Shown here: positions 1-64,000 of the stretch, piece by piece
How positions within the stretch are numbered: position 1 is the stretch's first letter
Layout: every line of letters starts with the position of its first letter
From: Chloroflexota bacterium
GTDB taxonomy: Bacteria > Chloroflexota > Dehalococcoidia > Dehalococcoidales > UBA2162
NCBI GenBank assembly: GCA_016190895.1
Contig: JACPPR010000096.1
Coordinates: forward strand, 1,625 to 65,624
Direction: 5' to 3'
DNA length: 64,000 nt
Program-made: the position numbers and the translations under genes
Notes under the pieces: model-generated
What the model saw: the letters and a program-made list of their open reading frames with translations, nothing else
Told to the model about the DNA's origin: nothing
Databases searched by the model: none

Positions 1-27
1 AAATAAATAAAGAATGGAGGTGTAAAC

Positions 28-240
28 ATGGCGAGAGTATTTGTCTATGACGGCAGAGAGCTGCCAGACCCAGACCCGAAGATGGCGGTCGAAGAAGTGC
101 GCCAGAACATGAGCTCTTTCTTCCCCGAGCTAGCCAACGCTGACACCGCTCACAGCAAGCGGAAAAGCAAGACCGACCCGGCAGTGGAAGACGACATCTA
201 CGAGTTCAAGCGGCGAGTCGGCACGAAGGGCCTGTCCTGA
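28..240 (+). CDS. PRTRC protein C-like small ubiquitin-like (beta-grasp) protein
   Basis: 70-aa ORF with GGAGG RBS upstream. Signature VFVYDGRELPDPDP...YEFKRRVGTKG matches my recollection of the PRTRC protein C family. A Gly lies 2 residues from the C-terminus. Confidence 0.7.
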   Translation: MARVFVYDGRELPDPDPKMAVEEVRQNMSSFFPELANADTAHSKRKSKTDPAVEDDIYEFKRRVGTKGLS

Positions 241-286
241 GCACATTCGCTTCGCTCAGTGTAAACTCCGCCGAAGGGGGTTAAGT

Positions 287-535
287 ATGACAGAATCCGC
301 AGATATTGAAAGAGTCGTCGCCGCTCTCAAGAAAGTCCCCGAAAAAAGGCTCCTGATAATCGACCTGGCTAACCGTATCCCGATGAAAGACGGCCAGCTC
401 GATTATGACGCGGTGACAGCAATACAGCCGGAAGTCAACATGGCCGTCGCCGAGGCCAAGATGTACGGAACGCAAACTCTGATGGCAGTAGACAGTCTGA
501 AGAGGCTAATCGCCCGGGGCAAGGACGATGTATGA
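287..535 (+). CDS. hypothetical protein
   Basis: 82-aa ORF co-directional with neighbours. Its stop overlaps the next start by 8 nt. No recognisable motif. Confidence 0.45.
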   Translation: MTESADIERVVAALKKVPEKRLLIIDLANRIPMKDGQLDYDAVTAIQPEVNMAVAEAKMYGTQTLMAVDSLKRLIARGKDDV

Positions 536-1496
536 CCTTGAAACCCTGAGGAGACTGAACGAGCAGGCTTGTTTAGCAGCCGCAGCCCTGGCGAGTAGCA
601 AAAAACCACCCTCCGTGCAGGCAGAGGAAAGGACAAAGGACACTGGCCCTCCTCCGGTATTCCCCCTGTCCGTTCTGGCGCGCAAGCTAATGAGAGGGCC
701 TCCCTCTCTGGCATACTTCATGGCGCTCCTGGAACAGGGCGAATCGTTTACGGGCTTCCGCGACCTTATCAGGGAGTACCTGCCGGAGCACGAGGTCAAT
801 ATCATGGCTGAAGACCTTGACCGTCGTGCGTGGAGATTTAGCCAGCTCTTTAGCCAGTATTACTTTCCTCTCCATGACGATACGCTTTCGGATGAATACG
901 GCATCGGCGACCTGCTGGGCGGCATACCATTCCAGCCGCTGGGCTTTTCATATGAGGGCTATCACGCGTTCGGCGACTTGAGGCAAGGTTACGTCATGGC
1001 TCTGGCGCTTGTAGAGTGCAACTGGGCGGAGGGAGACCCCCTGGGACTGTCAGATGACGAGGAAGACGCCGATGGAATACCAGGCCCTCGGATTCCCATC
1101 CTGGAGGCAGTCGGCGGTATCGTCGGGGAAGGACTTGTCCGCCTTATCCCAGCTAAGGGCTGGTCGGCTGAAGACTTGCACGAGATGACCGATAATACCG
1201 AGTTTGACGGCTTAGGCCTATTCGCGGACTGGGTAAACGGCAACACCGGCTGCATTCACCTCGATACCATGGGCGAGTCACTTGAGATGGAAGGGTTGCC
1301 AGAGTGGGACCCGGAAACAGTTGACGAAATGACCAATGACTGGCACCACGCTACTGAAATCCTGGACAAGATTCACCGGGTAGCGCTGCTGCTTGAGCAA
1401 GACCCGGAGCGCACCTTCAGAAAGCTCGTGGCTCTGCTCACCGACAACAAAGACCTGATTATACCCAAAGAACAGCTGCCTCTGCCTATTGGCTAG
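528..1496 (+). CDS. hypothetical protein in the position of PRTRC protein F; C-terminal QLPLPIG
   Basis: 322-aa ORF overlapping the upstream stop. Acidic. Ends ...KEQLPLPIG, a QLxLxL-type clamp-binding-like peptide. Confidence 0.6.
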   Translation: MYDLETLRRLNEQACLAAAALASSKKPPSVQAEERTKDTGPPPVFPLSVLARKLMRGPPSLAYFMALLEQGESFTGFRDLIREYLPEHEVNIMAEDLDRRAWRFSQLFSQYYFPLHDDTLSDEYGIGDLLGGIPFQPLGFSYEGYHAFGDLRQGYVMALALVECNWAEGDPLGLSDDEEDADGIPGPRIPILEAVGGIVGEGLVRLIPAKGWSAEDLHEMTDNTEFDGLGLFADWVNGNTGCIHLDTMGESLEMEGLPEWDPETVDEMTNDWHHATEILDKIHRVALLLEQDPERTFRKLVALLTDNKDLIIPKEQLPLPIG

Positions 1497-1524
1497 CATA
1501 GTGAATTCAGAAAGAAGGTAAGGA

Positions 1525-2214
1525 TTGGCAAAGAAGAAAACAACTGACTTCAAATGGGCCGTGCCTGACGAGCTCGGCATCCCTCCGGATAAGCTGAGAG
1601 CTCGCCTCGACTTCTACCACCAGGCCGTAGTGCTGAGTATCTACGACCAGGAAGTCTCGTCAACCAGGGTAGTCTCGGCAATGGACGTGGCCCACGCCCT
1701 GGCCAATGACCTGGCGTTCGGTACCGGGCTGCTGCCGCCCGGAACTATATGGTGGCGTAATACCCGGGGCGGGCCGGTGTACGCAATCTACGTAGAGCCG
1801 AAGATATGGAAGGTCGCCCTCGAGCTCGACATCAATTCAGCCCCACGGCGTTTTAATCTGCCTTTGCCCGGTCTTATATTCCTGTGCTCTCCCGGTAAAG
1901 CGCCCTGGGTCTATGCGGTGAAAAAGAAGCCGACGAAAGAGACGGACGAAGTTTACAATGCCCCTCTCTGCAACATCCACGAAAGCGGACTCTCCTGCGC
2001 CGGCACTCACAAGTACCCCACGAGAGTCGCCGATACGGTACAGTCTTTCTTCACTTCGTTCTTCACGGCGAGCGCCAACCTGAAGAACAGGTCTCAGCTC
2101 TACCCGAATAACATCGTCAGGCTCTGGGAGTCTCTGGACAACAAGAAGAAGTTTCCGGCCGCTGACTTGGTCCGTATTGGCAGCCTGAAAGACCTTATGA
2201 ACATGGAGATGTGA
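1525..2214 (+). CDS. PRTRC protein B-like protein, possible E2-like component
   Basis: 229-aa ORF with TTG start after AAGGTAAGGA. Cys/His patch APLCNIHESGLSCAGTH. Sits between the Ubl and the JAB/E1 genes. Confidence 0.55.
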   Translation: MAKKKTTDFKWAVPDELGIPPDKLRARLDFYHQAVVLSIYDQEVSSTRVVSAMDVAHALANDLAFGTGLLPPGTIWWRNTRGGPVYAIYVEPKIWKVALELDINSAPRRFNLPLPGLIFLCSPGKAPWVYAVKKKPTKETDEVYNAPLCNIHESGLSCAGTHKYPTRVADTVQSFFTSFFTASANLKNRSQLYPNNIVRLWESLDNKKKFPAADLVRIGSLKDLMNMEM

Positions 2215-2217
2215 TAC

Positions 2218-2901
2218 ATGAACATGGTCGGGTACTTAGTTAACGTCCCTGAGGGACTCTCCGGGGAGAAAGGTATCTACTACAACTATATTCTGGCTGC
2301 CAACGGCCTTTTCATCGAGGCCTCTAACCCAATGCTCGCCGCCCGGGTGCCGGTCGCCGAGTGCCAAGTTCGAGGGCTGGCGCCCATGAAGGCGAAGATT
2401 GCCCTGACGTACGGAAGTATTCCGCAGCACTTCTTTGACCTGGCTCTCGATACTTTTCTGGCCGCCCCTGATAAAGAGCGCTACGTTGCTGTGACGGCCG
2501 CTGCTGGATACCACCTTTACGTGCCGGTACAGGATGAGAGCGATGCCAGTGTCGTTTATGAGATGGGGGATTCGGTCGTGCTCGATATCCACTCCCATGG
2601 CCACATGCCGGCATTTTTCAGCCATCAAACGGACGATAAAGACGAGACCGGGCTGAAACTGTATGCCGTGGTCGGTAGATTGAACGCCACGCCGGTAGTC
2701 AGGCTGAGAGTCGGCGTCTACGGCTATTTTCACAGCCTGACCTGGCGTGATGTCTTTGACGGCTCCCTGACCAGGGCAGTCGAATCTGAAGAAGAGGAGG
2801 TGAAAACCGAAAGTGACCTACACGGTATCACTGGCCCGGATGCCCCAGAACTTCAGCATCATAGTAGTTGGTTGCGGTGGGACAGGTTCTTTCGTCGCTG
2901 A
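2218..2901 (+). CDS. JAB/MPN-like metallopeptidase (PRTRC protein A position)
   Basis: LDIHSHGHMPAFFSHQTDD gives HxHx7S followed by Asp. This is a near-canonical JAMM motif, with Asp one residue later than in Sx2D. Confidence 0.6.
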   Translation: MNMVGYLVNVPEGLSGEKGIYYNYILAANGLFIEASNPMLAARVPVAECQVRGLAPMKAKIALTYGSIPQHFFDLALDTFLAAPDKERYVAVTAAAGYHLYVPVQDESDASVVYEMGDSVVLDIHSHGHMPAFFSHQTDDKDETGLKLYAVVGRLNATPVVRLRVGVYGYFHSLTWRDVFDGSLTRAVESEEEEVKTESDLHGITGPDAPELQHHSSWLRWDRFFRR

Positions 2902-3664
2902 AGGCTTATGCCGGCTGCTTATTGGCAGCGATATACCTATCCTCCTTATAGACCCTGACCGGGTTGAGCAGCAAAACCTGATTCGCCAGAACTTTTACGA
3001 GGGCGACCTGGGCAAGTTCAAGTCTCAGGCGCTGGCGGAGAGGCTATCCCGGCAGTTCCACCGGCGCATCGCATACAGCGTCTACCCCTATATGCCTGAC
3101 CTTATCGGTGAGAACTGGGGCGGCGGCCTGCGCAGTCCTGCCATCCAGGGGATCATTATCGGCTGTGTTGATAACGCAGATGCCCGGCGGCAAATCGGCC
3201 AAACCCTGCGCTTCGGCAACTGGTGGCTCGATGCGGGTAATGGATTCTCATCGGGGCAGGTGCTGCTTGGCAGCGCTAAAAATCTTGAGCTTCTCGGCAG
3301 TCCTTTTATCAAAGAATCCGGAGAGGTAGAAGGGCTGCCCATGCCATCGTGGCAGCTCCCCAGTCTCCTGGCGCCGCCTACCAGGAAGAAACCTGAGACT
3401 CGGGATTGCGCCGAGGCGGTGGCCGCCGAAGAGCAGAGCCCCGTCATCAACCAGGCTATGGCCACGCTGGTACTGGAATTCATCTACCTGCTACTCAACA
3501 AAAAGCTTACCTGGATGGGGGCTTACATCGATTTGGATGCCGGCACCTTGCAGACAGTACGTGCCGAACCGGAGATAGTAGCCCGCATGTGTGGGGTGAA
3601 GGTCGACACCCTATTTAGGAATGATTGCTCTACAGGCAATCGATATTCACTTAGAAGGAGGTAA
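2813..3664 (+). CDS. ThiF/MoeB/E1-like adenylyltransferase (PRTRC ThiF family)
   Basis: IIVVGCGGTGS Rossmann motif and DPDRVEQQNLIRQ. GTG start 12 nt after GAGGAGG. Overlaps the JAB ORF by 89 nt. Confidence 0.85.
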   Translation: MTYTVSLARMPQNFSIIVVGCGGTGSFVAEGLCRLLIGSDIPILLIDPDRVEQQNLIRQNFYEGDLGKFKSQALAERLSRQFHRRIAYSVYPYMPDLIGENWGGGLRSPAIQGIIIGCVDNADARRQIGQTLRFGNWWLDAGNGFSSGQVLLGSAKNLELLGSPFIKESGEVEGLPMPSWQLPSLLAPPTRKKPETRDCAEAVAAEEQSPVINQAMATLVLEFIYLLLNKKLTWMGAYIDLDAGTLQTVRAEPEIVARMCGVKVDTLFRNDCSTGNRYSLRRR

Positions 3665-3667
3665 CCA

Positions 3668-4075
3668 ATGTCTGACGAAGAAGAGATCCCAGGTTCTGAA
3701 GAAGAAGAGGGTGGGGAAGAACAGGTGGCAATATCTACCGCACAGGAAGCGCCTGCAGCGGTGGCCGCGGATGCTCCTAACACGGAGAAGCCGTCCAATG
3801 AACTGAAGGTCGTAATCATACTGAAGGCCAACAAAGCGATGCTGGGAGTGCAGTCCCCCGATTGTGACCCGGTGTACAAGACCATGGAAGGCGACCTGGC
3901 CGCTGTTCTGAAGGTAGTACCTATACTGGTGGCTGATGCCAGGCTGAAGTGGTCCGCCGCTCCTCGGTATCCGAAGGCTGATTTACCCAAGCCGACAGCG
4001 CCTGCTACCACGACGCCCCCAGCGACAAGCAAGCCTGCTGCTAAAGCGGCCCCGGCGCAACCGAAATTCTTTTAG
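3668..4075 (+). CDS. acidic / Pro-Ala-rich protein (possibly PRTRC protein E-like), C-terminal QPKFF
   Basis: Strong RBS GAAGGAGG. Acidic N-terminus, PA/T-rich tail. Ends ...AQPKFF. Confidence 0.6.
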   Translation: MSDEEEIPGSEEEEGGEEQVAISTAQEAPAAVAADAPNTEKPSNELKVVIILKANKAMLGVQSPDCDPVYKTMEGDLAAVLKVVPILVADARLKWSAAPRYPKADLPKPTAPATTTPPATSKPAAKAAPAQPKFF

Positions 4076-4145
4076 GAGGCAACTATTATCTGCAAGCTTT
4101 TGGGCTGGCCTCCAAAGGCTGAATAAGTGGCCAAAAAGGAGGTGA

Positions 4146-5450
4146 ATGAAATTGGAAATTCAAGTTAACAAACTGAGAGAGCTGATGACCCTGATGAAAC
4201 CGGTAATCCCCAGGAAGTCTACCCTAAAGGTCACCGGCTATATCAGGGTCGGTGACGGCAAAGCGGTGGCGACCGACCTGGAAACCATGGTCATATACGA
4301 CCTACCCCAGGCTACCGAGCCTATGCTCCTGCCTTATACCTCCCTTGCCGATACCCTGAAGTACATACCCGGCAATACACTCAAGATTGAGGCGCAGGGT
4401 AGGAAGCTTTCCCTGGCATGGGACGGCGGCACTGCTGTCTACCCCACCGAGGATGTCGAGGACTTCCCGGTGTTGCCCGAACTGGAAACCAGAGCCGAGG
4501 GCTTAATCGATGGCGACGCTCTGGTATCGGCGATGCAGGCCGCTTTACCCTACACGGCAACTGATAGCCAGCGGCCGGTGCTTAGCGGCGTGACCCTGGT
4601 GTTGGGCAGCCCTATCGAGGTAGCCGCGGGAGACGGCTTCACCATGTCCCATCAGGTGCTGGGTCTTACCTTCCCTCTTGAAGAGAAAGTGATAGTACCA
4701 GCGCGCAGCGTATCCGTCCTGGGGCATGTCTTCGACAAGACGCCGCGGACACCGCCATCAACTGCCGATTCCTTGATATCGGTAATTACCGCCAAGCGGC
4801 AGATCCACATGGCTCTCATCGGCGAAAACAAGCTCAAGGTCGACTTCGGCGAGTCGGCATCCGTCGTCATCAACCTGATACAAGGGAACCCGCCCGAATG
4901 GCTGCAGCTAATCCCCAAGGGACAACCTACCCTGCAGAGCCATCTCTTCGCCCCGCAGTTCGAAGCGGCGGTCAAACGGGTCCGGGACATCGCAAAGGAT
5001 GGTAGCGGTATTGTCCGCATGGCGTTCGCTGACGGCAAGCTGACCGTCTCCGCAGTAGGAGAGGAGCAGGAAATCAGGGCCACCCTGGACGTCATAAGCA
5101 CTCAGGGCGAGCCGGGGAGAACGGCCATCAACTATGCCTACCTTCTCCGTTACCTTACCGGCAAGCAGGGTATCATCACTTTATCCCAATACGACAAGAC
5201 CGGCCCGCTAGCCTTCGAGTACCAGAATTCGCCGCGTGTCCTTATCATGCCCATGTTCGTACAATGGGGCGATGAGGCGGTGGCCACCAAGGAGCCGGAA
5301 CCAGAACCTGAGGCGGTTGAGGAAAATCCGGAAGGGGAGGAACCAGAGGCATCTCTCGAAGAGGAGACTCCTCAGGGAGAGACGGAAGAAACTGTTACCG
5401 CAGCAGCGAAACCAGCCGGCAAGAAACGCCGCAGAAAGACAACTCCCTAA
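4146..5450 (+). CDS. DNA polymerase III beta sliding clamp homologue (element-encoded) with charged C-terminal tail
   Basis: The N-terminus MKLEIQVNKLRELMTLMKPVIPRKSTLKVTGYIRV...ATDLETM and RPVLSGVTLV...AAGDGF resemble DnaN. An extra Glu-rich then KKRRRK tail follows. Confidence 0.8.
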   Translation: MKLEIQVNKLRELMTLMKPVIPRKSTLKVTGYIRVGDGKAVATDLETMVIYDLPQATEPMLLPYTSLADTLKYIPGNTLKIEAQGRKLSLAWDGGTAVYPTEDVEDFPVLPELETRAEGLIDGDALVSAMQAALPYTATDSQRPVLSGVTLVLGSPIEVAAGDGFTMSHQVLGLTFPLEEKVIVPARSVSVLGHVFDKTPRTPPSTADSLISVITAKRQIHMALIGENKLKVDFGESASVVINLIQGNPPEWLQLIPKGQPTLQSHLFAPQFEAAVKRVRDIAKDGSGIVRMAFADGKLTVSAVGEEQEIRATLDVISTQGEPGRTAINYAYLLRYLTGKQGIITLSQYDKTGPLAFEYQNSPRVLIMPMFVQWGDEAVATKEPEPEPEAVEENPEGEEPEASLEEETPQGETEETVTAAAKPAGKKRRRKTTP

Positions 5451-5539
5451 TCTCGACCCGGGAAGGCGGGGGTGCTGGGGCAGGCAAGCTCCAGCACCCC
5501 TCTTTATGAGTGATTTACATACCATGAAAGGAGGTTTTA

Positions 5540-5739
5540 TGAAAATAACTTCTTACGTAGAACTAACACCGGCCCAGGAAAAGACCATTGAGGCACTGGA
5601 AACAGTTACCGTCAGGACAGCGCTTATCAAACCGGCTGTCGTGGCCACGATTCGTACCTTCGCCGCGCAGGAAGTCAGGATAACTATTGCTGCCGATGGA
5701 GGAATTGAAGACGCGGAGGTTCAATATGACAGCCTCTGA
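5540..5739 (+). CDS. hypothetical small protein
   Basis: ATG preceded by AAAGGAGG. The longer track ORF (5236..) overlaps the clamp gene in another frame and looks spurious. Confidence 0.45.
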
Positions 5740-6214
5740 ACGAAAAGTTGAGGGATGGATAGACGACATAGTCGGCGCCCTCTTCGACCCCATCATAGTA
5801 ACGCCCGGTGGCTGGGGAGATGACTTGCCCGAGTGGTTAAAAACAAGGGTTACTCTTGAGCGCCTTGCCGAAAACATAGTAGCAACCAGGGAAGGTAGAG
5901 AAATAACCGCTACTGATGCCGAAGCCGCCTGTTACCTCTTTACTGCCTCGCTCACCGCGCCGATCGGAGGCGACTGGACCCAGATATACCTGTACGTTGC
6001 CGGCGGCGAGTTGAAGGACAAAATGCCGGAAGACATAAAGGTCGAGTCGTTAACCGAGAGCCAGTGGCGCGACTTAAAAGAGTTGAAGAACTGGATTTAC
6101 CGGCAGCGGGTGAAGCACCGCAAGGAAAAGGCACACGGAGAGCGCCGTGAAACCAAAGGAGAAGCTAATACAAAAGAGCTGGAAACCAGGCCGATCCAGC
6201 CAACATTCTTCTGA
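5726..6214 (+). CDS. hypothetical protein, C-terminal QPTFF
   Basis: ATG at 5726 after GGAGGT. Overlaps the previous stop. Ends ...RPIQPTFF. Confidence 0.55.
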   Translation: MTASERKVEGWIDDIVGALFDPIIVTPGGWGDDLPEWLKTRVTLERLAENIVATREGREITATDAEAACYLFTASLTAPIGGDWTQIYLYVAGGELKDKMPEDIKVESLTESQWRDLKELKNWIYRQRVKHRKEKAHGERRETKGEANTKELETRPIQPTFF

Positions 6215-6333
6215 GGTTAGTCGGTCATTCTGCAGAGATAGCGAAGCACACTAAGTGTCGGATTCTGTACGGGTCAGTGTTCTTGAATATGACTCAACTA
6301 TATCTTCTTGCGCGTGTCCTGTTCAATTCAAAT

Positions 6334-6957
6334 CTATGTATGAAGTAATTCTGCTTCAGACAATAACCCTTGATTTTTGATAAAAGCGCTTACAGTCATT
6401 CTGTTTACGCCAAAGATTCTCGCAATCTCACATTTCGATACTTTTCGCTTTAAGAGGACCTGTATCACACTCTCTTGACCAGACAATTTGACCTTACCCG
6501 ATTTACTGCCTATCGGTCTGCCAAGTACAACACCTTCAGCACGTTTGCGAGCGAGTGCCTCTTTGGTTCTCTGACTGATGAGGTTTCGCTCTATTTCAGC
6601 CGATAATCCAAAAGCAAAGGCCAAAACCTTGCTCTGTATGTCCTCACCCAAGCGATAATTGTCCTTTATCGTCCAAACCTTGCATTCTTTACTCATGCAA
6701 AGGTTCAAGATTTCCATAATCATGAATAGATTTCGACCCAAACGTGACAACTCAGCGCAAATAATCAGATCGTCTTTTTGGACTTTCCTGAGTAATTTCC
6801 CAAGCTCGCGTTTGTCATAATTCTTTGTTCCGCTGATAGTTTCCTCAATCCAGCCATCGATTTGAATATTGTTTCGACTCACAAAATTCTCAATCTCAAA
6901 TCGCTGGTTCTCAACTGTTTGTTTCTCGCTGCTCACTCGGATGTATCCGTAATTCAT
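6334..6957 (-). CDS. small serine recombinase (resolvase/invertase, Hin/Gin-like)
   Basis: MNYGYIRVSSEKQ catalytic-Ser motif. C-terminal HTH (KCEIARIFGVNRMTV). RBS GGAGTGAGGAG before the ATG at 6957. The upstream part of the track ORF is repeat-derived. Confidence 0.85.
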   Translation of the reverse strand: MNYGYIRVSSEKQTVENQRFEIENFVSRNNIQIDGWIEETISGTKNYDKRELGKLLRKVQKDDLIICAELSRLGRNLFMIMEILNLCMSKECKVWTIKDNYRLGEDIQSKVLAFAFGLSAEIERNLISQRTKEALARKRAEGVVLGRPIGSKSGKVKLSGQESVIQVLLKRKVSKCEIARIFGVNRMTVSAFIKNQGLLSEAELLHT

Positions 6958-6991
6958 GGTCTCCTCACTCCTTTTCTTGTTAATATATAAC

Positions 6992-7082
6992 GAGCGTTTA
7001 TATTGAGCGAAACAGTGCGGCCAGCCGTTTTGATTCCAACGATAGTTGGACAATCCTTTCCCCTATTGAGCAAAGCATAAAG
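6992..7082. repeat. inverted repeat IR-A, left arm
   Basis: 91 bp. Reverse-complement of 8693..8783 with 2 mismatches (aligned by eye). Confidence 0.85.
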
Positions 7083-7196
7083 CGAAAAATTGAGGCTGTT
7101 GGCATTCCACTCAAAAAGTGGGATGTAAATATTTATCGAGGTGTTCTTACGGGCTATAACGACGCATTTATCATTTCTGGTAAGAAAAAAGACGAG

Positions 7197-7298
7197 CTTA
7201 TTGCTGCCGACCCAAAATCTGCTGAAATTATACGACCGATTCTACGTGGCAGGGACATCAAACGGTATCACTATGAGTTCGCGGATTTGTGGCTGATA
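7197..7298. repeat. inverted repeat IR-B, left arm
   Basis: About 100 bp, reverse-complement of 8477..8578. Perfect 53-bp core at 7209..7261. Confidence 0.85.
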
Positions 7299-7457
7299 GA
7301 TACTCACAACGGGATACGTGAGAAGGGGATACCACCTGTCAATGTGAATGGATACCCTGCTATCAAAGCACACCTGAATCAATTTTATGATGCGCTTGAG
7401 AAAAGGCTTGACAAGGGTGATACGCCCTACAATCTGCGCAGTTGTGCTTATACGGAC

Positions 7458-7480
7458 GATTTTTCCAAGCAGAAAATTGT
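7458..7480. repeat. inverted repeat IR-C, left arm
   Basis: The 23-bp sequence gatttttccaagcagaaaattgt is the perfect reverse-complement of 8265..8287. It encodes DDFSKQKIVW in both cassettes. Confidence 0.75.
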
Positions 7481-7882
7481 TTGGGCTGAACTAGCCAGGA
7501 CAGGGAATGCTTTTACAATTGATACGTTGCATTCCATTGTCTTAAACACATCCTATGTCCTTACATCATCCAGTGACGATATCAACGAATTGAAGTATCT
7601 ATCTGGAATGTTAAATAGCATGACGACGATGTTTTATATGAACTTAATATCTAGTAAATTCGATCAAACAGGATGGCGATGGTTAAAACAATTTGTAGAA
7701 CGGTTACCTATTCCCAAACTATCTTATAATGAGCAACAGCCATTCATCAAGATGGTTGATGAAATTCTCGATTTGAAACGAAAACACCTTGACACCACAA
7801 CTTTAGAAAGAGACTTGGACAAAATGATTTATAGATTGTTCGACTTTTCGGACGAAGAGATACAAGCAATAGAAGCGTGAGC

Positions 7883-10800
7883 TCACTTTCCCATTAAGAA
7901 AGTTCTCTCTTCTTCATTAAATCCATACAAGTCACAAATCATATCATCCAGCCTTTGTTCTTCAACAGTAGTCGGATTGTTCTGACTTTTTGCCTCTAAG
8001 ATCAGACTGACACATGAAATGAAAGGCGTCTTTTCAGCTTCACTCAATATGGGAACCGGAAGTTTCTCTATAAACATCGGCTTATATTCAAAGTACCCGC
8101 CATTCCTTGTGACGCCAAGGCCTCGAACATAAAAATCTGCTACTTTAGAATTCAGCACGGACAGCAAATATCTATCTCCAGGGACAATCATGGTGGCCGG
8201 AGCACTGATGAAGTATAGTTCTCCAACAAGTGCATATTGAGCACGCAGACAAAGGTTTCCCCAGACAATTTTCTGCTTGGAAAAATCGTCCCAATAGCTT
8301 ATGCTATCCTGTGTTTCAAACCATTTGTTATTCGTTTTTTTCCGCGCAGTAACTATTTGGCCACCCACAATATGCTTTTCCCCAGTCTGCCGAAGGCGTT
8401 CTATTCCAAATGAAAGAAGATATTCTTTTACCGATGGATATTGCTCAATATCGTACTTTAGGCTTGGAAAGGTAGCTATCAACCACAAATTCGCGAACTC
8501 ATAGTGATACCGCTTGATGTCCCTGCCACGTAGAATCGGTCGTATAATTTCAGCAGATTTTGGGTCTGCAGCAATAAGTTCATCTCGTTTTTTCCGATCA
8601 ATAATGAAAGCCTCGTTGAATCCAGTTTTTATCCCGTAGTTTATATGTACATCCCACTCCTTGAGTGGAACACCAGCAGTATCAATTTTTCCCTTTATGC
8701 TTTGCTCAATAGGGGAAAGGATTGCCCAACTATCGTTGGAATTAAAACGGCTGGCCGCACTGTTTCGCTCAATATAAACGCTCAAATTGTTCAAGCAATC
8801 ATCCTTGATCACGCACGCTTCGGTTTGACCCTTGTTCTTGCCCTTCTCAAAAATCATAATGCTGACATCCACCGTTGCTGAATCAAAGATTCTCTGCCCC
8901 GCAAAATCTATCAGACGCAGCGGATTGGTCTTGTGGGCAAAGAATTCCCGAATCGCCTTACCATAACCAGCGCGTATCCATTTGTTGGAAGTGATGAATG
9001 ATAAAACTCCGCTATCAGCAAGAAGGCCGTATCCCCTCTCATAAAAAAGGCAATAAATATCACCCATGCGCGCAAAGGATTGATACTGCATCTTTTCCAG
9101 ACGGTCAGCCTCTTGCTGCACAGATTGGAGTTGGATATAAGGCGGATTGGCTATCACCACATCAAATCCATCACTTACGCCAAACATCCACCCGGTGTCG
9201 AACCAATCACATCTTTTGTATGAGAAGGGGTCCCATTCGGCGAGCATGCGAGTCTGGGTCGTATCTTTGGATTCTATCTTCTTGGCAGCTCCCGTGAGAT
9301 CGGTCTTTACTGCGACTAGCATTTTTCTCGCGTGTTCGCTTAGTTGTGCCTGTACCGCTTTGAATTCGTGCTTGATAGCCTCTTTGTTTTCGCTATCGGC
9401 AAAATAACTCTTCCTGAGTGTCGCCAATTTGCTAATCAATTCTTTGTTTTCCATTAATCCCATACCAGTGATCTCGGGTAAGCCGATAAGCGTATTTGCC
9501 GCTACGAACTTGAATTCCAGATTGGGTAAAGGCTCGATGCCTCTGTTTCCCTCATTGTCCAGAACCATCTCATCCACAACGAGAGATAGGAAACACCGCA
9601 GTTTGGCAATCTCCACGGCGATGGGCTGGATGTCCACGCCATAGATAGAGTCACGGATAATCATCAGCTTGCGGATATACGCCCAGTTTTCCCGCTTGAC
9701 GTTCTTCTCCACAGTCTGGCGGACGATACTATCTAGCGTGCTCAGATACTGCTTTCTCCAGATTTCAAGCTTCGGGTCAACCCTCTCCAGCGCGAGCAAC
9801 ATCCGGTGCAGGATGCCCATCGGGAAAGCTCCCGAACCGCAGGCTGGATCTATAATTTTAATTTCCTTCAGAGCTGTAACTACGCTGTTCTTCTGCTCAT
9901 CTGTAAGCTCTACACCCTCATCTTCATACGAGAGCAAAGCAGCAAGGTTGTCCTCAGATATGGCGGTCTTCGTGAGCAGGTACTGCTTCAAAGACTGCTC
10001 CACCATATAATCAACAATGACGCGCGGGGTGTAATAGCTACCGGTTGCCTTGCGGGCGGTCTCGCCCGTCTCTGGCACCACCTCTGCCAGCAGGTTCTCA
10101 AAGATTCTGCCGAGCATTTCTGGGTCGACCGAGACTTCCGCGTCCACAGTGCTGTTTTCATCTATGGTGAAGTTATACTGTTCCAGAACGCTGAAGAAAT
10201 CCTTGAACCAGGTATCCGGTATTTTAAGAGCGTCAATCAGTGATCGCTTATAAAAATCGTTCTCGTGCGGCTCGAACAGCCCGCCGTTCAAGAACGGAAC
10301 TTTGTCTGCCTCCGGAACCGCAACTGGCTTCCGTTCTTTAACCGGCGTATTCATCAAGCCGAAGAAGAGCGGCTCCAGGACGGCATGGTAATAGCCGAGA
10401 TGCGTACTTGCTGCCGCAGTCGAAAGCGCGCTGTCAGAAATAAGCGGGATGCCCGCCGCTGACTTCTTATGCTTCAAGAACCAGCAAAATATCGCCCGGC
10501 CGATAAGCCTGACCGCGAATTCTTCATACGCCTTTTTGTCACCATCGTCGACTGACGACAATGTCAGCTCTTTTGGAAAGCCGCCTCTGCCGGTGAGGCG
10601 GTAGAAATAACGGGCAATTTCCTCATAGAATAGCTTATTGACCTTCTCCACGGAGAAAGCGTCTTTGACAATATCCAAACTGGCAAAGCTACATTCACCG
10701 ATTCTCTTTTTGAAGGTGTTGTTGGTCTGGCCGCTGCTGACAAAGTAAGTGAAGCGGCGGAAATTGCTCCAGACCGTGCGCGCGGCGTCCGGCGTGCCGT

Positions 10801-11143
10801 AAACCAGGCTCAGGCGGAAATTGCCGGACTGGTCGCTGAAGACGAACATGCCGGCGTCATACCGCATATATTGTTTGAGGATTTTCCTGGCCTTTTCGTA
10901 CTGGGCTTTCTTGCCGCTTCGCTCGGTTAAACCCCCGGCGATACTGGCCGTGACCACTACCAGCCTTTCGGCGGGACTGAAGTTGATTTCGCCAATTGCG
11001 TGGAAGCCTGAGAACTCGTCATCATCGTATTCAGAGAGGTCGTCTTCCGCTTCGGCATAGCAGTTAGTTGCATTCTGGAAGAATTCGTTCAAGTAGCCCT
11101 CTACGCCTTTATCGATGACTTTTTGCAGCAGTTTCTTGCTCAT
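7883..11143 (-). CDS. large N6-adenine DNA methyltransferase with C-terminal specificity region (Eco57I / PglX / DrmMI-like)
   Basis: 1086 aa. Motif I IIDPACGSGAFPMG and motif IV VVIANPPYIQ. The start overlaps the helicase stop (ATGA). Confidence 0.85.
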   Translation of the reverse strand: MSKKLLQKVIDKGVEGYLNEFFQNATNCYAEAEDDLSEYDDDEFSGFHAIGEINFSPAERLVVVTASIAGGLTERSGKKAQYEKARKILKQYMRYDAGMFVFSDQSGNFRLSLVYGTPDAARTVWSNFRRFTYFVSSGQTNNTFKKRIGECSFASLDIVKDAFSVEKVNKLFYEEIARYFYRLTGRGGFPKELTLSSVDDGDKKAYEEFAVRLIGRAIFCWFLKHKKSAAGIPLISDSALSTAAASTHLGYYHAVLEPLFFGLMNTPVKERKPVAVPEADKVPFLNGGLFEPHENDFYKRSLIDALKIPDTWFKDFFSVLEQYNFTIDENSTVDAEVSVDPEMLGRIFENLLAEVVPETGETARKATGSYYTPRVIVDYMVEQSLKQYLLTKTAISEDNLAALLSYEDEGVELTDEQKNSVVTALKEIKIIDPACGSGAFPMGILHRMLLALERVDPKLEIWRKQYLSTLDSIVRQTVEKNVKRENWAYIRKLMIIRDSIYGVDIQPIAVEIAKLRCFLSLVVDEMVLDNEGNRGIEPLPNLEFKFVAANTLIGLPEITGMGLMENKELISKLATLRKSYFADSENKEAIKHEFKAVQAQLSEHARKMLVAVKTDLTGAAKKIESKDTTQTRMLAEWDPFSYKRCDWFDTGWMFGVSDGFDVVIANPPYIQLQSVQQEADRLEKMQYQSFARMGDIYCLFYERGYGLLADSGVLSFITSNKWIRAGYGKAIREFFAHKTNPLRLIDFAGQRIFDSATVDVSIMIFEKGKNKGQTEACVIKDDCLNNLSVYIERNSAASRFNSNDSWAILSPIEQSIKGKIDTAGVPLKEWDVHINYGIKTGFNEAFIIDRKKRDELIAADPKSAEIIRPILRGRDIKRYHYEFANLWLIATFPSLKYDIEQYPSVKEYLLSFGIERLRQTGEKHIVGGQIVTARKKTNNKWFETQDSISYWDDFSKQKIVWGNLCLRAQYALVGELYFISAPATMIVPGDRYLLSVLNSKVADFYVRGLGVTRNGGYFEYKPMFIEKLPVPILSEAEKTPFISCVSLILEAKSQNNPTTVEEQRLDDMICDLYGFNEEERTFLMGK
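8265..8287. repeat. inverted repeat IR-C, right arm
   Basis: Partner of 7458..7480. Confidence 0.75.
8477..8578. repeat. inverted repeat IR-B, right arm (inside the MTase gene)
   Basis: Partner of 7197..7298. Perfect core at 8514..8566. Confidence 0.85.
8693..8783. repeat. inverted repeat IR-A, right arm (inside the MTase gene)
   Basis: Partner of 6992..7082. Confidence 0.85.
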
Positions 11144-14100
11144 TTCTGTTCCCCGATATTTTCAATGGCGACAATGACCTCTTTATCCAATTGCCCGATT
11201 TTCTGCTTTATTTTAGCCAGATAATCCGGGCCGAGGTCCAGTTGCAGGCTGCCGAGTTCTTTTTGAACTATGGCAATCTTCGCTTCATCTCCAGCATCTG
11301 CCGCTAGGTTAGCGATGCGTCTTAAAGTGTAATCGGAAAGCGTCTTATAATCCTCGATGTCCTCCACCAGGTTCAACAGGAGTTGGCGGAACTCACGATA
11401 GTTATCTGTCTTGTCCGCTAATAGAGCTTTCACCTTTAAGTGAGCTTTTTTCTCGACGCTCAGCTCGCTGGAAGGCACGCCGGACTTTTCTTTCAGGTCC
11501 TTGATTCTGGTGTATTTCTCCCAGAAGCCGTCACTGAGCGGCAGAGCCTTTTCATCCTTGCCGCATTTAATCAACGGCAATGCTTCTTCAAACAGCAGCT
11601 CGGCCGGTTCTTTGGTTTCTCCTGACATGCCCCTGATAAATAGTCCCATCCCTTTCTTGATAAAGACGGTCAGTGAGTATTCATCGTTTGATTTGGCTAC
11701 TTTCACGCGGGAGGGGAGGGTGGCGATCCTCTGCTTGGTTGCTTCATCGATTTCAGCATACATTCTGCGTATGCCGGTCTGGAAACTCTCCAGCTCCAGC
11801 CCGTCCGGATTTTGCTGAATCTTCTCGAATAATCCGGAGGCCGTGGGTTCTTCGTCTGCTTCAAATACCTTTGAATCCTCCCCAAGGGTATTGTGAATCA
11901 TAAACATCTTCTCTGTGGCGATTTGTCTGCTCCGCACGATCGATGCGCCCTGGAGGGTAGGGAAGAAGTTGTAAACATAGAGGTTATCGAAGACCTTCTT
12001 ACTGATGCGGTTGATTCTGCCGACGCGCTGGACAACTCGGGTGGGATTCCAGGGAATATCGAGATTAATCACGGCGCCGGCGCGGTTAAGATTCACGCCC
12101 TCTGACATTTTATCTGTGGTAATCAGAATCTGATATTTGTTGTTCTGGTTTTTATACGTGGTATCGAAGTTGCTTATGATTTCTGTAGCTTTCGTCTTAT
12201 TCAAATCCCCTTTGACACTGATAATCTGGCCGCTGAATTTCTTTTCCAGGCGAGCCTCGACATACTTAACCGTATCGGCGTATTCGGAGAAGACAATTAC
12301 CTTTCTTATCGGCTCAGTGGCTTTGTCCTTTTGCTTCAGAATCTTGGATAGTTCAGTTTCCAAAGCAGCTAATTTCGGGTCATTATCTACCAATTTCAGG
12401 GTATCCAGTTCATCGAGGATTCTTCCGAAGAGGGCAATATCGGCTTCAATATCTGCCAGGAACACCTTCTTTTGTTTGAATTCTTTATTCAAATCATAGA
12501 CCTTGTAGTGTTTGGGGAAATTGCCCGAGGTGAGCATCTGTTCGAACTTCTCCAACTCCTCGGCAATATCATCCTCGTCATCCTGGTATATCCGGTCGAT
12601 AAGCTCGCGGTCGAGGATATATTTCTCTCCGCTGTTAACGATGAAGGTTTGGACCATTTCGGTGATGCGTTTGAAGTTTTCCATACTCTGCCGGAACGCG
12701 CCAAAGGAACTTTCGAACCTTTTCACCAGCAACCGTCTCATAAAGTCATACAAGTTCTTCTGTATCAACGCTGCCCGGTTTTCCTCTTCGTCAAGTGAGC
12801 CGGGGTCCTTGCCAACAATACCAGCTTCATACTCGAAGGGGCGGTAGATGGTGCCTTTGAAATCGCCGCCCTCACCGAAATATTTTGAAATAACGCGGTC
12901 GTAAAACTCCGACTGCTCCGGGGTCAACGCGAAAAAAGCTTCACACGGGTCTTTGACCTCGGACAACTCATAGATTTCTTTTGAATATACCGGGTCTTTC
13001 TTTAAGTCAATGCGGTTGCGCCGGATGGTGACCGGCGAGATGACCGATTTGATGTCATTGGCCAGGTATTTAGATCGTGCAGTTACCCGTTTCAGGTCAA
13101 TCCTATCTGACTCAAACAGAGCTTTATAGTCCGCTAGGGCGCTTTCGCGCCTGTCTTTATCCGTGGAATTGTGGTTCTTCTTGATATTTGAGAGTCGCCT
13201 GAAAGTTTGGCTATACTGCCGGAATCTTTCATCCAGATTGTTAGACAAGATAAGACTTGATTTACCCGGCACGGTAAACAGCTTGAGCATCGAGAAAATG
13301 TCCGCGGGTGTGTTGTTGAAAGGGGTGGCAGTGAGCAAGATAACGATTTTATTGCGGCAGATATCACTCAAAATTGAGTATGCTTCTGTATCCTGGTTAC
13401 GGAATCGGTGCGCCTCGTCGATGATTACCACTTCGAAGTCGCTCTCATTCTGCACCAGCTTGAGCGTGTCTCTCAAGGTCTCCAAACCGCAACTTCTGAT
13501 TTCCCATCCGTTAAGCTCGAAATCTTGCCTGTATTTGTCCCAGCCGGTCCGGATGCCGTCATCAACCCCGCCCTTGAGAGCTGGCGGGCATATGATTAAG
13601 CCCCTCTTGTACAGGCACTTAGCGACCATTCCTGCAATAATGCTTTTCCCAAGACCAACGACGTCCGATATTATGACGCCATTTTCTTTTTCGATAATAC
13701 TCAAAGCTTGCGCGACAGCATTTACCTGGTAAGCATATTTCTTGTACCCGTTTTTCTCCAGAAGCTGGAAGACGTAATCCTTGATGTCTTTGGGCTTATG
13801 CAATTCCAGATACGTTTTTAGAACAAAAGCAAAGGCTTCGTAAGGAGTTACTTCAGCTATTAGTGTGGCTTCTCTCAGTAGTTTTACTAATTCCCATCTA
13901 AAAGCATCGTCTTCGGTGATTTTGACGGCTTTCGTCCAGAGGTCATCGAAATAATCCTCTGCCTCCTGAGTTCCGTAATCACTGATTTCAACATTAAACT
14001 CATTTTGCTGGCCTAACCCGGCCCGAGTGAGATTGCTACTTCCGGTGATGAAACAACACGGTTTCAAGTCTGCATGGTCGTCCTTCATGTTGAAGAGGTA

Positions 14101-14520
14101 CAATTTGGCATGATTAGGTTCACGAGTCTTCTTGATGATCAGTCTGTTGTCCAGAATGGCCTGAACAAAGAACTTGGCTTGTTCATAGAATTCTTCAGTA
14201 TCAAACTCATCCGAATTGACGGACTTGACGATCGATTCTTTGAACAGTTGTTGATGTTTGTTCCCATCGATTTTACCAACGGCTCCGTACTCAACAAGGC
14301 CGTAGCCTTGTTTATCGACACTGAGACCCACAAGAACCTTGGTAACTACGTCGGGATTGTGCTTGATAGCCTCATACAATTCTCTAATACCGGAGAAATA
14401 GAAGAAACCGACCAGGAATTTCAACTCCTTGCTGAAACCAATGAGCTTTGAGATTCTATCCTTTAGGATCTTGCTGCCCGCATTATTGATGAAGGTGTTT
14501 TGTGACCTTGAGTCCGACAT
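11140..14520 (-). CDS. PLD-family nuclease domain fused to an SNF2-family helicase
   Basis: N-terminal HKD motif NHAKLYLF...ITGSSNLT. SNF2 motifs DVVGLGKSIIAG, DEAHRFRN, LLTATPFNN and VVQRVGRINRI. ATG 14520 lies after AAGGA. The ORF stays open to TTG 14559. Confidence 0.85.
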   Translation of the reverse strand: MSDSRSQNTFINNAGSKILKDRISKLIGFSKELKFLVGFFYFSGIRELYEAIKHNPDVVTKVLVGLSVDKQGYGLVEYGAVGKIDGNKHQQLFKESIVKSVNSDEFDTEEFYEQAKFFVQAILDNRLIIKKTREPNHAKLYLFNMKDDHADLKPCCFITGSSNLTRAGLGQQNEFNVEISDYGTQEAEDYFDDLWTKAVKITEDDAFRWELVKLLREATLIAEVTPYEAFAFVLKTYLELHKPKDIKDYVFQLLEKNGYKKYAYQVNAVAQALSIIEKENGVIISDVVGLGKSIIAGMVAKCLYKRGLIICPPALKGGVDDGIRTGWDKYRQDFELNGWEIRSCGLETLRDTLKLVQNESDFEVVIIDEAHRFRNQDTEAYSILSDICRNKIVILLTATPFNNTPADIFSMLKLFTVPGKSSLILSNNLDERFRQYSQTFRRLSNIKKNHNSTDKDRRESALADYKALFESDRIDLKRVTARSKYLANDIKSVISPVTIRRNRIDLKKDPVYSKEIYELSEVKDPCEAFFALTPEQSEFYDRVISKYFGEGGDFKGTIYRPFEYEAGIVGKDPGSLDEEENRAALIQKNLYDFMRRLLVKRFESSFGAFRQSMENFKRITEMVQTFIVNSGEKYILDRELIDRIYQDDEDDIAEELEKFEQMLTSGNFPKHYKVYDLNKEFKQKKVFLADIEADIALFGRILDELDTLKLVDNDPKLAALETELSKILKQKDKATEPIRKVIVFSEYADTVKYVEARLEKKFSGQIISVKGDLNKTKATEIISNFDTTYKNQNNKYQILITTDKMSEGVNLNRAGAVINLDIPWNPTRVVQRVGRINRISKKVFDNLYVYNFFPTLQGASIVRSRQIATEKMFMIHNTLGEDSKVFEADEEPTASGLFEKIQQNPDGLELESFQTGIRRMYAEIDEATKQRIATLPSRVKVAKSNDEYSLTVFIKKGMGLFIRGMSGETKEPAELLFEEALPLIKCGKDEKALPLSDGFWEKYTRIKDLKEKSGVPSSELSVEKKAHLKVKALLADKTDNYREFRQLLLNLVEDIEDYKTLSDYTLRRIANLAADAGDEAKIAIVQKELGSLQLDLGPDYLAKIKQKIGQLDKEVIVAIENIGEQK

Positions 14521-14585
14521 TGATTGAGTCCTTCGTAGTAAGCTATGTTCCGAAATCAAGTCCCTCTGATTATCGTAATTATACT

Positions 14586-14600
14586 ACGATTGCCAATCGT
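14586..14600. promoter_or_regulatory. 15-bp perfect palindrome in the putative helicase-MTase promoter
   Basis: ACGATTG-c-CAATCGT. On the minus strand it lies between a TTGACG and a TATAAT (14-nt spacer), upstream of the 14520 start. Confidence 0.3.
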
Positions 14601-14797
14601 CAACAAACCATCATCATTGTGCTGCCGGTCAGTGGGGCGATTTTACCCTTCGTGGGTCACAAATCGTCGGCTTGTTTACCGAGCTCGATGTGGTCGTTTG
14701 CGGGTATTCAACCAGAGTGGTAAAATTGCGATTGTTGAAATGTCGTGCTTCCAGTGACTGGACCACTGTGGAGAATGGACACTTAAAAGGATAAGAC

Positions 14798-16858
14798 ATG
14801 CCGATAACCGCTACCCAAAAGGCACAAGCCGAACAGCATCAGTGGACTGCGGCAAGGGATGGCGCACCGCAGGTGAGACTTGTCGCCGGACCGGGCACTG
14901 GAAAGTCATACAGCATCGAAAAGCGGGTCGCTCATCTTCTGACGAACGGAGCGACTCCTGGCAACGTATACATCATCTCATTCACGCGAGCCACGTGCGC
15001 AGAACTTCGTGACCGCATCACGCGTTTCTGTAGCACTCTTACGTGTGCAAACGAAGCGACACAAGTGCGAGTTTCGACAATGCATTCACTTGCTCTTCGA
15101 ATCCTACGGCGAGCCAACTTGCTTGCTTCGTATCCCAGTACTCCGATTATGTTGGACGACTGGGAGCAAGCCAAGATTTACGATAGGGAATTGGCCGAAA
15201 GCCTCGGGTCCACACCTTCCCGCGCTGCTGAAATCAGACTCGCTCATGACTCGCAGTGGCAAACCCTCAATCCGCAGTATGTCAACCAGGCACAGATAAC
15301 ACCTGCCGAGGTTCAGGGGTTTAACGCGTTCCATTCTGCTCGAACCAACCTATATTGTTGTGTGCTTCCGGGCGAAGTGATCTTCAGATGTGTTCAAGCT
15401 CTCCAGCAAGGCGCTTTAGGAGCCAGCCAATTACCTCAAATCGATCACTTAGTCGTTGATGAATTCCAGGACCTTAACGCGTGCGACCAGGAATTCGTGC
15501 ATCTGCTGTGTGCAATGAACACGATTTTGTTTGTAGCAGGTGACGACGACCAGAGTATCTATTCTTTCCGTCACGCAGATCCCAACGGGATAGTTCAGTT
15601 CCAATCCGCCTATCCGGCATCGGCTACACACATATTAAATGACTGCTTCCGATGCGCTCCGAACATTCTTAGCGCAGCCAGCCGATTGATAGCCTATAAT
15701 CCAAATAGAGTTCCAAAGAATCTTACGTCGCTCTATAGTACTGCCTCGCCTCCTGTTCAAGGCACAATGCGAGTATGGTCTTTTCAGACGGCCCAAGAAG
15801 AGAGTCGAGCCATCGCCCAATCCTGCCAAGAACTACTCAAAGCTGGAATGGCGGGACAAGAAGATGAAATTCTAATTCTAATCTCCAATCGTCGGGTTCA
15901 ACTCGATATCTTGGCACAGGAATTAGGAAACCTTGGCCTTCCATACGAACCTCCTCGGGGTAGGGCACTCACAGATGAGTTTGAAGCCATTAGGGCCGTA
16001 TACTCGTTTCTTCGTATTGCCAAAGACAACTCGTCTGGCGAAGAAGACTACCCTTCACATAGGGACCTACTTGAGGTTCTCTCCGGTGTAGGAGCCTCCA
16101 CTGCGAAGGCTGTTGCGGATGCATGTATCTCCAACAATCAGAACTTCCGTCAACTGTTCTACTTGCCAACTTGCCCCGCTTGGCTTCCGGGACGGTGCCC
16201 TTCGGCGGTACAGCGTGTGATGGCTATTGTCCAGGCTGTTCGTGCGTGGAGCATGAGCGATACGCTGGCGACCCGGAGCAGCGACATCATGACTCTTCTG
16301 TCATCACAGGCGTTCACATCCGGTATCCACGCAACAAGCAGCTTGGCAACATGGAACGCCCTTCTTGGCTCACTTCCGTCTCAGATGACACTGGAGGAAT
16401 TGCTTCAGTTCCTTGCAGCAGACAGTGAATCTGATCAACAGACGATAATTAATTCGGTCAACCAGCGTATCGGAGGGACCCAGCCCCAAATCCAGGCTCC
16501 GAGCCGGATTCGGATTCTTACTATGCATGGGGCCAAAGGGCTAAGTGGAAAGGTCGTGTTTATTCCTGGAGCGGAGCAGGGCCTTATGCCTAGTTTCAAA
16601 GCCTTACAAGCCACGGGATTACTCATTGAACAACGACGCCTTTTTTATGTATCGGTCACCCGAGCGATGGCCTCCTGCATAGTCTCTCACGTGGCTCAGC
16701 ATTCGGGTGCACAAGCGATGGCTTTGACGCAGCGATCTGTCACGCGACTGACCCGCTCACAGTTCCTGAATGAGATGAATGTCTCAAGTGTCACACGCGC
16801 CTCGGGCCTGACGCAGGCAGAGGCACAAGCGATAGCGAGAGACGTCAACAATCTATGA
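14798..16858 (+). CDS. UvrD/Rep-family (SF1) DNA helicase
   Basis: Walker A LVAGPGTGKS, VVDEFQDLN, LTMHGAKGLSGKVVFIPG and RRLFYVSVTRA. Confidence 0.85.
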   Translation: MPITATQKAQAEQHQWTAARDGAPQVRLVAGPGTGKSYSIEKRVAHLLTNGATPGNVYIISFTRATCAELRDRITRFCSTLTCANEATQVRVSTMHSLALRILRRANLLASYPSTPIMLDDWEQAKIYDRELAESLGSTPSRAAEIRLAHDSQWQTLNPQYVNQAQITPAEVQGFNAFHSARTNLYCCVLPGEVIFRCVQALQQGALGASQLPQIDHLVVDEFQDLNACDQEFVHLLCAMNTILFVAGDDDQSIYSFRHADPNGIVQFQSAYPASATHILNDCFRCAPNILSAASRLIAYNPNRVPKNLTSLYSTASPPVQGTMRVWSFQTAQEESRAIAQSCQELLKAGMAGQEDEILILISNRRVQLDILAQELGNLGLPYEPPRGRALTDEFEAIRAVYSFLRIAKDNSSGEEDYPSHRDLLEVLSGVGASTAKAVADACISNNQNFRQLFYLPTCPAWLPGRCPSAVQRVMAIVQAVRAWSMSDTLATRSSDIMTLLSSQAFTSGIHATSSLATWNALLGSLPSQMTLEELLQFLAADSESDQQTIINSVNQRIGGTQPQIQAPSRIRILTMHGAKGLSGKVVFIPGAEQGLMPSFKALQATGLLIEQRRLFYVSVTRAMASCIVSHVAQHSGAQAMALTQRSVTRLTRSQFLNEMNVSSVTRASGLTQAEAQAIARDVNNL

Positions 16859-16920
16859 GTATGGCTGCACGGTTTTCTAACTTTTCATCTTCTTCAAGTG
16901 TGATAGATATCAGAAGTTGC

Positions 16921-17000
16921 TGGAGCGCAGCGATCGATCGCTTCTTTTCAAAAAGGAGTTCGGGACTGTTCCGAGTAGCCCAACTGAGGGGATTCGAACC
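16921..17000. repeat. direct repeat copy 1 with tRNA 3'-end-like core
   Basis: Core 16957..16999 is agttcgggactgttccgagtagcccaactgaggggattcgaac. It matches 19939..19982 with 2 mismatches plus 1 indel. Weaker similarity extends about 35 bp to the left. Confidence 0.7.
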
Positions 17001-17219
17001 GGCTATCAAAACACTAGCGGGAAAGTCTTCTCGAAAGTTTTACCTTTTGAACGGAATGGTGGACCTTAGCGGGTTCGGACTTTATAGACGTGGTCCCTTA
17101 GCGTAGCTGGCTGGCCATTGGAAGGTTATTGAAAAGACTCTCCGTCCCCTTTTGGTGGAACCTCTAGGGCCACGCTACCAATACGGTAGTGTATCATACA
17201 TACCACCAATACCGAATAC

Positions 17220-17247
17220 TTGACAATCACCATCACACGATTATAAT
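17220..17247 (+). promoter_or_regulatory. near-consensus sigma70-type promoter (TTGACA-N16-TATAAT)
   Basis: TTGACA at 17220..17225 and TATAAT at 17242..17247. It lies about 85 nt upstream of ATG 17333, which has a GAGGAGGG RBS. Confidence 0.55.
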
Positions 17248-17332
17248 GTAAGACAAAGAATAATTGTGTTGGAGGTAACCGGGAGGGGGCTGTTGCAAAA
17301 GGAAAAGCTGAGTCTTAACGAGGAGGGATTCC

Positions 17333-17782
17333 ATGGGCAGACATTTATCAGCAGAAATCGACAATAGCTTCGAGAGGAAACTGGTAGTCGAAAACGCTCT
17401 GGTCGCCGCTGCCAAAAGTGAGTTGGGTGAAAAACTAAGTGCGCGAGACCGAGCCAATTTGGAAGAGATAGTGAAGCTCTTCGAAGCTATCTTGCAAGGA
17501 GAACAGCAGTTACGGTCTCCGAGCTTGTCAGCTGTTTCTATTGACATGGCACAGGTTGCAAACAGGGTTGGGAGTATTTACAATACGAGATTCAAATTTT
17601 CCCAGTTTATCGCATTTGTGGCAGAGTTAAAGCAGATTGCTGAGGCAATGCTCGAAAACCGCAGAGTTATTGAAAGAAAGAGGCGCAATTTTGATGAGTT
17701 TCTCAATTTGCTCTCAGAATCAGAAGGCAAAGAAATAGAGCGGCTACAGTCTCTGCCGCTTGGGAGTTTCTCTGTGGCATGA
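17333..17782 (+). CDS. hypothetical alpha-helical protein
   Basis: 149 aa with a strong RBS. Its stop overlaps the next start (ATGA). Confidence 0.6.
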   Translation: MGRHLSAEIDNSFERKLVVENALVAAAKSELGEKLSARDRANLEEIVKLFEAILQGEQQLRSPSLSAVSIDMAQVANRVGSIYNTRFKFSQFIAFVAELKQIAEAMLENRRVIERKRRNFDEFLNLLSESEGKEIERLQSLPLGSFSVA

Positions 17783-19212
17783 GCACCCCGGCGGCGATTG
17801 CCCAGGACGCTTTGAATCTACTTGTTTCCCGCAGTAGAAGCGTTCGATTGTCGGCGGAGGCGCTCCTAGCAAAAGACTACCCTTCGGAAGTTCCTCGTAA
17901 TCTGATTCGCTGTGTGGTGTGCGCGACAAATCGGATTGACGCAGAAGTCTCCGAGATGTCATTCAGATTGAAGGCCAAACCTGAATATTCTGAGGTCACT
18001 CTCAAGGAAGCAAAGCTTCGTCATACTTTTCTCACTTATCTTCAAACGGTGATACTGTCTCTTGTTGATGGCGCCGAAACGGGTAAGGCTCCGGCTGAAT
18101 GGATCTGGCCAATCCAACGCATGGTAGAGGAGCTTTTCCCTGGGTGCCAAATTCTGGTCAGGTCGGTACACGAACTGAACTATTTCTTTGCTCCTCTTGG
18201 TGCGATGATCCAGAAGAAATTTGCGTCACTAGGTATGGACGACATTCTCAAGGATAACGGCCTTCTTGAGGAGATCTGGATGCTAGGGACATCTTCGTTC
18301 CCTCCTAGCGGAATTTTGACTCATTGTTTAATTGCCCATGAGATTGGCCATGGTATATATGAAACACGCAAACTGGGCGACCAAATTCTGAGGTCAGTTA
18401 AGATAGATGACCGTGCTGCTTCGAATATCGTTGATCTCATCGCTTCACAAATGGTGGAAGAGTCTTCGAGTCAAGAAACGGGTCCAAGGATTACGGGTAC
18501 ACGACTAGATACGCACATAGACAGAAGTTGGCTTGAATTGTCTGTAAATGCAAGACTCAAAGAAATCCTCTCCTGTTGGGCCGAAGAGTTTGCTTGCGAC
18601 GTGATAGGGTTAAGAATCCTTGGTCCCGCGTTCCTGTTATCGCAACTCTATTTCTTATTTCCGCTAGCTTCTATCGATGTGGGCGATGTTGAACACCCGA
18701 CCCCTCGGATGAGGCTGCGGTTATCAATCAACGCTCTACTTGGAACTGAAGAAGGACTTGGATACCGAATCGTTAAGTCACTGGATATTCAGAGCGTTTT
18801 ACAGAATTGGCAGAAAACTATCATGTCGTCAGAACCGAAGGCTAATGACCCGTATTTCGATGAGGCCTATAAAATGTTACGCCCAAGCCTGCGGGAGATA
18901 TTGAAGTTGTGCAAAAAGGAAACTAAGACATTAGCATACAGTCCGGACCGCTTAGACAAGGATGTGCCTAAACTTCTGACTCGTATTGGAGACGGTATTC
19001 CTCCTAATGAGCTTTGGGATGAGAAATCACAGTGTTTCCAGCCTGCTTATATGGCTTCAATCCTAAATGCAGGGTGGCTAGCTTTCGTTGCACCAGAGTT
19101 GCCCATGCCTTTTCGGAGTGTGACCAAGCAAGAGGCAGAAGGTAGGTTGCTTTCTTTGGTCGAGAAGGCAATGGAGTATTCTGAATTGGCACGGTTGAGC
19201 CAAAAGAAGTAA
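17779..19212 (+). CDS. HExxH zinc-metallopeptidase-like protein
   Basis: 477 aa. CLIAHEIGHGIYE (HExxH) and a downstream EEFACDVIGLRILGPAF helix. Translationally coupled to both neighbours. Confidence 0.65.
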   Translation: MSTPAAIAQDALNLLVSRSRSVRLSAEALLAKDYPSEVPRNLIRCVVCATNRIDAEVSEMSFRLKAKPEYSEVTLKEAKLRHTFLTYLQTVILSLVDGAETGKAPAEWIWPIQRMVEELFPGCQILVRSVHELNYFFAPLGAMIQKKFASLGMDDILKDNGLLEEIWMLGTSSFPPSGILTHCLIAHEIGHGIYETRKLGDQILRSVKIDDRAASNIVDLIASQMVEESSSQETGPRITGTRLDTHIDRSWLELSVNARLKEILSCWAEEFACDVIGLRILGPAFLLSQLYFLFPLASIDVGDVEHPTPRMRLRLSINALLGTEEGLGYRIVKSLDIQSVLQNWQKTIMSSEPKANDPYFDEAYKMLRPSLREILKLCKKETKTLAYSPDRLDKDVPKLLTRIGDGIPPNELWDEKSQCFQPAYMASILNAGWLAFVAPELPMPFRSVTKQEAEGRLLSLVEKAMEYSELARLSQKK

Positions 19213-19213
19213 T

Positions 19214-19861
19214 ATGTCAACACTTGCTGCTAGCGAGATCAGGCGAAGAATCCGGAGCACTCAAAATGACGCGCTAGTTATCACGCCTCTACTGAATGAA
19301 GCTGATCAGGTTCGTGGAGCATCTGTGGATGTTAGGTTAGGAAACTACTTTATCTCGTTCGTCCGTGGGAAGAAGGGCATTGTGGACCCCAAGAAAATGC
19401 AGGATATCTCCGACCGATACGAGACAAATGAGGAAATATACGTGCCTTATGGTAGGAATTTTATTTTGCATCCCCGCCAATTTGTCGTAGGGGGTACTCT
19501 TGAATACTTCGGCTTGCCGAAAGATCTAGCAGCTTATGTGGTTGGTCGATCATCTTGGGGTAGACTGGGACTGGTAGTTGCTACCGCGATAGGAGTTCAT
19601 CCTGGCTATCGGGGCATTATCACATTGGAACTGACCAATCTTGGTGAGGTGCCAATATTACTGTATCCGGGTTGGTCTATCGCTCAAGTGTTTTTCCAAA
19701 CTATCATAGCAGATGCGAATTGTCCCGTGGAGGGATGTGATGTGGACAATTCAAGGTACAGCCTTGCGGTCAAACCGGAGATGAGTCGTCTGGTAGAGCC
19801 GGAAGACTTAAGGCATTTGGAAGAAGCGATCAACAAGCGGGGCGGCTTAAGGCAGACGTAA
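19214..19861 (+). CDS. dCTP deaminase (Dcd/dUTPase-fold) family protein
   Basis: ASVDVRLGN, GRSSWGRLGL and VHPGYRGIITLELTNLG follow Dcd-family motifs. It starts 2 nt after the previous stop. Confidence 0.75.
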   Translation: MSTLAASEIRRRIRSTQNDALVITPLLNEADQVRGASVDVRLGNYFISFVRGKKGIVDPKKMQDISDRYETNEEIYVPYGRNFILHPRQFVVGGTLEYFGLPKDLAAYVVGRSSWGRLGLVVATAIGVHPGYRGIITLELTNLGEVPILLYPGWSIAQVFFQTIIADANCPVEGCDVDNSRYSLAVKPEMSRLVEPEDLRHLEEAINKRGGLRQT

Positions 19862-19903
19862 GCGAACTGTTATATTCAAGTGAGACATGATACCAGTAGT
19901 TGT

Positions 19904-19982
19904 TGGAGCAGGGGTACCAATCCTTTTTCTCAAACAGAAGTTCGGGAACTGTTCCGAGTGGCCCAGCTGAGGGGATTCGAAC
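19904..19982. repeat. direct repeat copy 2 with tRNA 3'-end-like core
   Basis: Partner of 16921..17000. The minus strand reads ...GGAGTTCGAATCCCCTCAGCTGGGCCA. Confidence 0.7.
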
Positions 19983-20183
19983 TCCGCCTTGTCGCCTTAT
20001 GGCTGGATTGATATAATGGTCTTGACTGGTTAGACCAAGACACAACTTCTTGAGCAATTCACGCAGTATTGGAACTAATGTGAAAAACTGAAGGTCTTAG
20101 AAAAAGTTCTACCTTCTATCATACGCGGCTCACCACCGGAATTTCTCTTTTTGATATCTAATTCAAAGAAACTGGGAGGGTCT

Positions 20184-20555
20184 ATGGAAATATTCAAGAT
20201 AGCTGACTATATTAAGAAAGTGAACCCGGAGCCTGACCAACGGCTGACTATTCAGCTTCTGGAGAAGAAGGCGGAGAGCATGGTCGGGATGTTCATCGTG
20301 CTGCCTCCCGGCGGGCAGACGCCTTACCACTTCCATGACAAGCGCGAATCGATACTCATTGTCATCAGCGGCAAAGCGAAAGAGATGGTCGAAGGCAGGA
20401 AAATCCCCATCGAGTCCAATGACATCCTGTTCATCCCGGCCAAGCAGAAACATGGCGTTCTGAACGATAGCGGCCAGGAATTCCGCTTTATCGAGTTTCA
20501 AGTGGGCAAGCCCGATGAGCCGGATAGGGTCGAGGTCGAGTGGCGGGAGAGCTAG
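20184..20555 (+). CDS. cupin domain protein
   Basis: GGQTPYHFHDKRESILIVISG...FIPAKQKHGVLN. ATG follows GGGAGG. Confidence 0.75.
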   Translation: MEIFKIADYIKKVNPEPDQRLTIQLLEKKAESMVGMFIVLPPGGQTPYHFHDKRESILIVISGKAKEMVEGRKIPIESNDILFIPAKQKHGVLNDSGQEFRFIEFQVGKPDEPDRVEVEWRES

Positions 20556-20610
20556 GAAGATTGGACGGATTTATCTATCCTGCCGATTCTAGAGGCACCG
20601 CAACAAATGA

Positions 20611-20690
20611 AATTGTAGGGGGACCGGAGAATCTACGTCCCCCTCCGTTCCCTCTGGATTCCCCGCCTGAAGCGGGGAATGACACATAGG
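20611..20690. repeat. GC-rich intergenic hairpin cluster
   Basis: Hairpins GGGGGAC..GTCCCCC (20618..20643) and ATTCCCCGC-ctgaa-GCGGGGAAT (20658..20680), followed by tgacac. Confidence 0.6.
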
Positions 20691-20738
20691 AGACTTGCTA
20701 TTTTCGGGGTAATGCCACAATCACAATAATGAAGTTGG

Positions 20739-20984
20739 CTATTTCTTCGGGTTTTCCTGTTTGACCAGGACTACTTCGAAAGGGCAGCGGATAGCCCCGG
20801 AAGGACATATGGTCTCGCACTCCGTGCAGTAGGTGCAGGCTTCAGGTTTGACTACAGTAGCCTTGCCGTTCACAATGGCGACGGCGCCGGTAGGGCAAAA
20901 CTCAACGCAATCACTGCAGCCGGTGCAGAGTTCCGGATTAACTTCGGGTGTAGGCATTCCCAGTCGATTCTCCTGTGCTTCCAT
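20739..20984 (-). CDS. 2x[4Fe-4S] ferredoxin
   Basis: Two Cys clusters, CTGCSDCVEFCP and CTYCTECETICP. The start could instead be the internal ATG at 20957. Confidence 0.85.
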   Translation of the reverse strand: MEAQENRLGMPTPEVNPELCTGCSDCVEFCPTGAVAIVNGKATVVKPEACTYCTECETICPSGAIRCPFEVVLVKQENPKK

Positions 20985-21031
20985 TTCCAGCGACTTACAT
21001 TCCGATTCTAACGCGTCCGTGTGTCAGCCGA

Positions 21032-21047
21032 TACGACATTTGTCGTA
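21032..21047. promoter_or_regulatory. palindrome TACGACATTTGTCGTA (ACGAC-N4-GTCGT), candidate Crp/Fnr-type site
   Basis: 16-bp palindrome between the crp/fnr stop and the ferredoxin start. A minus-strand TAGAAT (-10-like, 21010..21005) starts 29.5 bp from the palindrome centre. Confidence 0.45.
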
Positions 21048-21050
21048 AAT

Positions 21051-21776
21051 CTACCTCGCCTCTTTTAGCTTCTCCGGGTCTACCACCAGGATACGCTGGC
21101 CCTCGATACGGATTGCCCCCGCCTTTTCCAACGCCCTCAAACCCCTGCCTACCACGTCCCGGACCGAGCCTATCATAGTCGCCATCTCCTCCTGAGTCAG
21201 CCGGGGAACCGGCGAAGGGCCGCCCTGGACGACGGCCGAATCCAGCAGCAGGCGGGCAAGCCGGCTGACTACGCTACGGAAAGAAAGGTCTTCAACCACG
21301 CTGCTGAGATGGCGCAAGCGGCCGGCGAATAGCTTGATGATTGCCTGCGCTGCCGGACAGCCCGCCAGCAGCGCGTTCACCGTCTTGGTCGGGACAACGT
21401 ATATAGTAGTCTGTTCAAGCGCCGAGGCGCTGGCTGGATTCGGTCCGCCATCGAAGACAGGCACCTCGTTGAAGGTGGTGCCGGCGGCGGCCGTCATCAA
21501 TACCTGTTCTCTGCCTTCCGGCGAGCTTTTGAAGATGCGCACCCGCCCGCTCTTGACCAGATACAGTCCCTGGCACGGCTCGCCCTCCAGAAATATTACC
21601 TCGCCCCTATCGAAAGAGCGTTCCAGAGTGTCTTTGGCTATTTTCTCTCTTTCTTCAGGGCTGAGGGCGCTGAAATAAGGAACCCCTTTTAAATAGTCAG
21701 CTAATGATGACACAGGCAACTTCTCCGCTAAAATCCTACCATATCCATAAGAACGGTGTATAGGTATCAACCTCAC
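21051..21776 (-). CDS. Crp/Fnr family transcriptional regulator
   Basis: cNMP-binding-like domain (GEVIFLEGEPCQGLYLVKSGRVRIF) and C-terminal HTH (QEEMATMIGSVRDVVGRGLRALE). The 5' end runs into a repeat. An alternative GTG start is at 21713. Confidence 0.8.
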   Translation of the reverse strand: MRLIPIHRSYGYGRILAEKLPVSSLADYLKGVPYFSALSPEEREKIAKDTLERSFDRGEVIFLEGEPCQGLYLVKSGRVRIFKSSPEGREQVLMTAAAGTTFNEVPVFDGGPNPASASALEQTTIYVVPTKTVNALLAGCPAAQAIIKLFAGRLRHLSSVVEDLSFRSVVSRLARLLLDSAVVQGGPSPVPRLTQEEMATMIGSVRDVVGRGLRALEKAGAIRIEGQRILVVDPEKLKEAR

Positions 21777-21836
21777 CCCCTCGGCCCCCTCTCCGCTTGC
21801 GGAGAGGGGGAAATTTGTTTTGAGAGGGCGGAGGTG
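21771..21836. repeat. ~65-bp GC-rich repeat, family 1 copy A
   Basis: cctcaccccctcggccccctctccgcttgcggagagggggaaatttgttttgagagggc resembles the reverse-complement of 36458..36533. Confidence 0.65.
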
Positions 21837-21949
21837 AAAAATCCCCCTTAATCCCCCTTTGCCATAGGGGGATACCTAAGAAAGAGAGGTTCAACGATAA
21901 AGGCATCTCTCTTTGGTAAAGGGAGATTGAGAGGGATTTATTCAGGGAG
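21837..21949. repeat. ~110-bp MITE-like repeat with terminal inverted repeats, copy 1
   Basis: Begins aaaatccccct and ends gagagggattt. Colinear with 62267..62369. Confidence 0.65.
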
Positions 21950-21982
21950 TTAGGAACAACCTGGTAAAACGCAAAATTTGCT

Positions 21983-21998
21983 TGCGACAAAAGTCGTA
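21983..21998. promoter_or_regulatory. palindrome TGCGACAAAAGTCGTA (GCGAC-N4-GTCGT), candidate Crp/Fnr-type site
   Basis: 12 of 16 positions are identical to 21032..21047. TGCTATATT (extended -10-like, hexamer 22020..22025) starts 29.5 bp from the centre. It lies upstream of ATG 22071. Confidence 0.45.
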
Positions 21999-22070
21999 TC
22001 AGGCACGTTGGGCCGATGCTATATTGAGAGTGTTAGATCAAACCAGAATCTGAGAAAGGAGGGCAGAAAT

Positions 22071-22853
22071 ATGACTATGGATAAAACATGTCCCGGGTCC
22101 CGGACAATCCGCGAGCCGAGGCCGGAGTATATGAACTGCCCGAATTGCGGTAAAGAAGTAGAAATCTGGACTGATGAACTGAAAGCAACATGTCGTAACT
22201 GCGGGACTAAGGTCTTCAGGGCGCAGCAGGCTTCCTGTATCGAATGGTGCCCTCACGCCAAGGAATGTGTCGGTCCCGAGGTTTACGAGCGGCTGATGGC
22301 CGGCGCCGGCGAGGACCTCTCCGATGGCGATAATCCCCTGGAAGTGCTCCGCCGTGAGCACGATAGAGCTTCTGAAAAAATCAGCTTGTTGCGGGCTGCC
22401 AGCCTTTGTCTCAAGCTGGGCGCCACTTCTCCCGGTTCGCCTATCTGGGGTAAAGGGGTCGACCATCTGGCCAAAGTGACAGATTTTATCGATAAAGATA
22501 TCACGCTCCACTTCCATCGTGAGGAGGAAGTCCTTTTCCCGATGGTCGAAAAGCATCTGGGTCTAGTGAAAAGCCCGACCCGGTTATTGCTGGGCGAGCA
22601 TAAAGAAATCTGGGAGATTTACGCTGAGCTAAAGGAAATGCTTGCCGAGCTGCAGCAGGGAACGCACCGGGATGAGGAACTGATGGCAGCGCACGTGCAG
22701 GATGTCAGCGGCCGTATCGAGCAGCTTTTGAAGGACCACATCAAGAAAGAGAATGAGTCTCTGCTGCCTCTGGCCAAAGGTCTTCTCAATGAGGCAGAGC
22801 TTAAGGAATTCTCCGACAGGTGGAAATCAACCAGCCTTGAAGTCAAGGCTTAA
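22071..22853 (+). CDS. zinc-ribbon / hemerythrin-like (HHE) domain protein
   Basis: N-terminal CPNCG...CRNCG. Hemerythrin-type HFHREEEVLFP and DHIKKENESLLP. RBS AAGGAGG. Confidence 0.75.
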   Translation: MTMDKTCPGSRTIREPRPEYMNCPNCGKEVEIWTDELKATCRNCGTKVFRAQQASCIEWCPHAKECVGPEVYERLMAGAGEDLSDGDNPLEVLRREHDRASEKISLLRAASLCLKLGATSPGSPIWGKGVDHLAKVTDFIDKDITLHFHREEEVLFPMVEKHLGLVKSPTRLLLGEHKEIWEIYAELKEMLAELQQGTHRDEELMAAHVQDVSGRIEQLLKDHIKKENESLLPLAKGLLNEAELKEFSDRWKSTSLEVKA

Positions 22854-22876
22854 TGATTCTGTAAGGGGTTGAATCG

Positions 22877-23149
22877 GTGAGCGTAAAAATAGACGTTTAT
22901 CCCGGTTTTGCTCATCTCACCGGCGGTCAAACCGAGGTTGAAGTAAACGGCAGTACTGTGGGCCAGTGTCTTGAGCAGCTGGTTGCCCGGTACCCGAAGA
23001 TAAAGAAGACATTGTACAGGAAAGACGGCACATTAAGCTGCTGTGTCGAGATTTGGGTCAATTTGAAAACATCGTACCCCGAGGAACTGGATATGCCGGT
23101 CAAGGATGGAGATGAGCTTCGTATGCTGGGTCTGATGATTACCGGCTGA
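22877..23149 (+). CDS. MoaD/ThiS-family small beta-grasp protein
   Basis: 90 aa with ...VKDGDELRMLGLMITG. Family-like, but it ends in TG rather than GG. Confidence 0.55.
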   Translation: MSVKIDVYPGFAHLTGGQTEVEVNGSTVGQCLEQLVARYPKIKKTLYRKDGTLSCCVEIWVNLKTSYPEELDMPVKDGDELRMLGLMITG

Positions 23150-23212
23150 GAAATGGGTAAGCCAGGGCTTATCACGAAACATAGAGGCAAAAATAAATAG
23201 GGAGGGTTGACA

Positions 23213-23431
23213 ATGAAAGAAAGAGTAGAGGCAGCGCTGGAGAAAATAAGACCGGCGTTACAGGCAGACGGCGGTGATGTCGAGCTGGTGGATGTCAAGG
23301 ATGGCGTAGCCACAGTGAAACTTACGGGACACTGTGCGGGCTGACCGATGTCCACGATGACGCTCAGGATGGGCGTCGAGCGGGTAGTCAGGGCAGAAGT
23401 GCCTGAAATCAAAGAACTGGTAGCTGTATAA
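23213..23431 (+). CDS. NifU C-terminal domain (Nfu)-like protein with in-frame TGA (candidate selenocysteine, CxxU)
   Basis: RBS GGGAGGG. MKERVEAALEKIRPALQADGGDVELVDVKDGVATVKLTGHCAG-TGA-PMSTMTLRMGVERVVRAEVPEIKELVAV. The TGA (23342..23344) falls where Nfu proteins have the second Cys of CxxC. A hairpin lies at 23358..23378. Confidence 0.65.
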
Positions 23432-23492
23432 CACGAGCCGTCGCCGGTAATGCCGGTTGGCGCAATCAGGTAAGAACACGGGACGGGAACCA

Positions 23493-24149
23493 ATGAGCGA
23501 CACTTTCCGTAACTTTCTGGAAGAAGTTAAGCCGATAAAATTCAAAGAACCGCTGGCGGAGACGCTGGGGGCATTTGCTAGCGAAGGCGCCGTTTTAGAC
23601 TACACCTTCATCGATGCGGTCAAGATGGCTGGGCATGCCTGTCCGACCGTCGCCGGAGCCTATTTGTCCTGCCAGAAGGCGATGGAGGCGCTCTACCCCG
23701 GTGAGACTCCGGTGAGGGGGGAGATAGCGGTAACCGTATACGGTGAGCCTGATGAAGGGGTCTACGGGGTGATGGGGCAGGTATTCAGTTTTCTCACCGG
23801 GGCGGCGCCAGCCAGCGGTTTCAGAGGGCTCGGCCATAAATTCAAGCGGAAGGACTTACTCAGATTTGTCCCGAAGAAACCCGACCCTCAAGCGATGTGC
23901 TTCGAGTTTCGGAGGCTGGATAACGGCAGGACGGCTCTGGTCAGATTCAGCCCTCAGCGCATTCCGTTCCCTGCCGAAAAAGGGGCGCGAATGGGGGAAC
24001 TCCTGGAGAAAGTCCTCTGGGAGGCGGAAAGGGATAATGAGAAACAGGAATTCCAGGAACTCTGGACGGATAAAGTGAAAAGTATGCTTTTGGAAGCAAT
24101 AGATATCGATAAGTGGCTCAAGGTGGAAGTAAAGGAGGAACTAGAATGA
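23493..24149 (+). CDS. FmdE-like domain protein
   Basis: The AGHACPTVAGAYL motif resembles the FmdE family. The start is uncertain because the ORF is open from 23457. Confidence 0.5.
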   Translation: MSDTFRNFLEEVKPIKFKEPLAETLGAFASEGAVLDYTFIDAVKMAGHACPTVAGAYLSCQKAMEALYPGETPVRGEIAVTVYGEPDEGVYGVMGQVFSFLTGAAPASGFRGLGHKFKRKDLLRFVPKKPDPQAMCFEFRRLDNGRTALVRFSPQRIPFPAEKGARMGELLEKVLWEAERDNEKQEFQELWTDKVKSMLLEAIDIDKWLKVEVKEELE

Positions 24150-25372
24150 ACGCAGTAAAAACAATCGATGTTAAAGGGTTGCCCCACGCTCAGAGGGAAG
24201 AGATGATTTTCCCCGGTATCGAGGCGCTTAAGCCCGGTGAGACGGCCCGCCTTGTCGTTGAATTCAATCCGGTGCCGCTAGTCTTCTTGTTAAAGGCGGA
24301 AAAAGAGCTTGAGGTTGCCTATGAAAAAGAGGGGCCGGATGAATGGATTCTGCGGGTAACCAAGCAAGCTAAGAAAAAGGAAGAAGATAAGAAAGCGCAG
24401 TTCAGGGAATTGCTGGCCGAACTAGGAGAACCTCAGCTTTCCGACGCAGCCAAAGAGAAAGCCCGCACGCTGCTTCAGGAAGTCGATGCCAAAACCCTGG
24501 GTATCCTGGAGCAGGAACTAATCAGGGAAGGGGTTCCCCACGAGACAATCAGAAAGAGCCTGTGCGATATCCACCTCGAGGTGATGCGTGACAGCCTGGT
24601 CGCCCAGAGAAAAGAGGTTTCGGCGCCGCACCCTGTGCACACCTTCATGCAGGAGCACGAACACATCGTCGCCTCACTTAAAGACCTGGATGCCCTGGTG
24701 AAGCGGCTTCAGAGCAAGAATAGCTATGGAGCTATGGGGGAAGACCTGGAGAAACTCAAGGACATCGCCCACCACTTGGTCGAGGCGGAAAGCCATCACC
24801 GGAGAGAAGAAGAGGTGCTCTTCCCTGAAATGGAGAAGCACGATATCACCGAACCTCCGGAGATTATGAGGCTGGACCATATCGAGTTCAGAAAGAGAAA
24901 ACAGGCGCTCTATCAGATAGCCCATAACTCTACTGATTACGCCTTCCCTGAGTTCAAGGCGAGGGTGACCGAATATGGTCTATACTTGACCAAAGAGCTG
25001 GAGAGCCATATTTTCAAGGAAGATAACATCCTTTACCAGATTGCCCTCCAGGTGCTGACTCCCGAGGACTGGGCGAAGGTGAAGGAAGAATGCGATAAGG
25101 TCGGCTACTGCTGTTTTACCCCTGAAGACTATAAAATGGAGGAAGCAAAGATGGTTGAGCTCGATTTAAGACAAATTATGCCCTTCGAAAGGCACGAACT
25201 GATATTCCAGAAATGGGATGCCCTGAAACCTGGTGATACCCTGAAAATCATCAACGACCATGACCCCAAGCCCTTGCGCTATCAGTTTGAGGTAGAATAT
25301 AAAGGGCAGTACGAGTGGCAGTATGACCAGCAGGGACCGAAAGACTGGATCGTCAGCATTAAGAGAGTTTAA
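24146..25372 (+). CDS. DUF2249 / DUF438 / hemerythrin-domain protein
   Basis: RBS AAGGAGG with ATGA overlap of the previous gene. Central HHRREEEVLFPEMEKH...HIFKEDNILY. Similar DUF2249-like ends (PGETARLVVEFNP / PGDTLKIINDHDP). Confidence 0.7.
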   Translation: MNAVKTIDVKGLPHAQREEMIFPGIEALKPGETARLVVEFNPVPLVFLLKAEKELEVAYEKEGPDEWILRVTKQAKKKEEDKKAQFRELLAELGEPQLSDAAKEKARTLLQEVDAKTLGILEQELIREGVPHETIRKSLCDIHLEVMRDSLVAQRKEVSAPHPVHTFMQEHEHIVASLKDLDALVKRLQSKNSYGAMGEDLEKLKDIAHHLVEAESHHRREEEVLFPEMEKHDITEPPEIMRLDHIEFRKRKQALYQIAHNSTDYAFPEFKARVTEYGLYLTKELESHIFKEDNILYQIALQVLTPEDWAKVKEECDKVGYCCFTPEDYKMEEAKMVELDLRQIMPFERHELIFQKWDALKPGDTLKIINDHDPKPLRYQFEVEYKGQYEWQYDQQGPKDWIVSIKRV

Positions 25373-25384
25373 GACGGAGGCATC

Positions 25385-26434
25385 ATGATAGGCACGAAGA
25401 AACCAACTCAGCTATTAAAAGACGAGCATCAGGCGGTACTCCAGAAACTGACCGCCCTGGAGAAGGTTTTCGGTCGGCTGGATGAGAAAGAGGCAATCTC
25501 GGCGGAATTGAAGGAACTGACATCCTTTTTCAAGACTGAATTCTGGGTGCACTTTACCAAGGAAGAGGAGGCGCTCTTCCCTGAAATCGAGACCTTCCTC
25601 TTCCTGCCCAGGGATGCCGGGCCGCTCGGTGTCATGCTCATGGAACACGAGGACCTGCGGAAAACCAACGACGTGATTCAGAAAGCGACGGCCGAGTACC
25701 TGGCTGGTTCCTCCGGCGAAGCAACCAAAAAGACGCTCCGGGAACAGGGGTCTCACTTTATCAACGTCCTGAGAGACCACATCAACAAGGAAGACAACAT
25801 CCTGTTTATGATGGCGGACATGCACCTAAGCCAGCAGCAGATTGATAAGGTCGCCAAGCTTTTTCTGGATATAGAAGGCGGGCACAAGGCGGAAGGAGCG
25901 AAAGAAAACCCGGTAATCGAGGCGCTCCGCGCCAGGCGCAGCTGTAAAGATTTTCTTGGTACTCCGGTACCCACTGAGATACTGACGGAATTAGTCGACG
26001 TCGCCCGCTATTCGCCTTCGGGCGCCAATAAAAATACCTGGCGTTTTATCATCGTCACAGAGCGCCAGGACCTCAACCGCTTAAGTGAAATCGCCCGCAC
26101 CTGTTCCTGGTTAGCCTCAGCACAAGCAGCCATCGCCGTGATAGTGGACCCCGCCTCGACACGCTACTGGTTGGAGGACTGCTCGGTAGCTGCCTATGCG
26201 ATATGGTTGGCGGGTGAGGCGCGCGGACTGGGTGTTGCTTGGGCAGCCATGCATCAGAGTGATAACTCTGAGGAAAGCGCTCGCCGGCAGAAGTGCGTTA
26301 GAGACGTGCTGGGCCTGCCCGAGGCGCTCTACACTCCTATGGTGCTGGGACTGGGTTACCGCAAATCCCAGCCTCCGGACAAAAAGCGGCCAAATCTGGA
26401 AGATATAATTGCCTGGGGAAAGTACCCTGGCTGA
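25385..26434 (+). CDS. hemerythrin domain - nitroreductase domain fusion protein
   Basis: N-terminal LLKDEHQAVL...HFTKEEEALFP...HINKEDNILF. C-terminal RRSCKDF...ARYSPSGANKNTWRFIIV. Confidence 0.8.
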   Translation: MIGTKKPTQLLKDEHQAVLQKLTALEKVFGRLDEKEAISAELKELTSFFKTEFWVHFTKEEEALFPEIETFLFLPRDAGPLGVMLMEHEDLRKTNDVIQKATAEYLAGSSGEATKKTLREQGSHFINVLRDHINKEDNILFMMADMHLSQQQIDKVAKLFLDIEGGHKAEGAKENPVIEALRARRSCKDFLGTPVPTEILTELVDVARYSPSGANKNTWRFIIVTERQDLNRLSEIARTCSWLASAQAAIAVIVDPASTRYWLEDCSVAAYAIWLAGEARGLGVAWAAMHQSDNSEESARRQKCVRDVLGLPEALYTPMVLGLGYRKSQPPDKKRPNLEDIIAWGKYPG

Positions 26435-26475
26435 GGTAACAAATTAAGCTGTAGAGGAATCAAGGGAGGAGCTCT

Positions 26476-26970
26476 ATGATAGATACGAAAAAACCTACCC
26501 AGCTATTAAAAGAAGAACACCAGGCGGTGCTGCAAAAGCTGACAGCTATGGAGAGGATTTTCGGCCGGCTGGATAGGAAGGATGAAGTTTCGGCTGAATT
26601 GAAAGAGTTGGCGGCTTTTTTCGAGACTGAGTTCTGGACGCATTTCGATAAAGAGGAAAAGGCACTCTTTCCTGAATTCGATAATTTTATGCCGCGAGGC
26701 GCCGGCCCAATCGCCGTGATGCTGCAAGAGCACATAGTGCTGAGGGACACCAATGATGTAATGCAGGAGGCCATCGCCCGGTATCTTAACGGTGATAACG
26801 ATGCCGAAACTAAACGAACGATTAGCCAGAACGGAAGCCATTTCATCGATTTCTTAAGGCAACACATCAACAAAGAAGATGGCATTCTTTTCAGGATGAC
26901 GGACATGCATCTCAACCAGGCGCAAAATGAGAAAGTCGCCCGGCTGTTCCGGGAGATGGATAAGCGTTAG
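26476..26970 (+). CDS. hemerythrin domain protein (paralogue of the N-terminal half of 25385..26434)
   Basis: MIDTKKPTQLLKEEHQAVLQKL...HFDKEEKALFP...HINKEDGILF. Confidence 0.8.
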   Translation: MIDTKKPTQLLKEEHQAVLQKLTAMERIFGRLDRKDEVSAELKELAAFFETEFWTHFDKEEKALFPEFDNFMPRGAGPIAVMLQEHIVLRDTNDVMQEAIARYLNGDNDAETKRTISQNGSHFIDFLRQHINKEDGILFRMTDMHLNQAQNEKVARLFREMDKR

Positions 26971-26988
26971 GGAAAGGGAGTTAGCAGA

Positions 26989-27387
26989 ATGGTGAATGGA
27001 ATGGATACCGAACGGATACTGGAAGAGGAGATAACTGCCTCTCTCATCGAGGGCAGATTGCCCTGCCCGATAGCTTTCAAAGTGGCCAGAAAATTGGATA
27101 TCACCCCGAAATCGGTCGGCGAGAAAACCGATGAGTTAGGGATAAGGATAATTGATTGCCAGTTGGGTTGCTTCGGCGTAAAAAAAGCCACCCACGACGA
27201 CTTGAAAGGCGCGCCGCTGGATGCCAACATGGCTGGGGCCATTCAATCTACTCAGGTCAATGGGCAGATGCCCTGTGAAGCAGCCTGGGAAATAGCCCGG
27301 CAATTCAAGGTAAGCCGTAAAAAAATCGGCGATACGGCTACCCAGCTAAAGATAATGCTGGTCGATTGCCAGCTTGGCTGCTTCTGA
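26989..27387 (+). CDS. hypothetical protein with an internal tandem duplication ending in DCQLGCF
   Basis: Two ~60-aa repeats, each ...PC..A..IAR....(S/T).K..G....L.I...DCQLGCF. Confidence 0.6.
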   Translation: MVNGMDTERILEEEITASLIEGRLPCPIAFKVARKLDITPKSVGEKTDELGIRIIDCQLGCFGVKKATHDDLKGAPLDANMAGAIQSTQVNGQMPCEAAWEIARQFKVSRKKIGDTATQLKIMLVDCQLGCF

Positions 27388-27439
27388 TTAATCTGCCGAA
27401 GAATTGACAAAAAGAGGCTAAAACCTGTAGCCTTTATTC

Positions 27440-27862
27440 ATGACAAATGACTTCTCAGAAACAGAACTGGTAACAATCAGCCTGCACAGTGGGAGCTATG
27501 ACAGGGTAACGAATGCCCTGTCACTATCGATTATCTGCTTGGCGATGGGTATGGATGTAACTATTCTGCTTACTTACGAGGCGCTCAGGCGGTTTGTCAA
27601 AGGGCACCTGGAGGATATGGAAGGGACGGATGATGAGTTCCAGAATTTGTTTCATGACGGCATCGAAAGAGGCTCCATAACCTCTATCGAGGGCAAGCTG
27701 ACTGAAGCTAAGAACCTGGGACTGAAGTTGTATGCCTGTCCTAGCGCTATGGCCACTATGAACATCGTCCGGCAGGACCTGGTTGATGAAGTAGATGACC
27801 TGATGGGACTGGCGACCTTCATCGGTCTGGCCCGGACAGCCAAGATAAACTGGTACATCTGA
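27440..27862 (+). CDS. DsrE/DsrF-like family protein
   Basis: 140 aa. LKLYACPSAMATM is typical of DsrE-like sulfur-relay / peroxiredoxin-like folds. Confidence 0.6.
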   Translation: MTNDFSETELVTISLHSGSYDRVTNALSLSIICLAMGMDVTILLTYEALRRFVKGHLEDMEGTDDEFQNLFHDGIERGSITSIEGKLTEAKNLGLKLYACPSAMATMNIVRQDLVDEVDDLMGLATFIGLARTAKINWYI

Positions 27863-27880
27863 CCCGCGAGGCGAAACCGC

Positions 27881-28261
27881 GTGCTGAGGGTAAAGAGGGT
27901 CTACGAAGGTAAGCAGGCTGATGACGGAACAAGGCTGCTTGTCGATAGGCTATGGCCCCGGGGACTGAGCAAGGGAGAAGCCGGTATCGATGAGTGGCTG
28001 AAGGATTTAGCTCCTAGCGATGAGTTACGTCGCTGGTTTGCTCATGAGCCGGAAAAATGGCCGGAGTTCAGGAAGAGGTATCTGGAAGAACTGTCGGTTC
28101 CAGAGAAAACCGAAGCCCTGAAGCGGATTGCCCGTATGGTAGCAGAGGGAGGAGTTACCCTGCTCTATGCGGCCAAAGATACCGAGCGTAATAATGCCAG
28201 GGTGCTGGCGGATGTCGTCACCGGATTTAGGGAGAATTCGCAACGAAAAGGTGGACGGTAG
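27881..28261 (+). CDS. DUF488 (YeaO-like) protein
   Basis: KRVYE...DGTRLLVDRLWPRGLSK...LLYAAKDTERNNARVLADV is colinear with E. coli YeaO as I recall it. Confidence 0.8.
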   Translation: MLRVKRVYEGKQADDGTRLLVDRLWPRGLSKGEAGIDEWLKDLAPSDELRRWFAHEPEKWPEFRKRYLEELSVPEKTEALKRIARMVAEGGVTLLYAAKDTERNNARVLADVVTGFRENSQRKGGR

Positions 28262-28267
28262 CCGAGA

Positions 28268-28642
28268 ATGGCTGTGCTCTACGATAAACTAACCGCTAAA
28301 AAAGAGAAAGACATCAGAATCCTGGCCGATTTCATTTCGATTTTCTGCCGGGAAAAACATCCTGACGCTGAAAAAAGTCCCTTCGCCATGAGAGACGCCA
28401 GGCTTGAGCGCAGCTTCGATGGGAAAGAAGTGATACTCTGCCAGGATTGTCAGAAACTGCTGAATCACGGCATAGCCAAACGGCTCCAATGCACCTTAGA
28501 CCCCAAGCCGATGTGCAAGAGATGCCGGATTCACTGTTACGCTCCTGGCTACCGGGATAGGATTCGAGAGGTGATGAGATTCTCCGGGTTATATCTGGTG
28601 ACGCACGGCCGGTTTGATTTCTTGTTTCATTATTTCTTTTAA
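28268..28642 (+). CDS. nitrous-oxide-stimulated promoter (YgbA-like) family protein
   Basis: Cys pattern CQDC...CKRCRIHCYAPGYRDRIREVMRFSG resembles YgbA. Confidence 0.7.
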   Translation: MAVLYDKLTAKKEKDIRILADFISIFCREKHPDAEKSPFAMRDARLERSFDGKEVILCQDCQKLLNHGIAKRLQCTLDPKPMCKRCRIHCYAPGYRDRIREVMRFSGLYLVTHGRFDFLFHYFF

Positions 28643-28688
28643 GGCTGGTAAGAGATTGGCAGCGACTAAAGAAGAACTCATTCAAGCG

Positions 28689-29153
28689 ATGGAGAACTAC
28701 TTCGGGGAGGATGCGAGGAGAATAAACCACGCCCGCCGGGTGACGGCCTATGCCGAGCAGCTTATGACAACGGAAGGGGGAGACTATCCTGTAGTCATCG
28801 GGGCGGCCGTGCTCCATGATATTGGCATTCACCAGGCAGAAAAGAAGTACGGCAGTCCCAGCGGCAGGTATCAGGAGATAGAAGGACCACCCATCGCCCG
28901 CGAAATCTTGACCAGGTTAAGGTTCGGGCAAAACCAGATTGACGAGATTTGCGAGATTATTGCCCACCACCACAGCCCGGGCAAGATAAAGACAAAGAAC
29001 TTCGGCATCCTCTATGATGCCGATTGGCTGGTCAACCTGAAAGATGAGTACGATATTCAGGACAGGGAGAAACTGGGCAATATCATCGACCGCGTGTTTC
29101 TGACGGAGAGCGGGCGTTCGCTAGCCCGCCGGACGTATCTTACGCAGAGCTAG
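28689..29153 (+). CDS. HD-domain phosphohydrolase
   Basis: AAVLHDIG...IIAHHHSPG...LYDADWL. The start is uncertain: the ORF is open from 28614 and TTG 28656 is also possible. Confidence 0.7.
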   Translation: MENYFGEDARRINHARRVTAYAEQLMTTEGGDYPVVIGAAVLHDIGIHQAEKKYGSPSGRYQEIEGPPIAREILTRLRFGQNQIDEICEIIAHHHSPGKIKTKNFGILYDADWLVNLKDEYDIQDREKLGNIIDRVFLTESGRSLARRTYLTQS

Positions 29154-29263
29154 GCTGGTTAGCAGTAGTCAGTTCCCTTGGCGGGAAAGGGCTTCAAAAT
29201 AATTCCCTCTCCCTTGACGGGAGAGGAGAGAATGCAAAAGTAAGTCTAGCAACAATGTGCGAG

Positions 29264-29767
29264 TTATTTGATTGCAACCAGCTTGAGTTCGAATGTCAGG
29301 TCTTTACCAGCCAGGGGATGGTTAGCGTCTACCGTTACTGTCGTTCCAGAAACGTCCGTAATGGTGACTGTGATGGGTCTGCCATCATCGCCCATTCCCT
29401 GCAGTTTTTGGCCCACCTTCGGTGTCAGCCCTTCGGGTAAATCGCTCATCGGTACTACCATGACCAATTCATCGTTGTGCTGTCCGTAGGCGTCGGCAGC
29501 GGGAATGGTCACCGTTTTAGAGTCCCCGACTTTCATCCCGGTGACCGCCTGGTCGAACCCCGGAATCACCTGTCCGGACCCGACAGTGAACTCAAGCGGT
29601 TGTTTACCGACTGAGCTATCGAACACGGTGCCATCATTTAATTTCCCGGTGTACTCCACTTGCACGGTATTACCACTCTCCGCTCGCGGTACGGCGCCGC
29701 ATCCCGAGAACAGAATAATGCCTCCCAGAAACAGACTCCCAAGCAGAAGAACGTAATTCCTTTTCAC
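29264..29767 (-). CDS. FKBP-type peptidyl-prolyl isomerase (SlyD-like), lipoprotein
   Basis: Lipobox LFSGC. VQVEYTGKLNDGTVFDSS...VIPGFDQAV...HPLAGKDLTFELKL. Confidence 0.85.
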   Translation of the reverse strand: MKRNYVLLLGSLFLGGIILFSGCGAVPRAESGNTVQVEYTGKLNDGTVFDSSVGKQPLEFTVGSGQVIPGFDQAVTGMKVGDSKTVTIPAADAYGQHNDELVMVVPMSDLPEGLTPKVGQKLQGMGDDGRPITVTITDVSGTTVTVDANHPLAGKDLTFELKLVAIK

Positions 29768-29922
29768 AAACCCTCCCGACTTCAGTCTCAGTTCATTCTA
29801 CACCGTCTGCTTATGGGCTGACAAATGTCTGTCCTCGCTACTCTTGCTAACAATCAGCTACTGTGTAATACTTAACCAATAAGGATTACGGTTCAACCAG
29901 CAAGGGGGCGAGTAACAGAGAT

Positions 29923-32343
29923 ATGAGTTCCAACCAGCCTAAAACAAGTAGAGCTAACAGAGGGAGGCCGGCCGTTGCGGTGAGGGCATCAGCGACAGCA
30001 GCCAAAAAGGCGAGCGTGAGTAGACCGGCCGGGAGCAAAATTAAGCCGGGACTGATTACTGCGGCAATACTGACTCTTTTCATTGCTGTTGCCCTATTCC
30101 TCCGGGCCTACCTGCCTTACGATAAAGTCTTTACGCCTCTCGGGATAAAATTCACCAGCAACGATTCCTATTTCTTTCTGCGGTTGGTTGACAACCTTAT
30201 CCACAATTTTCCCCAGCACACGCATATCGACCCTTATCTCATCTACCCCGGAGCTTCAGGTGAAATCGTCATTAACTTCTTCGTCTGGCTAATTAGCGTG
30301 CCCGCCTGGATGGCTAATTTTGTCTGGCCAGGCCAGCATACCATCGATACGGTCGCCGCCTTTATGCCGGCGGTGCTGGGGGCTCTTACGGTTATCCCTG
30401 TTTACTTCATCGGCAAAGAGCTATTCGGCCGCTGGGCCGGCGTGCTCTCGGCCGGTCTCATTGCCATATTACCCGGCGAATTTCTGGGGCGGTCTATATT
30501 AGGTTTTACCGATAACCATGTTGCCGAGACGCTGCTAACCACGGTGAGCATAATGTTTTTGATTTTGGCTATCAAGGTGGCAAGCCAGCGGCAGCTAACT
30601 CTCGGACATCTTAAATCTCGCGATTGGGCAACCATTAAAAAACCTCTTGTCTACAGTCTGCTCGCCGCACTTTTCCTGGGTCTCTACATGGCTGCCTGGT
30701 TAGGAGCGCTGCTTTTCGTCTTTATCACCTTCGTTTATTTTGTGGTTCAGTTCATCTCCGACCATCTGAGGCGTAAATCTACCGACTATCTCTCTTTTGT
30801 GGGTGTTATTTTCTTCTCGGTTGCTCTGCTGGCGGCTTTGATGATTTCTTCGAGTCAGCTCTATCTGGCTTCATTGTTTATCGCCGTACTGGCGATTGTG
30901 GTCTTGAACGTCATCTCCAGGGTGATGGCGGGCAGAAGCATGAAACCCATTTACTATCCGGTGGCTTTGCTGGGGATGGCGGCGGTTGGGGGTGGTCTTG
31001 TCTTCCTGGCCAACCGTTCCATCTTCAACTCAATGGTGGGCGCCTTCAGTATTTTCAAGCCGGTGGGCGCTCAACTAACAACCATCGAGATGCAACCGCT
31101 CATCAGCCGCATCTACGGTAATCCGCTGGCGATTGCCTGGGGCAATTTCAATGTTAGCTTCTTCCTCAGCTTTATCTCGTTGGCCGTGCTTATCTATGTC
31201 CTCGTCAGATACGGTAGCGCCGAGAAGGGTCTGCTGGTGGTATGGAGTCTGATAATTCTGGGGGCTACTCTCGGGCAGCGGCGCTTCGGCTACTATTTAG
31301 CCGTGAACGTGGCGCTCTTGACAGGTTATCTCAGCTGGAAAGCTCTCGAGCTGGCCGGTTTTAAGGAACTGAGCGCCGGCATAGCCGGAGCATCCGGGGG
31401 GGTAGCTGGCAGGAGAGCTAGACGCGGCACTCCAGCTGCCGCAAACTACTTCGTTATGGTAATAGCGGTGCTGATTATCTTCTTCGGAGTCTTCTTCTGG
31501 AATATCCAGCCGGCCGTTGTCGTGGCCAGCGCCACGCCCTACGCTCCGAGTGATGCCTGGGTTAGCTCGCTTACCTGGTTGAAGGATAATAGTCCCGAGC
31601 CTCTCGGCATCGCCGATGCCTATTATCAAAACTATCCCTCACTGGCACCGGGGCAAAGTTATTATCCGTTCCCGGAATCTGCCTATGGAGTCCTTGCCTG
31701 GTGGGATTATGGCTACTGGATTACCCGCATTGCCCACCGCATCCCCAATGCCAACCCCAGTCAAGACCCTGTGTCTAATAAGGCCGTGGCTACATTTTTT
31801 ACTTCACAGAACGAGACGGCAGCCGGCGAAGTAAGACAGACGCTAGGCTCGGCCTACATCGTTATCGACCATGAGACGACTCTCAGCAAGTTCTGGGCAA
31901 TTGTTACCTGGGCAGGGAAAAACCAGACAGACTTCTTCGATACTTTCCTGGTGCCCCAGCAAAATAATACGTTCAGGCAGGCTATACTCTACTATCCTGA
32001 GTATTACCGCTCGATGGCGGTCAGGCTGTTTAATTTCGATGGTAAAGCAACGGCTCCTGACAGCCCGCTGGTAGTAACCTATACCGAAAATAAGGATGAA
32101 GCCGGTAATCCCTACAAAGTCATTACCGCCGCTCGGGAGTTCACTACAATCGAGGAGGCAGAAGCCTACCTGGCAAGCTTGCCGGCTGGTAATAGCAGGA
32201 TAGTCGGCAGTCACCCCCTGAAAAGTCCGATGCCCCTGGAGGCTATCGAACACTACAAGCTGGTTCATAACTCGGAGCAAACGCTAACTCTGCAGGACGG
32301 GACGAACCTGCCTTCCATCAAAATCTTTCAATACGAAAAATAG
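29923..32343 (+). CDS. STT3/AglB-type oligosaccharyltransferase
   Basis: 806 aa, multi-pass membrane N-terminal part. NDSYFFLR and FTDNH loops. Canonical WWDYGYW motif (VLAWWDYGYWITR). Confidence 0.85.
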   Translation: MSSNQPKTSRANRGRPAVAVRASATAAKKASVSRPAGSKIKPGLITAAILTLFIAVALFLRAYLPYDKVFTPLGIKFTSNDSYFFLRLVDNLIHNFPQHTHIDPYLIYPGASGEIVINFFVWLISVPAWMANFVWPGQHTIDTVAAFMPAVLGALTVIPVYFIGKELFGRWAGVLSAGLIAILPGEFLGRSILGFTDNHVAETLLTTVSIMFLILAIKVASQRQLTLGHLKSRDWATIKKPLVYSLLAALFLGLYMAAWLGALLFVFITFVYFVVQFISDHLRRKSTDYLSFVGVIFFSVALLAALMISSSQLYLASLFIAVLAIVVLNVISRVMAGRSMKPIYYPVALLGMAAVGGGLVFLANRSIFNSMVGAFSIFKPVGAQLTTIEMQPLISRIYGNPLAIAWGNFNVSFFLSFISLAVLIYVLVRYGSAEKGLLVVWSLIILGATLGQRRFGYYLAVNVALLTGYLSWKALELAGFKELSAGIAGASGGVAGRRARRGTPAAANYFVMVIAVLIIFFGVFFWNIQPAVVVASATPYAPSDAWVSSLTWLKDNSPEPLGIADAYYQNYPSLAPGQSYYPFPESAYGVLAWWDYGYWITRIAHRIPNANPSQDPVSNKAVATFFTSQNETAAGEVRQTLGSAYIVIDHETTLSKFWAIVTWAGKNQTDFFDTFLVPQQNNTFRQAILYYPEYYRSMAVRLFNFDGKATAPDSPLVVTYTENKDEAGNPYKVITAAREFTTIEEAEAYLASLPAGNSRIVGSHPLKSPMPLEAIEHYKLVHNSEQTLTLQDGTNLPSIKIFQYEK

Positions 32344-32390
32344 CTTGTAGTGTCTAGTAACACGAACTTCCATTCGAGGGCGTTTAATAA

Positions 32391-32492
32391 TGTCATTCTC
32401 CGGGCTTGACCGGAGAATCCACAATCTCCCGTTCTTATGGATTCCCCGCCGGAGTTTACCCCGTGCTGCGACACGGGGCGGTGAATGACAGG
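32391..32492. repeat. GC-rich intergenic hairpin cluster
   Basis: gtcattctccgg-gcttga-ccggagaatcc, ggattccccgcc... and ccccgtgctgcgacacgggg, then gtgaatgaca. Confidence 0.6.
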
Positions 32493-32565
32493 GCGTTGTT
32501 AAACACTCTCAGAGCTTCGGCAGTTTGATACCAGAAAGCTAAAGTGCTAAACTGGTATCAGACTT

Positions 32566-33546
32566 ATGAGCTATAGTATTACTCAGGAGAGTTTCGATAG
32601 TTTATCTTCCTGCTGGGACGACCCTCCATGTTGCTCCGGCTGGAGTTCCGTTTTCGTTTTGCCCGCCTGGCTTAAACTCTGGTGGCAGGAGTTCAAGCCT
32701 GAAGCTGAACTATATCTAGGGGCGGTGAGACGGGAAGGACAAATAATCGGTGTGGCTCCCCTTCAGATACTGGAAAATAAGGCATCTTTTATCGGCAGCG
32801 CCGATGTCTGCGATTATCTCGACTTTGTCATTACTCCCGGCGCGGAAAGCGATTTTTTCAAAGTCGTTCTCGATGATTTGAAGCAAAGGGGTGTCCGCCA
32901 TCTGGACTTGCAGTGTCTGCGCCCTGAATCTACGGTACTCACCAGCCTGGCCGGTATCGCCCGGAACCGGGAATATGAAGTTGTCTGTCAGCCTGAGGAT
33001 GTATCGGTAGAATTGGATTTGCCGGCCACCTTCGACGAGTATCTGGAAATATTGGAGACCAAGCAGCGCCACGAGGTTAAGCGCAAGCTGAGGAGATTAT
33101 TGGAAGCGGGAAAGGTGGATTTCCGCATCATCGAGGATAGCGCTGAAGTCAATAAGGCTATGGATATTTTCCTCAAGATGTTCACCGAGAGCCGGTCCGA
33201 TAAAGCTGCATTCCTGACCAGCCAGAAGGAATCCTTTTTCAGGTCGCTTGCCGGTACTATGACAGGTATAAAGTTGCTCAAAATGGGCATTCTCGAGTTG
33301 GACACCCGGCCCACGGCAATGATTCTCTATTTTGATTACGGCGGAAGCACTTATCTTTACAACAGTGGTTACGACCCGCAATATACATCTCTGAGCGTGG
33401 GGCTAATGAGCAAAGTCCTTTGTATTCAGGAATGTATTAACAAAGGGAAGAAAAAGTATGACTTTCTGAAGGGTAACGAGGTCTATAAATATCACCTGGG
33501 TGGGAAAGAGGTTACCCTTTCGAACTGTCAGATAACTTTCAAGTAG
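32566..33546 (+). CDS. GNAT/FemAB-like acyltransferase (CelD/BioF2-like family)
   Basis: 326 aa. The KQRHEVKRKLRRL...YLYNSGYDP...YDFLKGNEVYKYHLG pattern is typical of this family. Confidence 0.6.
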   Translation: MSYSITQESFDSLSSCWDDPPCCSGWSSVFVLPAWLKLWWQEFKPEAELYLGAVRREGQIIGVAPLQILENKASFIGSADVCDYLDFVITPGAESDFFKVVLDDLKQRGVRHLDLQCLRPESTVLTSLAGIARNREYEVVCQPEDVSVELDLPATFDEYLEILETKQRHEVKRKLRRLLEAGKVDFRIIEDSAEVNKAMDIFLKMFTESRSDKAAFLTSQKESFFRSLAGTMTGIKLLKMGILELDTRPTAMILYFDYGGSTYLYNSGYDPQYTSLSVGLMSKVLCIQECINKGKKKYDFLKGNEVYKYHLGGKEVTLSNCQITFK

Positions 33547-33568
33547 TCCCGGAGAGGTAGGACGCCCG

Positions 33569-34804
33569 ATGGCAGACCAACAACTGAAAATAGCTATGCT
33601 CAGTGTGCATAGTTGCCCGGTGGGTACTCTGGGTACCAGAGATACCGGCGGCATGAGCGTTTACATAACCGAGTTGGCCAGCGCCCTGGGCAGGCTGGGG
33701 CACCTGGTCGATATCTATACCCGCGTTCACGACCCCAGAGACCGCCAAATCTATGCCCTGGGCCGGGATGTCCAACTGATTCACCTCAAAGCCGGTGAGA
33801 ATGAGCAGATACACAAGCTGGCCGTATACACGCATCTGCCCGATTTTTCTTGCGGAATCGAGGCATTCAGGAAGGAAAATAATCTCCAATATGATATCGT
33901 GTTCAGCCATTACTGGCTCTCCGCCTGGGTGGGGGAATATCTCCAGCAGTGGTGGCACACTCCTCATGTCACCATGTTCCATACCCTGGGGGCGGTGAAG
34001 AACATCACAGGTATCGGAGAAGACGAGCCGGAACTCCGCATCGAGACGGAAAAGGAACTGGCGAGAAACTGCTTCCATATTATTGCGCCGACCGAAAAAG
34101 AAAAAGAGGGGCTGGTGATTCATTACGGCGCTCCCTCGGAGAAAATCAGCATCGTCCCCTGTGGGGTGAATCTGGAGCTATTCAAACCAACCGGGAAAGA
34201 GAAAGCCAAGCGCGAACTGGGTCTTGGCGATGATAAAGTGATACTTTTTGTAGGCCGGATTGAGCCGGTAAAGGGTATCGAACAGCTGGTGCAGGCGATA
34301 CCCCTGTTGCAGAGCGCAAAGAATATCAAACTGGTAATTATCGGCGGCGAGGGCAACAGCCCGTACGAGATGAAGCAACTCAGGCGACTTTGCGGTGAGC
34401 TCGATATCGAGGACAAGGTTGCTTTCTATGGTCTGGTAAAGCAGGACAGGTTGCCCGGTTTTTACAGCGCAGCCGATGTCTGCGTTATTTCATCTTACTA
34501 TGAAAGCTTCGGGCTGGTAGCCCTTGAATCCCTGGCTTGCGGCACGCCGGTGGTGGCTACCGACGTCGGCGGCTCCAGGAGCGTGATTCGTGAGGGAGAG
34601 ACGGGCTATGTAGTAGCCGATAATGAGCCTCACCATCTTGCCGAGAAAATAGATTTGCTCCTTTCCAGGCGCAGCCCCGATATTAACTCCGCCCTGGCGA
34701 TACGGGCATCGGTCAGCAAGTACAGCTGGGATAATATCGCCGAGACGATAGCCAGGGAATTTCAAACGGCGCTGGCTAGCTTTATGGCGCCCGTCCCCCA
34801 CTAG
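33569..34804 (+). CDS. family 4 glycosyltransferase (MshA/BshA-like)
   Basis: KIAMLSVHSCPVGTLGTRDTGGMSVY and C-terminal ESFGLVALESLACGTPVVATDVGG. Confidence 0.85.
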   Translation: MADQQLKIAMLSVHSCPVGTLGTRDTGGMSVYITELASALGRLGHLVDIYTRVHDPRDRQIYALGRDVQLIHLKAGENEQIHKLAVYTHLPDFSCGIEAFRKENNLQYDIVFSHYWLSAWVGEYLQQWWHTPHVTMFHTLGAVKNITGIGEDEPELRIETEKELARNCFHIIAPTEKEKEGLVIHYGAPSEKISIVPCGVNLELFKPTGKEKAKRELGLGDDKVILFVGRIEPVKGIEQLVQAIPLLQSAKNIKLVIIGGEGNSPYEMKQLRRLCGELDIEDKVAFYGLVKQDRLPGFYSAADVCVISSYYESFGLVALESLACGTPVVATDVGGSRSVIREGETGYVVADNEPHHLAEKIDLLLSRRSPDINSALAIRASVSKYSWDNIAETIAREFQTALASFMAPVPH

Positions 34805-34866
34805 ATTATTCTTACCCGAAATGTTGTATAATACGTGATTATTATTTCAATTCAGGGAGGCGTACA

Positions 34867-35607
34867 ATGTTGCCTGAGCAGGCGTATGCGTTGATTTTTG
34901 CCCCGCATCCGGATGATGCCGAGGGGGGCATCGGGGGAACGATGGTGCGCTGGGCCCGGGAAGGCAAGCCCATCGTCCTGGTGATATGCACCAACGGCGA
35001 TAAGGGCACTAACGACCCCAAGATAAAGCCTGCCGACCTGGTAAAAATCCGTGAAGCGGAGCAGAGGACGGCCGCCGAGTGTATGGGCGTGAGGGAGGTC
35101 ATTTTCCTGGGCCATCCCGACCAGAGTCTGCAAGATGAGCCAGGATTCCGAAGAGAGCTTGCCCGCTTGATACGGCTGTACCGGCCGGAAGTGGTGGCGA
35201 CCACCGACCCGGGACGGCGTTATATGACCCACCCCGACCACCGGACGACCGGCCGCGTAGTGCTTGACGCTGTTTCACTCTACTCCCACAATTTGTACGC
35301 TTTTCCTGAGCTGTATTTCGAAGAGGGCCTCGAGCTTCACCGGACGAAGGAGATGCTGCTCTGGGGCGCCGACGCGCCGAACTGCTGCTTGGATATTACC
35401 GATACGTTCGATGCCAAAATGTCTGCCCTGCATTGCCACATTAGCCAGTTCGGACAGCCATCTCCGGAGAGGTCCAAGCGAATGCGGGAGCGCTACAAAC
35501 AGCAGGCTGAAAAAGAGGAGTTCGAGCTGGGTGAATCCTTGCACAGGGTGCAGATGATGGGGCCGCCGCCCCCACCCCCGGCCACGCCACCACCCGCCGA
35601 GAGATAG
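34867..35607 (+). CDS. PIG-L/LmbE-family deacetylase
   Basis: FAPHPDDAEGGIGGT...HPDH motifs. Pro-rich C-terminal tail. Confidence 0.85.
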   Translation: MLPEQAYALIFAPHPDDAEGGIGGTMVRWAREGKPIVLVICTNGDKGTNDPKIKPADLVKIREAEQRTAAECMGVREVIFLGHPDQSLQDEPGFRRELARLIRLYRPEVVATTDPGRRYMTHPDHRTTGRVVLDAVSLYSHNLYAFPELYFEEGLELHRTKEMLLWGADAPNCCLDITDTFDAKMSALHCHISQFGQPSPERSKRMRERYKQQAEKEEFELGESLHRVQMMGPPPPPPATPPPAER

Positions 35608-35617
35608 CTGTAACGTG

Positions 35618-35715
35618 TGTCATTTTCGGTATCGCACGGGCAGGGACGCCCCATATCAAGCCTGCCCTGGAAAGGGTGCGCAGTCCAGGTACGGGGCAGG
35701 CTCTGTGGCACCACA
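35618..35715. repeat. GC-rich intergenic hairpin cluster
   Basis: gtgtcattttcggtatcgcacgggcagggacgcccc...ccaggtacggggcaggc. Same style as the other clusters. Confidence 0.5.
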
Positions 35716-35738
35716 TTAAGAGTAGGTGTTATTTGGTT

Positions 35739-36380
35739 CTAGGAAGTAAGCCAGACGACGTCGCCGCAGAGATTAGAGCCATGAGGGCGAGAGGAAAAGA
35801 CAGCGAATTCCTCCCGCTCTTTCTTTAATACCGTAGAATTGCCGTGCCCCGGAAATATCAGAGTGTCATCCGGAAGGACGAAAATCCTTTCGGTCAGTGA
35901 TTTGAGGAGTTGCTTCAAATCGGCCGGTGTTCTTGTCCGTCCCGGGCCGCCAGCGAAGATGGTATCCCCGGAAAGCAGGTTGCGACCGACCTTAAAGCAC
36001 AGGCTGCCAGGCGTATGCCCCGGCGTATGCAGCACGTTCAACCGGCATTCTCCGACAGCAAGGGTGTTACCATCCTCGAGCGGTATTTCAGGCGCTACCG
36101 GCAGATTTCTTGAGTCCAGGGTGTGGACAGCCAGAGGTACGTTGAGCCGGGAATGCACCTCCGCAAGGGCGCCGGTGTGGTCGGGATGGTTGTGGGTCAG
36201 TAAGATAAATTTAGGCTTGGTTCCCTCCAGCCTTTCAAGAAGCATCTCACTTCCGGCCGGAGTGTCTATCAGGACGCTTGTTCCGGTTTTCAGGCAGACA
36301 ACGATATAGGCATTGGTGCTGTAAGGACCCAGCACCAGCCTCTCGATTCGAAAAGAATTATCCTCGGCTATTATTGTCAT
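35739..36380 (-). CDS. MBL-fold metallo-hydrolase (glyoxalase II-like)
   Basis: LLTHNHPDHTGA...HTPGHTPG. Confidence 0.85.
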   Translation of the reverse strand: MTIIAEDNSFRIERLVLGPYSTNAYIVVCLKTGTSVLIDTPAGSEMLLERLEGTKPKFILLTHNHPDHTGALAEVHSRLNVPLAVHTLDSRNLPVAPEIPLEDGNTLAVGECRLNVLHTPGHTPGSLCFKVGRNLLSGDTIFAGGPGRTRTPADLKQLLKSLTERIFVLPDDTLIFPGHGNSTVLKKEREEFAVFSSRPHGSNLCGDVVWLTS

Positions 36381-36457
36381 TTTAACCTCTTTACGATTAT
36401 ACCACGCTGTCTTAAGCGGGTGTATAATTAGTCTAAATAACTATAGTGAACGGGAAG

Positions 36458-36533
36458 TTTGAGAGGGCGTCAGCCCTCTCAAACAAAACCACTTCCCCCT
36501 CTCCGCAAGCCGAGAGGGGGTCAGGGGGTGAGG
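36458..36533. repeat. ~65-bp GC-rich repeat, family 1 copy B (inverted)
   Basis: Its reverse-complement cctcaccccctgaccccctctcggcttgcggagagggggaagtggttttgtttgagagggc matches 21771..21836. Confidence 0.65.
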
Positions 36534-36534
36534 T

Positions 36535-37041
36535 TTGGAATATATCACTTTCCGGACCGCGATGGGCTGGGTGGGCATATTGGCCTCTGAGAAGGGGTTA
36601 ATGGCGGCCAGCCTTCCGCGCTCTACCGAAAAACAGGCCCGCTTGGAACTGGGCGAAGGTATGGAGCAGGCGGTCTGCTCTCCCCGGCGCTTTGCCGACC
36701 TGTCAACACGCTTTAAGGCGTATTTCAGCGGTGAGAGGGTCGAATTTCCCGATGAGATTGACCTATCGGGGGCGACACCCTTTCAAGGTGAGGTCTGGCG
36801 GACAGCCCGACTCATTTCTTACGGTGAGATGAGGAGCTATCTCTGGATAGCTGAGCGGATAGGAAAGCCGGGGGCGGCGCGGGCGGTGGGGCAAGCTCTT
36901 GGCAAAAATCCTCTTCTTATCATCATCCCATGCCACCGGGTGGTTGCCAGCAATGGGGGGTTGGGTGGCTTCAGCGGCGGACTTCAGGTGAAACGGCGGC
37001 TGCTGGAGATGGAGAATGCTGCCGTCATTGCGAGGGCGTAG
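36535..37041 (+). CDS. ogt: methylated-DNA--protein-cysteine methyltransferase
   Basis: IIPCHRVVASNGGLGGF active-site motif. TTG start. The last codons and the stop lie inside the hairpin repeat. Confidence 0.85.
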   Translation: MEYITFRTAMGWVGILASEKGLMAASLPRSTEKQARLELGEGMEQAVCSPRRFADLSTRFKAYFSGERVEFPDEIDLSGATPFQGEVWRTARLISYGEMRSYLWIAERIGKPGAARAVGQALGKNPLLIIIPCHRVVASNGGLGGFSGGLQVKRRLLEMENAAVIARA

Positions 37042-37095
37042 CCCGAAGCAATCCGTAAGCCCGGGAGCGGATTGCTTCGCTTCGCTCGCAATGAC
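37024..37095. repeat. 72-bp nested hairpin repeat (gtcattgcgag...ctcgcaatgac)
   Basis: The outer arms gtcattgcgag/ctcgcaatgac and inner arms gaagcaatccg/cggattgcttc are complementary. Confidence 0.75.
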
Positions 37096-37097
37096 GT

Positions 37098-37937
37098 TTA
37101 GGACAAGCCCTTTTCAAAGGGTGAAGACTGGGTAGCCCTGTAGAGCCTTTTCTTTGCCTCGGAGACGCCCTTCATTTTCAGATTCAGGAAGTCCAGTTCG
37201 GATTCTTCAATCAGACCGGCGCCGGCGAAGCTGAAATACTTGTTATCGCCGATGATGACGTGGTCCAGGACCTTGATGCGCATGATACTCGAGGCATAGA
37301 TAAGGTCGCGGGTCAGGTCTTTATCACTCTGGCTGGGGTCGGGGTTACCGGAGGGGTGGTTGTGGACGAAGATGAGGGAGATGGCGTTGTGCTTGATGGC
37401 GCCTTCGATAATCTCTCTGGCTGAGACGGAGCTGCTGTTGACCGTGCCTTCAAAGAGGTCTTCGGTTTCGATAATCTGGTTCTGACTGTTCAGGTAAATG
37501 ACTTTGAAGACCTCTTTTCTGAGGTCGCGCATCGAGTGGTAGAGATAGTCGAAAATCTCCTGGGCCGACTTGTAGACCGGCCTATCGATGATTTTCTCTT
37601 TGAGGAATTCCCGGGCGACTTCCTGGGCCAGCTTGATGCCGAAGGCGCTGTGGGCGCCGATGCCCTCGATTTGCTGCAGCTCTTCCAGGGGGGCTTCCAG
37701 GACGCCCCTCAGCGTCTTGAATCTCTTGATGGCTTCCTTTGCCTGGGGCTTGCAGTCGCGGCGGGGGGTGCCCAGGCTCAAAAGCAGTTCGATGATTTCG
37801 TAATCGTGGAAGCCCGCCAGTCCCGACTTGAGGAACTTCTCCCGCAGCCTCTTCCTGTGCCCGGCTGACTTGTCCTGTTTATCCCGAGAGGAGTCGAGGG
37901 GAGCGTTGCCGAGGGATTCGTTATCAGAAAGCGTCAT
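37098..37937 (-). CDS. radC: RadC-family JAB domain protein
   Basis: HNHPSGNPDPSQSD JAMM motif and an N-terminal HhH-like region. Confidence 0.85.
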   Translation of the reverse strand: MTLSDNESLGNAPLDSSRDKQDKSAGHRKRLREKFLKSGLAGFHDYEIIELLLSLGTPRRDCKPQAKEAIKRFKTLRGVLEAPLEELQQIEGIGAHSAFGIKLAQEVAREFLKEKIIDRPVYKSAQEIFDYLYHSMRDLRKEVFKVIYLNSQNQIIETEDLFEGTVNSSSVSAREIIEGAIKHNAISLIFVHNHPSGNPDPSQSDKDLTRDLIYASSIMRIKVLDHVIIGDNKYFSFAGAGLIEESELDFLNLKMKGVSEAKKRLYRATQSSPFEKGLS

Positions 37938-37971
37938 TGGTTTTTCCTTACTGATGAGAATACTAGCACTA

Positions 37972-38820
37972 TTACGTATTTTCGTGTTGAAATCTCTCTG
38001 AATCCTTAATCTTCCACCAACGGAATATTATTGGGTGTCCAGGCAGCAATGTCCCGTTAAATTCGTATCTATTCTCTCCGACTTTCTTTAGCGACATTTG
38101 ATAGTGTTCAACTGATGAGGGTTCAATTTCCAAGCCTTCAAACGCTTTGACGTTTACTAAAGGTTTCTCGGTGGCATATTTAAGGGTCAATATGTGCTCA
38201 TCATTCACGCTCTTCGTTTCCACATAAGTACACCATGTATCCAACGTACCTCCTGGTCCTAATCCGATTTTAGATGGCTTTGTATTTAACCAACGTTTCC
38301 CTTTTTCACATTCAAACTGGTTTTGTTCTTCGCCTGTATCACTCCGCCATCCGAATTCTACTATTCTAGACGGGTTCCCCTCGTGAAACCCTTCATCAAT
38401 ACTTAAACCTGCATAAACATAAACGGTAGAATTTGTAACATTTTTGAGAGTTCGATTTAGAGTAATACTCATGGTTACAAGATCATCACTTAACGGTTCA
38501 ATTTCGCATATTTGAACGTGTTTTGTGGCAACTATCTCTTGGCTATAAACCCATTTGAGTTCTGGTCTTAATTCCTCTGGCAACAAGTATCCCATAGAAG
38601 CTCGAAAAGCATCCTTGGCTAATTGCTTACTAAGCAGTCTTTCCACGGTCAACCCAAGGAAACTCGCAGTAAAGAAGGCAATACCGAAATCCCTCAATAC
38701 GGTAAACAATGTGTTTTCTGCGAACACTGGAAGAAGTATAAATGCTAGGCCAACCAAGAGAGTTGTCACTAGAAAAGTGGTCGAGGTCATCCATCGTTCT
38801 AAACGGTTTTTCCAATCCAT
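37972..38820 (-). CDS. hypothetical membrane protein (AT-rich orphan)
   Basis: 282 aa with two N-terminal hydrophobic helices and no recognisable motif. Visibly AT-richer than the flanking radC and dnaE. Confidence 0.6.
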   Translation of the reverse strand: MDWKNRLERWMTSTTFLVTTLLVGLAFILLPVFAENTLFTVLRDFGIAFFTASFLGLTVERLLSKQLAKDAFRASMGYLLPEELRPELKWVYSQEIVATKHVQICEIEPLSDDLVTMSITLNRTLKNVTNSTVYVYAGLSIDEGFHEGNPSRIVEFGWRSDTGEEQNQFECEKGKRWLNTKPSKIGLGPGGTLDTWCTYVETKSVNDEHILTLKYATEKPLVNVKAFEGLEIEPSSVEHYQMSLKKVGENRYEFNGTLLPGHPIIFRWWKIKDSERFQHENT

Positions 38821-38873
38821 AATTGTTTGACCCCCCTTATCGTCGGAGCCTCTTTTCTCTTTATGTGGAAGGC

Positions 38874-41800
38874 TTACATTATCAGAGTCTCCACCCCCAC
38901 ACCCTCCTCACCCACCAGCTCCACGAGTTGCCGGTGAAGCTCGGGGCTGTAGCCGGTGGTGGTGAGACGGAGCCTTTCCGGCTTATCACCGTTCTCTACC
39001 AGGCTCAGGATAACCTCGTCTTTGCCGGGGAAGCTCTGCAGGACTTCGCCCAGTTTATAGAGGCGGGCGAGGTCGGCGTCCTTATCATCGGTGCGGGTCA
39101 GGCTGATGACGAGGCGGTAGATTTGCGCCGGTGGGGGTGGCTCGGGGGTAACGGATTGTTTCATCCCGATTTCATCGGGACTCGCGATGACGCGCTGCCG
39201 GGGCGGCGATGATTTCACGGCGGGCGGCATCCCGTCAACCGGGGCGGCTGAAACCGACTCCTCTTTTTTGACAGGAACGGCTTCGGGCCGATAGCGCTCC
39301 GCCTTGTCGCAGTTTAGCTGGGCTTTATCATTCCTGACTCTCACTTTGCCCTGGACAATCAGGGTATTGCCCTCTTCCCATAGCTCGCGGGTCGGCTCGT
39401 AGACATTCGACCAGGCGACCACCTCAACCTGCCCGCTGATGTCTTCCAGTGTGGCGCTGACGAAGGGTTTGTGCGTTTTGGTGAACGATGGAACGGCCAT
39501 AGCCACCTCGCCGATAATCGTGATGCTCTGCCCCTCCATCTCCGTTTCAAGCTCTCCGCAGAGAGTGACGGCTGAATTAGCGTTGTTAAGACTGAAGGGC
39601 TGCCTGGAGAATGAGATGCCCAGCAACTCTTTTTCCCAGAGCGCCTTTTCCTTATCGGGGATTTCGATATCGGCCATCTCAAGGGCGGGCATAGGCACGG
39701 CTGTGCTCTGTCCGAAGAGGTCGAACATAGTGGATTGACCAGTTTCCTTCAGGCGTTGCTCCTTCTGGGCCAGCGAGAGAATACTGGGAACGCTGTTGAG
39801 CAGGGTGCCCCGGCTGCCCAGGGAATCAAAGGCGCCCGCCTTTATCAGGCTCTCCAGCACCCGCCTGTTCATATTGCCCAGGTCGCAGCGGCGGCACAAA
39901 TCTTCTATAGACTTGAACTTGCCGCCCTTGATGCGCTCGGCGATAATCGGCGCCACGGCTCCGTAGCCGACATTCTTGACGGCCGCCAGCCCGAAGCGGA
40001 TTGCCGAAGTCAGACCTTCATTCCGTTCGATGGAAAAATTTTCCTGGCTGGACTGCACATCGGGCGGGTTCACGGCAATACCCAAGCGCCGGCATTCGGC
40101 GACGGCGCTGGCCACTTTCTCCGCCTCGCCGGCGTGGGTAATCAGGAAGGCGGTGACATATTCCGCCGGATAGTTCGCTTTGAGATAGGCGGTTTGGTAG
40201 GCGATGAAGGCGTAATTGACGGCATGCGCCTTATTAAAGGCATAGCCGGAGAACGGTTCGATGAGAGCGAAGATTTCTTCAGCAAGCTGGGCCGAAAACC
40301 CTTTTTCCTTAGCGCCGTCAAGAAAATGAGTCTTTTCTTTTTTCATAACCTCGGCTATTTTTTTGCCCATCGCCTTGCGCAGGACATCGGCCTGCCCCAG
40401 ACTGAAGCCGGCAATAGCCCGGGAGATAAAGAGCACCTGCTCCTGATAGACGATAACCCCGTAGGTCGGCTCAAGGATACTCTTCAGGGCAGGATGGGGA
40501 TACTTGATGGGCACCTCGCCGTGTTTGGCCTTGATAAAAGTGGGGATGTGCTCCATGGGGCCGGGGCGGTAAAGGGCGACCATAGCGGCGATATCCCCGA
40601 ACACGGTCGGCTTTAGCTCTTTGATATAGCGGCGCATACCGGAACCTTCCAACTGAAAGACGCCTGTCGTCTGCCCTGCTGAGAGTAGCTCGTAGGTCTT
40701 TTTGTTATCCATCGGGAGATGATGAAGGTCGATATCGATGTTCTGATTCTGACGAATAAGGTCTCTAGCCCTGCCCAGGATGGTCAGGTTTGCCAGGCCG
40801 AGGAAATCCATCTTCAAAAGCCCAATCTGGGCGATGTCCTCCATGCTGAACTGGGTCATTACGATGGCTTCGCCCTCGGTCTGGCTGCCGCCCTTGCTGG
40901 CGAGCTGCAGGGGGACGTGCAGGGTGAGAGGCTCTTTCGAGATGACCACTCCGGCGGCGTGAGTGCTGGCGTGACGGGAAATCCCCTCCACATGCTTTGC
41001 TGAGTCGATTAGCTTGCGGATGGTGGCATCTTCGAGGTAGATAGTTTTTAGCTCGGCGTTCTCATCCATAGCCCGGTTCAAGGTCATACCCGGCGCAGCC
41101 GGCACCAGGCGGGTGACCCTGTCGACATCGCCGTAAGGCATCCCCAGCGCCCGCCCGACATCCCTGAGGGCGGCGCGAGCGCCCAGGGTGCCGAAGGTGA
41201 TAATCTGGGCGACGTGGTCAGCCCCGTATTTCCGCGTGACGTAGGCTATAACCTCATCACGGCGGTCGTCCTGGATGTCGAGGTCGATATCAGGCATCTC
41301 GATGCGTTCCAGGTTCAGGAAACGCTCGGAAACCAGTTCATTTTCAACAGGGTCCATCTCGGTCATACCCAGGCAGTAAAGGACGATGCTGGAAGCGGCG
41401 CTGCCCCTGACGTTGAAGAGGATGCCGCTCCGGCCAGTGAAGGAGGTGATATCCCAGACGACCAGGATGTAATTGGCGAACTGGGTCTGCTTGATGACAG
41501 CCAGTTCCGAATCGAGACGCTCTCTTATTGCCGGGGTTGGGTTGGGATAATGCTTCGGCAAGCCTTCGTAACAGAGGTCGGCAAGGAATTCATCCGGAGT
41601 TTTGCCCTCGGGTATTTCAACCTCGGGCAAATGCAGCCGACCGAACTCAAGCTTGAGGTTGCACATTTCGGCGATGCGCTCCGTGTTTTCCAGCGCTTGA
41701 GGAATATCCCCGAAAAGCTCTTCCATCTCCCCGGGGCTTTTCAAATAGAAGAAATCACTGGACATTTTCAGCCGTTTTTCATCGTTAACGGTAGTATTGG

Positions 41801-42461
41801 TGCCGATGCAGAGGAGCAGGTCGTGATACGGAGCATCCGCCTGATTGATATAGTGGACATCGTTAGTCGCCACCAACGGGATATCAAGCTCGCTGCTTAT
41901 AGCGATAAGCTGTGGGTTTATCTGGTCTAGTTCGGGTATAGGGTATCTCTGGAGTTCCAGGTAGAAGTCACCGAAGGTGTCTTTATACCAGCGGGCAGCC
42001 TGCTTGGCGTCATCGAGGCGTCCCTGCAAAATAAGCTGGGGCACCTCGCCGCCGATGCAGGCGGAGAGGGCAACCAGCCCCTCGCTGTAGCGGGCGAGCA
42101 GTTCCTTGTCCACGCGCGGCTTGTAGTAGAAGCCTTCCAGGTGGGCTTTAGTGGTCAGTTGGATGATGTTGCGGTAGCCGGTCTGGTCTTTTGCCAGCAG
42201 GACAAGGTGGTAATTTTTTTTGTCGATAGCGTTGCGGCTGGTATGGCCGTTCGGAGAGATATATATCTCACAGCCGATGATGGGCTTGATGCCTGCCTTC
42301 CTGGCCTCCTGGTAAAACTGGATGGCGCCGTGCATCACGCCATGGTCGGTGATTGCCAGTGAGTCCATGCCCAGTTCCTTCGCCCGGGCCACAAGCTGGG
42401 GAATGCGGCACATACCATCGAGCAAGCTGAATTCGGTATGGGCATGGAGGTGAGTGAACAT
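38874..42461 (-). CDS. dnaE: DNA polymerase III alpha subunit
   Basis: PHP domain start MFTHLHAHTEFSLLDG, polymerase core and OB-fold. The ORF is open to TTG 42476. It has a ~200-aa C-terminal extension. Confidence 0.9.
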   Translation of the reverse strand: MFTHLHAHTEFSLLDGMCRIPQLVARAKELGMDSLAITDHGVMHGAIQFYQEARKAGIKPIIGCEIYISPNGHTSRNAIDKKNYHLVLLAKDQTGYRNIIQLTTKAHLEGFYYKPRVDKELLARYSEGLVALSACIGGEVPQLILQGRLDDAKQAARWYKDTFGDFYLELQRYPIPELDQINPQLIAISSELDIPLVATNDVHYINQADAPYHDLLLCIGTNTTVNDEKRLKMSSDFFYLKSPGEMEELFGDIPQALENTERIAEMCNLKLEFGRLHLPEVEIPEGKTPDEFLADLCYEGLPKHYPNPTPAIRERLDSELAVIKQTQFANYILVVWDITSFTGRSGILFNVRGSAASSIVLYCLGMTEMDPVENELVSERFLNLERIEMPDIDLDIQDDRRDEVIAYVTRKYGADHVAQIITFGTLGARAALRDVGRALGMPYGDVDRVTRLVPAAPGMTLNRAMDENAELKTIYLEDATIRKLIDSAKHVEGISRHASTHAAGVVISKEPLTLHVPLQLASKGGSQTEGEAIVMTQFSMEDIAQIGLLKMDFLGLANLTILGRARDLIRQNQNIDIDLHHLPMDNKKTYELLSAGQTTGVFQLEGSGMRRYIKELKPTVFGDIAAMVALYRPGPMEHIPTFIKAKHGEVPIKYPHPALKSILEPTYGVIVYQEQVLFISRAIAGFSLGQADVLRKAMGKKIAEVMKKEKTHFLDGAKEKGFSAQLAEEIFALIEPFSGYAFNKAHAVNYAFIAYQTAYLKANYPAEYVTAFLITHAGEAEKVASAVAECRRLGIAVNPPDVQSSQENFSIERNEGLTSAIRFGLAAVKNVGYGAVAPIIAERIKGGKFKSIEDLCRRCDLGNMNRRVLESLIKAGAFDSLGSRGTLLNSVPSILSLAQKEQRLKETGQSTMFDLFGQSTAVPMPALEMADIEIPDKEKALWEKELLGISFSRQPFSLNNANSAVTLCGELETEMEGQSITIIGEVAMAVPSFTKTHKPFVSATLEDISGQVEVVAWSNVYEPTRELWEEGNTLIVQGKVRVRNDKAQLNCDKAERYRPEAVPVKKEESVSAAPVDGMPPAVKSSPPRQRVIASPDEIGMKQSVTPEPPPPAQIYRLVISLTRTDDKDADLARLYKLGEVLQSFPGKDEVILSLVENGDKPERLRLTTTGYSPELHRQLVELVGEEGVGVETLIM

Positions 42462-42480
42462 CGGCCATCCTGTCAAATTT

Positions 42481-42563
42481 CCATTCCGTGCTTGACACGG
42501 AATCCAGAAAAACCCAGCCTCTGCTATTGGCGTTATTCTGGATACCGATTTTCGTCGGTATGG
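42481..42563. repeat. GC-rich intergenic hairpin cluster
   Basis: ccattccgtg-cttga-cacggaatcc ... ataccga-ttttcg-tcggtatgg. It begins and ends like 45065..45182. Confidence 0.6.
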
Positions 42564-42571
42564 GAAACTAT

Positions 42572-42615
42572 GGTTTGACTAGATTATAGCACAGGGGGGA
42601 AGGGTTTGGGTGTAT
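42572..42615. repeat. direct repeat flanking the R-M cassette (left); contains minus-strand TGCTATAAT
   Basis: ggtttgactagattatagcacagggg... versus agtttgcctagattatagcacagggg... at 44989..45030. The minus strand reads TGCTATAAT (42591..42583), upstream of dnaE. Confidence 0.65.
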
Positions 42616-42690
42616 TTTTGAGGACGAAACGCCGTAAATTCGGCCTGCTTTTTGCTGAACGTAGACAGACTCGCCACAGTCTTTAGGTGG

Positions 42691-43557
42691 TTAGACAGCC
42701 AAGTCAAAGGGCAGGTCACTTATGTCTCTGAGCCGCTTGCCCTCTACCATTGACGAGAGAATATCCAGTTGGTCCTGGTTTTTCACTTCCTTGATCGCCT
42801 CCGCGAGTTCCGGCAAAGCAAAATGATAAACGCAGTCGATATCACCGGTGCCGAGTGCCAGCGTTGCGATTCGCGTCGGTAACGGTTCGGCGGTAACGGC
42901 AACTATATGTGGCAGGTGGCCTTTCCTGTTCCTGATCAAGTTTAGAGCTTCGGTTCGAGCATTTTGTGATCTGTCGCTTCTAATGGTCCATTTGCATGAT
43001 ATACTTGCGTGCAAAATTGGTGGCTGCTTGTCAGTATTATTTTGAAGAAACGGGGTTAACTTGGCGATGGTATCTTTAGGGTCAACGATTACACGTGTGC
43101 GGTTTACCTCTCTTCTTGTGACGAGCTTCCTGCCGATAACGATGTCTGGTTTTACGATGTAGTCTCCACCCAAGGCGGAAGACAGCGTTTTGTCCTTTTT
43201 GATAACTTGTTCTAGATAACTCAAATGCTCGTATTGACTGAAACCGGATATTGCTGTTTGGGTTGTCGAATAGTACCATTTCCCAGGGCGTAGATGCTGC
43301 AGAAGAGTGAAGCTTTTTTCTAAGAACTCACAGGTGACCTTTTCAAAAAGACCGCCTGCCGTTTGCTCGCTGATAACTGTATTGTTCGTAACGTAATTCA
43401 ATCGCTTTACTATGCCCAACGCTATGTTGACGCTCGACGTATTATTAGAATCGGCGAAATTAGGGTATTCAGTACCCTTCTTGCTGTCTGTTCTCGTTCT
43501 TATGATGTCTCGGCAAATCTTGCCATGGTATTCCTGCCGAATTTCTATTAGGCGCAT
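42691..43557 (-). CDS. type II restriction endonuclease (NgoMIV/Cfr10I-like family)
   Basis: The 288-aa ORF sits directly downstream of the MTase. HASISCKWTIRSDRSQN resembles the S/E-x-K catalytic region of this family (from memory). RBS CAGGAG. Confidence 0.6.
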   Translation of the reverse strand: MRLIEIRQEYHGKICRDIIRTRTDSKKGTEYPNFADSNNTSSVNIALGIVKRLNYVTNNTVISEQTAGGLFEKVTCEFLEKSFTLLQHLRPGKWYYSTTQTAISGFSQYEHLSYLEQVIKKDKTLSSALGGDYIVKPDIVIGRKLVTRREVNRTRVIVDPKDTIAKLTPFLQNNTDKQPPILHASISCKWTIRSDRSQNARTEALNLIRNRKGHLPHIVAVTAEPLPTRIATLALGTGDIDCVYHFALPELAEAIKEVKNQDQLDILSSMVEGKRLRDISDLPFDLAV

Positions 43558-43580
43558 GAGATTCTCCTGAGAATAAAGAA

Positions 43581-44960
43581 TTAGTTTTCAGGCTTGTAAC
43601 AACCTAAGACAAATTCTTCGTGCATCCTTTGTTGAATTTGCGAACTTAAGTCTGCTTTGTATTCCACGGGCATCATCCGGCGGTCACGGTCTAATTTACG
43701 GACACCGACTTTGGGTATATCAAACCCTATTTTTTGGCCTATTTCTTTCAGGCAAGCAGCTGTATCAGAATCGACACCTTTTATCTTGGAGTTTCCCACC
43801 ACAATGACCGCGGTTTTGCCCGGCTTTAATACTCTGAACATTTCTATTAGCACCTCGGTCATTTCCGAATAGTACCGGCGAAGTGAACGGCCCTTGTTTA
43901 CATCTTCACCCATTACTTTTTGCACAACGCTTTCTGAGTAATCCGGTAGTTCTAATAGTGTGGTGCTGTTTGTTGCATCGCTGCCAATGTACCGCTGCCT
44001 TTTTTGGCTCAGGTCGTCTATATTGTACCCTAACCAAACCAGAGAAAATTTGTGCGCTCTCATATAGTCAATTGCGTTGCTTGGATAAGGAGGGGAAGTT
44101 ACAATCAAGTCAACCGATTCATTGTCCAAAGGGAGGCTTTTCGCGTTACCGAGTTCGATTTTTGGAGCTAATGAGCCGAGCACTCTCTTCGGAGCGCTTT
44201 CCAGGTTCTGGCGGAACTTCTTTTTGAATTCCCAAAACGCTGAACGAACGTATTTAATAGAATGTTCATTGAGCTTTGGTGTAGCATTATAGACTGGTGA
44301 ATCATCTTCTTTGACGCGGTCGGCTCTGTGAAATATTAGCTTGGCTCGATGTGGCCGCGTGTGGGCCAAATCCAAAGCTAAAGATACCCCTCCTGATTTT
44401 GTGATTATTATTCCAGAGAGAGTCAGGTCAAAGAAATCGCGCAAGGTGTCCTTTTCGATTGTTTTGATCTCATTGACTAAACTCATTATTTCAAGTTGAG
44501 TGTCGTATTCAAACCAATAATCAACAAATTCTTTAGTCTTTAGATTCCAACGCGTTCTTAGTTCGTTATCAAGTTCTTCGCGTTTGGTTTCGACATTTAG
44601 CATAGCGTTACGCAATAACAATTGGCCTATGCTCAATGCTTCATCCACATCAATTGGGGTCACTTTGACCGTGGCGATCTTCAGGGCCAAGGGGTCAATA
44701 TCGAAGCCGATGCCAAATCTTCCATTCAAATAAGCTTCAACAATTGTAGTACCTGAGCCGACCATTGGGTCGAGAACCACATCGCCTGGATTGGTAAGTT
44801 CAGTAATAAACTTCGCAGGCAGTTGTGGGGGGAACTTTGCTGCGAAGGCATGGAAATTATGAGATGCATAATTAGTATTTTGGCCGTGGAAATCAAGGTC
44901 TCCCGAGAGGAGACTTTTAAGTATATGATAATAGGAAGGATTTCTATTTATGCTTACCAT
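43581..44960 (-). CDS. DNA methyltransferase (N4-C/N6-A class, SPPY motif)
   Basis: VLDPMVGSGTTIVEA (motif I) and LIVTSPPYP (motif IV). I trimmed the start to ATG 44960 because the upstream 78 codons of the track ORF cover hairpin repeats. Confidence 0.8.
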   Translation of the reverse strand: MVSINRNPSYYHILKSLLSGDLDFHGQNTNYASHNFHAFAAKFPPQLPAKFITELTNPGDVVLDPMVGSGTTIVEAYLNGRFGIGFDIDPLALKIATVKVTPIDVDEALSIGQLLLRNAMLNVETKREELDNELRTRWNLKTKEFVDYWFEYDTQLEIMSLVNEIKTIEKDTLRDFFDLTLSGIIITKSGGVSLALDLAHTRPHRAKLIFHRADRVKEDDSPVYNATPKLNEHSIKYVRSAFWEFKKKFRQNLESAPKRVLGSLAPKIELGNAKSLPLDNESVDLIVTSPPYPSNAIDYMRAHKFSLVWLGYNIDDLSQKRQRYIGSDATNSTTLLELPDYSESVVQKVMGEDVNKGRSLRRYYSEMTEVLIEMFRVLKPGKTAVIVVGNSKIKGVDSDTAACLKEIGQKIGFDIPKVGVRKLDRDRRMMPVEYKADLSSQIQQRMHEEFVLGCYKPEN

Positions 44961-44988
44961 TCTTCTCGAATAGAATTCATCCCCTTGG

Positions 44989-45030
44989 AGTTTGCCTAGA
45001 TTATAGCACAGGGGAAGAGGGTTGGGGTAT
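44989..45030. repeat. direct repeat flanking the R-M cassette (right); contains minus-strand TGCTATAAT
   Basis: Partner of 42572..42615. The extended -10-like TGCTATAAT (45008..45000) lies about 40 nt upstream of the MTase ATG. Confidence 0.65.
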
Positions 45031-45064
45031 AAGAAATTGGAGAGTGTTAACAACAACCTCTCGC

Positions 45065-45182
45065 CATTCCGTTCCCGTATCCAGTACGGGAAAGGGCTTG
45101 ACGCGCCCCGATTACATCGGGGTGGACGCGACTCCGTATCAGGTACGGGGCAGGCTTTCCGTCGGTATGGCGTAACGTCGCC
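45065..45182. repeat. GC-rich intergenic hairpin cluster
   Basis: Several short hairpins: cccgta-tccag-tacggg, ccccga-ttacat-cgggg and ccgtatcaggtacgg. Ends ccgtcggtatggcg. Confidence 0.6.
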
Positions 45183-45208
45183 AAACATTTTCACTTATGA
45201 TGGATTAC

Positions 45209-45583
45209 TCAACTTGTCCGGCTTGCCCGCGCCAGTCGCTCGTCGAATGTCGCCAGAGTTAAGCCAAGCCTGCGCGCTAGATAGAGGTAACAGGCATCGT
45301 AAGCAGTAAGATTGGTATCCAGAGCCAGTCGCAGCACTGCAGGATGCTCCACCTCACTCCAGTGGATTGGAATCGCTAACGCCAATTCGAGCCCATCAGC
45401 GAGCGCCTTTGTCTTTTCCGGGTAGGCGACCGACTTCCTTCTGGCGATACTGGTCAGTTCGTAGGCCAAAAGAAGGGGGGCATGTAGCTCGGAATCCTTG
45501 AGTATTGCCAGAGCCTCAGCAGCCCTTGGCTCTCTGAAACACCAGGCAGCAATGACAGAGGCATCCACCACTTTAGCGGGCAT
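45209..45583 (-). CDS. vapC: PIN-domain toxin VapC
   Basis: VVDASVIAAW...AYDACYLYLA... is a PIN acidic-residue pattern. Overlaps the antitoxin gene by 11 nt. Confidence 0.8.
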   Translation of the reverse strand: MPAKVVDASVIAAWCFREPRAAEALAILKDSELHAPLLLAYELTSIARRKSVAYPEKTKALADGLELALAIPIHWSEVEHPAVLRLALDTNLTAYDACYLYLARRLGLTLATFDERLARASRTS

Positions 45584-45806
45584 CCCGTAGTTCCCTCAAC
45601 CAGGACGTAGATTCATCCCCGGTCCCAAAACCGAGCGCCTTCAACCGCAGTTCTGCCTCATCCACTGAGAATCCGGACGGGCTTGTCGCCTCTTCGAGAA
45701 TCGCCATTATTTCGCCTTGCAGAGAGCGGTGATGATGCTTCGCCCTTTTGCGAAGCTTCTCCATAATCTCATCGGGAACATTCTTTACCGATACATTGAT
45801 TGGCAT
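45573..45806 (-). CDS. RHH (FitA/Arc-like) antitoxin
   Basis: MPINVSVKNVPDEIMEKLRKRAKHHHRSLQGEI is a typical ribbon-helix-helix antitoxin N-terminus. Confidence 0.75.
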   Translation of the reverse strand: MPINVSVKNVPDEIMEKLRKRAKHHHRSLQGEIMAILEEATSPSGFSVDEAELRLKALGFGTGDESTSWLRELRDAR

Positions 45807-45931
45807 TAAAATACCTCCTTAATGAATCCTATTCAGAGCTATTATAGCTCTATTCTGGGTCTAGGTCAAAATGAATCGGTTTGTTTCAAGATATCTTCTC
45901 ATACATTTACATTGTGATATAATAATCAGTT

Positions 45932-46312
45932 GTGAGTGCGAAGAAACGGGTAATGGTCGTCGATGATGAGCCGGGCATACTTCGTTTTGTGAGAACTATC
46001 CTCGACCTGGCCGGCTATGACGTTATCACAACCACGAGCGGAGAAGAGTCATTGCAGCTGGCCCAAAGCCAGCCGGTAGATATCATCATTCTAGATATCT
46101 TGATGCAGCCCTTGAGCGGTTTCGATGTGCTGGAAAAGCTGCGGACGTTTTCAAAAGTGCCTGTCATCGTGTTTACTGCCCAGAGAGAGATAGCCGAGGC
46201 AGCTTTGAAAGAGGGCGCTGACGGCTATATCGAGAAGCCCTTCAGGCCGGAGCAACTGACCAGGAAAATCCAGGACGTTCTCGATAAACAGGCCGCTACA
46301 GGCACAACCTGA
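45932..46312 (+). CDS. single-domain response regulator (CheY-like receiver)
   Basis: VMVVDDEP...IIILDILMQPLSGFDVL...VIVFTA...K. Confidence 0.8.
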   Translation: MSAKKRVMVVDDEPGILRFVRTILDLAGYDVITTTSGEESLQLAQSQPVDIIILDILMQPLSGFDVLEKLRTFSKVPVIVFTAQREIAEAALKEGADGYIEKPFRPEQLTRKIQDVLDKQAATGTT

Positions 46313-46634
46313 TACCCTGCGCTTTGACCTTCTATCAAGGACGTGAAACACTCAGCACGATTTTTGCCAGCTTCGATTCAATCTTTCTTCATGGGTATCA
46401 GAGCACACTGAACAACGAGGTAATATCCTCAAAACTAGTATTATTCCAATTTGCAATCAAGATGGCATACATAATCTGGGATATGCACAGGCGAGGACGC
46501 CTGTGCTACCAGTTTACTTGCCATCCTGAAAGCTAAAGCGAATAAATAGGTATGGTTACGTATTCTCTTTCCTTTTTGTATGTATGAAATAATGATAAGG
46601 AATTTGTTTAGGGAAAAGGAGGAAAAACCAGACA

Positions 46635-48515
46635 ATGTGGCACAAAGCAAGGGAGACATTATTCCCGGGTGCTATTTTCATTGTCCTGGTACTGCTACTG
46701 ACCGTATTTGTCATTCGTTCTAACGGCTTATTCCAGAGCCACTACGAGGGGACGATGTTCCTGACTGACGAGCCGGGTAACTGGTTCAAAAGTGACGTCA
46801 CGGGGACACCCGTAGTGATTGTGAATGTTGATGACAGGGTACAGTTCGACAGAAACACGCAGAGCGGTACCAGGCACACCGTAACCCTCTTGATTAAGCC
46901 GACCGGCTCCAATCTTGAGGTCGACCAGGACCAGGCTGGTAACGGTAAAGTAGAGGCCAGCTTCGATGTTCCGGGGGTATTCCTGTTTGTCTGTAAGGTC
47001 CATCCTTATATGACGGGCGTTGTTGCCGTCAGGGATGCCCGGGGCAACATCCCGGATGTCACCGCCCAGGAACTGCCCTTCATCGGGCACCTCGGACTGA
47101 ACTCCCTACCTGCTGTGACCGTGCTTGATGTTCTCACCACCATTGCCTCCGATGAAGCTACCAAGACGGCCAAGTGGGATATCATCGGAGCGGGCAATCA
47201 GACCTTACCGGCAGTCTCGGGCGTGGGCGAAGTCTGGCTCGACACGCAGTTCGAGCGCGTTCCCGGTCAGGTTGATGGTGCAGGTTTCGCCAAACCGGGC
47301 ACGATTACCATTGTCGATGCCGGGAAGTTTACCGTTGAAAGGGAAATCAATGGCCTTGCCGTCGAACCCGGGGATTGGAACAACCCGCACAATATGTGGA
47401 CCAACACCAACCTCAGCGTGGTCTACAACACCAACTGGTTCGGCCAGACCATCAATAAAATCGACCGCGCCAGCGGCGATATCCTCGATACGGTTGTCAC
47501 CGGGGAGGCGCCAACTCATCTCGCCACCATTCCTGATGAAGACTCGGACCAGTTCGGCATACTCACCAACCCGCTCAGCGCGGATAACGATATTGTCAAG
47601 GTAAGCAACCAGGGCGACCTTAAAGTGGTCGACCATTTCCCGACTGGCGTTGGACGCAACCATCCTCACGGCCACTGGATAACGGCTGACGGAACGAAAA
47701 TAGTCGTTCCCAACGTTTTCAAGGGACTGGGCGTGACCGGCTCCATATCCATCCTGGACGCTGACAATGGAGATATACTACGGGAGATTTCCCATCAGCC
47801 CGCAGGCCTTGAATCGGCTCTGCTGATGCCTATTGCGGCCGGCATCCGGGGCAACAACAAAGCCTACGTTTCTAATGCCGCCAGCGGAGAGGTCAGCGTA
47901 ATCGATTTGAACACGACGCAAATTATCAAGAATATCCCGGTCACTATTAAGCCGAACGGGCAGGTGGGAGGCACTATCTTCGATACTTTACAGGTGCCTA
48001 TCCAGCCGCCGGTGAGTCCGGATGGCAGATTTGTCGGCGTCGCCGTGCTTTCACTGACCACAGTCGGGCGCCCTCCGACCGGCTCGCCAGACCATGTCGC
48101 TATCATCGATACGACCACTGATACCGTGGTTAAGTTCCTTGACACAGTCGCCACCCCGAACAAAGGCGCCGGCACGCATGGCGCCAACTGGGGGGCGAAG
48201 CTTGGCGGAGGTTATTACCTCCATGTGGCCAATCAGTTCGCCAATTTCCTGACCGTCATCGACCCCGACCCCAATGGCGATGGCAGCGCTACGGATGCGG
48301 CCGTGGTGGGCAGAATCCTGCTGGCTAACGGCAACACCGGAGCCGGCGTGACGGATGGGGTTGGCGGGCAGGGCATCAAGCCGATACCCAATATGTACGA
48401 CGGCTGGATTCAGGATACTGTTGCCCTTTCAGGGACCGGGCAGCTTTCTGCCGAAGTGGAGGGGTGGATTGATGCTCTGACTGCGGCGCAGAAGAATCCC
48501 ACGCCGTCTCCCTAA
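46635..48515 (+). CDS. membrane-anchored cupredoxin domain / beta-propeller repeat protein
   Basis: N-terminal TM helix. Type-1 copper ligand pattern H(TV)...FVCKVHPYM. A long Gly/Asn-rich repeat region is consistent with YVTN-type propeller blades. Confidence 0.7.
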   Translation: MWHKARETLFPGAIFIVLVLLLTVFVIRSNGLFQSHYEGTMFLTDEPGNWFKSDVTGTPVVIVNVDDRVQFDRNTQSGTRHTVTLLIKPTGSNLEVDQDQAGNGKVEASFDVPGVFLFVCKVHPYMTGVVAVRDARGNIPDVTAQELPFIGHLGLNSLPAVTVLDVLTTIASDEATKTAKWDIIGAGNQTLPAVSGVGEVWLDTQFERVPGQVDGAGFAKPGTITIVDAGKFTVEREINGLAVEPGDWNNPHNMWTNTNLSVVYNTNWFGQTINKIDRASGDILDTVVTGEAPTHLATIPDEDSDQFGILTNPLSADNDIVKVSNQGDLKVVDHFPTGVGRNHPHGHWITADGTKIVVPNVFKGLGVTGSISILDADNGDILREISHQPAGLESALLMPIAAGIRGNNKAYVSNAASGEVSVIDLNTTQIIKNIPVTIKPNGQVGGTIFDTLQVPIQPPVSPDGRFVGVAVLSLTTVGRPPTGSPDHVAIIDTTTDTVVKFLDTVATPNKGAGTHGANWGAKLGGGYYLHVANQFANFLTVIDPDPNGDGSATDAAVVGRILLANGNTGAGVTDGVGGQGIKPIPNMYDGWIQDTVALSGTGQLSAEVEGWIDALTAAQKNPTPSP

Positions 48516-48536
48516 TCGGGCAAATTCACGCTAAAA

Positions 48537-48574
48537 GGGGGCTGGCGTTCGGCAAGCGCCAGCCCCCTTTTTTT
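48537..48574 (+). terminator. rho-independent terminator
   Basis: GGGGGCTGGCG-ttcggcaag-CGCCAGCCCCC followed by TTTTTTT. Confidence 0.85.
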
Positions 48575-48736
48575 GTTAGTTCAGACTTAAATTAAGCAAA
48601 GGTGAAAATCCGTGTCCTACTGTCCCCCCCTTATCCGTAAGTATTCGCCAGGAAAAAATACGTAAGGCTACGTATTTCCATTTCTCAGAAAAGCCAATAT
48701 GCTGGAATTAATATGTTAACCTGAGGAGGAAATATC

Positions 48737-49588
48737 ATGAAGTTCAAACGTTCGATTATGGCGATGACCGTTCTGCTGTTATCGCTGACGATGCTGATTC
48801 CCGCATGCACCGCCCAGCCTACCCAGGCTCCGGCAGGAGGGGGAAATCCGGGCACGCTCGAGTATCTGGGCTGGTCTCATTTCCGTCTTACATCCGGTAA
48901 TGGCAAGGTAATCCTGATTAACCCGTTCATCAACGGGAACCCTGACTCGATAGTGAAGCTCGAGGACATCACCAAGGCGGATATTATTCTGGTCACCAAC
49001 GGGCACGGGGACGAAGGCTCTAATGATGCCGTACCCCTGGCGCAGAAAACCGGCGCCAAGCTAATCGGCGGTGGCTTTGAGCTTGGCTCATGGTTCATTG
49101 CGAAAGGCGTGCCCGCCGCCCAGGTGATACGGACTAATCCCGGTGGAATACAACGGTTCGATGGTGTCACAGTGAGAATCGTCAATTCCGTCCATGGCTC
49201 AGGGCTGACCCCCGCCGGCAATATTAGTTACGGTGGTCCGGCGGCGGGGTTCATCATTACCCTGGAGGATGGTTACACGGTCTATTTCGCTGGCAGCACC
49301 GCTGCTACTATGGACATGCAGCTCTGGGGCTCGGCGTTCAAGCCGGACCTGGCGATTCTACCGCTCAACAATGACCGCGACCCGGTAGATGTCGCCCAGA
49401 TGGTCAGGCTGCTCCGCATTGATAATCCAAACCTCAAGAAGATAATCCCGCACCACAATCGCGTCCAGCCGCCAGCCGGCGCGACCACCATCGACCAGAT
49501 GGAGCAAGCAATCAACGATATGGTCGGTAAGGGCACGGTAACGGTTCTGCGCATCGAAAGAGGCAAGCCGATGCAGCTAACGAAATAG
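48737..49588 (+). CDS. MBL-fold metal-dependent hydrolase, lipoprotein
   Basis: Lipobox LIPAC. ILVTNGHGDEGSND. RBS GAGGAGG. Confidence 0.7.
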   Translation: MKFKRSIMAMTVLLLSLTMLIPACTAQPTQAPAGGGNPGTLEYLGWSHFRLTSGNGKVILINPFINGNPDSIVKLEDITKADIILVTNGHGDEGSNDAVPLAQKTGAKLIGGGFELGSWFIAKGVPAAQVIRTNPGGIQRFDGVTVRIVNSVHGSGLTPAGNISYGGPAAGFIITLEDGYTVYFAGSTAATMDMQLWGSAFKPDLAILPLNNDRDPVDVAQMVRLLRIDNPNLKKIIPHHNRVQPPAGATTIDQMEQAINDMVGKGTVTVLRIERGKPMQLTK

Positions 49589-49613
49589 CCTGGCGGTGTC
49601 TACGGAGGTAATC

Positions 49614-50060
49614 ATGGCGTCAGCCGGGCGTGCTCGGATGCTCTCCGCTATCGGTTTGTGTGTGAGCTTCGCAGCGCTCATCGTTGCCTGTGGTAACAGG
49701 GCGGCCGCCCCGCCGTCAGTCTCCGCCCCGACCGAAGGCGCGGCCCCATCAGTAGCCCAATCTCCGGTCGCGAATGGGAAAAACCTCTTCGAGAGCCACT
49801 GCGCTGTCTGCCATGGGCAGCTTGGGGAGGGGGGCAAAGCGCCCGATGGGAGCATCGCAACACCACTCTCCGCCCACCTGCGCGCCCATGCCGGTCTGGA
49901 GGGTGAGGACGAACACGTTATCAGCGCGGTTCTGGACGGCATTCATCATGAAGAAGACGGCAGCACCCGGGTGCTGGGTGACGCCATGCCTCGCTTCAGA
50001 GGCAAGCTGTCTGAGTCCGAGGTGACGGATATTATCTCTTATATGCAGACGCTGCCATAG
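49614..50060 (+). CDS. class I c-type cytochrome, lipoprotein
   Basis: CAVCHG heme-binding motif with a distal Met (GDAMP). ATG 49614 follows GGAGGT. Lipobox LIVAC. Confidence 0.8.
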   Translation: MASAGRARMLSAIGLCVSFAALIVACGNRAAAPPSVSAPTEGAAPSVAQSPVANGKNLFESHCAVCHGQLGEGGKAPDGSIATPLSAHLRAHAGLEGEDEHVISAVLDGIHHEEDGSTRVLGDAMPRFRGKLSESEVTDIISYMQTLP

Positions 50061-50080
50061 TCCATTCTGCTAACAACTGT

Positions 50081-50123
50081 AATCATGCTTCGCCCACGAT
50101 ATTTATCGGGGCGAAGCATGATT
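50081..50123 (+). terminator. 15-bp perfect stem hairpin after the cytochrome c gene
   Basis: AATCATGCTTCGCCC-N13-GGGCGAAGCATGATT. There is no T-tract, so its terminator function is uncertain. Confidence 0.5.
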
Positions 50124-50447
50124 CATTACCTCATACTTTCCCCTATCCAGAACTCAGCTAAAGCCTTAGCCAAATATAGTATATTACTCTATTGCTTTTT
50201 ATTCTTTCGTATATTACACTTTACCTGCTAATATTAGGCACAGGCTGAAAACGGTAGGCAATGAGGCTAGTTTGCCGAGGATGAGTGGTGGGAACTTCTC
50301 TTGTTCACCTGTGACTCGGACACTTTCTTTGCTCCTCCCATAAACCCGTCTGTGAATAACTTGGCTTTGTGGAGCCAGTTGAGATAGAGAATACTCTCAA
50401 GAAAGAATCGAGAGAGTCAGGGTGAGAAAATAAAGGAGGCAAAAGAA

Positions 50448-52304
50448 ATGCGAAGGGAAGTCCTATGGCTGTTGGTGAGCGGCTTGATGGCATTATCTCT
50501 AGTGTTGCCTGCCTGTGCACCTGCAGCCCCGCCTACTCCGACTGCTCCGGTCGCACCACCCACTCCGGCCGCTCCGACCGCTCCGGCAGCGCCGACTACC
50601 CCGACAACGGAAAAGCCTCAGCAAGAAGCGGTGAAACCGGCCGCTGAAGCGCCTAAGTATGGTGGCACGATTAACCTCGTGACAAACACCGATGTGCAGT
50701 ATATCGACACTATTTTTCATACTGTGGCGAGTATCATCATAAGCCCGGTGAATGAGGAATTGTGGGGCGGCGATTGGACGCAGGGACCTGCCGGCGGCTC
50801 CGGTACCAACAAGACAGACTGGGCGGGTAACTATAACCTCTGGCATCTCAATACCGGCGTTATGGCTGAGAGCAGTACCTGGACGGTGGACGAGGCAAAG
50901 AACCAGGGAATCATCGTCTACAAAATCCGCCCGGGAATTCACTACGCTCTCGACCCGAAGAGCGAAGCCAGCCGCCTGGTTAACGGGCGGGAATTCACTC
51001 CCGAGGACGTCATCTTCCACATAAAGCGGGTGCTTACGGACCCGAGGGCTTATATCGGCAGGTCTAATCCCGAACTAAAAACAGCCGAAATAACCAAGAG
51101 CGCCCCGTGGGAGGTCACCGTCAAGGTACCGCTGGATGCCCTGATAACAGCCATAGACCGCTTCGGGGATTCAATGCAATTCGTGCCGCCGGAAGTAGTC
51201 AATAAATACGGCGGCCAGGAGAACTGGCGGAACGTCGTCGGCACCGGCCCCTTTATCCTCAGCGAATACGTCGGGGGAAGTACCGTAGTCCTGAACAAAA
51301 ACCCCAATTACTGGCAGAAGGACCCGATAGGTCCGGGCAAGGGGAACCAGTTGCCCTACCTGGATACTATCCGGTATCTTATCGTTCCTGACGCCTCTAC
51401 CCGCCAAGCAGCCCTGCGAACGGGCAAAATCGACCAGATTACCGGTATTGACTGGGAAGATGCCGTCCAGATAAAGAAGCTGGCGCCAGCCCTGAAGGAA
51501 ATAACCGGGCCCGGCGGTGGTATGCTCAGCCTGGCTATGAGGACAGATACCGTGCCTCTTGCCGATATCCGGGTGCGCCGGGCGATGTTAATGGCAACCG
51601 ATTTTGAGACGATACACAAGAGCATCGCCGAAGGCAAGGGCAAAAGGCTAACCCGCCCCTCCAGCTACGAACAAGGGTATGAAGACCTCTACATTGACAT
51701 TGATGCCCCGGACATGCCTGAATCCGCCAGAGAGAATTTCACCTATAACCCGGAAAAGGCAAAACAGCTACTAAAAGAAGCTGGCTATCCCAACGGCTTC
51801 AAGACCACGGTTCTGGCCACCTCAGCGCAGGTCGATGACCTCTCGATATATAAGTCTATGTGGGCTAAGGTCGGCATCGACTTGACGATTGACGTTAAGG
51901 ATACAGGCATTTACAATTCTCTCGTCAATAGCAGGCAACACCCGGCGCTGCTCGCGGTGAGCGGCAATCCTAACGGGGTATTTCACACCCAGCCATCTTT
52001 CACCGGGACCTCTTCTACCAACCGGGTTATAGTCGACGACCCCTTTATCAACGAGAAGATGGCTGAGGTCAGGCGAGTCGCTGTTACTGTGGGACTGGCT
52101 GAAGCCATTAAGATGACGAGAGAAGTGACCAAGCGTGAGCTTGAGCTAGCCCTGGAGATACCGGGGCCCGGTGGTCTGTCCAGCCGTTTCTGGTGGCCCT
52201 GGCTCAAGAACTACGGTGGAGAAACCAGCGTCGGCTACTTCAATGGCTACTGGCAGAAATGGGTCTGGATTGACCAGGACCTGAAGAAGTCGATGGGGTA
52301 CTAG
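50448..52304 (+). CDS. ABC transporter substrate-binding lipoprotein, family 5 (peptide/nickel/opine type)
   Basis: Lipobox LPAC, Pro/Thr/Ala linker, then YGGT...NPNYW...PYLD...RQAAL family-5 landmarks. Confidence 0.85.
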   Translation: MRREVLWLLVSGLMALSLVLPACAPAAPPTPTAPVAPPTPAAPTAPAAPTTPTTEKPQQEAVKPAAEAPKYGGTINLVTNTDVQYIDTIFHTVASIIISPVNEELWGGDWTQGPAGGSGTNKTDWAGNYNLWHLNTGVMAESSTWTVDEAKNQGIIVYKIRPGIHYALDPKSEASRLVNGREFTPEDVIFHIKRVLTDPRAYIGRSNPELKTAEITKSAPWEVTVKVPLDALITAIDRFGDSMQFVPPEVVNKYGGQENWRNVVGTGPFILSEYVGGSTVVLNKNPNYWQKDPIGPGKGNQLPYLDTIRYLIVPDASTRQAALRTGKIDQITGIDWEDAVQIKKLAPALKEITGPGGGMLSLAMRTDTVPLADIRVRRAMLMATDFETIHKSIAEGKGKRLTRPSSYEQGYEDLYIDIDAPDMPESARENFTYNPEKAKQLLKEAGYPNGFKTTVLATSAQVDDLSIYKSMWAKVGIDLTIDVKDTGIYNSLVNSRQHPALLAVSGNPNGVFHTQPSFTGTSSTNRVIVDDPFINEKMAEVRRVAVTVGLAEAIKMTREVTKRELELALEIPGPGGLSSRFWWPWLKNYGGETSVGYFNGYWQKWVWIDQDLKKSMGY

Positions 52305-52352
52305 ACAAGAAGAGCAACCTTTACTGACACAGAGAGACAAGGGAGGAGAAAG

Positions 52353-54218
52353 ATGAGCAAGAGAATTCTGTGGCTCGTAGTGAGCGGACTAATGGCGCTA
52401 TCCCTGGTGATGGCAGCCTGCGCACCGGCAGCCCCTATCACCCCTACCACTCCGACAACCCCGACTACCCCGGCCGCTCCGACCGCTCCTGCGGCGCCCA
52501 CCACCCCGACAACGGAGAAGCCTCAGCAGGAGGCTGTTAAGCCATCCGGCGAAGTGCCCCAATATGGCGGCACGCTGAATGTCGGCCGGAGTGGGGACCT
52601 GACTTCTTTTGACCCCACGGCGAATACCGGACAGACCGCCGGGGGTGAGCATCACGACCTGGTTTATGACCCGCTCTGGCACGGCGACTGGGCGCGGGGA
52701 GTGGCCGGCGGCTACGGCACCAATGAAATTCAGTATACTGAGAATACTGACTTCTGGGAGTTGAAGGCGGGGATGGTCGCTGAAAGCACGAAGTGGACGG
52801 TCGATTCTGGTAAAAAAGAGGGCACGATTGTGTACCAGATTCGCCAGGGGATACACTGGGCGCTTAACCCGAAGAGCGAAGCCAGCCGCCTGGTCGGCGG
52901 ACGGGAGCTCACCACTGACGACGTTGTCGCCCACCTGAAGCGAATGGTGACAGACCCTAACGATTCTTATGTTTTCAGGGCACAGCCCGAGATAAGAGTA
53001 GCTCAGATAGACAAGACCGGTCCCTGGGAGGTTACCGTCAAGCTCCCGGTTGATGCCCTGGCAACCGCCATAACGCGCTTCGGTCAGGGGAAAATCGCCC
53101 CACCGGAGGTGATAAAGAAATACGGTAACCAGCGAGACTGGAGGGTATCCGCCGGCAGCGGGCCATTCATGCTTACCGATTACGTTGCGGGCAGTCAGAT
53201 AATTTATACCAAGAACCCCAATTACTGGATGACGGACCCCGTTGGGCCGGGCAAGGGCAACCAACTGCCTTATCTTGATTCCGTCAGGTCTCTCATCATA
53301 CCCGACGCTTCCACTCGGCAGGCCGCGTTCCGGACGGGAAAGATCGACATTATAGACCTTGGCTTCGAAGACGCTGGCAGGATGCGCCAGCAGGTGCCTG
53401 CGCTCAAAGAGGTAGCGGCTGGGGCGTCGTCGGCCCCGTCTACTCCTATCCGAATAGATAAAGCGCCTTTTACCGATGTCCGGGTGCGGCGGGCGATGTT
53501 TATGGCTATCGATTTCAATGCGATACTGAAGAATTTATACCCCGGTAAAGGGCAGCAAATCATAACCTGGCCATACGAATATAACCCGGCATACGCCGAC
53601 CTCTATCTCGGCCTCGATGACCCGGAGATGCCGGCATCCGTCAAGGAGCTTTATACCTATAACCCTGACAAAGCAAAGCAGCTCCTGAAAGAGGCTGGCT
53701 ATCCTAATGGCTTCAAAACTTCAGTGCTCATCACCTCCACCGACGCCGACTATTACTCGATACTAAAGGACATGTGGGCAAAAGTGGGCATCGAGCTGGC
53801 GCTCGATGTCAAAGAGAGCGGCACCAGGTCTAACATGGTCCTGAACAGACAGCAGGAAGCAATGACAACCGGCACCCGCAATCCTATCGCCATCTGGTAT
53901 GCGGCGACACATTTTTCGGATGCCGCCATGCAGAACGCCTCTCAGGTTAACGACCCCTACATTAACGAGACAATCGCTAAGATTCGACTGACTCTCCTCA
54001 CCGAAGGCACAAAGCCAGCGATGCTGATGTGGAAGGAGATGACGAAGTATGTCCTCGACCAGGCATATCACATCCCGGGCGTCAGGTCTTCAGCGACGCG
54101 CTTCTGGTGGCCCTGGCTAATAAACTATTCTGGCGAAACAGACATGGGCTATTACGTCTGGAACGCCCCAAAATTTCTCTGGATAGACCAGGAGCTGAAG
54201 AAACAGATGGGTTATTAA
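52353..54218 (+). CDS. ABC transporter substrate-binding lipoprotein, family 5 (tandem paralogue)
   Basis: Same architecture. The signal peptide and linker are nearly identical to the upstream paralogue. Confidence 0.85.
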   Translation: MSKRILWLVVSGLMALSLVMAACAPAAPITPTTPTTPTTPAAPTAPAAPTTPTTEKPQQEAVKPSGEVPQYGGTLNVGRSGDLTSFDPTANTGQTAGGEHHDLVYDPLWHGDWARGVAGGYGTNEIQYTENTDFWELKAGMVAESTKWTVDSGKKEGTIVYQIRQGIHWALNPKSEASRLVGGRELTTDDVVAHLKRMVTDPNDSYVFRAQPEIRVAQIDKTGPWEVTVKLPVDALATAITRFGQGKIAPPEVIKKYGNQRDWRVSAGSGPFMLTDYVAGSQIIYTKNPNYWMTDPVGPGKGNQLPYLDSVRSLIIPDASTRQAAFRTGKIDIIDLGFEDAGRMRQQVPALKEVAAGASSAPSTPIRIDKAPFTDVRVRRAMFMAIDFNAILKNLYPGKGQQIITWPYEYNPAYADLYLGLDDPEMPASVKELYTYNPDKAKQLLKEAGYPNGFKTSVLITSTDADYYSILKDMWAKVGIELALDVKESGTRSNMVLNRQQEAMTTGTRNPIAIWYAATHFSDAAMQNASQVNDPYINETIAKIRLTLLTEGTKPAMLMWKEMTKYVLDQAYHIPGVRSSATRFWWPWLINYSGETDMGYYVWNAPKFLWIDQELKKQMGY

Positions 54219-54280
54219 CTTGCAGATAGGTGGCTGGGGGGTGTAAATTAATAACTAAAATGAATTCAGGGAGAGGGAAT

Positions 54281-56035
54281 ATGGCAGCAAACAGCAAGGT
54301 ATACAAATGTCTCAATCCTGTCGGCAACCAGGAGCCGGTCGACCAGTTTTCGTTGGCGCCCAGGGTAAATGACCTGAACGGCAAGACTATTCATCTGAGT
54401 ATCTGCGGTGAAGCGGATATCTGGGTACCCCTGGAGAAGCGGTTAAAGACCGATTTTCCGGAAGTCAACTGGACGATGAAGAAAACATATGGTATTAATC
54501 CCGTCAAGTTATCAGAAGAAGAGAGGAAAACCACAGACGCAGTGATACTGGGAGTCTGCTGGTGACACGGGGCAGTAAACAGGCAGTTGCCTTACTTAGC
54601 CGACCTTGAGAAATCAGGCATTCCGACTGTGCTTCTTCACTACCACGAACAGACTGAAAAGCTCAATAATGATTTGAAGTTATATGGGATTCCTCATCTT
54701 CGAATGGTAGAGGCCGACCGTAAGTCTCCTGGCGGGGTAGAGGAGGCCAATATAGTTATGCAACCCTTGCTCGATGGCCTTACCAAGCCTTTGACCGCTA
54801 AAGAAAAGGAGGGCGGCCACTGGGCGATTGAAGAACCCAGGGTACTCTTCGAGGGCACCCTCGAAGAAGCCGAGGAATTCTATAATCAGACTGAAAACAT
54901 CCCCTTTTGTCTTAATACTCCCTTTGCCAAGTACACCGATGGTTTGCCGGTTGTTATTCCCACCGAAGAAAGGGTGGCGGCGATGCTTAAGGGCACCAGC
55001 CACAAATCGGACGAACTGATAACTATCCAGCGCGACATCACAGTGGGGATGGACCAGACGACTTTCAAACGTAGAAAAGGTGACCCGGTACAATTCCTGC
55101 CGATGTTCCGGACAGCTACGGTGGAACAGGTGGCGGTTAATGCGGTGATGGCAGGCTGCAAGCCCGAGCAGTTCCCTATAGCATTGGCTATTGCCGAATC
55201 AGGCGGCGGATGTGGGGATGGACGCGGCGGCGGGGGTGCCTTCCTTGTCAGTGGCCCCATCTACAAAGAGATAGGGATGAACGTTACCAACAACATATTT
55301 GGCATCGGGAATCCAGCCAACAAAGCCCTCGGCCGTCTCGGCAGTTTGCTCTGGCGCAACCTGGGCGGCTACAAGGAATCTGTCACCACCATAACGACTA
55401 TCGGCAGCCCTGTCATAAATGGCGGCTTTATCCTGGCTGAGTATACGGAGGGACTGCCGCCGGGCTGGAAAGGCTTAAATGAAGAGCTTGGCTTCAAGAA
55501 GGACGAGAGCGTCATAATGTCTATCAGGCCGGGTGCTTGGGGGCTTGGCCAGGAGCATATGCCGGGTGTTTACCGCTCACTGCAGAGAACCGGTCATGGC
55601 GCTATAGCCAGGTATCTGGGTGTTAAAGGCATCGTCGGACCACATAACTATCTGGAATTTCTCACCAAGGGGATTTGGGCTTGCAAGGAGGGCGGATTTA
55701 CTATAGCCATGCCTCCCCAGATAGCCCAGGACATGTATGACTACGGCTTTAAGACTAAACAATCCATTTACGAGTGGTTTTGGAAGAGGAGCTTCGAGCC
55801 GGTCAAAGAGTACCGCATGCGCGGCCGGCCTGATGAACATACCAATGGCTGGATGGCGATAGAAAAAACGTCAGGCAAACACTGGAAGGAATTGTCTGAT
55901 GATTACATGGTGCCGGCCGGAGGGGATGATCCGTTCGGTAGCTATAACGTAATCGTCTTCAACATGGAGGAAACACAGACTGCACGCTTCGGTGGCGGAC
56001 ACGGCGAAGCATATAGTATCGATGCCTGGAGATAA
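54281..56035 (+). CDS. candidate selenoprotein (in-frame TGA at 54563; CWU motif), UGSC-family-like N-terminal region plus a large uncharacterised domain
   Basis: Two track ORFs (54230..54565 and 54587..56035) share one frame, separated only by TGA plus 7 sense codons. Context is ...DAVILGVCW-U-HGAVNRQLPYLADLEKSGIPTVLL. RBS GGGAGAGGG before ATG 54281. A hairpin lies at 54575..54595. Confidence 0.6.
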
Positions 56036-56081
56036 AGCCTGTCTACCTCGTTTTTTCTGTAGAGACACTAATGCAGGAAGC

Positions 56082-56120
56082 GGCTACCGGAGGCACCAAA
56101 ACCTCCGGTAGCCAGTTTTC
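56082..56120 (+). terminator. rho-independent terminator
   Basis: GGCTACCGGAGG-caccaaaa-CCTCCGGTAGCC followed by AGTTTTC. Confidence 0.75.
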
Positions 56121-56156
56121 TAGTGGCGAAATACACTTCTAGAGAGGGGCCAAAGC

Positions 56157-57413
56157 ATGGCAGAACAATCAGAAAGTATGCTCAGTGGATACCGGGTCTT
56201 AGACTTGACCGATGAGAAGGGATTACTCTGTGGCAAGATACTGGGCGACCTTGGCGCTGATGTCATCAAGGTAGAGCGGCCCGAGGGCGATGCAGCCCGG
56301 CACATCGGTCCCTTCTATCACAACGAACCTCACCCCGAAAGGAGCCTCTTCTGGTTCGCTATGAACACCAGCAAGAGGGGAATCACCCTTAATATCGAGA
56401 CTATCGACGGTCGTGAAATTTTCAAGAAGCTGGTCAAGAAGGCCGACTTCGTTATCGAGTCTTTCGCGCCGGGTTACCTGAACAAACTTGGCCTGGGATA
56501 CAAAGCTTTGGAAAAAATTAATCCTGCCGTCATCATGGTTTCTATCACCCCTTACGGACCGACGGGTCCTTATAAAGACTGGAAAACATCCGACATCGTT
56601 GCCTGGGCGATGGGCGGTGAAATGAATCTGGTGGGAGATGCCGACCGTCCGCCCATCAGGATGAGCGGACATTCCCAGGTATTCCTTCAGTCCGGGTCGG
56701 ATGGCGCTATGGGTGCGCTAGCAGCTCTCTGGGGTCGGTGGAGTACCGGACAAGGGCAACAGGTGGATGTCTCCGTACTTGATTCAGCGGCTTACTCCTC
56801 CATCTACTATAATCCGGGGCCCTGGGCGAGGAGGGGGGGTGCGGGTCTTTTTATGAAGCGGGGAGTGGCGCGACAGGGCGGTCACCGCACGACAAATATA
56901 TACCGATGCAAGGATGGCTGGGTCTGCTATTCTCACGGCGGCAGCAACCGTCTTTCCCCCAGCCTGCCGCTTATCAAGTGGATGGAAGCCGAAGGGTTCA
57001 CCAACGATTTCCTGAAAAACTTCGATTGGGACCGGCCTGATTTTGCTACGATGCCACAGGAAGAGATGGACCAGGTAGAAGAGCCGACCAGCCGATTTTT
57101 CATGTCTAAGACCAAAGCCGAGCTTCTGGAGGGGTGCGTTAAATACCAGATAATGATGTATCCCTGTGCCACTGCGGCCGATATGCTGGAAAATCCCCAA
57201 CTGGCCGCCAGAGGCTTCTGGGTCAGGCTGGAGCACCCTGAGCTACACGATACCATTACCTATGCGGGCGCTTTCGGCAGCTTTTCAGAAGCTCCTATCC
57301 GCATTACCCGCCGGGCGCCGCTCATCGGCGAGCACAATGAAGAGATTTATGGGGACGAGTTGGGCATCTCAAAGGAGAAGCTCCTCACATTGAAGCAAGC
57401 CGGGGTTATTTAA
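56157..57413 (+). CDS. family III CoA-transferase (CaiB/BaiF family)
   Basis: LSGYRVLDLTDEKGLLCGKILGDLGADVIKVERP is a typical N-terminus. Confidence 0.85.
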   Translation: MAEQSESMLSGYRVLDLTDEKGLLCGKILGDLGADVIKVERPEGDAARHIGPFYHNEPHPERSLFWFAMNTSKRGITLNIETIDGREIFKKLVKKADFVIESFAPGYLNKLGLGYKALEKINPAVIMVSITPYGPTGPYKDWKTSDIVAWAMGGEMNLVGDADRPPIRMSGHSQVFLQSGSDGAMGALAALWGRWSTGQGQQVDVSVLDSAAYSSIYYNPGPWARRGGAGLFMKRGVARQGGHRTTNIYRCKDGWVCYSHGGSNRLSPSLPLIKWMEAEGFTNDFLKNFDWDRPDFATMPQEEMDQVEEPTSRFFMSKTKAELLEGCVKYQIMMYPCATAADMLENPQLAARGFWVRLEHPELHDTITYAGAFGSFSEAPIRITRRAPLIGEHNEEIYGDELGISKEKLLTLKQAGVI

Positions 57414-57450
57414 TCCCATTTGAAAGGATGGTTTGATTAAAATGCGAGTT

Positions 57451-57560
57451 GTCATGCTGGAGGGAGCGTAGCGACCGAAGCATCTCAGGGAAGGGCGGGG
57501 GCTATATCCTCCCCACCCTGAGATTCTTCGTCCCGATAAATCGGGACTCCAGAATGACAC
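57451..57560. repeat. GC-rich intergenic hairpin cluster
   Basis: gtcatgctgg...ctcagggaagggcgggggctatatcctccccaccctgag...gtcccgataaatcgggac...agaatgacac. Confidence 0.6.
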
Positions 57561-57585
57561 GACTGAGTGAAGAGAGGATAAACAG

Positions 57586-58752
57586 ATGGCGAAAAAACTG
57601 TTCGAAGGCATCAGAGTTGTCGATTTCACCCTTTACCTAACCGGTCCGCTGACAACGCAGGCTTTGTCTAATTGCGGGGCTGAAGTGATTAAAATAGATA
57701 CCAGGAGCCAGATGACGGGGGGCGGCGCCGGGGGGCAGCCGATGCAGACTAACAAGCTCAGCGCCACCCTTAATTTTGCTTCCCCGAGGGGACTGGAACT
57801 GGCCCGGCGGTTAATCGCTACGGCCGATATCGTCGTGGAGAACTTTGCCGGGGGGTCGCTGAAGCGAAGGGGACTAGGCTATGACGATATTAAGACATTC
57901 AAACCCGATATTATCTATCTCAGCACCTGTATGCAGGGACAGACCGGCCCGTATTCCAGTCACGCCGCCTCCGGACATAAACTGACCGCTTTGACTGGCT
58001 TCGACTATATCAGCGGCTGGCCCGACCGGCCGCCGAGTTATATGGCAGCTTACACCGACATTATAGCTCCCCGCTACAATATTATCGCGCTGCTGGCGGC
58101 CCTCGAATACCGACGCCGGACGGGCAAGGGACAATTCCTGGATATGTCCCAGTATGAAGGCGGCATTCAGTTTATGGCTCCCGCCATCCTCGATTATTCG
58201 GTGAATAAGCAGATTACCGAACGGGCGGGAAACAAGTATCCCTATGCTGCTCCCCATAATGCCTATCGCTGCACCGGTGAAGAGATGTGGTGCGCCATCG
58301 CCGTCTTCACTGACAAAGAGTGGCTTAGCTTCTGCAAAGTGATTGGCAAGCCAGCCCTGGCCAAAGACTCCCGGTTCACCACTTTACTGGCCAGGAAAGA
58401 GAATGAAGAGGAGCTTGACCGGCTGGTCAACGAGTGGACAAGCAGCCGCTCGGCGGAAGACGTGATGAACCAGATGCAGGCCGCCGGAGTGCCGGCCGGG
58501 ATGGTGGAAAACGGTGACGACCATATCGAGAGAAACCATCAGTTGAAGCATCGCCACTTCCTCTGGGAGTTGGACCATCCGGGTGGGCCGTTCTTTTCCC
58601 CGGCCGGAGTCCATTTCCAGCTATCCAAGACTCCCTACGAACTGCAGCGCTCCCCGATATTTGGCGAACATAACAACTATGTTTACAAGGACATCCTCGG
58701 TCTCTCGGATGAGGATATAGCTCAGTTGACACAGGATGGCGTCATCGGCTAA
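57586..58752 (+). CDS. family III CoA-transferase (CaiB/BaiF family), paralogue
   Basis: FEGIRVVDFTLYLTGPLTTQALSNCGAEVIKID... and C-terminal FGEHN. Confidence 0.85.
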   Translation: MAKKLFEGIRVVDFTLYLTGPLTTQALSNCGAEVIKIDTRSQMTGGGAGGQPMQTNKLSATLNFASPRGLELARRLIATADIVVENFAGGSLKRRGLGYDDIKTFKPDIIYLSTCMQGQTGPYSSHAASGHKLTALTGFDYISGWPDRPPSYMAAYTDIIAPRYNIIALLAALEYRRRTGKGQFLDMSQYEGGIQFMAPAILDYSVNKQITERAGNKYPYAAPHNAYRCTGEEMWCAIAVFTDKEWLSFCKVIGKPALAKDSRFTTLLARKENEEELDRLVNEWTSSRSAEDVMNQMQAAGVPAGMVENGDDHIERNHQLKHRHFLWELDHPGGPFFSPAGVHFQLSKTPYELQRSPIFGEHNNYVYKDILGLSDEDIAQLTQDGVIG

Positions 58753-58786
58753 ATCACGTATCCGCCAAGAAGGAGGGAGAAGGACG

Positions 58787-60166
58787 ATGGTCAGGAACAG
58801 AATGGACATCGCAGCAGCAAGGCTGCCTGAGAATTGGGCGCAGATGACTCCGGCACAGAAACGCCAGTACAAGCTTGATGGCTATCTCAGCACCGAAGGG
58901 AAAAACTTCGTCAGTCCCGAAGCGGAAAAAGCCTATAAGCTGAGAGCCAAGCGGATGGTGGATGTCCTCAATATCGAAGAGCCGGATACGGTGCCGGTCA
59001 ACCTGCCGGTGGGCAATCTCCCCCTGACCATGGCCGGGCTTAAACCCTACGCCAGTTTTTATGAGTATGAAAAAGTGGCTGAAGCCTATATGAAATTCAA
59101 CGAAAAATATGAAGAGGAGCTGGAGTATTTTGCCGCTCCCGCCTTCACTTCTGGCCGGATTATGGAGCTCCTGGACTACAAACTCTATTCCTGGCCCGGA
59201 TACGGGCTGCCTGAGGATGCCAGCGGCCACCAGTACATCGAGGGCGAATATATGATGGCTGACGAGTATGATGCCCTGATTCATGACCCCACAGATTTCT
59301 GGCTGAGGACCTACCTGCCCCGTGTCTTCGGCACGTTTGAAGCTTTTAGGATGTTCCAGCCGTTCACCATTATCACGGAGATTGTCCATTTCGGGCAGTT
59401 AGCGCCGCTCGGCACACCGGCGGGGCAGGGTATGCTGAAAAGGCTACTGGAGGTCGGCGAAGAATTCCAGACAAACGCCCAGATGACTGCCAAATACGCC
59501 GGCATGGGCGTCAGCCACGGCTTCCCGGTCATGGGCAGCATTTTTTGTAAGGCTCCTTTCGATACTCTCGGTGATACTCTCAGAGGCACGAAGGGTATCA
59601 TCAAAGATATGTTCACTCAGCCGGATAAGGTTCTGAAAGCGCTGGATGTGATAGCCGATATCACCATCGATGCTACGCTCAGGTCCCCGGCTTTCCCCAG
59701 GGCAGTGATGGCCGGTTATCCCCTTCATAAAGGCGCTGACGGCTGGATGTCGCAGAAACAGTTCGATACCTTCTACTGGCCGCCTATGAAGAAGGTGATG
59801 GATGCCCTCATTAAGGAGGGACTTATTCAGCGTCTCTTTGCCGAGGGCGGCTACAGTACCCGCCTCGAAGCCGTCAAGGGCTTCCCCAAAGGGACGGTGA
59901 CCTGGCATTTCGACCAGACGGATATGGCTAAAGCCAAGAAGGTTCTCGGCAAACAATGCTGCATCCAGGGCAATGTGCCCTCGGCGCTGGTCATTACCGG
60001 CACGCCGAAAGAGGTCAAGGAATACTGCCGTAAACTGATAGAAGTCTGCGGCCAAGGCGGCGGCTTCCTTCTCTGCGCCGGCGCCGTGGCCAGCAACGCC
60101 AAGCTGGATAACCTGAGGGCAATGCTAGAAGCCGTCAAAGAGTACGGGGTGTATAAGAAGGGGTAA
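58787..60166 (+). CDS. uroporphyrinogen decarboxylase (URO-D) family protein, MtaA/CmuA-like
   Basis: About 460 aa. Family-like segments DTLGDTLRG and QGNVPSALV. ATG follows GGAGGGAG. This is a family-level call only. Confidence 0.6.
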   Translation: MVRNRMDIAAARLPENWAQMTPAQKRQYKLDGYLSTEGKNFVSPEAEKAYKLRAKRMVDVLNIEEPDTVPVNLPVGNLPLTMAGLKPYASFYEYEKVAEAYMKFNEKYEEELEYFAAPAFTSGRIMELLDYKLYSWPGYGLPEDASGHQYIEGEYMMADEYDALIHDPTDFWLRTYLPRVFGTFEAFRMFQPFTIITEIVHFGQLAPLGTPAGQGMLKRLLEVGEEFQTNAQMTAKYAGMGVSHGFPVMGSIFCKAPFDTLGDTLRGTKGIIKDMFTQPDKVLKALDVIADITIDATLRSPAFPRAVMAGYPLHKGADGWMSQKQFDTFYWPPMKKVMDALIKEGLIQRLFAEGGYSTRLEAVKGFPKGTVTWHFDQTDMAKAKKVLGKQCCIQGNVPSALVITGTPKEVKEYCRKLIEVCGQGGGFLLCAGAVASNAKLDNLRAMLEAVKEYGVYKKG

Positions 60167-60291
60167 CACTCGATAAACTCAACGAGCTCGATAGATTCAA
60201 GGATGAGTTTCTCATTCTCGCCGATGGCCATATAGTTCGATAAATGCACACATTGGTGGTACTATTAATAGTATCGTAGGAGGTATCACCA

Positions 60292-60570
60292 ATGGCGAAA
60301 ACACCAAAAATCATACCAGTATCGGACCTTAGACAGAAAACCAGCGATGTTCTCAAAGAAATATCGTCCGGGGAGCCAGTTTTTATCACCCAGCGCGGAC
60401 GGGCAGCCGCTGTTATAGTCAGCATGAAAGCGTATGAACGCTCGCAGCATGAGCTGGATGTTTTGCGCTTGTTGGCTCAAGGCGAAAAGGAGATTGAAGC
60501 CGGTTCGGGCTATGAACTTGACGATGTACTCAAAGAAGCCGACCGCTTTCTGGAGTCCGCCGGGTCTTGA
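60292..60570 (+). CDS. Phd/YefM-family antitoxin
   Basis: IPVSDLRQKTSDVLKEISSGEPVFITQRGRAAAVIVS. Confidence 0.8.
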   Translation: MAKTPKIIPVSDLRQKTSDVLKEISSGEPVFITQRGRAAAVIVSMKAYERSQHELDVLRLLAQGEKEIEAGSGYELDDVLKEADRFLESAGS

Positions 60571-60926
60571 GTATTCTTTTTACCCCTACGGCTCGTCGCC
60601 AGTTCTTTGAAGCACTTGCCTATATCTATCACGATAGTCCTTCCGCCGCCATCAATTTCCGAGAGAGGATTGAAAAAGCCCTCTCTCGTCTTCATGAACA
60701 CCCTGAATCCGGGAGATACCTTCCGGAGTTTCCCACTCTTCCTTATCGGGAAGTAATTGTGAAGCCATACCGTTTCTTCTATCGCATGAAGGACAAAATT
60801 GTGTGGATTGTGGCGGTGTGGCATGGCGCTCAACTACCGAATGAACCCACCAACACTCGTTCTCTCCAGCATCCTTCCCAATGTACAAGTTGGGTGCAAG
60901 CAGAATGTTCATCCCACTTGCACTAA
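60567..60926 (+). CDS. ParE/RelE-family toxin
   Basis: TTG start overlaps the antitoxin stop by 4 nt. ...PESGRYLPEFPTLPYREVIVKPYRFFYRMKDKIVWIVAVWHGAQ. Confidence 0.7.
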   Translation: MSILFTPTARRQFFEALAYIYHDSPSAAINFRERIEKALSRLHEHPESGRYLPEFPTLPYREVIVKPYRFFYRMKDKIVWIVAVWHGAQLPNEPTNTRSLQHPSQCTSWVQAECSSHLH

Positions 60927-60985
60927 TCGTCGATTATGACGCATTATAGAAGTAGAATGCCCGGGAAGCCGGTCAGTCATTTGAG

Positions 60986-62266
60986 GTGAAAATGTTCACG
61001 GAGTTTCAGTTTCCTTACGGCGATTCCGCTTTGACCGCTCGTATTCCTACCAAAAACATCGCCTTTGCCCTGAAGAGAAAACATGCCCGGGGTCTAGCAG
61101 ATGAGACCTCCGCCCTGCTGGAGGCCGTCAGGCACCCCACCACCGCCCCTCCCCTCAGCGATTGCGTCAGCCGCGGTGACAAGGTTGTTGTTATCGTCAC
61201 GGACAATACCCGCCCCTGCCCCGATGACCGGCTGCTGCCGCCTATCCTGGCCGAGCTTGAGAAGAAACTGCCGCGGGAAAATATCACCATCATAGTCGCC
61301 CTGGGACTGCACCCGCCTCTGAGCACGGAAGAATTGATTAAAAAGCTGGGCAGGAATATCGTATCGGGCTACCGGGTGCTCAACCATGACGCCACCGATA
61401 CAGTGAACATCGGTACCACATCGAGGGGAACGCCGGTCGAGGTCAACCGGCAGGTGCTGGAGGCTGACTTTCGCATCAGCACCGGCTTCATCGAGCCCCA
61501 TTTCTTCGCCGGTTTTTCCGGCGGCAGTAAGAGCCTGTCTCCGGGCGTGGGCGGCCCTAAGTCAATCTATCATAATCACGGCTACGAGATGATAGAGCAC
61601 CAACTTTCCCGGGCCGGGATTCTGCAAGGGAACCCGGTACACGAAGATATCGTGGAGCAGGCTGGGATGGCCGGGCTCAACTTTATCGTCAACGTTTTGC
61701 TGAACGAAAGCAAGCAAATCACCCATGTGGTAGCCGGCGACCCGGTGCAGGCTCATGAGAAGGGCTGCCAGATTGAGCGAGAGCTTGCCGGCGTCGAGGT
61801 CGACCATAAAGTGGACATCACGGTGACCACCAATACCGGCGCGCCCCTCGACCTGGATTTGTACCAGACCTGCAAGGGAATCGACAGCGCCTCGCTGATA
61901 ACCCGGGACGGAGGCATAATTATCATCGCCTCTGCCTGCAATCAGGGCACCGGGCCTGAAGCGTTTACCAGGCCGCATTGTTCTGCTCGCTCGCCGGCGG
62001 AGGTGCTGCAAAAGCTAAAGCTCGACAGCCTCAACTATCTGCCCTGGCAGAACCAGCGCCTTGCCAATGTCCAGTGCATTAATGATATCTACCTGGTTTC
62101 CGAACTCGATAACAGATTGGTTGAAGATATGATGATAGCGCCTGTCCCCAGCATCGAGGCAGGTCTGGAAAAAGCGTTTCAGAAATTAGGGGCTGACGCT
62201 GAGGTGGCGGTCATACCCGAAGGACATATGGTCTTGCCTTTGCTGAAAGGCAAGACGGCTAATTAG
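60986..62266 (+). CDS. larA: nickel-dependent lactate racemase family protein (LarA, DUF2088)
   Basis: VVVIVTDNTRPCP...ALGLHPP...GFIEPHFFAGFSGG. Confidence 0.85.
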   Translation: MKMFTEFQFPYGDSALTARIPTKNIAFALKRKHARGLADETSALLEAVRHPTTAPPLSDCVSRGDKVVVIVTDNTRPCPDDRLLPPILAELEKKLPRENITIIVALGLHPPLSTEELIKKLGRNIVSGYRVLNHDATDTVNIGTTSRGTPVEVNRQVLEADFRISTGFIEPHFFAGFSGGSKSLSPGVGGPKSIYHNHGYEMIEHQLSRAGILQGNPVHEDIVEQAGMAGLNFIVNVLLNESKQITHVVAGDPVQAHEKGCQIERELAGVEVDHKVDITVTTNTGAPLDLDLYQTCKGIDSASLITRDGGIIIIASACNQGTGPEAFTRPHCSARSPAEVLQKLKLDSLNYLPWQNQRLANVQCINDIYLVSELDNRLVEDMMIAPVPSIEAGLEKAFQKLGADAEVAVIPEGHMVLPLLKGKTAN

Positions 62267-62369
62267 AAATCCCCCTCACTCCCCCTTTACGAAAGGGGGA
62301 TACCTGGAACAAAGGGAGAAAAGTAGCAGGCATCTCCCTTTGTAAAGGGAGAAAGAGGGGGGGGGATTT
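62267..62369. repeat. ~110-bp MITE-like repeat, copy 2
   Basis: gaaatccccctcactccccctttacgaaagggggatacct...aggcatctccctttgtaaagggaga...gggggattt is colinear with 21837..21949. Confidence 0.65.
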
Positions 62370-62427
62370 AGGGCACCTCGCGGGAAGCTTACCGCTGCCA
62401 ACGTCGATTACCCAGGAGAAACGGATA

Positions 62428-63570
62428 ATGAAGGTGGTTATCGCCCCCCAGGGCTTCAAAGGCAGCCTGGAGGCGCCAAAAGTAGCGCAAGCAATTGAAA
62501 AAGGAGTCAGGCGCGCCTTACCCGATGTTGTGACCGTGCTCAAACCGATGGCGGATGGCGGTGAAGGCACTGTGCAGGCTTTGATGAGCGCCTCCGGCGG
62601 GAAGATTGTCACCACGCAGGTCGCCGGCCCGCTGGGCAACAAGGTAGCAGCAAAGTGGGGTATATTCCCAGATGGCGCCAGCGCCGTAATCGAAATGGCA
62701 GCTGCCTCCGGGATTACCCTCGTGCCATCCGATAAGCTCAATCCCTTAGTGACGACAACCTATGGCACCGGCGAGCTGATTCTGGCGGCTTTGGAACGCG
62801 GCTGCCGCAAGATAATCGTGGGGCTGGGTGGCAGCGCCACCAATGACGGCGGGGCAGGGATGGCGCAGGCTATCGGTGTCAGGCTGCTGGATGAAAAGGG
62901 CGATGACCTGGCGCCGGGGGGCGCTGCCCTGGCCGGGCTGCATCATATCGAAATTTCCGGACGTGACTGCAGATTAGCCGCCGCCGAGATTTTGGCGGCA
63001 ACGGATGTGACCAACCCGCTCTGCGGAGAAGAGGGCTGCGCCGCTATCTACGGCCCTCAGAAAGGGGCTACCCCTGAAATGGTGCGCCAACTGGATGCTG
63101 CCCTTGAGCACTATACCAAGGTAATCAGGAGAGACCTGGGAATCGATGTCAGGGATGTGCCGGGCAGCGGGGCGGCGGGGGGGCTGGGGGCGGGCTTGCT
63201 CGCCTTCGCCGGCGCTAAAATCGTATCCGGCATCGAGATGGTCATCGAGGCGAGCGGCCTGGCTGAGGAGCTTGCCGATGCCGACCTCGTTTTTACCGGC
63301 GAAGGCAGGCTTGACGGACAGAGCGCCTATGGCAAGGTGCCAGCCGGAGTAGCCAGGCAGGCGAAAAAGTTCGGTCTGCCGGTGGTCGCCCTCGCTGGCA
63401 GTCTGGGTAAGGGTTACGAGAGTATTTATGAGGCGGGGGTGGATGCTGTTACGGTCATCGCCCCCGGTCCCATCAGCCTGGAAGAGGCGATGGCTGATGC
63501 CTCGTCGTTAATCACGGATGCCGCCGAACGGGCAATGAGGCTGTTTATGGCGGGGAGGAAATTGGTTTAG
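62428..63570 (+). CDS. glycerate kinase
   Basis: MKVVIAPQGFKGSL...PMADGGEGT...GGSATNDGGAGM...TGEGRLDGQS. Confidence 0.9.
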   Translation: MKVVIAPQGFKGSLEAPKVAQAIEKGVRRALPDVVTVLKPMADGGEGTVQALMSASGGKIVTTQVAGPLGNKVAAKWGIFPDGASAVIEMAAASGITLVPSDKLNPLVTTTYGTGELILAALERGCRKIIVGLGGSATNDGGAGMAQAIGVRLLDEKGDDLAPGGAALAGLHHIEISGRDCRLAAAEILAATDVTNPLCGEEGCAAIYGPQKGATPEMVRQLDAALEHYTKVIRRDLGIDVRDVPGSGAAGGLGAGLLAFAGAKIVSGIEMVIEASGLAEELADADLVFTGEGRLDGQSAYGKVPAGVARQAKKFGLPVVALAGSLGKGYESIYEAGVDAVTVIAPGPISLEEAMADASSLITDAAERAMRLFMAGRKLV

Positions 63571-63639
63571 TCCGTAGGGTGGGTGCAACCCACCGCCATC
63601 GAATCCGTAAGTGGTGGGTTTCGCTTCGCTCCACTACCC
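63571..63639. repeat. GC-rich intergenic hairpins
   Basis: GGTGGG-tgcaa-CCCACC and GTGG...CCAC hairpins between convergent genes. Confidence 0.5.
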
Positions 63640-64000
63640 CTAGTCCCCCTTCACCAACGTTACTTTCGGCGTGACACCTTCATTGACGACGTTCTTCGGC
63701 CATTTGCCGCTGAGGACGCGGGCGACTTCACGCGAGGGGTTGAAGGCTTGGACATCAAGGGCGGCATCGGACATGGAGGCGGAGTGGGGGACGACGACGA
63801 CGTTATCCATCTTGAGTAAAGGGTTGTCCGGAGCCATCGGCTCTTTCTCGAAGACATCCAGCCCGGCGCCGGCAATCATTTTCTTCTGTAGCGCTTCAAT
63901 CAACGCAGGCTCATCGACAATGGCGCCCCGGGCGGTGTTGATGAAATAGGCCGTCGGCTTCATTTCATGAAACTCTTTGGCGCCAATGAGGTGGCGAGTT
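63640..64000 (-). CDS. D-isomer-specific 2-hydroxyacid dehydrogenase (5'-truncated by the window end)
   Basis: ...TRHLIGAKEFHEMKPTAYFINTARGAIVDE...GLDVFEKEP...PHSAS. The frame stays open to position 64000. Confidence 0.85.
   Translation of the reverse strand, partial: TRHLIGAKEFHEMKPTAYFINTARGAIVDEPALIEALQKKMIAGAGLDVFEKEPMAPDNPLLKMDNVVVVPHSASMSDAALDVQAFNPSREVARVLSGKWPKNVVNEGVTPKVTLVKGD

Follow-up and report, generated by a model that had tools for sequence, protein, structure and literature searches.

A PLD-SNF2 helicase and an overlapping N6-adenine methylase as a probable two-subunit restriction-modification module with a putatively exchangeable recognition domain

Whether a helicase-nuclease and a methylase encoded side by side form a complete restriction-modification (R-M) system, or are the remains of a larger one such as DISARM or BREX, is the question raised by this locus. 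The window (the whole 64,000-nucleotide stretch of DNA that was analysed) contains two minus-strand open reading frames, 14559/14520..11140 and 11143..7883, as given by ORF listing and translation. The first encodes HEL, an HKD(PLD)-SNF2 helicase-nuclease of 1126 aa (11140..14520, minus strand; translation, Pfam and motifs), and the second encodes MT, a gamma-class N6-adenine methyltransferase of 1086 aa with a TaqI_C-type recognition domain (7883..11143, minus strand; Pfam, PADLOC and Foldseek). The answer proposed here is that HEL and MT probably constitute a two-subunit ATP-dependent R-M module, in which HEL would be the restriction subunit. The first-pass annotation had treated the genes as one unit on account of an overlap between the helicase stop and the methylase start. 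Indeed, the two share the four bases 11140-11143 (ATGA), the pair is conserved elsewhere, and a single promoter-like site precedes it, all of which supports one translationally coupled unit. This candidate promoter, TTGGCA-16-GATAAT (14569..14596, minus strand), is recognised by its match to the consensus (10/12) and lies about 49 nt 5' of the HEL start. The latter is likely the ATG at 14520 and not the TTG at 14559, because a GAAGGA Shine-Dalgarno sequence is found 8 nt upstream of this ATG and the database gene call also gives 1126 aa. The module is located in a low-GC defence island, where a divergently transcribed UvrD/GajB-like gene (14798-16858) neighbours HEL. This gene was considered as a third component and rejected, as it is missing from related loci and has no GajA partner.

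HEL combines the Pfam domains PLDc_2, SNF2-rel_dom and Helicase_C. Its PLD domain covers approximately residues 20-210 (numbering from the ATG at 14520) and has a single HxK (H137, K139) and a GSSN at 160-163; the HAKLYLF...GSSNLT string quoted in the first-pass annotation is present in the protein. The SNF2 part contains motifs I (GLGKS, 289-293), II (DEAH, 368-371), III (TATP, 397-400) and VI (QRVGRINR, 831-838), which confirms, together with the Pfam matches, the earlier description of an HKD motif fused to a complete SNF2 motor. The C-terminal 220 aa or so are uncharacterised. In 19 homologues, down to 34% identity, the PLD residues H137, K139 and G160-N163 are invariant, and so are the SNF2 residues K292, D368/E369/H371 and Q831/R832/G834/R835/R838. 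Such invariance of the HKD residues across the family is hard to explain without a nuclease activity in HEL. Over 7,700 proteins were retrieved with HEL as the query at an E-value of 1e-10 or lower; the PDB sequence search returned generic Snf2 lobes only. The best PADLOC helicase model is 'C3a139 HKD+Snf2' (2e-39), which describes a type III CRISPR accessory family (PMC6546367); a match at 2e-39 to a family of this kind was not accepted as a system assignment.

The recognition domain of MT belongs to a putatively exchangeable segment. The expressed segment (residues 787-1086; 7886..8785, minus strand) carries the arms A' (8643-8783), B' (8472-8626) and C' (8260-8296). Next to it, on the plus strand, lies a silent, start-less and inverted recognition-domain cassette of about 298 codons with an open frame (6984..7880), whose arms are A (6992-7132), B (7149-7303) and C (7449-7485). 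The silent cassette and the MT stop meet tail-to-tail within the palindrome TGAGCTCA. The repeat blocks of the cassette are 86-92% identical to MT at the DNA level, the variable part is 29% identical to MT residues 886-1079, and the cassette matches TaqI_C in Pfam (5.9e-9). Adjacent to it is the gene of an invertase-type serine recombinase (6334..6957, minus strand; Resolvase N-terminal domain plus HTH; 207 aa from an internal ATG; PF00239, 1.8e-33), which is 79% identical to the recombinase adjoining the matching cassette in the related locus L009 and shares 58% identity with the Mpi-family invertase of Lactococcus pJM1F. The anatomy of a shufflon is complete here, with three inverted-repeat blocks, a silent cassette and an adjacent recombinase, and the variable specificity domain announced by the first-pass annotation proves to have an inverted copy of the last ~300 codons of the gene at its side. 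The same cassette/invertase anatomy recurs in L009, in pJM1F and in roughly 7-10% of related loci. In the groundwater metagenome run X1, one chimeric 33-nt unitig at IR-C suggests that recombination between MT and the silent cassette may occur in the groundwater population; the reciprocal junction was not seen. Breaks of the Logan contigs at the long repeats A and B were discounted as evidence of inversion, because any repeat exceeding k would produce them; the IR-C chimera alone is informative.

From these features the following mechanism can be proposed. The TaqI_C-type domain of MT would read a short asymmetric sequence, and the gamma-class domain would methylate an adenine at this site, so that host DNA is marked as self. 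On an unmethylated site, MT would recruit or license HEL, probably via a family-specific N-terminal domain described below, and HEL, as a putative Snf2-type double-strand DNA translocase, would then travel along the DNA with ATP. HEL would carry half a phospholipase-D site, and cutting would consist of two HEL chains joining their HKD halves, a pairing modelled on BfiI, SauUSI and MtsD. DNA with paired or converging sites is therefore the expected best substrate. Finally, the serine invertase would replace the terminal ~200-300 codons of MT by the silent inverted cassette, and the specificities of methylation and restriction would change together. We infer the contact between MT and HEL from co-occurrence and co-variation only; translocation, dimer-dependent cleavage and an anti-phage effect are further parts of the model, at the same conditional strength.

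An invertible recognition domain also recalls the phase-variable methylases that control regulons, and, as BREX and MANTIS illustrate, detectable cleavage in vitro is not a requirement of methylase-guided defence. Both points would fit an alternative in which the module is a phase-variable epigenetic switch (phasevarion), or a BREX-like exclusion system without cutting, with HEL remodelling or blocking the DNA. We regard this alternative as unlikely, albeit the most serious of those considered, given the invariant HKD catalytic residues of the HEL family, the position of the module in a low-GC defence island, its occurrence on IMG/VR contigs and plasmids, and its patchy distribution among relatives.

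A restriction module in which HEL does the cutting depends on where the nuclease resides, and in this sense MT deserves a close look. Its Pfam domains are Eco57I (1.2e-37), N6_Mtase and TaqI_C, and the gamma-class motifs pointed out at first reading are both in place (DPACGSGAF at 432-440 and NPPY at 666-669), in the order X-I-IV typical of this class. Foldseek matches MT to CamA, M.BseCI, PglX/BrxX, MmeI and BpuSI, and aligns some 970-1175 columns with MmeI, BpuSI and PglX; the PDB sequence search returned the methylase cores of CamA and M.BseCI only. MT resembles the Type IIG/IIL enzymes (Eco57I, MmeI, BpuSI, Cj0031) and BREX PglX in having a helical spacer, a gamma methylase and a recognition domain, and it agrees with Type IIG in joining a gamma-class N6A methylase and a recognition domain in one chain. 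However, a PD-(D/E)XK domain, the usual endonuclease of Type IIG enzymes, is not recognisable in MT, and Pfam found no nuclease domain in the protein. The N-terminal domain (residues 1-165; 10649..11143, minus strand), delimited by alignment, structure model and Foldseek, is a family-specific alpha/beta domain predicted with a pLDDT of 90, for which Foldseek against the PDB gave no known fold (best E 2.7e-3, TM 0.35 or less). None of its 12 invariant residues in the alignment (G51, Q81, Y82, F102, F109, R110, S112, R130, N141, T143, F144 and F163) is D, E or K. A hidden nuclease at the N-terminus was considered and found no support from the alignment, two structure predictions and Foldseek against the PDB. 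The domain forms 498 clusters at 50% identity among 1.84 billion representatives, sits at the N-terminus in nearly all of the 150 matches listed, and is still detected adjoining HEL homologues at 32-35% identity. To judge by sequence, it is specific to methylases of the HEL-paired kind, and it is proposed to be a docking or licensing domain for HEL. Since this domain has neither a conserved acidic/lysine catalytic set nor a fold match, the single HKD motif of HEL is the most likely source of the nuclease, acting in trans.

That MT is instead a complete Type IIG enzyme comparable to Eco57I, MmeI or Cj0031, bearing a nuclease at its own N-terminus, and HEL an accessory or independent defence protein, is improbable. 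The top PADLOC model of MT is REase_MTase_IIG (3e-151), and orf34, a related Lactococcus methylase, has been annotated REBASE-style as Type IIG (PMC6098607); moreover, the predicted element order of the N-terminal domain (alpha-beta-beta-beta-alpha-beta) is compatible with a degenerate restriction-endonuclease fold, leaving a small chance of a cryptic nuclease. On the contrary, the PADLOC match spans residues 159-1081 and leaves the N-terminal domain uncovered, the invariant positions of this domain include neither an acidic residue nor a lysine, its structure matches neither MmeI nor BpuSI nor another nuclease, and the strict linkage and overlap with HEL across phyla argue against chance adjacency. 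On sequence and modelled structure together, MT does not appear to be a true Type IIG enzyme.

The linkage itself was surveyed by tblastn in species genomes, metagenomes and IMG/VR, with the window's own genes as the only queries. MT adjoins HEL in 8 of the 9 species-genome loci, from five phyla; this set comes from a single-sequence genome scan with narrow peptide patterns, and the alignment-based metagenome and viral scans are more useful. Of 60 informative metagenome loci, about 56 have MT within 8 kb of HEL, and about 38 of 45 IMG/VR contigs contain the two together, at HEL identities down to 27%. The pair is also present, with unrelated flanks, in Dehalogenimonas BL-DC-9, in CP054675 and in an Andersenbacteria MAG, and a Parabacteroides relative (L017) has a HEL of 34% identity. 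Genes of the HEL/MT kind are carried by virus-like (IMG/VR) contigs and plasmids, and their distribution among relatives is patchy. HEL homologues lacking MT were noticed in L029, L055 and L056 (8 kb downstream checked) and in L022 (2.4 kb checked). Taken together, sequence comparison indicates that HEL-MT is a conserved self-contained unit across phyla, with variable flanking genes. The evolution of the pair appears R-M-like: in related loci the recognition domain is 24-31% identical, versus 59-75% for the rest of MT and 72-76% for HEL, and at some loci other genes lie between HEL and MT, which we take to be RhuM-like or of the 'KEGEGYKIEFKE...SSGG' N-terminal type, judging by their first residues. 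Such genes are likewise inserted in Type I operons. The conservation of the pair, the lack of a recognisable nuclease in MT and the apparently switchable recognition domain lend support to the first-pass reading of the locus as an R-M-like translocase-nuclease/methyltransferase module that is neither DISARM nor BREX.

As the source is a MAG and the related loci L055 and L080 are visibly decayed, the genes might be decaying or inactive in the host organism. This is very improbable, considering that HEL and MT are both full length with every catalytic motif intact, that homologues at 87-90% identity are likewise intact, and that the frame of the silent cassette is open.

The remaining possibility concerns the larger systems. 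DISARM class 1 also comprises a SNF2 helicase, a PLD nuclease and an N6A methylase, but it needs the core proteins DrmA and DrmB, absent from the scanned neighbourhood, and its PLD and SNF2 components are separate, whereas they are fused in HEL. In BREX, PglZ and BrxC accompany PglX; here PglZ is absent from the genome and a BrxC-like protein is absent among the neighbours. MANTIS (Gao_RL; Type-2 BREX-related; MtsA-D) is similar in its methylase-guided restriction of unmethylated DNA by a PLD-helicase effector, MtsD. A dimer of MtsD forms one PLD active site and inverted site pairs are favoured; the protein restricts unmethylated DNA downstream of the methylase, although cleavage in vitro is not yet shown (bioRxiv 10.64898/2026.09.23.753747). 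Nonetheless, MANTIS requires the DUF499 AAA+ loader MtsA and the DUF3780 protein MtsB, DUF499 being absent from the genome here, and its methylase cannot bind DNA alone, whereas MT has its own TaqI_C recognition domain. Regarding the searches, no DrmA, DrmB, PglZ or BrxC was found among the neighbours at 4146-20555 (eleven ORFs by Pfam, seven by PADLOC), as the first-pass annotation had stated, and no PF04465 (DUF499) among the scanned neighbour ORFs. Neither PglZ (PF08665) nor DUF499 (PF04465) occurs in the whole 2.09-Mb assembly, a 79% complete MAG for which genome-wide absences are provisional, and the sole DUF1998/MZB (PF09369) match of the genome is a 781-aa frame on another contig (C45). 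Nor do such partner genes appear when the neighbours of three further helicase relatives (six loci) are tabulated by Pfam. HEL scores 156 bits, in partial stretches, against the NCBIfam DrmD model NF038317 (cut-off 610), MT matches DrmMI in PADLOC at 3e-25, versus 3e-151 for the Type IIG model, and PglX NF033452 gives 86 bits against a cut-off of 500; HmaA-type models match HEL in the C-terminal helicase lobe only (PADLOC). The partial DISARM/BREX resemblance claimed at first reading is, as far as sequence goes, one of shared domain classes and nothing further, and membership of DISARM, BREX or MANTIS is rejected on the curated cut-offs and the genome-wide searches for PF09369, PF08665 and PF04465. 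That HEL and MT are a remnant or minimal form of DISARM class 1, BREX or MANTIS/Gao_RL/Hma with partners elsewhere, as the overlapping domain classes and the partial DrmD, DrmMI, PglX and HmaA matches could suggest, is hardly credible with matches so far under the cut-offs, no PglZ or DUF499 in the genome, and no such partner at the six related loci with Pfam neighbour tables.

The proposed two-subunit module can also be compared with other R-M enzymes. Type ISP (LlaGI, LlaBIII) has the same parts list, namely nuclease, SF2 translocase, gamma methylase and recognition domain; however, it is one polypeptide with an Mrr-type PD-(D/E)XK nuclease, whereas the present parts are divided between two chains, and the nuclease is of the PLD and the motor of the Snf2 kind. 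The Type ISP motor is HsdR-like. SauUSI (Type IV) and CglI/NgoAVII, the latter of which pair with a C5 methylase, also couple a PLD nuclease to an ATP-driven SF2 motor. Unlike the present pair, SauUSI targets methylated DNA and has no methylase; it is a structural relative of MtsD (bioRxiv 10.64898/2026.09.23.753747). In CglI/NgoAVII, the nuclease and the motor reside on separate subunits (PMC5861437). The sites of Type ISP enzymes are asymmetric, and cleavage follows translocation and collision (PMC3874165).

The closest precedents come from Lactococcus. In orf33/orf34 of pLd8 (L. lactis FM03P) and their pJM1F counterpart (L. cremoris JM1), the same four-part layout is found: a PLD-SNF2 helicase, an overlapping Eco57I/TaqI_C methylase, an inverted TaqI_C cassette and a serine invertase. 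MT is 37% identical to the Lactococcus methylase over residues 161-1083; in contrast, the helicase is only ~25-28% identical and the N-terminal ~215 aa of that methylase are unrelated to the MT domain. A 2018 paper on pLd8 orf33/orf34 inferred in silico that the nuclease is located in the helicase protein (PMC6098607). In Bacteroides ovatus CP083813.1, a PLD + SNF helicase CDS lies immediately upstream of a Cj0031-like Type II R-M CDS, and programmed methylase inversions were confirmed by long reads (Milman et al., 2023, NAR, PMC9881135); that pair, likened here by its description, was listed as genomic context without a functional claim. The layout that defines the pLd8-type pair, a PLD-SNF2 fusion adjoining and usually overlapping a nuclease-less Eco57I/TaqI_C methylase, is present in our locus. 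The present pair is a further member of a family already noticed in silico in 2018 and 2023, and is less new than the first-pass annotation implied. Literature searches found neither a name nor an experiment for the HKD-SNF2 / Eco57I-type methylase pair; the outcome by which the first-pass annotation would have been refuted, assignment to a system that has both been named and characterised, did not arise.

Beyond the R-M module itself, it is plausible, although advanced here tentatively, that the family represents a mechanistically distinct ATP-dependent R-M class, in which the nuclease of a Type IIG-derived methylase has been replaced by a docking domain that licenses a dimerising PLD-Snf2 motor of the chromatin-remodeller type, and, in this and other lineages, a serine invertase re-aims modification and restriction together via up to three nested segments of the recognition domain. 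To judge from its genes, the HEL-MT pair is most likely a compact anti-phage restriction system. Standard predictors would label the methylase alone as 'Type IIG' and leave the helicase unassigned, and thereby misdescribe a very common defence unit. The locus analysed here does not represent a new kind of system; it is a well-preserved example from an uncultured, Dehalococcoidia-type groundwater bacterium. If the mechanism is true, no simpler system would be known in which a methylase on a separate protein directs a half-PLD Snf2-type translocase. The pair would be to the four-protein MANTIS a counterpart made of two proteins, and to Type ISP an analogue with its parts split. It would then offer a good minimal model of self/non-self discrimination by methylase-guided motors, and its linked invertase shufflon would be a way to change the target while keeping self-protection.

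The two genes lie on the minus strand and were delimited from the ORF list and their translations. The first, running from a TTG at 14559 or an ATG at 14520 to 11140, encodes HEL, an HKD (PLD)-SNF2 helicase-nuclease; the ATG is favoured because a GAAGGA ribosome-binding site lies 8 nt upstream and the database gene call gives 1126 aa. The second (11143..7883, 1086 aa), 3' of HEL, encodes the N6A methyltransferase MT, and the ATGA at 11140-11143 is common to both genes, as the first-pass annotation had it. Pfam matches comprise PLDc_2, SNF2-rel_dom, ResIII and Helicase_C in HEL, and Eco57I, N6_Mtase, MmeI_Mtase and TaqI_C in MT. Every sequence string quoted in that annotation was located in the translations, and its description of an HKD motif fused to a complete SNF2 motor holds: HEL carries a single genuine HKD motif (H137-x-K139, then GSSN at 160-163) together with SNF2 motifs I, II, III and VI. 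The gamma class proposed for MT agrees with its motif order: X (TP, 372), I (DPACGSG, 432) and IV (NPPY, 666). In an alignment of 19 HEL sequences, down to 34% identity, no variation occurs at the residues of the HKD, GSxN and ATPase motifs, and therefore HEL likely keeps both predicted activities, nuclease and ATPase. Several metagenome contigs match window positions 9133-9170, the coding stretch for the NPPY motif IV region of MT, over only about 30 nt and then diverge into unrelated sequence; these are probably methylase genes from other organisms with the same conserved codons.

The database holds more than 7,700 HEL relatives at E 1e-10 or better, and the view of helicase and methylase as one unit is borne out by surveys of related loci. 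An MT homologue adjoins HEL in eight of nine species-genome loci, from Dehalococcoidia, other Chloroflexota, Spirochaetales, Berkelbacteria and Cloacimonadota. A methylase also lies within 8 kb of HEL, mostly directly downstream, in about 56 of the roughly 60 metagenome loci (80 surveyed) with enough flank to judge, and accompanies about 38 of 45 full-length HEL relatives on IMG/VR contigs, down to 27% HEL identity. According to gene tables, the same overlapping pair occurs between unrelated flanks in Dehalogenimonas lykanthroporepellens BL-DC-9, CP054675 and an Andersenbacteria MAG. The source genome has a single copy of the module and hardly any of 40 relatives has it, a pattern that fits horizontal acquisition.

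Other arrangements were also encountered. No methylase was found in the 8 kb downstream of the HEL homologue in L029, L055 and L056, nor in the 2.4 kb downstream in L022. The helicase homologues of L055 (5078-11360) and L056 (116-4155) retain an adjacent serine recombinase without an intact methylase, L055 having only a 143-aa ORF; such loci may be decayed or may represent a different partner system. A third gene sits between HEL and MT in L037 (11381-12742), L048 (11366-12775) and L021 (5504-6334), its product being either of a type with the N-terminus 'KEGEGYKIEFKE...SSGG', which we take to be AlbA_2-like, or RhuM/Bro-like, both as judged by the first residues alone. RhuM-like and AlbA_2-like genes are frequent passengers in Type I R-M operons. 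On plasmid pMESIL02 of the cultured thermophile Allomeiothermus silvanus (L016) the gene order is different: the methylase (2780-5194), with the same N-terminal domain as MT, lies upstream of the helicase (6995-10372), with a 984-nt ORF in between and hypothetical genes after the helicase.

Within the window, the stretch from about 6000 to 20000 that holds the pair has a GC content of 0.42-0.51, below the roughly 0.56 of the adjoining 6 kb on the left. Divergent from HEL is a UvrD-type, GajB-like helicase (14798-16858, plus strand; GajB-model matches, 1.6e-47), for which no GajA-like partner was found among the scanned neighbours and which is not conserved beside the pair in related loci; another neighbour is a three-gene dCTP-deaminase-fold operon. 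Neither travels with HEL-MT in related loci, and both are regarded as separate modules.

As to known systems, the first-pass annotation had noted a partial resemblance to DISARM and BREX. The absence of DrmA, DrmB and PglZ from the locus stands, and the pair belongs to neither system: HEL scores 156 bits against a DrmD cut-off of 610 and MT 86 against 500 for PglX. The genome's sole DUF1998/MZB match, located on a different contig within a 781-aa frame (C45, 11329-11568; L098), is unlinked to the pair and is possibly an MrfA/YprA-type helicase, not a DISARM DrmB. Neither PglZ nor the DUF499 of MANTIS/Hma was found in the assembly, which is 79% complete, so that these genome-wide absences are provisional; those within the locus itself are firm. 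Type ISP enzymes are excluded, being one polypeptide with an Mrr nuclease (PMC3874165).

Whether MT carries a nuclease of its own bears on Type IIG. PADLOC gives 'REase_MTase_IIG' as its best model (3e-151), with a match starting only at residue 159, and the in-chain nuclease defining that type was not found in MT. Residues 1-165 form a separate domain in two independent structure predictions (pLDDT 85-90). Its alpha-beta-beta-beta-alpha-beta... order could fit a degenerate restriction-endonuclease fold, but says nothing for nuclease activity; the 12 invariant positions (G51, Q81, Y82, F102, F109, R110, S112, R130, N141, T143, F144 and F163) include no acidic residue or lysine, and Foldseek against the PDB returned nothing significant (best E 2.7e-3, TM <=0.35), with MmeI, BpuSI and Mrr-type domains not among the matches. 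A profile search with the domain gave 498 clusters among 1.84 billion representatives, the full-length proteins measuring about 1000-1250 aa; almost all of the 150 matches listed have its start inside the first ~45 residues. It is still recognisable in methylases adjoining helicases of only 32-35% identity, and in the Lactococcus version (helicase ~25%, methylase core 37% identical) an unrelated domain replaces it. The domain thus seems, from these comparisons, to co-vary with the helicase clade, and on account of this apparent co-variation we propose it as a surface that may dock or license HEL.

Across related loci the recognition domain is only 24-31% identical, versus 59-75% for the rest of MT and 72-76% for HEL, identities by which it changes far faster than either. 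Just downstream of MT lies a silent cassette (6984-7880, plus strand), a start-less open frame whose product is a diverged version of MT residues 787-1086. The two are arranged tail-to-tail, with both stop codons (TGA for the cassette; TCA, on the plus strand, for MT) inside the 8-nt palindrome TGAGCTCA at 7878-7885, and therefore the reading frame ends at the same spot in either orientation of the segment. Three inverted repeats tie the cassette to the expressed gene: A (6992-7132 with 8643-8783, 92% complementary), B (7149-7303 with 8472-8626, 86%) and C (7449-7485 with 8260-8296, 37 nt). A crossover at any of them would leave the frame intact and swap nested portions of the recognition domain. 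Beyond the cassette lies a serine recombinase (6957..6334, minus strand; Resolvase domain, 1.8e-33). The same layout occurs in L009, with a recombinase 79% identical, and in 5 of 80 metagenome and 5 of 45 viral-contig loci.

Signs of inversion were sought in four groundwater metagenome runs containing the locus. Contig breaks at repeats A and B carry no information here, both repeats being longer than the assembler's word length; the copies of repeat C share an identical core of only 27 nt, below that length. One run (X1) holds a 33-nt unitig at depth 8, versus 19-29 for the parental contigs. The first 30 bases of the unitig match the reverse complement of 7454-7483 and its last 30 match 8265-8294. 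Its length is exactly that predicted for a crossover inside the 27-nt core; the rebuilt 33-mer is missing from the window, each of its three 31-mers is new, and it links the proximal part of the expressed recognition domain to the distal part of the silent one. No reciprocal junction was seen in the metagenome contigs, which drop rare variants, and the unitig is therefore suggestive of an active shufflon, not proof. A simple inversion does not predict the missing junction unless graph cleaning removed it.

In the proposed mechanism, MT would read an asymmetric site and methylate it as a self mark, and at an unmethylated site would recruit or activate HEL. HEL would then translocate along double-stranded DNA, an established property of Snf2-family motors. 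Two HKD halves would be needed for cleavage, because Nuc, BfiI, SauUSI and MtsD, the effector of the four-protein methylase-guided system MANTIS, each build one PLD site from two chains; the cut may thus be made by converging complexes or by a constitutive HEL dimer. MtsD is a dimeric PLD-helicase with a single active site that acts on unmethylated DNA downstream of the methylase complex, with a preference for inverted site pairs; its cleavage in vitro has still not been achieved (bioRxiv 10.64898/2026.09.23.753747). MANTIS is the closest characterised system and by analogy supports the logic suggested for HEL-MT.

Comparable pairs have been noticed in silico since 2018, when orf33 (PLD, SNF2 and helicase) and orf34 were described on the Lactococcus lactis plasmid pLd8, the authors placing the nuclease in orf33 and pointing out that the domain content recalls class 1 DISARM (Van Mastrigt et al., 2018; PMC6098607); the argument of the first-pass annotation is the one already made there. 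Plasmid pJM1F of L. cremoris JM1 resembles the window in having a helicase, an overlapping methylase, an inverted TaqI_C cassette and an Mpi-family serine invertase, 58% identical to that of the window. Programmed inversions were confirmed by long reads in Cj0031-like methylases flanked by a PLD and SNF helicase coding sequence, in Bacteroides ovatus CP083813.1 and in CP044495.1 (Milman et al., 2023; PMC9881135). An invertase-driven specificity switch like that of the window has also been described elsewhere, and the pair found here is of low to moderate novelty. The Aravind group assigns HKD-SF2 fusions the restriction role in Type I/III-like systems. The literature searched yielded no name or experiment for the two-gene family; the pair was thus not found to belong to a named, characterised system, and the reading as a translocase-nuclease/methyltransferase module is supported. 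HEL-MT is a well-preserved representative of a widespread family of two-gene, probably ATP-dependent restriction-modification modules, and this family as a whole is a worthwhile experimental target.

Follow-up and report, generated by a model that had tools for sequence, protein, structure and literature searches.

A horizontally mobile three-gene module combining a dCTP deaminase-fold protein with a gluzincin-like protein as a candidate anti-phage defence system of bacteria and archaea

The locus described here lies in a 64,000-nt stretch of contig JACPPR010000096.1 (assembly GCA_016190895.1) of a bacterium of the phylum Chloroflexota, which is referred to as the window. It comprises three genes (Table 1), which encode a small helical protein (gene 1), a larger protein with an HExxH motif (gene 2), and a protein of the dCTP deaminase (Dcd) family (gene 3). 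The coding regions of genes 1 and 2 are joined by an ATGA overlap (17779-17782), and the TAA stop codon of gene 2 (19210-19212) is separated from the ATG of gene 3 at 19214 by one base. A sequence-only reading of this DNA had described three translationally coupled genes of these sizes behind a near-consensus promoter. Gene arrangement and junctions were confirmed, and the promoter turned out to match the sigma-70 consensus at every scored position. Consensus promoter matches were found five times against 3.5 expected, and the match taken alone is weak evidence. Of five related contigs, four (L010, L011, L013, and L001) keep the -35/-10 pair and the fifth (L009) has a weaker version of it, despite the fact that the upstream flanks of these contigs are otherwise unrelated. 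The nearest relatives are homologous at the DNA level only across positions 17239-19836.

Table 1. Features of the three-gene locus and its borders, with positions in the window
Feature	Position	Strand	Remarks
Left direct repeat copy	16893..16999	.	minus-strand end resembles 3' part of a tRNA: TTCGAAT-CCCCT-CAGTTGG-G-CTA
Sigma-70-type promoter TTGACA-N16-TATAAT	17220..17247	+	12/12 match; marks where the conserved mobile unit is bounded on its 5' side
Ribosome-binding site GGAGG	17322..17326	+	6 nt 5' of gene 1 start codon; read from the sequence
Gene 1 ORF	17333-17782	+	149 aa
Gene 2 ORF	17779-19212	+	477 aa
HEIGH, residues 187-191 (gene 2)	18337..18351	+	putative zinc-binding/catalytic HExxH
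E270-F-A-C-D274 (gene 2)	18586..18600	+	E-x-x-[S/A/C]-D motif of a putative "glutamate helix"; predicted third metal ligand and supporting Asp
Gene 3 ORF	19214-19861	+	215 aa
GRSSWGRLGL, residues 111-120 (gene 3)	19544..19573	+	includes S113 and R117, which correspond to Ser111 and Arg115 in the E. coli enzyme Dcd
Glu139 codon (gene 3)	19628..19630	+	equivalent of catalytic Glu138 of E. coli Dcd
Right direct repeat copy	19875..19982	.	minus strand TTCGAAT-CCCCT-CAGCTGG-G-CCA; at right edge of the low-GC island

As had been proposed, the three genes form a repeat-flanked cassette. The direct repeats on both sides are 109 nt long and share 81% identity, and a 34-nt repeat core found no match in 100 shuffles. 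With the sequence pattern as the sole basis, the repeats may be remnants of a tRNA 3' end; scans for tRNA, tmRNA, and Rfam families gave no match in them, and the right flank folds no better than shuffled sequences. In the source metagenome, the right repeat has 8-10x the depth of its flanks. An empty site was sought among source-metagenome contigs across the cassette and no joints were found, an absence that is uninformative because only contigs were available. The cassette is part of a low-GC stretch at about 5.5-20.5 kb of the window, in which a Type IIG restriction-modification (R-M) enzyme, an HKD+SNF2 helicase, and a UvrD/GajB-like helicase are encoded upstream of the trio. These genes and the low GC content bear out the defence-island setting that had been suggested for the locus.

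The product of gene 3 is a dCTP-deaminase-family protein with the dUTPase fold that belongs to a distinct clade. It matches the Pfam family DCD (PF22769) with an E-value of 8e-36 (123.8 bits, cut-off 27) and the NCBI model TIGR02274 (dCTP_deam) with 134.1 bits at a cut-off of 92.8; its best relatives with solved structures were found with E-values of 1e-24 to 1e-22. The motifs SVDVRLGN, GRSSWGRLGL, and GIITLELTN, on which the sequence-only reading had based its statement that all Dcd-family landmarks are present, do occur in the protein. When 152 clade members were aligned with E. coli Dcd, the equivalents of its catalytic residues Ser111, Arg115, and Glu138 were invariant in all of them (S113, R117, and E139 in gene 3). 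To this extent the statement holds. It does not hold for the adjacent loop, as the equivalent of His121 is deleted in all 152 members and the position of Asp128 is mostly replaced (100 members have His, 15 have Asn, 14 have Ser, and only 8 retain Asp). The clade can be recognized by the signature GRSSWGRLGL..ATA..[H]PG[Y/F].G..TLEL.N. By its sequence, the gene 3 product is an enzyme of the Dcd family in which the Ser/Arg/Glu set is intact and the loop is altered, and it is the predicted effector of the module. In the lineage of L010-L012, the Dcd gene is frameshifted just 5' of the region encoding the catalytic motif.

Gene 2 encodes a helical protein whose gluzincin-like core is preceded by a helical N-terminal domain and followed by a C-terminal domain that bears conserved PPNE and N-x-G-W motifs. 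It belongs to a family of 2,645 cluster representatives defined at 50% identity. The motifs that had led to its description as zinc-peptidase-like, HEIGH and EEFACD...GPAF (residues 269-285), are both present, and at the motif level this description is supported by 86 diverse relatives, in which H187, E188, and H191 as well as E270 and D274 are invariant. Position 273 is occupied by Ser (36), Ala (25), or Cys (24) in 85 of these 86 proteins, and the spacing between HExxH and E-x-x-[S/A/C]-D varies from 55 to 94 residues. A third-ligand Glu with a small residue three positions further on is a gluzincin criterion (PMC6414381), and the criteria applied here, an HExxH motif and a downstream glutamate helix, were taken from PMC6414381 and PMC9002140. 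In the AF2 model (pLDDT 87, pTM 0.85), HEIGH is located within a helix (178-196) that follows beta-strands 124-130, 136-139, and 166-172, and residues 270, 273, and 274 are all located within a further helix (249-281). Gene 2 bears an invariant signature of a predicted metal site of the gluzincin type.

Structure prediction, one of the checks proposed in the sequence-only reading, yielded a confident model of the gene 2 protein, and homology and structure searches gave no significant family or fold match. Gene 2 itself has no match in Pfam, NCBIfam, or PADLOC, the Peptidase_M78 family included, and searches of the 86 relatives against the same three collections returned only noise, with a single weak match to an M48 Pfam family (E = 0.0015). 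A profile built from these relatives matched only designed helical proteins among PDB sequences (E > 0.04). Foldseek searches of the full model against PDB and BFVD returned nothing at E ≤ 0.001. The same was true for a model trimmed to the catalytic core, which folds poorly (pLDDT 63) and for which only faint matches to Ste24/ZMPSTE24 chains appeared at E-values of 5-8.

The helical gene 1 product evolves fast and has no catalytic motif. It has no family match in Pfam, NCBIfam, or PADLOC and no helix-turn-helix (HTH) domain match in a profile search; a TacA-like match was sub-threshold (E = 0.046), and hhalign detected no relation to gene 2. In 41 of 44 loci, a homologous ORF of 136-180 codons immediately precedes gene 2. 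The gene 1 product presumably acts as a regulator, an antitoxin, or a sensor partner.

The three genes move between genomes as one unit and have diversified together. The trio is present in all nine contigs with close homologs, and a Dcd-like gene is located directly 3' of gene 2 in 32 of 36 loci from as many GTDB species genomes, the remaining four being cut by contig ends. All complete related loci that were examined carry the trio, which contradicts the possibility, considered beforehand, that the three genes do not occur together elsewhere. The trio is spread over about a dozen bacterial phyla and archaeal metagenome-assembled genomes (MAGs), with the reservation that some taxonomic assignments are uncertain, since several of the loci come from MAG bins or from short metagenomic contigs such as the 2.9-kb archaeal contig L022. 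Mean pairwise identity is highest for gene 3 (40%), followed by gene 2 (23%) and gene 1 (18%). The pairwise-identity matrices of the three genes are correlated with Pearson coefficients of 0.88-0.94, and none of 2,000 Mantel permutations reached the observed value. Members of the gene 3 clade are always encoded in an operon with a member of the gene 2 family or fused to it, and at least nine natural gene2::gene3 fusion proteins were found. Because they are repeatedly fused, the proteins of genes 2 and 3 are likely to act as a physical unit. The core of gene 2 also occurs without any Dcd gene on one Halobacterium plasmid.

The genomic neighbourhoods of the trio are heterogeneous. A copy on a conjugative plasmid of Bradyrhizobium, annotated as "dcd" in RefSeq, is located behind a MerR regulator, and a copy from a thaumarchaeon has IS110 and IS66 as its neighbours on the two sides. 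Among the carriers are Duganella sp. BJB476 (NZ_QVIO01000013) and the plasmid pBq66S1MBa. In L057, the trio has a phage integrase on one side and BREX on the other, and a separate gene for a canonical long-form DCD is found 7.5 kb away. In L058, it is part of a P2-like prophage, where it is located with a HigBA-like pair beside the portal gene gpQ in the cos-proximal hotspot described for P2 (PMC9122126); the DNA of this trio has no match among complete E. coli genomes. At other loci, genes for Cas3/Cas8e/Cas7e (CRISPR I-E), MADS, Borvo, R-M, and PDC are found within about 10 kb. Known defence genes are located near the trio in a substantial minority of loci only, and common housekeeping genes, for example those for Hsp70, Ddl, and PolA, make up many of the neighbours. 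Genes for thymidylate synthase, dUTPase, or DNA modification are not conserved beside the trio in the neighbourhood survey. A search for gene 2 in 50,697 phage genomes gave no match, and a narrow-alignment scan of 2.9 million IMG/VR contigs revealed the trio in one contig, at a moron hotspot and not among replication genes. In addition, a copy from a Methanobacteriaceae MAG shares 64, 76, and 67% identity with a copy from Acidobacteria for genes 2, 3, and 1, respectively. The module is self-contained and horizontally mobile across bacteria and archaea.

Altogether, the trio is best explained as a widespread, horizontally transferred module with its own strong promoter that most likely serves in anti-phage defence, by abortive infection or by acting on the nucleotide pool (probability about 0.55). 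In the proposed mechanism, a trimer of the Dcd-fold protein would be the effector that is released or activated upon infection. The released enzyme would convert dCTP to dUTP (or dUMP), which would starve phage DNA synthesis and raise the level of dU nucleotides. The gene 2 protein, together with the fast-evolving gene 1 protein, would restrain this enzyme and sense the infection, and its metalloprotease-like site may switch the enzyme on by cutting either the gene 1 protein or a lid or linker that belongs to the enzyme. The Dcd enzyme would in this way presumably be gated by a protease. In canonical Dcd, the loop with His121 takes part in the switch between the active and the inactive state, as is known from the mutational literature on the E. 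coli enzyme. Loss of this loop may uncouple gene 3 from feedback by dTTP; the altered loop could equally indicate a changed substrate or the loss of deamination. A more far-reaching proposal is made tentatively and at somewhat less than even odds. The trio might represent a new class of immune system, in which a deaminase of the Dcd fold without a feedback loop is tethered to a gluzincin-like sensor or protease and a helical partner, and is unleashed upon infection to destroy dCTP and cause a flood of dU nucleotides. Spread by horizontal transfer in Bacteria and Archaea, it would be a case of convergent dCTP-depletion immunity on a second fold that is unrelated to the first. None of the three proteins has a match in PADLOC, and searches of PADLOC-DB 2.0 and of the searchable literature found no Dcd-fold or HExxH-linked defence system of this kind.

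The annotation of gene 3 would suggest an ordinary housekeeping dCTP deaminase accompanied by two accessory genes, as the protein passes the NCBI equivalog cut-off for dCTP_deam and is named accordingly in RefSeq. This is contradicted by the patchy distribution across domains of life, by the plasmid, prophage, and IS contexts, by the low-GC island around the copy in the window, and by the clade signature, which differs from that of canonical Dcd. Further evidence comes from the natural frameshift in one lineage and from the second, canonical DCD gene in L057. The sequence-only reading had named a sole dcd gene in a conserved housekeeping context as the finding that would speak against its proposal; this is not what the loci show, and a housekeeping role of gene 3 is effectively excluded. 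The metabolic origin of the Dcd family and the fact that mobile elements carry the trio could also indicate an accessory function in the nucleotide metabolism or DNA modification of these elements. In this case, gene 3 would serve the element's replication or anti-restriction, either as a source of dUMP/dUTP or through the deamination of modified cytosine nucleotides, and gene 2 would be a non-proteolytic zinc hydrolase, given that HExxH proteins are not always peptidases. Such a function is very unlikely in view of the absence from the phage genomes, the single IMG/VR contig with its moron-hotspot location, and the lack of conserved neighbours for thymidylate synthase, dUTPase, or DNA modification.

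The same mobile contexts (plasmids, a prophage, and IS elements) would be expected for a toxin-antitoxin or addiction module that stabilizes mobile elements and has no phage-specific role. Here, the Dcd protein would be a toxin depleting dCTP, gene 1 a labile antitoxin, and gene 2 a protease or chaperone. The HigBA-like pair adjoining the trio in L058 and the fast evolution of the small first gene fit this explanation, and the frameshift upstream of the catalytic motif in the L010-L012 lineage is as expected of a costly toxin. However, the TacA-like match of gene 1 is sub-threshold, and the P2 cos-proximal hotspot as well as the adjacency to BREX, R-M, and CRISPR genes fit defence better, so that addiction without a role against phages is rather improbable. 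The two functions are also not exclusive, since many toxin-antitoxin modules work as abortive-infection systems. Finally, the roles of the proteins could be reversed, with the Dcd-fold protein as a sensor of nucleotides, for example of modified dCTP or dUTP made by phages, and the gluzincin-like gene 2 protein as a Lit-like effector protease acting on an essential host or phage protein. The metal site of gene 2 is conserved as strictly as the Dcd site, the Halobacterium plasmid carries the gene 2 core without a Dcd gene, and the positions of His121 and Asp128 in the nucleotide pocket are altered. Sensor domains, however, usually lose their catalytic residues, yet Ser, Arg, and Glu are retained throughout the clade, and the highest conservation of gene 3 among the three proteins is the usual pattern of an effector enzyme. 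A reversal of roles is therefore considered unlikely, and the Dcd-fold protein is retained as the predicted effector of an anti-phage module.

If validated, the module would be a second, structurally unrelated route to immunity by dCTP depletion. It defines two new protein families, that of gene 1 and that of gene 2, the latter with about 2,600 clusters that are without annotation. It also exposes an annotation trap, because pipelines label the effector as "dCTP deaminase (dcd)", as seen for the Bradyrhizobium plasmid copy in RefSeq, and metabolic reconstructions from MAGs may in consequence credit a housekeeping role to a mobile and probably toxic effector. The recurrent fusions of gene 2 with the Dcd gene offer an accessible starting point for structural studies of the silencing of a nucleotide-pool enzyme. 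In the fused variants, a model in which an inhibitor is simply cleaved off is not obviously required.

Gene 3 falls into the same profile family as the canonical dCTP deaminases, which include E. coli Dcd (PDB 1XS1), the Dcd:dut of M. tuberculosis (2QXX/4A6A), and the DCD-DUT of M. jannaschii (1OGH). It shares with them the Ser/Arg/Glu equivalents. In contrast to them, it has its own clade signature without His121 and usually without Asp128, always shares an operon or a polypeptide chain with a member of the gene 2 family, and is mobile rather than part of the housekeeping gene set. Removal of dCTP, which blocks phage DNA synthesis, is an established defence known from the dCTP deaminase that Tal et al. 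described as defensive and from AvcD (AvcID). The predicted outcome of gene 3 activity is the same. These enzymes have a zinc-dependent cytidine-deaminase fold and an N-terminal kinase-like domain, which agrees with the earlier claim that known dCTP-targeting defence enzymes use a different fold, whereas gene 3 has the dUTPase-like Dcd fold and matches no PADLOC model. Genes 1 and 2 are without counterpart in the systems of Tal et al. and AvcID.

Gene 2 resembles the gluzincins (M48/M56, neprilysin M13, and thermolysin M4) in having an HExxH motif and a downstream Glu on a long helix, and in its AF2 model three beta-strands precede the active-site helix as in these enzymes. It differs from them in that no peptidase family is matched significantly in sequence or fold and in that its core is set between large helical domains, and it is regarded as a putative peptidase. 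The order of the trio, with a small first gene, an HExxH protein, and then an effector, is similar to that of ImmA/ImmR, IrrE/DdrO, and CapP/CapH (bioRxiv 10.1101/2022.04.27.489752), in which a peptidase and a small partner regulate mobile elements or defence systems, and by analogy a cleavage switch triggered by damage or infection is plausible for the trio as well. Unlike the modules of ImmA/IrrE (M78) and a repressor, gene 1 has no HTH and gene 2 no M78 match. A further difference from ImmA/ImmR, IrrE/DdrO, and CapP/CapH is that several lineages encode gene 2 and the effector as one fusion protein, which points to a post-translational rather than a transcriptional control of the effector.

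Comparison across genomes shows that the genes for a helical protein (gene 1), an HExxH protein (gene 2) and a Dcd-like protein (gene 3) form a horizontally moving, co-evolving three-gene unit, the trio. A word-indexed search for gene 2 returned nine relatives only, and on all nine contigs a small ORF is followed by a gene 2-like ORF and a DCD-domain ORF. Scanning a single genome for each GTDB species gave 36 loci, of which 32 have a Dcd-like gene directly 3' of gene 2 and the remaining four are cut off by contig ends; iterative HMM searches placed a gene 1 homologue directly 5' of gene 2 in 41/44 loci. Genes 2 and 3 are shown by their sequences to be physically linked; nine natural fusion proteins, including those of three Pyrinomonadaceae genomes, carry gene 2 N-terminally and the Dcd-like part C-terminally. 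Dcd homologues beside or fused to HExxH proteins, for which the sequence-only reading had proposed a survey, are thus found on these contigs, in the species loci and in the fusions. Over 26 loci, the pairwise-identity matrices of the three proteins are correlated (Pearson 0.88-0.94; Mantel test, 0/2,000 permutations reaching the observed value), with mean identities of 18% (gene 1), 23% (gene 2) and 40% (gene 3).

All three ORFs were re-found with the positions and lengths first described, joined by an ATGA overlap (genes 1 and 2) and a 1-nt gap (genes 2 and 3), and every protein motif quoted for genes 2 and 3 is present. The promoter, described as near-consensus, matches the consensus at 12/12 positions, which by itself carries little weight, since five consensus sites were observed in the scan and 3.5 expected. 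On DNA comparison it is assigned to the conserved unit, because the -35/-10 pair is kept in 4/5 related contigs despite unrelated DNA farther upstream, and homology with the nearest relatives is confined to 17239/17321 through 19836. The cassette is indeed repeat-flanked and occupies the right-hand end of a low-GC stretch (~5.5-20.5 kb) of this groundwater metagenome DNA. The same stretch also carries a serine recombinase, a Type IIG R-M enzyme, an HKD+SNF2 helicase and a UvrD/GajB-like helicase, which bears out the proposed defence-island setting.

Features of the trio cassette and of the Type IIG locus in the window
Feature	Position	Strand	Remark
Sigma-70-type promoter	17220-17247	+	TTGACA-N16-TATAAT
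Gene 1	17333-17782	+	ORF, 149 aa
Gene 2	17779-19212	+	ORF, 477 aa
Gene 3	19214-19861	+	ORF, 215 aa
Flanking direct repeat, left and right copies	16893-16999 and 19875-19982		109 nt, 81% identity
Serine recombinase gene	6334-7053	minus	putative Type IIG phase-variation locus
Silent TaqI_C-like target-recognition fragment	7287-7880	plus	beside recombinase, oppositely oriented
Full Type IIG enzyme	7883-11143	minus	
Inverted repeat	6992-7132/8643-8783		141 nt, 92%
Inverted repeat	7149-7303/8472-8626		155 nt, 86%
Inverted repeat	7449-7485/8260-8296		37 nt, 92%

The minus strand of the flanking repeats ends like a tRNA 3' end (T-loop TTCGAAT, CCCCT, a 7-nt acceptor strand and G), with CCA following in the right copy. 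Identity between the copies ends at the T-loop, as at integrase att sites, and in the source metagenome the repeats have a depth 8-10 times that of their flanks. This suggests that island modules integrated one after another at a single att site. The window contains no intact tRNA or tmRNA. Between the cupin and ferredoxin genes, a short intergenic element (20622-20713) containing the hairpin TTCCCCGC-ctgaa-GCGGGGAA has ~45 times the surrounding depth in 4/4 metagenome runs and is probably a REP- or MITE-like repeat of very high abundance. An apparent phase-variable Type IIG restriction-modification enzyme occupies 6334-11143, where long inverted repeats connect the region of the silent fragment (29% identity to residues 886-1079 of the full enzyme) with the full enzyme gene; it looks as if inversion here would exchange the specificity domain.

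Judged by its sequence, gene 3 genuinely belongs to the Dcd family and has kept its catalytic core, because it scores 134 bits against the NCBIfam dCTP_deam equivalog (cut-off 92.8) and retains the residues Ser111, Arg115 and Glu138, which are catalytic in E. coli Dcd. Pfam DCD is also matched, and the closest solved structures are the Dcd enzymes of M. tuberculosis and E. coli. When 152 clade members were aligned to E. coli Dcd, the positions matching these three residues proved invariant; His121 is deleted in 152/152, and the Asp128 position has His in 100 members and varies among the others. The claim of 'all Dcd-family landmarks' therefore holds for the catalytic residues but was worded too strongly. 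These two changes, together with the signature GRSSWGRLGL..ATA common to all 120 closest database relatives with a readable motif, set the clade apart as a distinct subfamily, which is also mobile. Relatives with this signature that were looked up were again trios, with one exception: in Candidatus Hydrogenisulfobacillus filiaventi (LR778114.1; locus L053, 7238-9745), the Dcd-like gene follows one for a 258-aa Ala-rich protein and precedes one for a 376-aa polytopic membrane protein. The profiles of genes 1 and 2 match neither partner; on visual comparison, the 258-aa protein ends in a sequence that resembles the motif at the C-terminus of gene 2.

Gene 2 is shown by alignment of its relatives to bear a strictly conserved gluzincin-type site, a putative metal or peptidase centre. 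Its family comprises 2,645 representatives at 50% clustering in an exhaustive HMM search (E < 1e-3; 249 below 1e-30). Among 86 diverse relatives, H187, E188, H191, E270, D274, G282, P307 and R312 are invariant, position 273 is small throughout (S36/A25/C24), and HExxH and Glu are 55-94 residues apart. In thermolysin and neprilysin, the glutamate-helix motif takes the form E-x-x-[S/A]-D. In the predicted structure (pLDDT 87, pTM 0.85), beta-strands 124-130, 136-139 and 166-172 are followed by the HExxH helix (178-196) and a long helix (249-281) bearing E270 and D274. This is the layout of gluzincins, in which a beta-sheet is combined with an active-site helix and with a glutamate helix that has a small residue, here residue 273, three positions after the ligand (PMC6414381, PMC9002140). 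Despite the confident model, no match was obtained in Pfam, NCBIfam, PADLOC, PDB sequences or Foldseek, M48 proteases gave non-significant hints only, and a trimmed core model folded poorly and provided no confirmation of a zincin fold. The designation 'zinc-peptidase-like' is thus upheld for the invariant site, but not by any peptidase family or fold match. A Halobacterium salinarum plasmid (pKBTZ03_58; L059, 5160-6711) encodes a 340-aa protein consisting of the catalytic core alone (HEIAH ... WFEELFCD ... GPSY ... HPPPALR), preceded by a 150-aa helical protein; the pair lies 3' of PD-(D/E)XK nuclease and UvrD helicase genes, and no Dcd gene is found within 6 kb. Because this core-only protein has no Dcd gene nearby, the C-terminal domain of gene 2 (PPNE, N430-x-G-W) may be the part coupling to the Dcd enzyme. 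Gene 1, for which neither a family match nor a relation to gene 2 was found, is evolving very fast; its conservation is limited to some hydrophobic positions, a single Gly and a C-terminal Phe-Phe.

Trios occur in Chloroflexota/Dehalococcoidia, Acidobacteriota, Nitrospirota, Planctomycetota (Scalindua), Zixibacteria, Aminicenantes, Armatimonadota, Actinomycetota and Alpha-, Beta- and Gammaproteobacteria, and in two archaeal MAGs (Methanobacteriaceae and Nitrosotenuis). The Methanobacteriaceae copy and one from Acidobacteria share 64/76/67% identity (genes 2/3/1), which implies recent transfer between domains, although the archaeal contig, at just 2.9 kb, calls for caution. The Nitrosotenuis trio is flanked by IS110 and IS66 transposases. 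On a conjugative plasmid of Bradyrhizobium quebecense, the trio lies behind a MerR regulator, with transposases and genes for patatin-like and PLD-like proteins nearby; RefSeq names its Dcd-like gene 'dcd', product 'dCTP deaminase' (NZ_CP088023.1; L051, 8885-9598), an example of the module being hidden under a housekeeping name. The only match in IMG/VR is a P2-like prophage (L058), in which the trio and a HigBA-like pair directly adjoin the portal gene gpQ; Rousset et al. (PMC9122126) described this site as a cos-proximal hotspot where anti-phage genes gather. Read from translations, the HigB/HigA-like toxin-antitoxin pair (8760-9442) lies between trio and portal gene. The module was absent from 50,697 phage genomes. 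Immediate neighbours are otherwise mixed (XRE and MerR regulators, DDE transposases, also Hsp70, Ddl and PolA), and a substantial minority of loci have known defence genes within ~10 kb (Cas3, Cas8e, Cas7e, MADS, Borvo, R-M components, PDC candidates).

The trio is put forward, on computational grounds, as a defence system. The deaminase catalytic set of gene 3 is shown by the alignment to be intact, and the Dcd-fold enzyme would be the effector, removing dCTP and generating dU nucleotides. Genes 2 and 1 would hold it inactive until infection switches it on, possibly via proteolysis, and deletion of the His121 loop may abolish dTTP feedback control. Two less probable rivals to this model are that the roles of sensor and effector are reversed between genes 2 and 3, and that the trio serves mobile elements in an accessory metabolic role.

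A pure addiction module is a further rival of lower probability, compatible with the broken Dcd gene of a lineage whose gene 2 is 76% identical to that of the window. Here the Dcd gene is broken by a frameshift just ahead of the GRSSWGR catalytic motif on two contigs (L010, 2505-3163; L011, 2256-2914), genes 1 and 2 being intact; a third (L012, 2182-2547) stops after the first Dcd piece, and the three contigs may represent one population. That gene 3 is a housekeeping dcd is effectively excluded. The check for a separate dcd gene found no second Dcd-like ORF in the window. At L057, where a phage integrase gene flanks the trio on one side and BREX genes (BrxL, PglZ, PglX) on the other, a distinct canonical long-form DCD gene is present 7.5 kb off.

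No model in PADLOC-DB 2.0 (2023) matches any component of the trio, and in the literature searched for such a module neither a Dcd-fold nor an HExxH-linked system is described. Depletion of dCTP by an unrelated zinc deaminase is a known kind of defence; the trio, likened to it in outcome, would add a new variant whose effector has a different fold and whose two partner families are new.

Follow-up and report, generated by a model that had tools for sequence, protein, structure and literature searches.

A candidate selenocysteine-containing Nfu-type iron–sulphur carrier with an in-frame UGA codon and a putative SECIS hairpin

Introduction

Nfu, NFU1, CnfU and NfuA are proteins that bind a labile [4Fe-4S] or [2Fe-2S] cluster between two monomers, through the CxxC motif of each. 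The gene described here lies in a 64-kb stretch of DNA from a Chloroflexota bacterium of groundwater (hereafter the window), and its predicted product is a single-domain protein of 72 residues, like many bacterial Nfu proteins. In its domain, which is matched end to end, in its predicted fold and in the location of the metal-binding motif, in the loop ahead of helix 2, it agrees with the known carriers, namely the NFU1 C-terminal domain (2M5O), CnfU (2Z51), Staphylococcus Nfu (1XHJ) and the C-terminal domains of Escherichia coli NfuA and of NifU. Unlike these carriers, however, the codon for its second ligand is UGA, and a candidate SECIS hairpin is located within the coding region.

The closest functional precedent in the selenoprotein catalogue is the HesB-like selenoprotein, an A-type carrier of the IscA family (TIGR01911), which is likewise involved in Fe-S biogenesis and has Sec in place of a conserved Cys. 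In the HesB-like A-type carriers the replaced Cys is a cluster ligand. The two differ in that their folds and families are unrelated, the motif is UxGP in one and CxxU in the other, and the HesB-like protein has been verified experimentally whereas the NifU form is known from sequence. The SelW-like, AhpD-like, GrdA, HdrA, DUF1858 and CopZ-family 2Fe-2S-binding selenoproteins also carry Sec in a CxxU-type or a metal- or cluster-binding motif, and Cys homologues of them exist, but they belong to different families and contain no Nfu domain. As for the mode of insertion, the prototype bacterial SECIS element of E. coli fdhF is, like the window hairpin, placed directly 3′ of the UGA inside the open reading frame. 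The sequence of the window hairpin is unrelated to the E. coli SECIS elements, and its binding by a cognate SelB is a prediction.

HesB-like carriers, several CxxU proteins and cluster-binding selenoproteins are all listed in a recent inventory, in which the HesB-like proteins are so far the only Fe-S assembly proteins of the prokaryotic selenoprotein catalogue (PMC13188914). The initial annotation of this DNA had counted no Nfu-type protein among the established selenoprotein families, and there is no entry for NifU, Nfu or PF01106 among the 119 families and subfamilies in Table 1 of that inventory (May 2026). NCBIfam release 20 contains no NifU selenoprotein model. Full-text literature searches returned no description of a Sec-containing NifU; BSepDB entries and the supplementary tables of older metagenome surveys, which lay outside the scope of these searches, may hold one.

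Results

An Nfu reading frame with UGA at the second cysteine position

The frame from ATG 23213 to TAA 23429-23431, preceded by the ribosome-binding site GGGAGGG, had been proposed to encode a full-length Nfu domain, and these coordinates hold. The nfu/nifU-like coding sequence (23213-23431, + strand) has 72 codons, equivalent to 71 standard amino acids and Sec44, and the Shine-Dalgarno-like GGGAGGG, as read from the sequence, is at 23200-23206 on the + strand, 6 nt 5′ of the ATG. The translation runs as MKERVEAALEKIRPALQADGGDVELVDVKDGVATVKLTGHCAG up to an in-frame TGA, codon 44 (23342-23344, + strand), and as PMSTMTLRMGVERVVRAEVPEIKELVAV from there to the TAA. When the TGA was read as Cys the product scored 101.2 bits against the Pfam NifU family PF01106 (cutoff 27), spanning model positions 1-66 of 67. 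Relatives in the PDB (2z51, Arabidopsis CnfU; 1xhj, Staphylococcus; 2m5o, human NFU1) were matched with E-values of 1e-25 to 1e-12. In the alignment to these Nfu proteins the TGA, which is the proposed Sec codon, coincides with the second Cys of CxxC (C41-A-G-U44), a residue that is also invariant among homologues, in agreement with the position first ascribed to it. A literal CxxC is absent from the window gene, and only the insertion of Sec, the selenium counterpart of Cys, at the UGA would complete the motif.

The window protein is predicted to adopt the Nfu α-β fold, as judged from the AlphaFold model of a Cys homologue (P0001) that is 92% identical to it. This model (pLDDT 82.5) comprises helix 2-18, strands 21-29 and 32-39, helix 48-62 and strand 68-71, and its best Foldseek matches were 2z51 (TM 0.89) and 2m5o (TM 0.80). 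The CxxC of the model is found in a low-confidence loop, residues 40-47, between strand 2 and helix 2.

TGA was present at 23342-23344 in independently assembled contigs (Logan) from four groundwater metagenome runs, with no variants listed and with depths over the nfu locus of 5.8 to 68 in the four assemblies. It is not a sequencing or assembly error, and the TGC or TGT that the initial annotation had allowed for at this position gave way to TGA in all four assemblies. Among the RNA-seq runs that were searched for the nfu locus, none holds it. Elsewhere in the window TGA terminates 15 of the 54 main ORFs, including the gene directly 5′ of nfu (TGA 23147-23149), which indicates that TGA is an ordinary stop in this genome and is not reassigned. 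A coding-potential screen of the window for other TGA read-through candidates recovered 23342 and two others, and missed the interrupted gene at 54563 described below. The two others are artefacts, the candidate at 2212 arising from adjacent genes and that at 37422 from the antisense strand of radC.

The UGA codon recurs in related nifU genes

The best 120 database proteins are 78-92% identical to the window protein and 72-85 residues long (most 72), derive from Chloroflexota where a source is named, and all have Cys at the position of codon 44. The motif C-x-x-C-P-M is present in 119 of these 120, the remaining one having PI in place of PM. A scan of viral contigs gave one distant Cys NifU, which was used only as an extra control.

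The DNA pattern G-x-C-x-x-TGA-P-M-x-T-M-T-L was then searched for in species-representative genomes and metagenomes; about 0.3 chance matches per collection would be expected, a figure that is our own estimate from information content and not a tool output. The species-representative genomes yielded eight loci, seven of them true NifU genes, and the metagenomes 20. Four of the seven NifU-TGA genomes are named Dehalococcoidales, and the others are named Chloroflexota, Chloroflexia and Clostridia (one each). A pattern match in Accumulibacter (L004) is due to chance, as there is no NifU gene at that locus. Other TGA-containing relatives, for which the initial annotation had proposed a search, are thus represented by 26 NifU genes besides that of the window, all of them with TGA at the corresponding codon and most from Dehalococcoidales or other Chloroflexota, which brings the TGA forms to 27 when the window gene is included.

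The tails of the 26 genes are family-like and reach the normal C-terminus wherever the contig allows. Moreover, 24 of the 26 have no other stop in frame, either before or after the TGA. The exceptions, L009 and L016, are near-identical to each other; both have a TAG in frame as well, and these copies have probably decayed. Downstream of the hairpin described below pN is 0.22 and pS 0.65, much as upstream of the TGA. Since pN is far below pS the tail is under purifying selection, which argues that the sequence after the TGA is translated. These clean frames and the selected tail speak against the pseudogene decay that had been named as a possible refutation. In the window gene itself the 28 codons 3′ of the TGA are intact and, as first described, family-like, and the TGA is preceded by HCAG, the typical Sec-form context, where neighbouring Cys forms have HCGG. 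In public gene calls the NifU-TGA genes appear as 'NfuA' fragments of 43-45 residues that stop at the TGA.

A hairpin downstream of the UGA codon

The initial annotation had placed a stem-loop at 23358-23378, within the range of bacterial SECIS elements. This stem-loop is real, but larger than the GACGC-N9-GCGTC then described. The hairpin (+ strand), UGACGCUCA-GGA-UGGGCGUCG, has 9 bp and starts 13 nt after the TGA, with a 5′ arm at 23358-23366, an apical GGA loop at 23367-23369 and a 3′ arm at 23370-23378. Alternatively, the loop may be viewed as AGGAU closed by an A-U pair, in which case the spacing from the UGA is 21 nt rather than the 22 nt for GGA. In the bSECIS model of Zhang and Gladyshev, as summarized in PMC13188914, an upper stem of 4-16 bp carries an apical loop of 3-9 nt with a G in the first two loop positions, typically as N1-G-[G/U]-N-N2 with N1 and N2 paired; the UGA-to-loop distance is 16-37 nt and the minimum free energy is -7.5 kcal/mol or lower. 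When the criteria published there were applied directly, the window hairpin agreed with four out of four, so that its assignment to the bacterial SECIS range stands.

The free energy of the isolated hairpin is -11.1 kcal/mol, and with z = -2.08 and 7 of 200 shuffles folding as well, the fold taken alone is only modestly unusual; the case for the hairpin accordingly rests on comparative evidence. A possible lower extension (23351-23384, + strand), in which 23351-23353 would pair with 23382-23384 and 23355 with 23380, appears in the minimum-free-energy folds predicted for the window and for several Sec forms, but not every Sec form conserves it and its support is weak. Rfam searches, at gathering thresholds for the whole window and permissively for 23300-23440, matched neither a SECIS nor any other family; Rfam has in effect no models for bacterial SECIS elements.

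The hairpin is common to 16 of the 22 distinct Sec-form sequences. The other six have weaker or different candidate hairpins, or none by a strict scan, which counts against the Sec reading. Across all 22 sequences 91% of the helix cells are paired, compared with 30-55% after a shift of the partners by 1-3 columns. A single pair joins two synonymous third positions, those of Thr+6 and Gly+10 (23362/23374, pair 21-33), and this pair covaries, being GC in nine sequences, CG in six, AU in four and UG in one. In addition, among the 14 distinct sequences of the HCAG-U type synonymous diversity is reduced over codons +1 to +12, where pS is 0.37 compared with 0.65-0.76 on either side. The six-fold degenerate Leu+7 is encoded by CTC in all 14, as is Arg+8 by AGG, the codon that supplies the GG of the loop. 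The Cys forms use TTG, CTC, CTG and TTA at Leu+7, and AAG, AGG, CGC, CGG and CAG at +8. Where Ala or Ser precedes the first Cys, the Cys forms retain 5-6 of the 9 helix pairs, which is the baseline set by the amino-acid sequence. Cys forms without the HC motif show neither the compensatory change nor the suppressed synonymous variation of the Sec forms.

Probable fossil hairpins in Cys forms, and the mosaic window gene

The hairpin has been kept in three Cys genes of the HC-x-G-C type: L030 (9 of 9 pairs, TGT), L039 (9 of 9, TGC) and L037 (8 of 9, TGT). As these genes carry the same or nearly the same hairpin with a Cys codon, the hairpin alone is no proof of Sec. We read these as recent Sec-to-Cys conversions, the hairpins being probable fossils.

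The clade in which a distance tree places the window gene has no other Sec member, and the closest relatives of this gene, at up to 92% identity, have Cys. All syntenic orthologues of the window gene (L030, L031, L033, L034 and L035) likewise have Cys, and share the gene order ferredoxin, Crp/Fnr, hemerythrin, nifU, FmdE-like, DUF2249-hemerythrin, nitroreductase. Comparison by segments showed the window gene to be a mosaic. Over the central 60 nt (codons -5 to +15) it matches L001, of the Sec clade, at 55/60 positions and the Cys form L035, its closest overall relative in this comparison, at 47/60, whereas in the flanking segments the matches are 40/60, 29/45 and 22/42 to L001 against 50/60, 40/45 and 39/42 to L035. 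This pattern fits a SECIS tract that may have been retained from a Sec ancestor and have decayed in the relatives that switched to Cys. It fits equally a tract that may have been gained by recombination from another Sec-type nifU, and 72 codons are too few to choose between the two.

Sec decoding in the organism and its lineage

Pfam annotation of the roughly 55 window ORFs identified none as selA, selB or selD, and neither the 64-kb window nor 19 related loci gave a selC/tRNA-Sec with ARAGORN. With no sel gene or tRNA-Sec within 64 kb, the Sec machinery of this organism is something that we infer. The initial annotation had also pointed to a second TGA-interrupted frame at 54563. This frame is real, and corresponds to a UGSC-like gene (54281-56035, TGA 54563-54565) unrelated to NifU, which reads LGVCW-U-HGAVNRQLPYLADLEKSG. 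In its orthologue from Chloroflexi RBG_16_51_9 the TGA is kept and the peptide around it is identical, a hairpin 3′ of the TGA is conserved, and the neighbouring genes come in the same order. The best 120 homologues of this second gene are all called only 3′ of its TGA. The conserved TGA of this second gene lends support to Sec decoding by the organism. In the wider lineage, the Dehalococcoidia include Sec decoders with 46-49 selenoprotein genes, among the largest bacterial selenoproteomes (PMC13326102), and Dehalogenimonas has selC, Sec-synthesis genes and SelB (PMC4918011). The support for Sec decoding here is good, if indirect.

Gene neighbourhood

The neighbourhood of nfu (20739-29153) was annotated by Pfam and NCBIfam scans. 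A ferredoxin gene (20739-20984) and a Crp/Fnr regulator gene (21051-21776) are on the - strand. The + strand carries a hemerythrin-domain gene (about 22071-22853) and a MoaD/ThiS-like gene (22877-23149), and beyond nfu an FmdE-like gene (23493-24149), a DUF2249/DUF438/hemerythrin gene (24113-25372), a hemerythrin-nitroreductase gene (25385-26434), a hemerythrin gene (26476-26970), a DsrE-like gene (27440-27862), a DUF488 gene, a YgbA_NO gene (28268-28642) and an HD gene (28614-29153), the DUF488 gene being between the DsrE-like and YgbA_NO genes. A scan of the + strand from 22528 to 24300, which holds the MoaD-like, nfu and FmdE-like genes, found no terminator-like sites, and a search for a Crp/Fnr-type palindrome 5′ of the operon gave nothing convincing. 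The association of a Crp/Fnr-linked cluster of hemerythrin, DUF2249/DUF438, nitroreductase, DsrE and YgbA_NO genes suggests that the most likely role of the window Nfu would be Fe-S cluster delivery or repair under oxidative or nitrosative stress.

Other Sec forms are found in different settings. In a hypF-linked clade of Dehalococcoidales type the Sec nifU is directly 5′ of hypF, and in a third Sec clade the order is PPDK, nifU, hycI; the hypF and hycI contexts point to hydrogenase maturation. The HypF of L002 was considered as another selenoprotein and rejected, the interruption there being TAA or TAG and not TGA.

Discussion

The gene at 23213-23431 is very probably a functional selenoprotein gene in which UGA-44 is decoded as Sec by means of the hairpin at 23358-23378. 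The interpretation as an Nfu-type selenoprotein, first put forward in the initial annotation, was supported by every test run in this analysis. As far as comparison of sequences can take it, the RNA and protein evidence establishes UGA-44 as a selected and translated codon that is accompanied by a selected, SelB-type hairpin. We infer the actual insertion of Sec in this organism, the ligation of a cluster by Sec and a role in stress repair.

In the mechanism that we propose, the hairpin would recruit SelB-GTP-Sec-tRNA(Sec) when the ribosome meets UGA codon 44, the apical A-GG-A-U loop beginning 21-22 nt past the UGA. Sec would be inserted and translation would run on to the TAA, to give a 72-residue, single-domain Nfu with the motif C41-x-x-U44. 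By homology, the Sec-Nfu dimer would hold its cluster by two thiolates, from Cys, and two selenolates, from Sec. The Sec residues would be expected to give a site that is more reactive and less easily damaged irreversibly by oxidation, and Sec may be used because it has a lower pKa, speeds up ligand exchange and resists irreversible over-oxidation.

Several other explanations have to be weighed against this one. The window gene might have arisen by a recent nonsense mutation, TGY to TGA, in a Cys form with a fossil hairpin like those of L030 and L039, and so be a pseudogene or encode a 43-residue fragment, with no Sec decoding or with plain termination. One base change would be sufficient, the gene is nested among Cys forms whose closest members have TGC or TGT, and the Sec machinery was not seen in the window. 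We nevertheless regard such an origin as unlikely: TGA is the consensus in four metagenome assemblies, the 28 codons that follow are intact and family-like, and a second conserved TGA gene is found in the same window. Moreover, the hairpin is perfect at 9/9 where non-Sec relatives have decayed to 5-6 of 9, and the upstream HCAG is that of Sec forms and not the HCGG of neighbouring Cys forms. The fit of the hairpin to the specific SelB-type model, with the apical-loop GG at the right spacing, also argues against read-through of the UGA without Sec, whether by a near-cognate tRNA (Trp, Cys or Arg) or by local recoding, with a hairpin that only stimulates the event. In bacteria a C that follows UGA makes the stop leaky, and no Sec machinery was located in the window, both of which would favour read-through of this kind. 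The codon replaces a Cys, however, which is the hallmark of a Sec/Cys pair, TGA elsewhere in the window acts as a normal stop, and the lineage is known to decode Sec, so that read-through without Sec appears very unlikely.

The hairpin could also be a functionless by-product of the conserved TMTLRMGVE peptide. Of the nine pairs, seven do involve protein-constrained positions, and the Cys forms reach 5-6 of 9 pairs by protein constraint alone, three of them reaching 8-9 of 9. Protein constraint would not account for the perfect covariation between Thr+6 and Gly+10 at their third positions in Sec forms, nor for the fixation of CTC and AGG with pS about halved, features that are absent from Cys forms lacking the HC motif, and an origin as a by-product is in our view highly improbable. 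As to an error that has turned a true TGC or TGT into TGA, metagenome assemblies do contain single-base errors, but all four Logan assemblies, with depths between 5.8 and 68, have the TGA without a listed variant, 26 other assemblies of related genes have it at the same codon, and the chance of an error is close to nil.

With UGA-44 taken as a Sec codon, the window gene appears to be a new combination of canonical Sec insertion with a canonical Nfu domain, and NifU/Nfu is apparently a genuine, uncatalogued selenoprotein family that is found as a Sec/Cys pair. A broader reading can be offered tentatively, as plausible rather than probable. The Nfu carriers would be an uncatalogued selenoprotein family in which Sec serves as a direct ligand of a transient Fe-S cluster, and in which repeated flips between Sec and Cys have left fossil SECIS elements behind; the HCAG-UGA-SECIS tract may itself move by recombination between nifU copies, as the mosaic window gene would suggest. 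The presence of Sec forms in both hydrogenase-maturation and Crp/Fnr-hemerythrin settings would then suggest that in strict anaerobes a selenolate ligand speeds up cluster delivery or makes it more tolerant of damage.

If confirmed, the Sec form would bring both a new family and a central function in Fe-S biogenesis into the prokaryotic selenoproteome. The probable fossil SECIS hairpins of the Cys forms would offer a clean example of recent Sec-to-Cys exchange. For bioinorganic chemistry, the family provides a natural CxxU/CxxC pair, in some cases as syntenic orthologues at about 90% identity, with which the effect of a selenolate on Fe-S assembly, transfer, and oxidative and NO stability can be tested. 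Recognition of the UGA codons also corrects a systematic annotation error, by which the NifU-TGA genes have been deposited as proteins of 43-45 residues and the family of the gene at 54281-56035 as N-terminally clipped proteins.

Mosaic structure of the nifU gene and probable fossil SECIS elements

The nifU gene of the window (23213-23431, + strand; TGA at 23342-23344) does not have a single closest relative along its length. The central 60 nt (23327-23386), which span both the TGA and the hairpin, are identical at 55 of 60 positions to L001, a locus of the hypF-linked clade of Sec-form genes, and at 47 of 60 to L035, a syntenic locus with a Cys-form gene. The flanks show the reverse pattern, being nearer to L035, otherwise the closest Cys relative, than to L001. 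Judged from these identities, the gene is a mosaic, the central tract of which is either an ancestral SECIS that has been retained or a recombination tract.

SECIS-like hairpins are also present in three Cys-form nifU genes, which carry TGT or TGC at the Sec position: L030 (3001-3219), L039 (228-485) and L037 (87-305). In these genes 8-9 of the 9 SECIS helix pairs are kept, and on this evidence the hairpins appear to be fossil SECIS elements left by recent Sec-to-Cys conversions.

Genomic settings of Sec-form nifU

Beyond the clade to which the window gene belongs, Sec-form nifU genes are neighbours of genes for [NiFe]-hydrogenase maturation. In the clade of L001, L002, L007, L013 and L018 the gene immediately 3' of nifU is hypF, and another clade (L006, L011 and L024) displays the gene order PPDK, nifU, hycI. 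Further interruptions were found at some related loci, namely a TAA or TAG after CPDCL in the hypF of L002, and an in-frame TAG besides the TGA in the nifU of L009 and L016. None of these is taken as a Sec site; all are ascribed to MAG errors or decaying copies, and hypF of L002 was rejected as a selenoprotein candidate because its interruption is a TAA or TAG, not a TGA.

Other genes of the hemerythrin cluster

Directly 5' of nifU is a gene for a MoaD/ThiS/SAMP-like small protein (22877-23149, + strand), the product of which ends in MITG in place of the usual Gly-Gly. The gene gave no tblastn match in the syntenic Cys loci, and so appears to be peculiar to the cluster in the form that this genome has. 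A 132-aa ORF (26989-27387, + strand) encodes two repeats, each with P-C...(I/V)DCQLGCF; the product had no Pfam match, and a counterpart with 66% identity is present in the syntenic locus L030.

A second TGA-interrupted gene

A 584-codon ORF at 54281-56035 (+ strand) contains an in-frame TGA at 54563-54565, in the context LGVCW-U-HGAVNRQLPYLADLEKSG. The N-terminus of the product bears a weak likeness to UGSC (NF041046, 25 bits; PF24696, 24.5 bits; both under cutoff), and no Pfam family matched the C-terminal 480 aa. An orthologue in Chloroflexi RBG_16_51_9 (locus L040, 5713-7467) retains both the TGA and the hairpin CAGGC-AGUU-GCCUU, and the two loci share the synteny SBP_bac_5, the TGA-interrupted gene, two CoA-transferase III genes and a URO-D-like gene. 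The best 120 homologues belong to Chloroflexota and Dehalococcoidales, with several paralogues per MAG, and every one (120/120) is annotated solely from 3' of the TGA. From these sequence features the gene looks like a second selenoprotein family, one that is systematically mis-annotated.

Sec forms of the O6-methylguanine-DNA methyltransferase and DsrE-like families are known elsewhere (PMC13188914); in the window the corresponding ORFs (36535-37041 and 27440-27862, both + strand) are uninterrupted.

Defence and mobile genes

Positions 528-19861 of the window are a defence and mobile island. It contains genes for Prok-E2_D (1525-2214), a JAB domain (2218-2901), ThiF/E1-like (2813-3664) and beta-clamp-like (4146-5450) proteins, a serine resolvase (6334-7053, - strand), a type IIG Eco57I/MmeI-like restriction-modification protein (7883-11143, - strand), an HKD+SNF2 DrmD-like helicase (11140-14559, - strand), a UvrD/GajB-like helicase (14798-16858) and a dCTP-deaminase-like protein (19214-19861). 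An NgoMIV-type restriction endonuclease and an N4/N6 DNA methyltransferase are encoded at 42691-45583 (- strand), adjoined by a PIN-domain gene.
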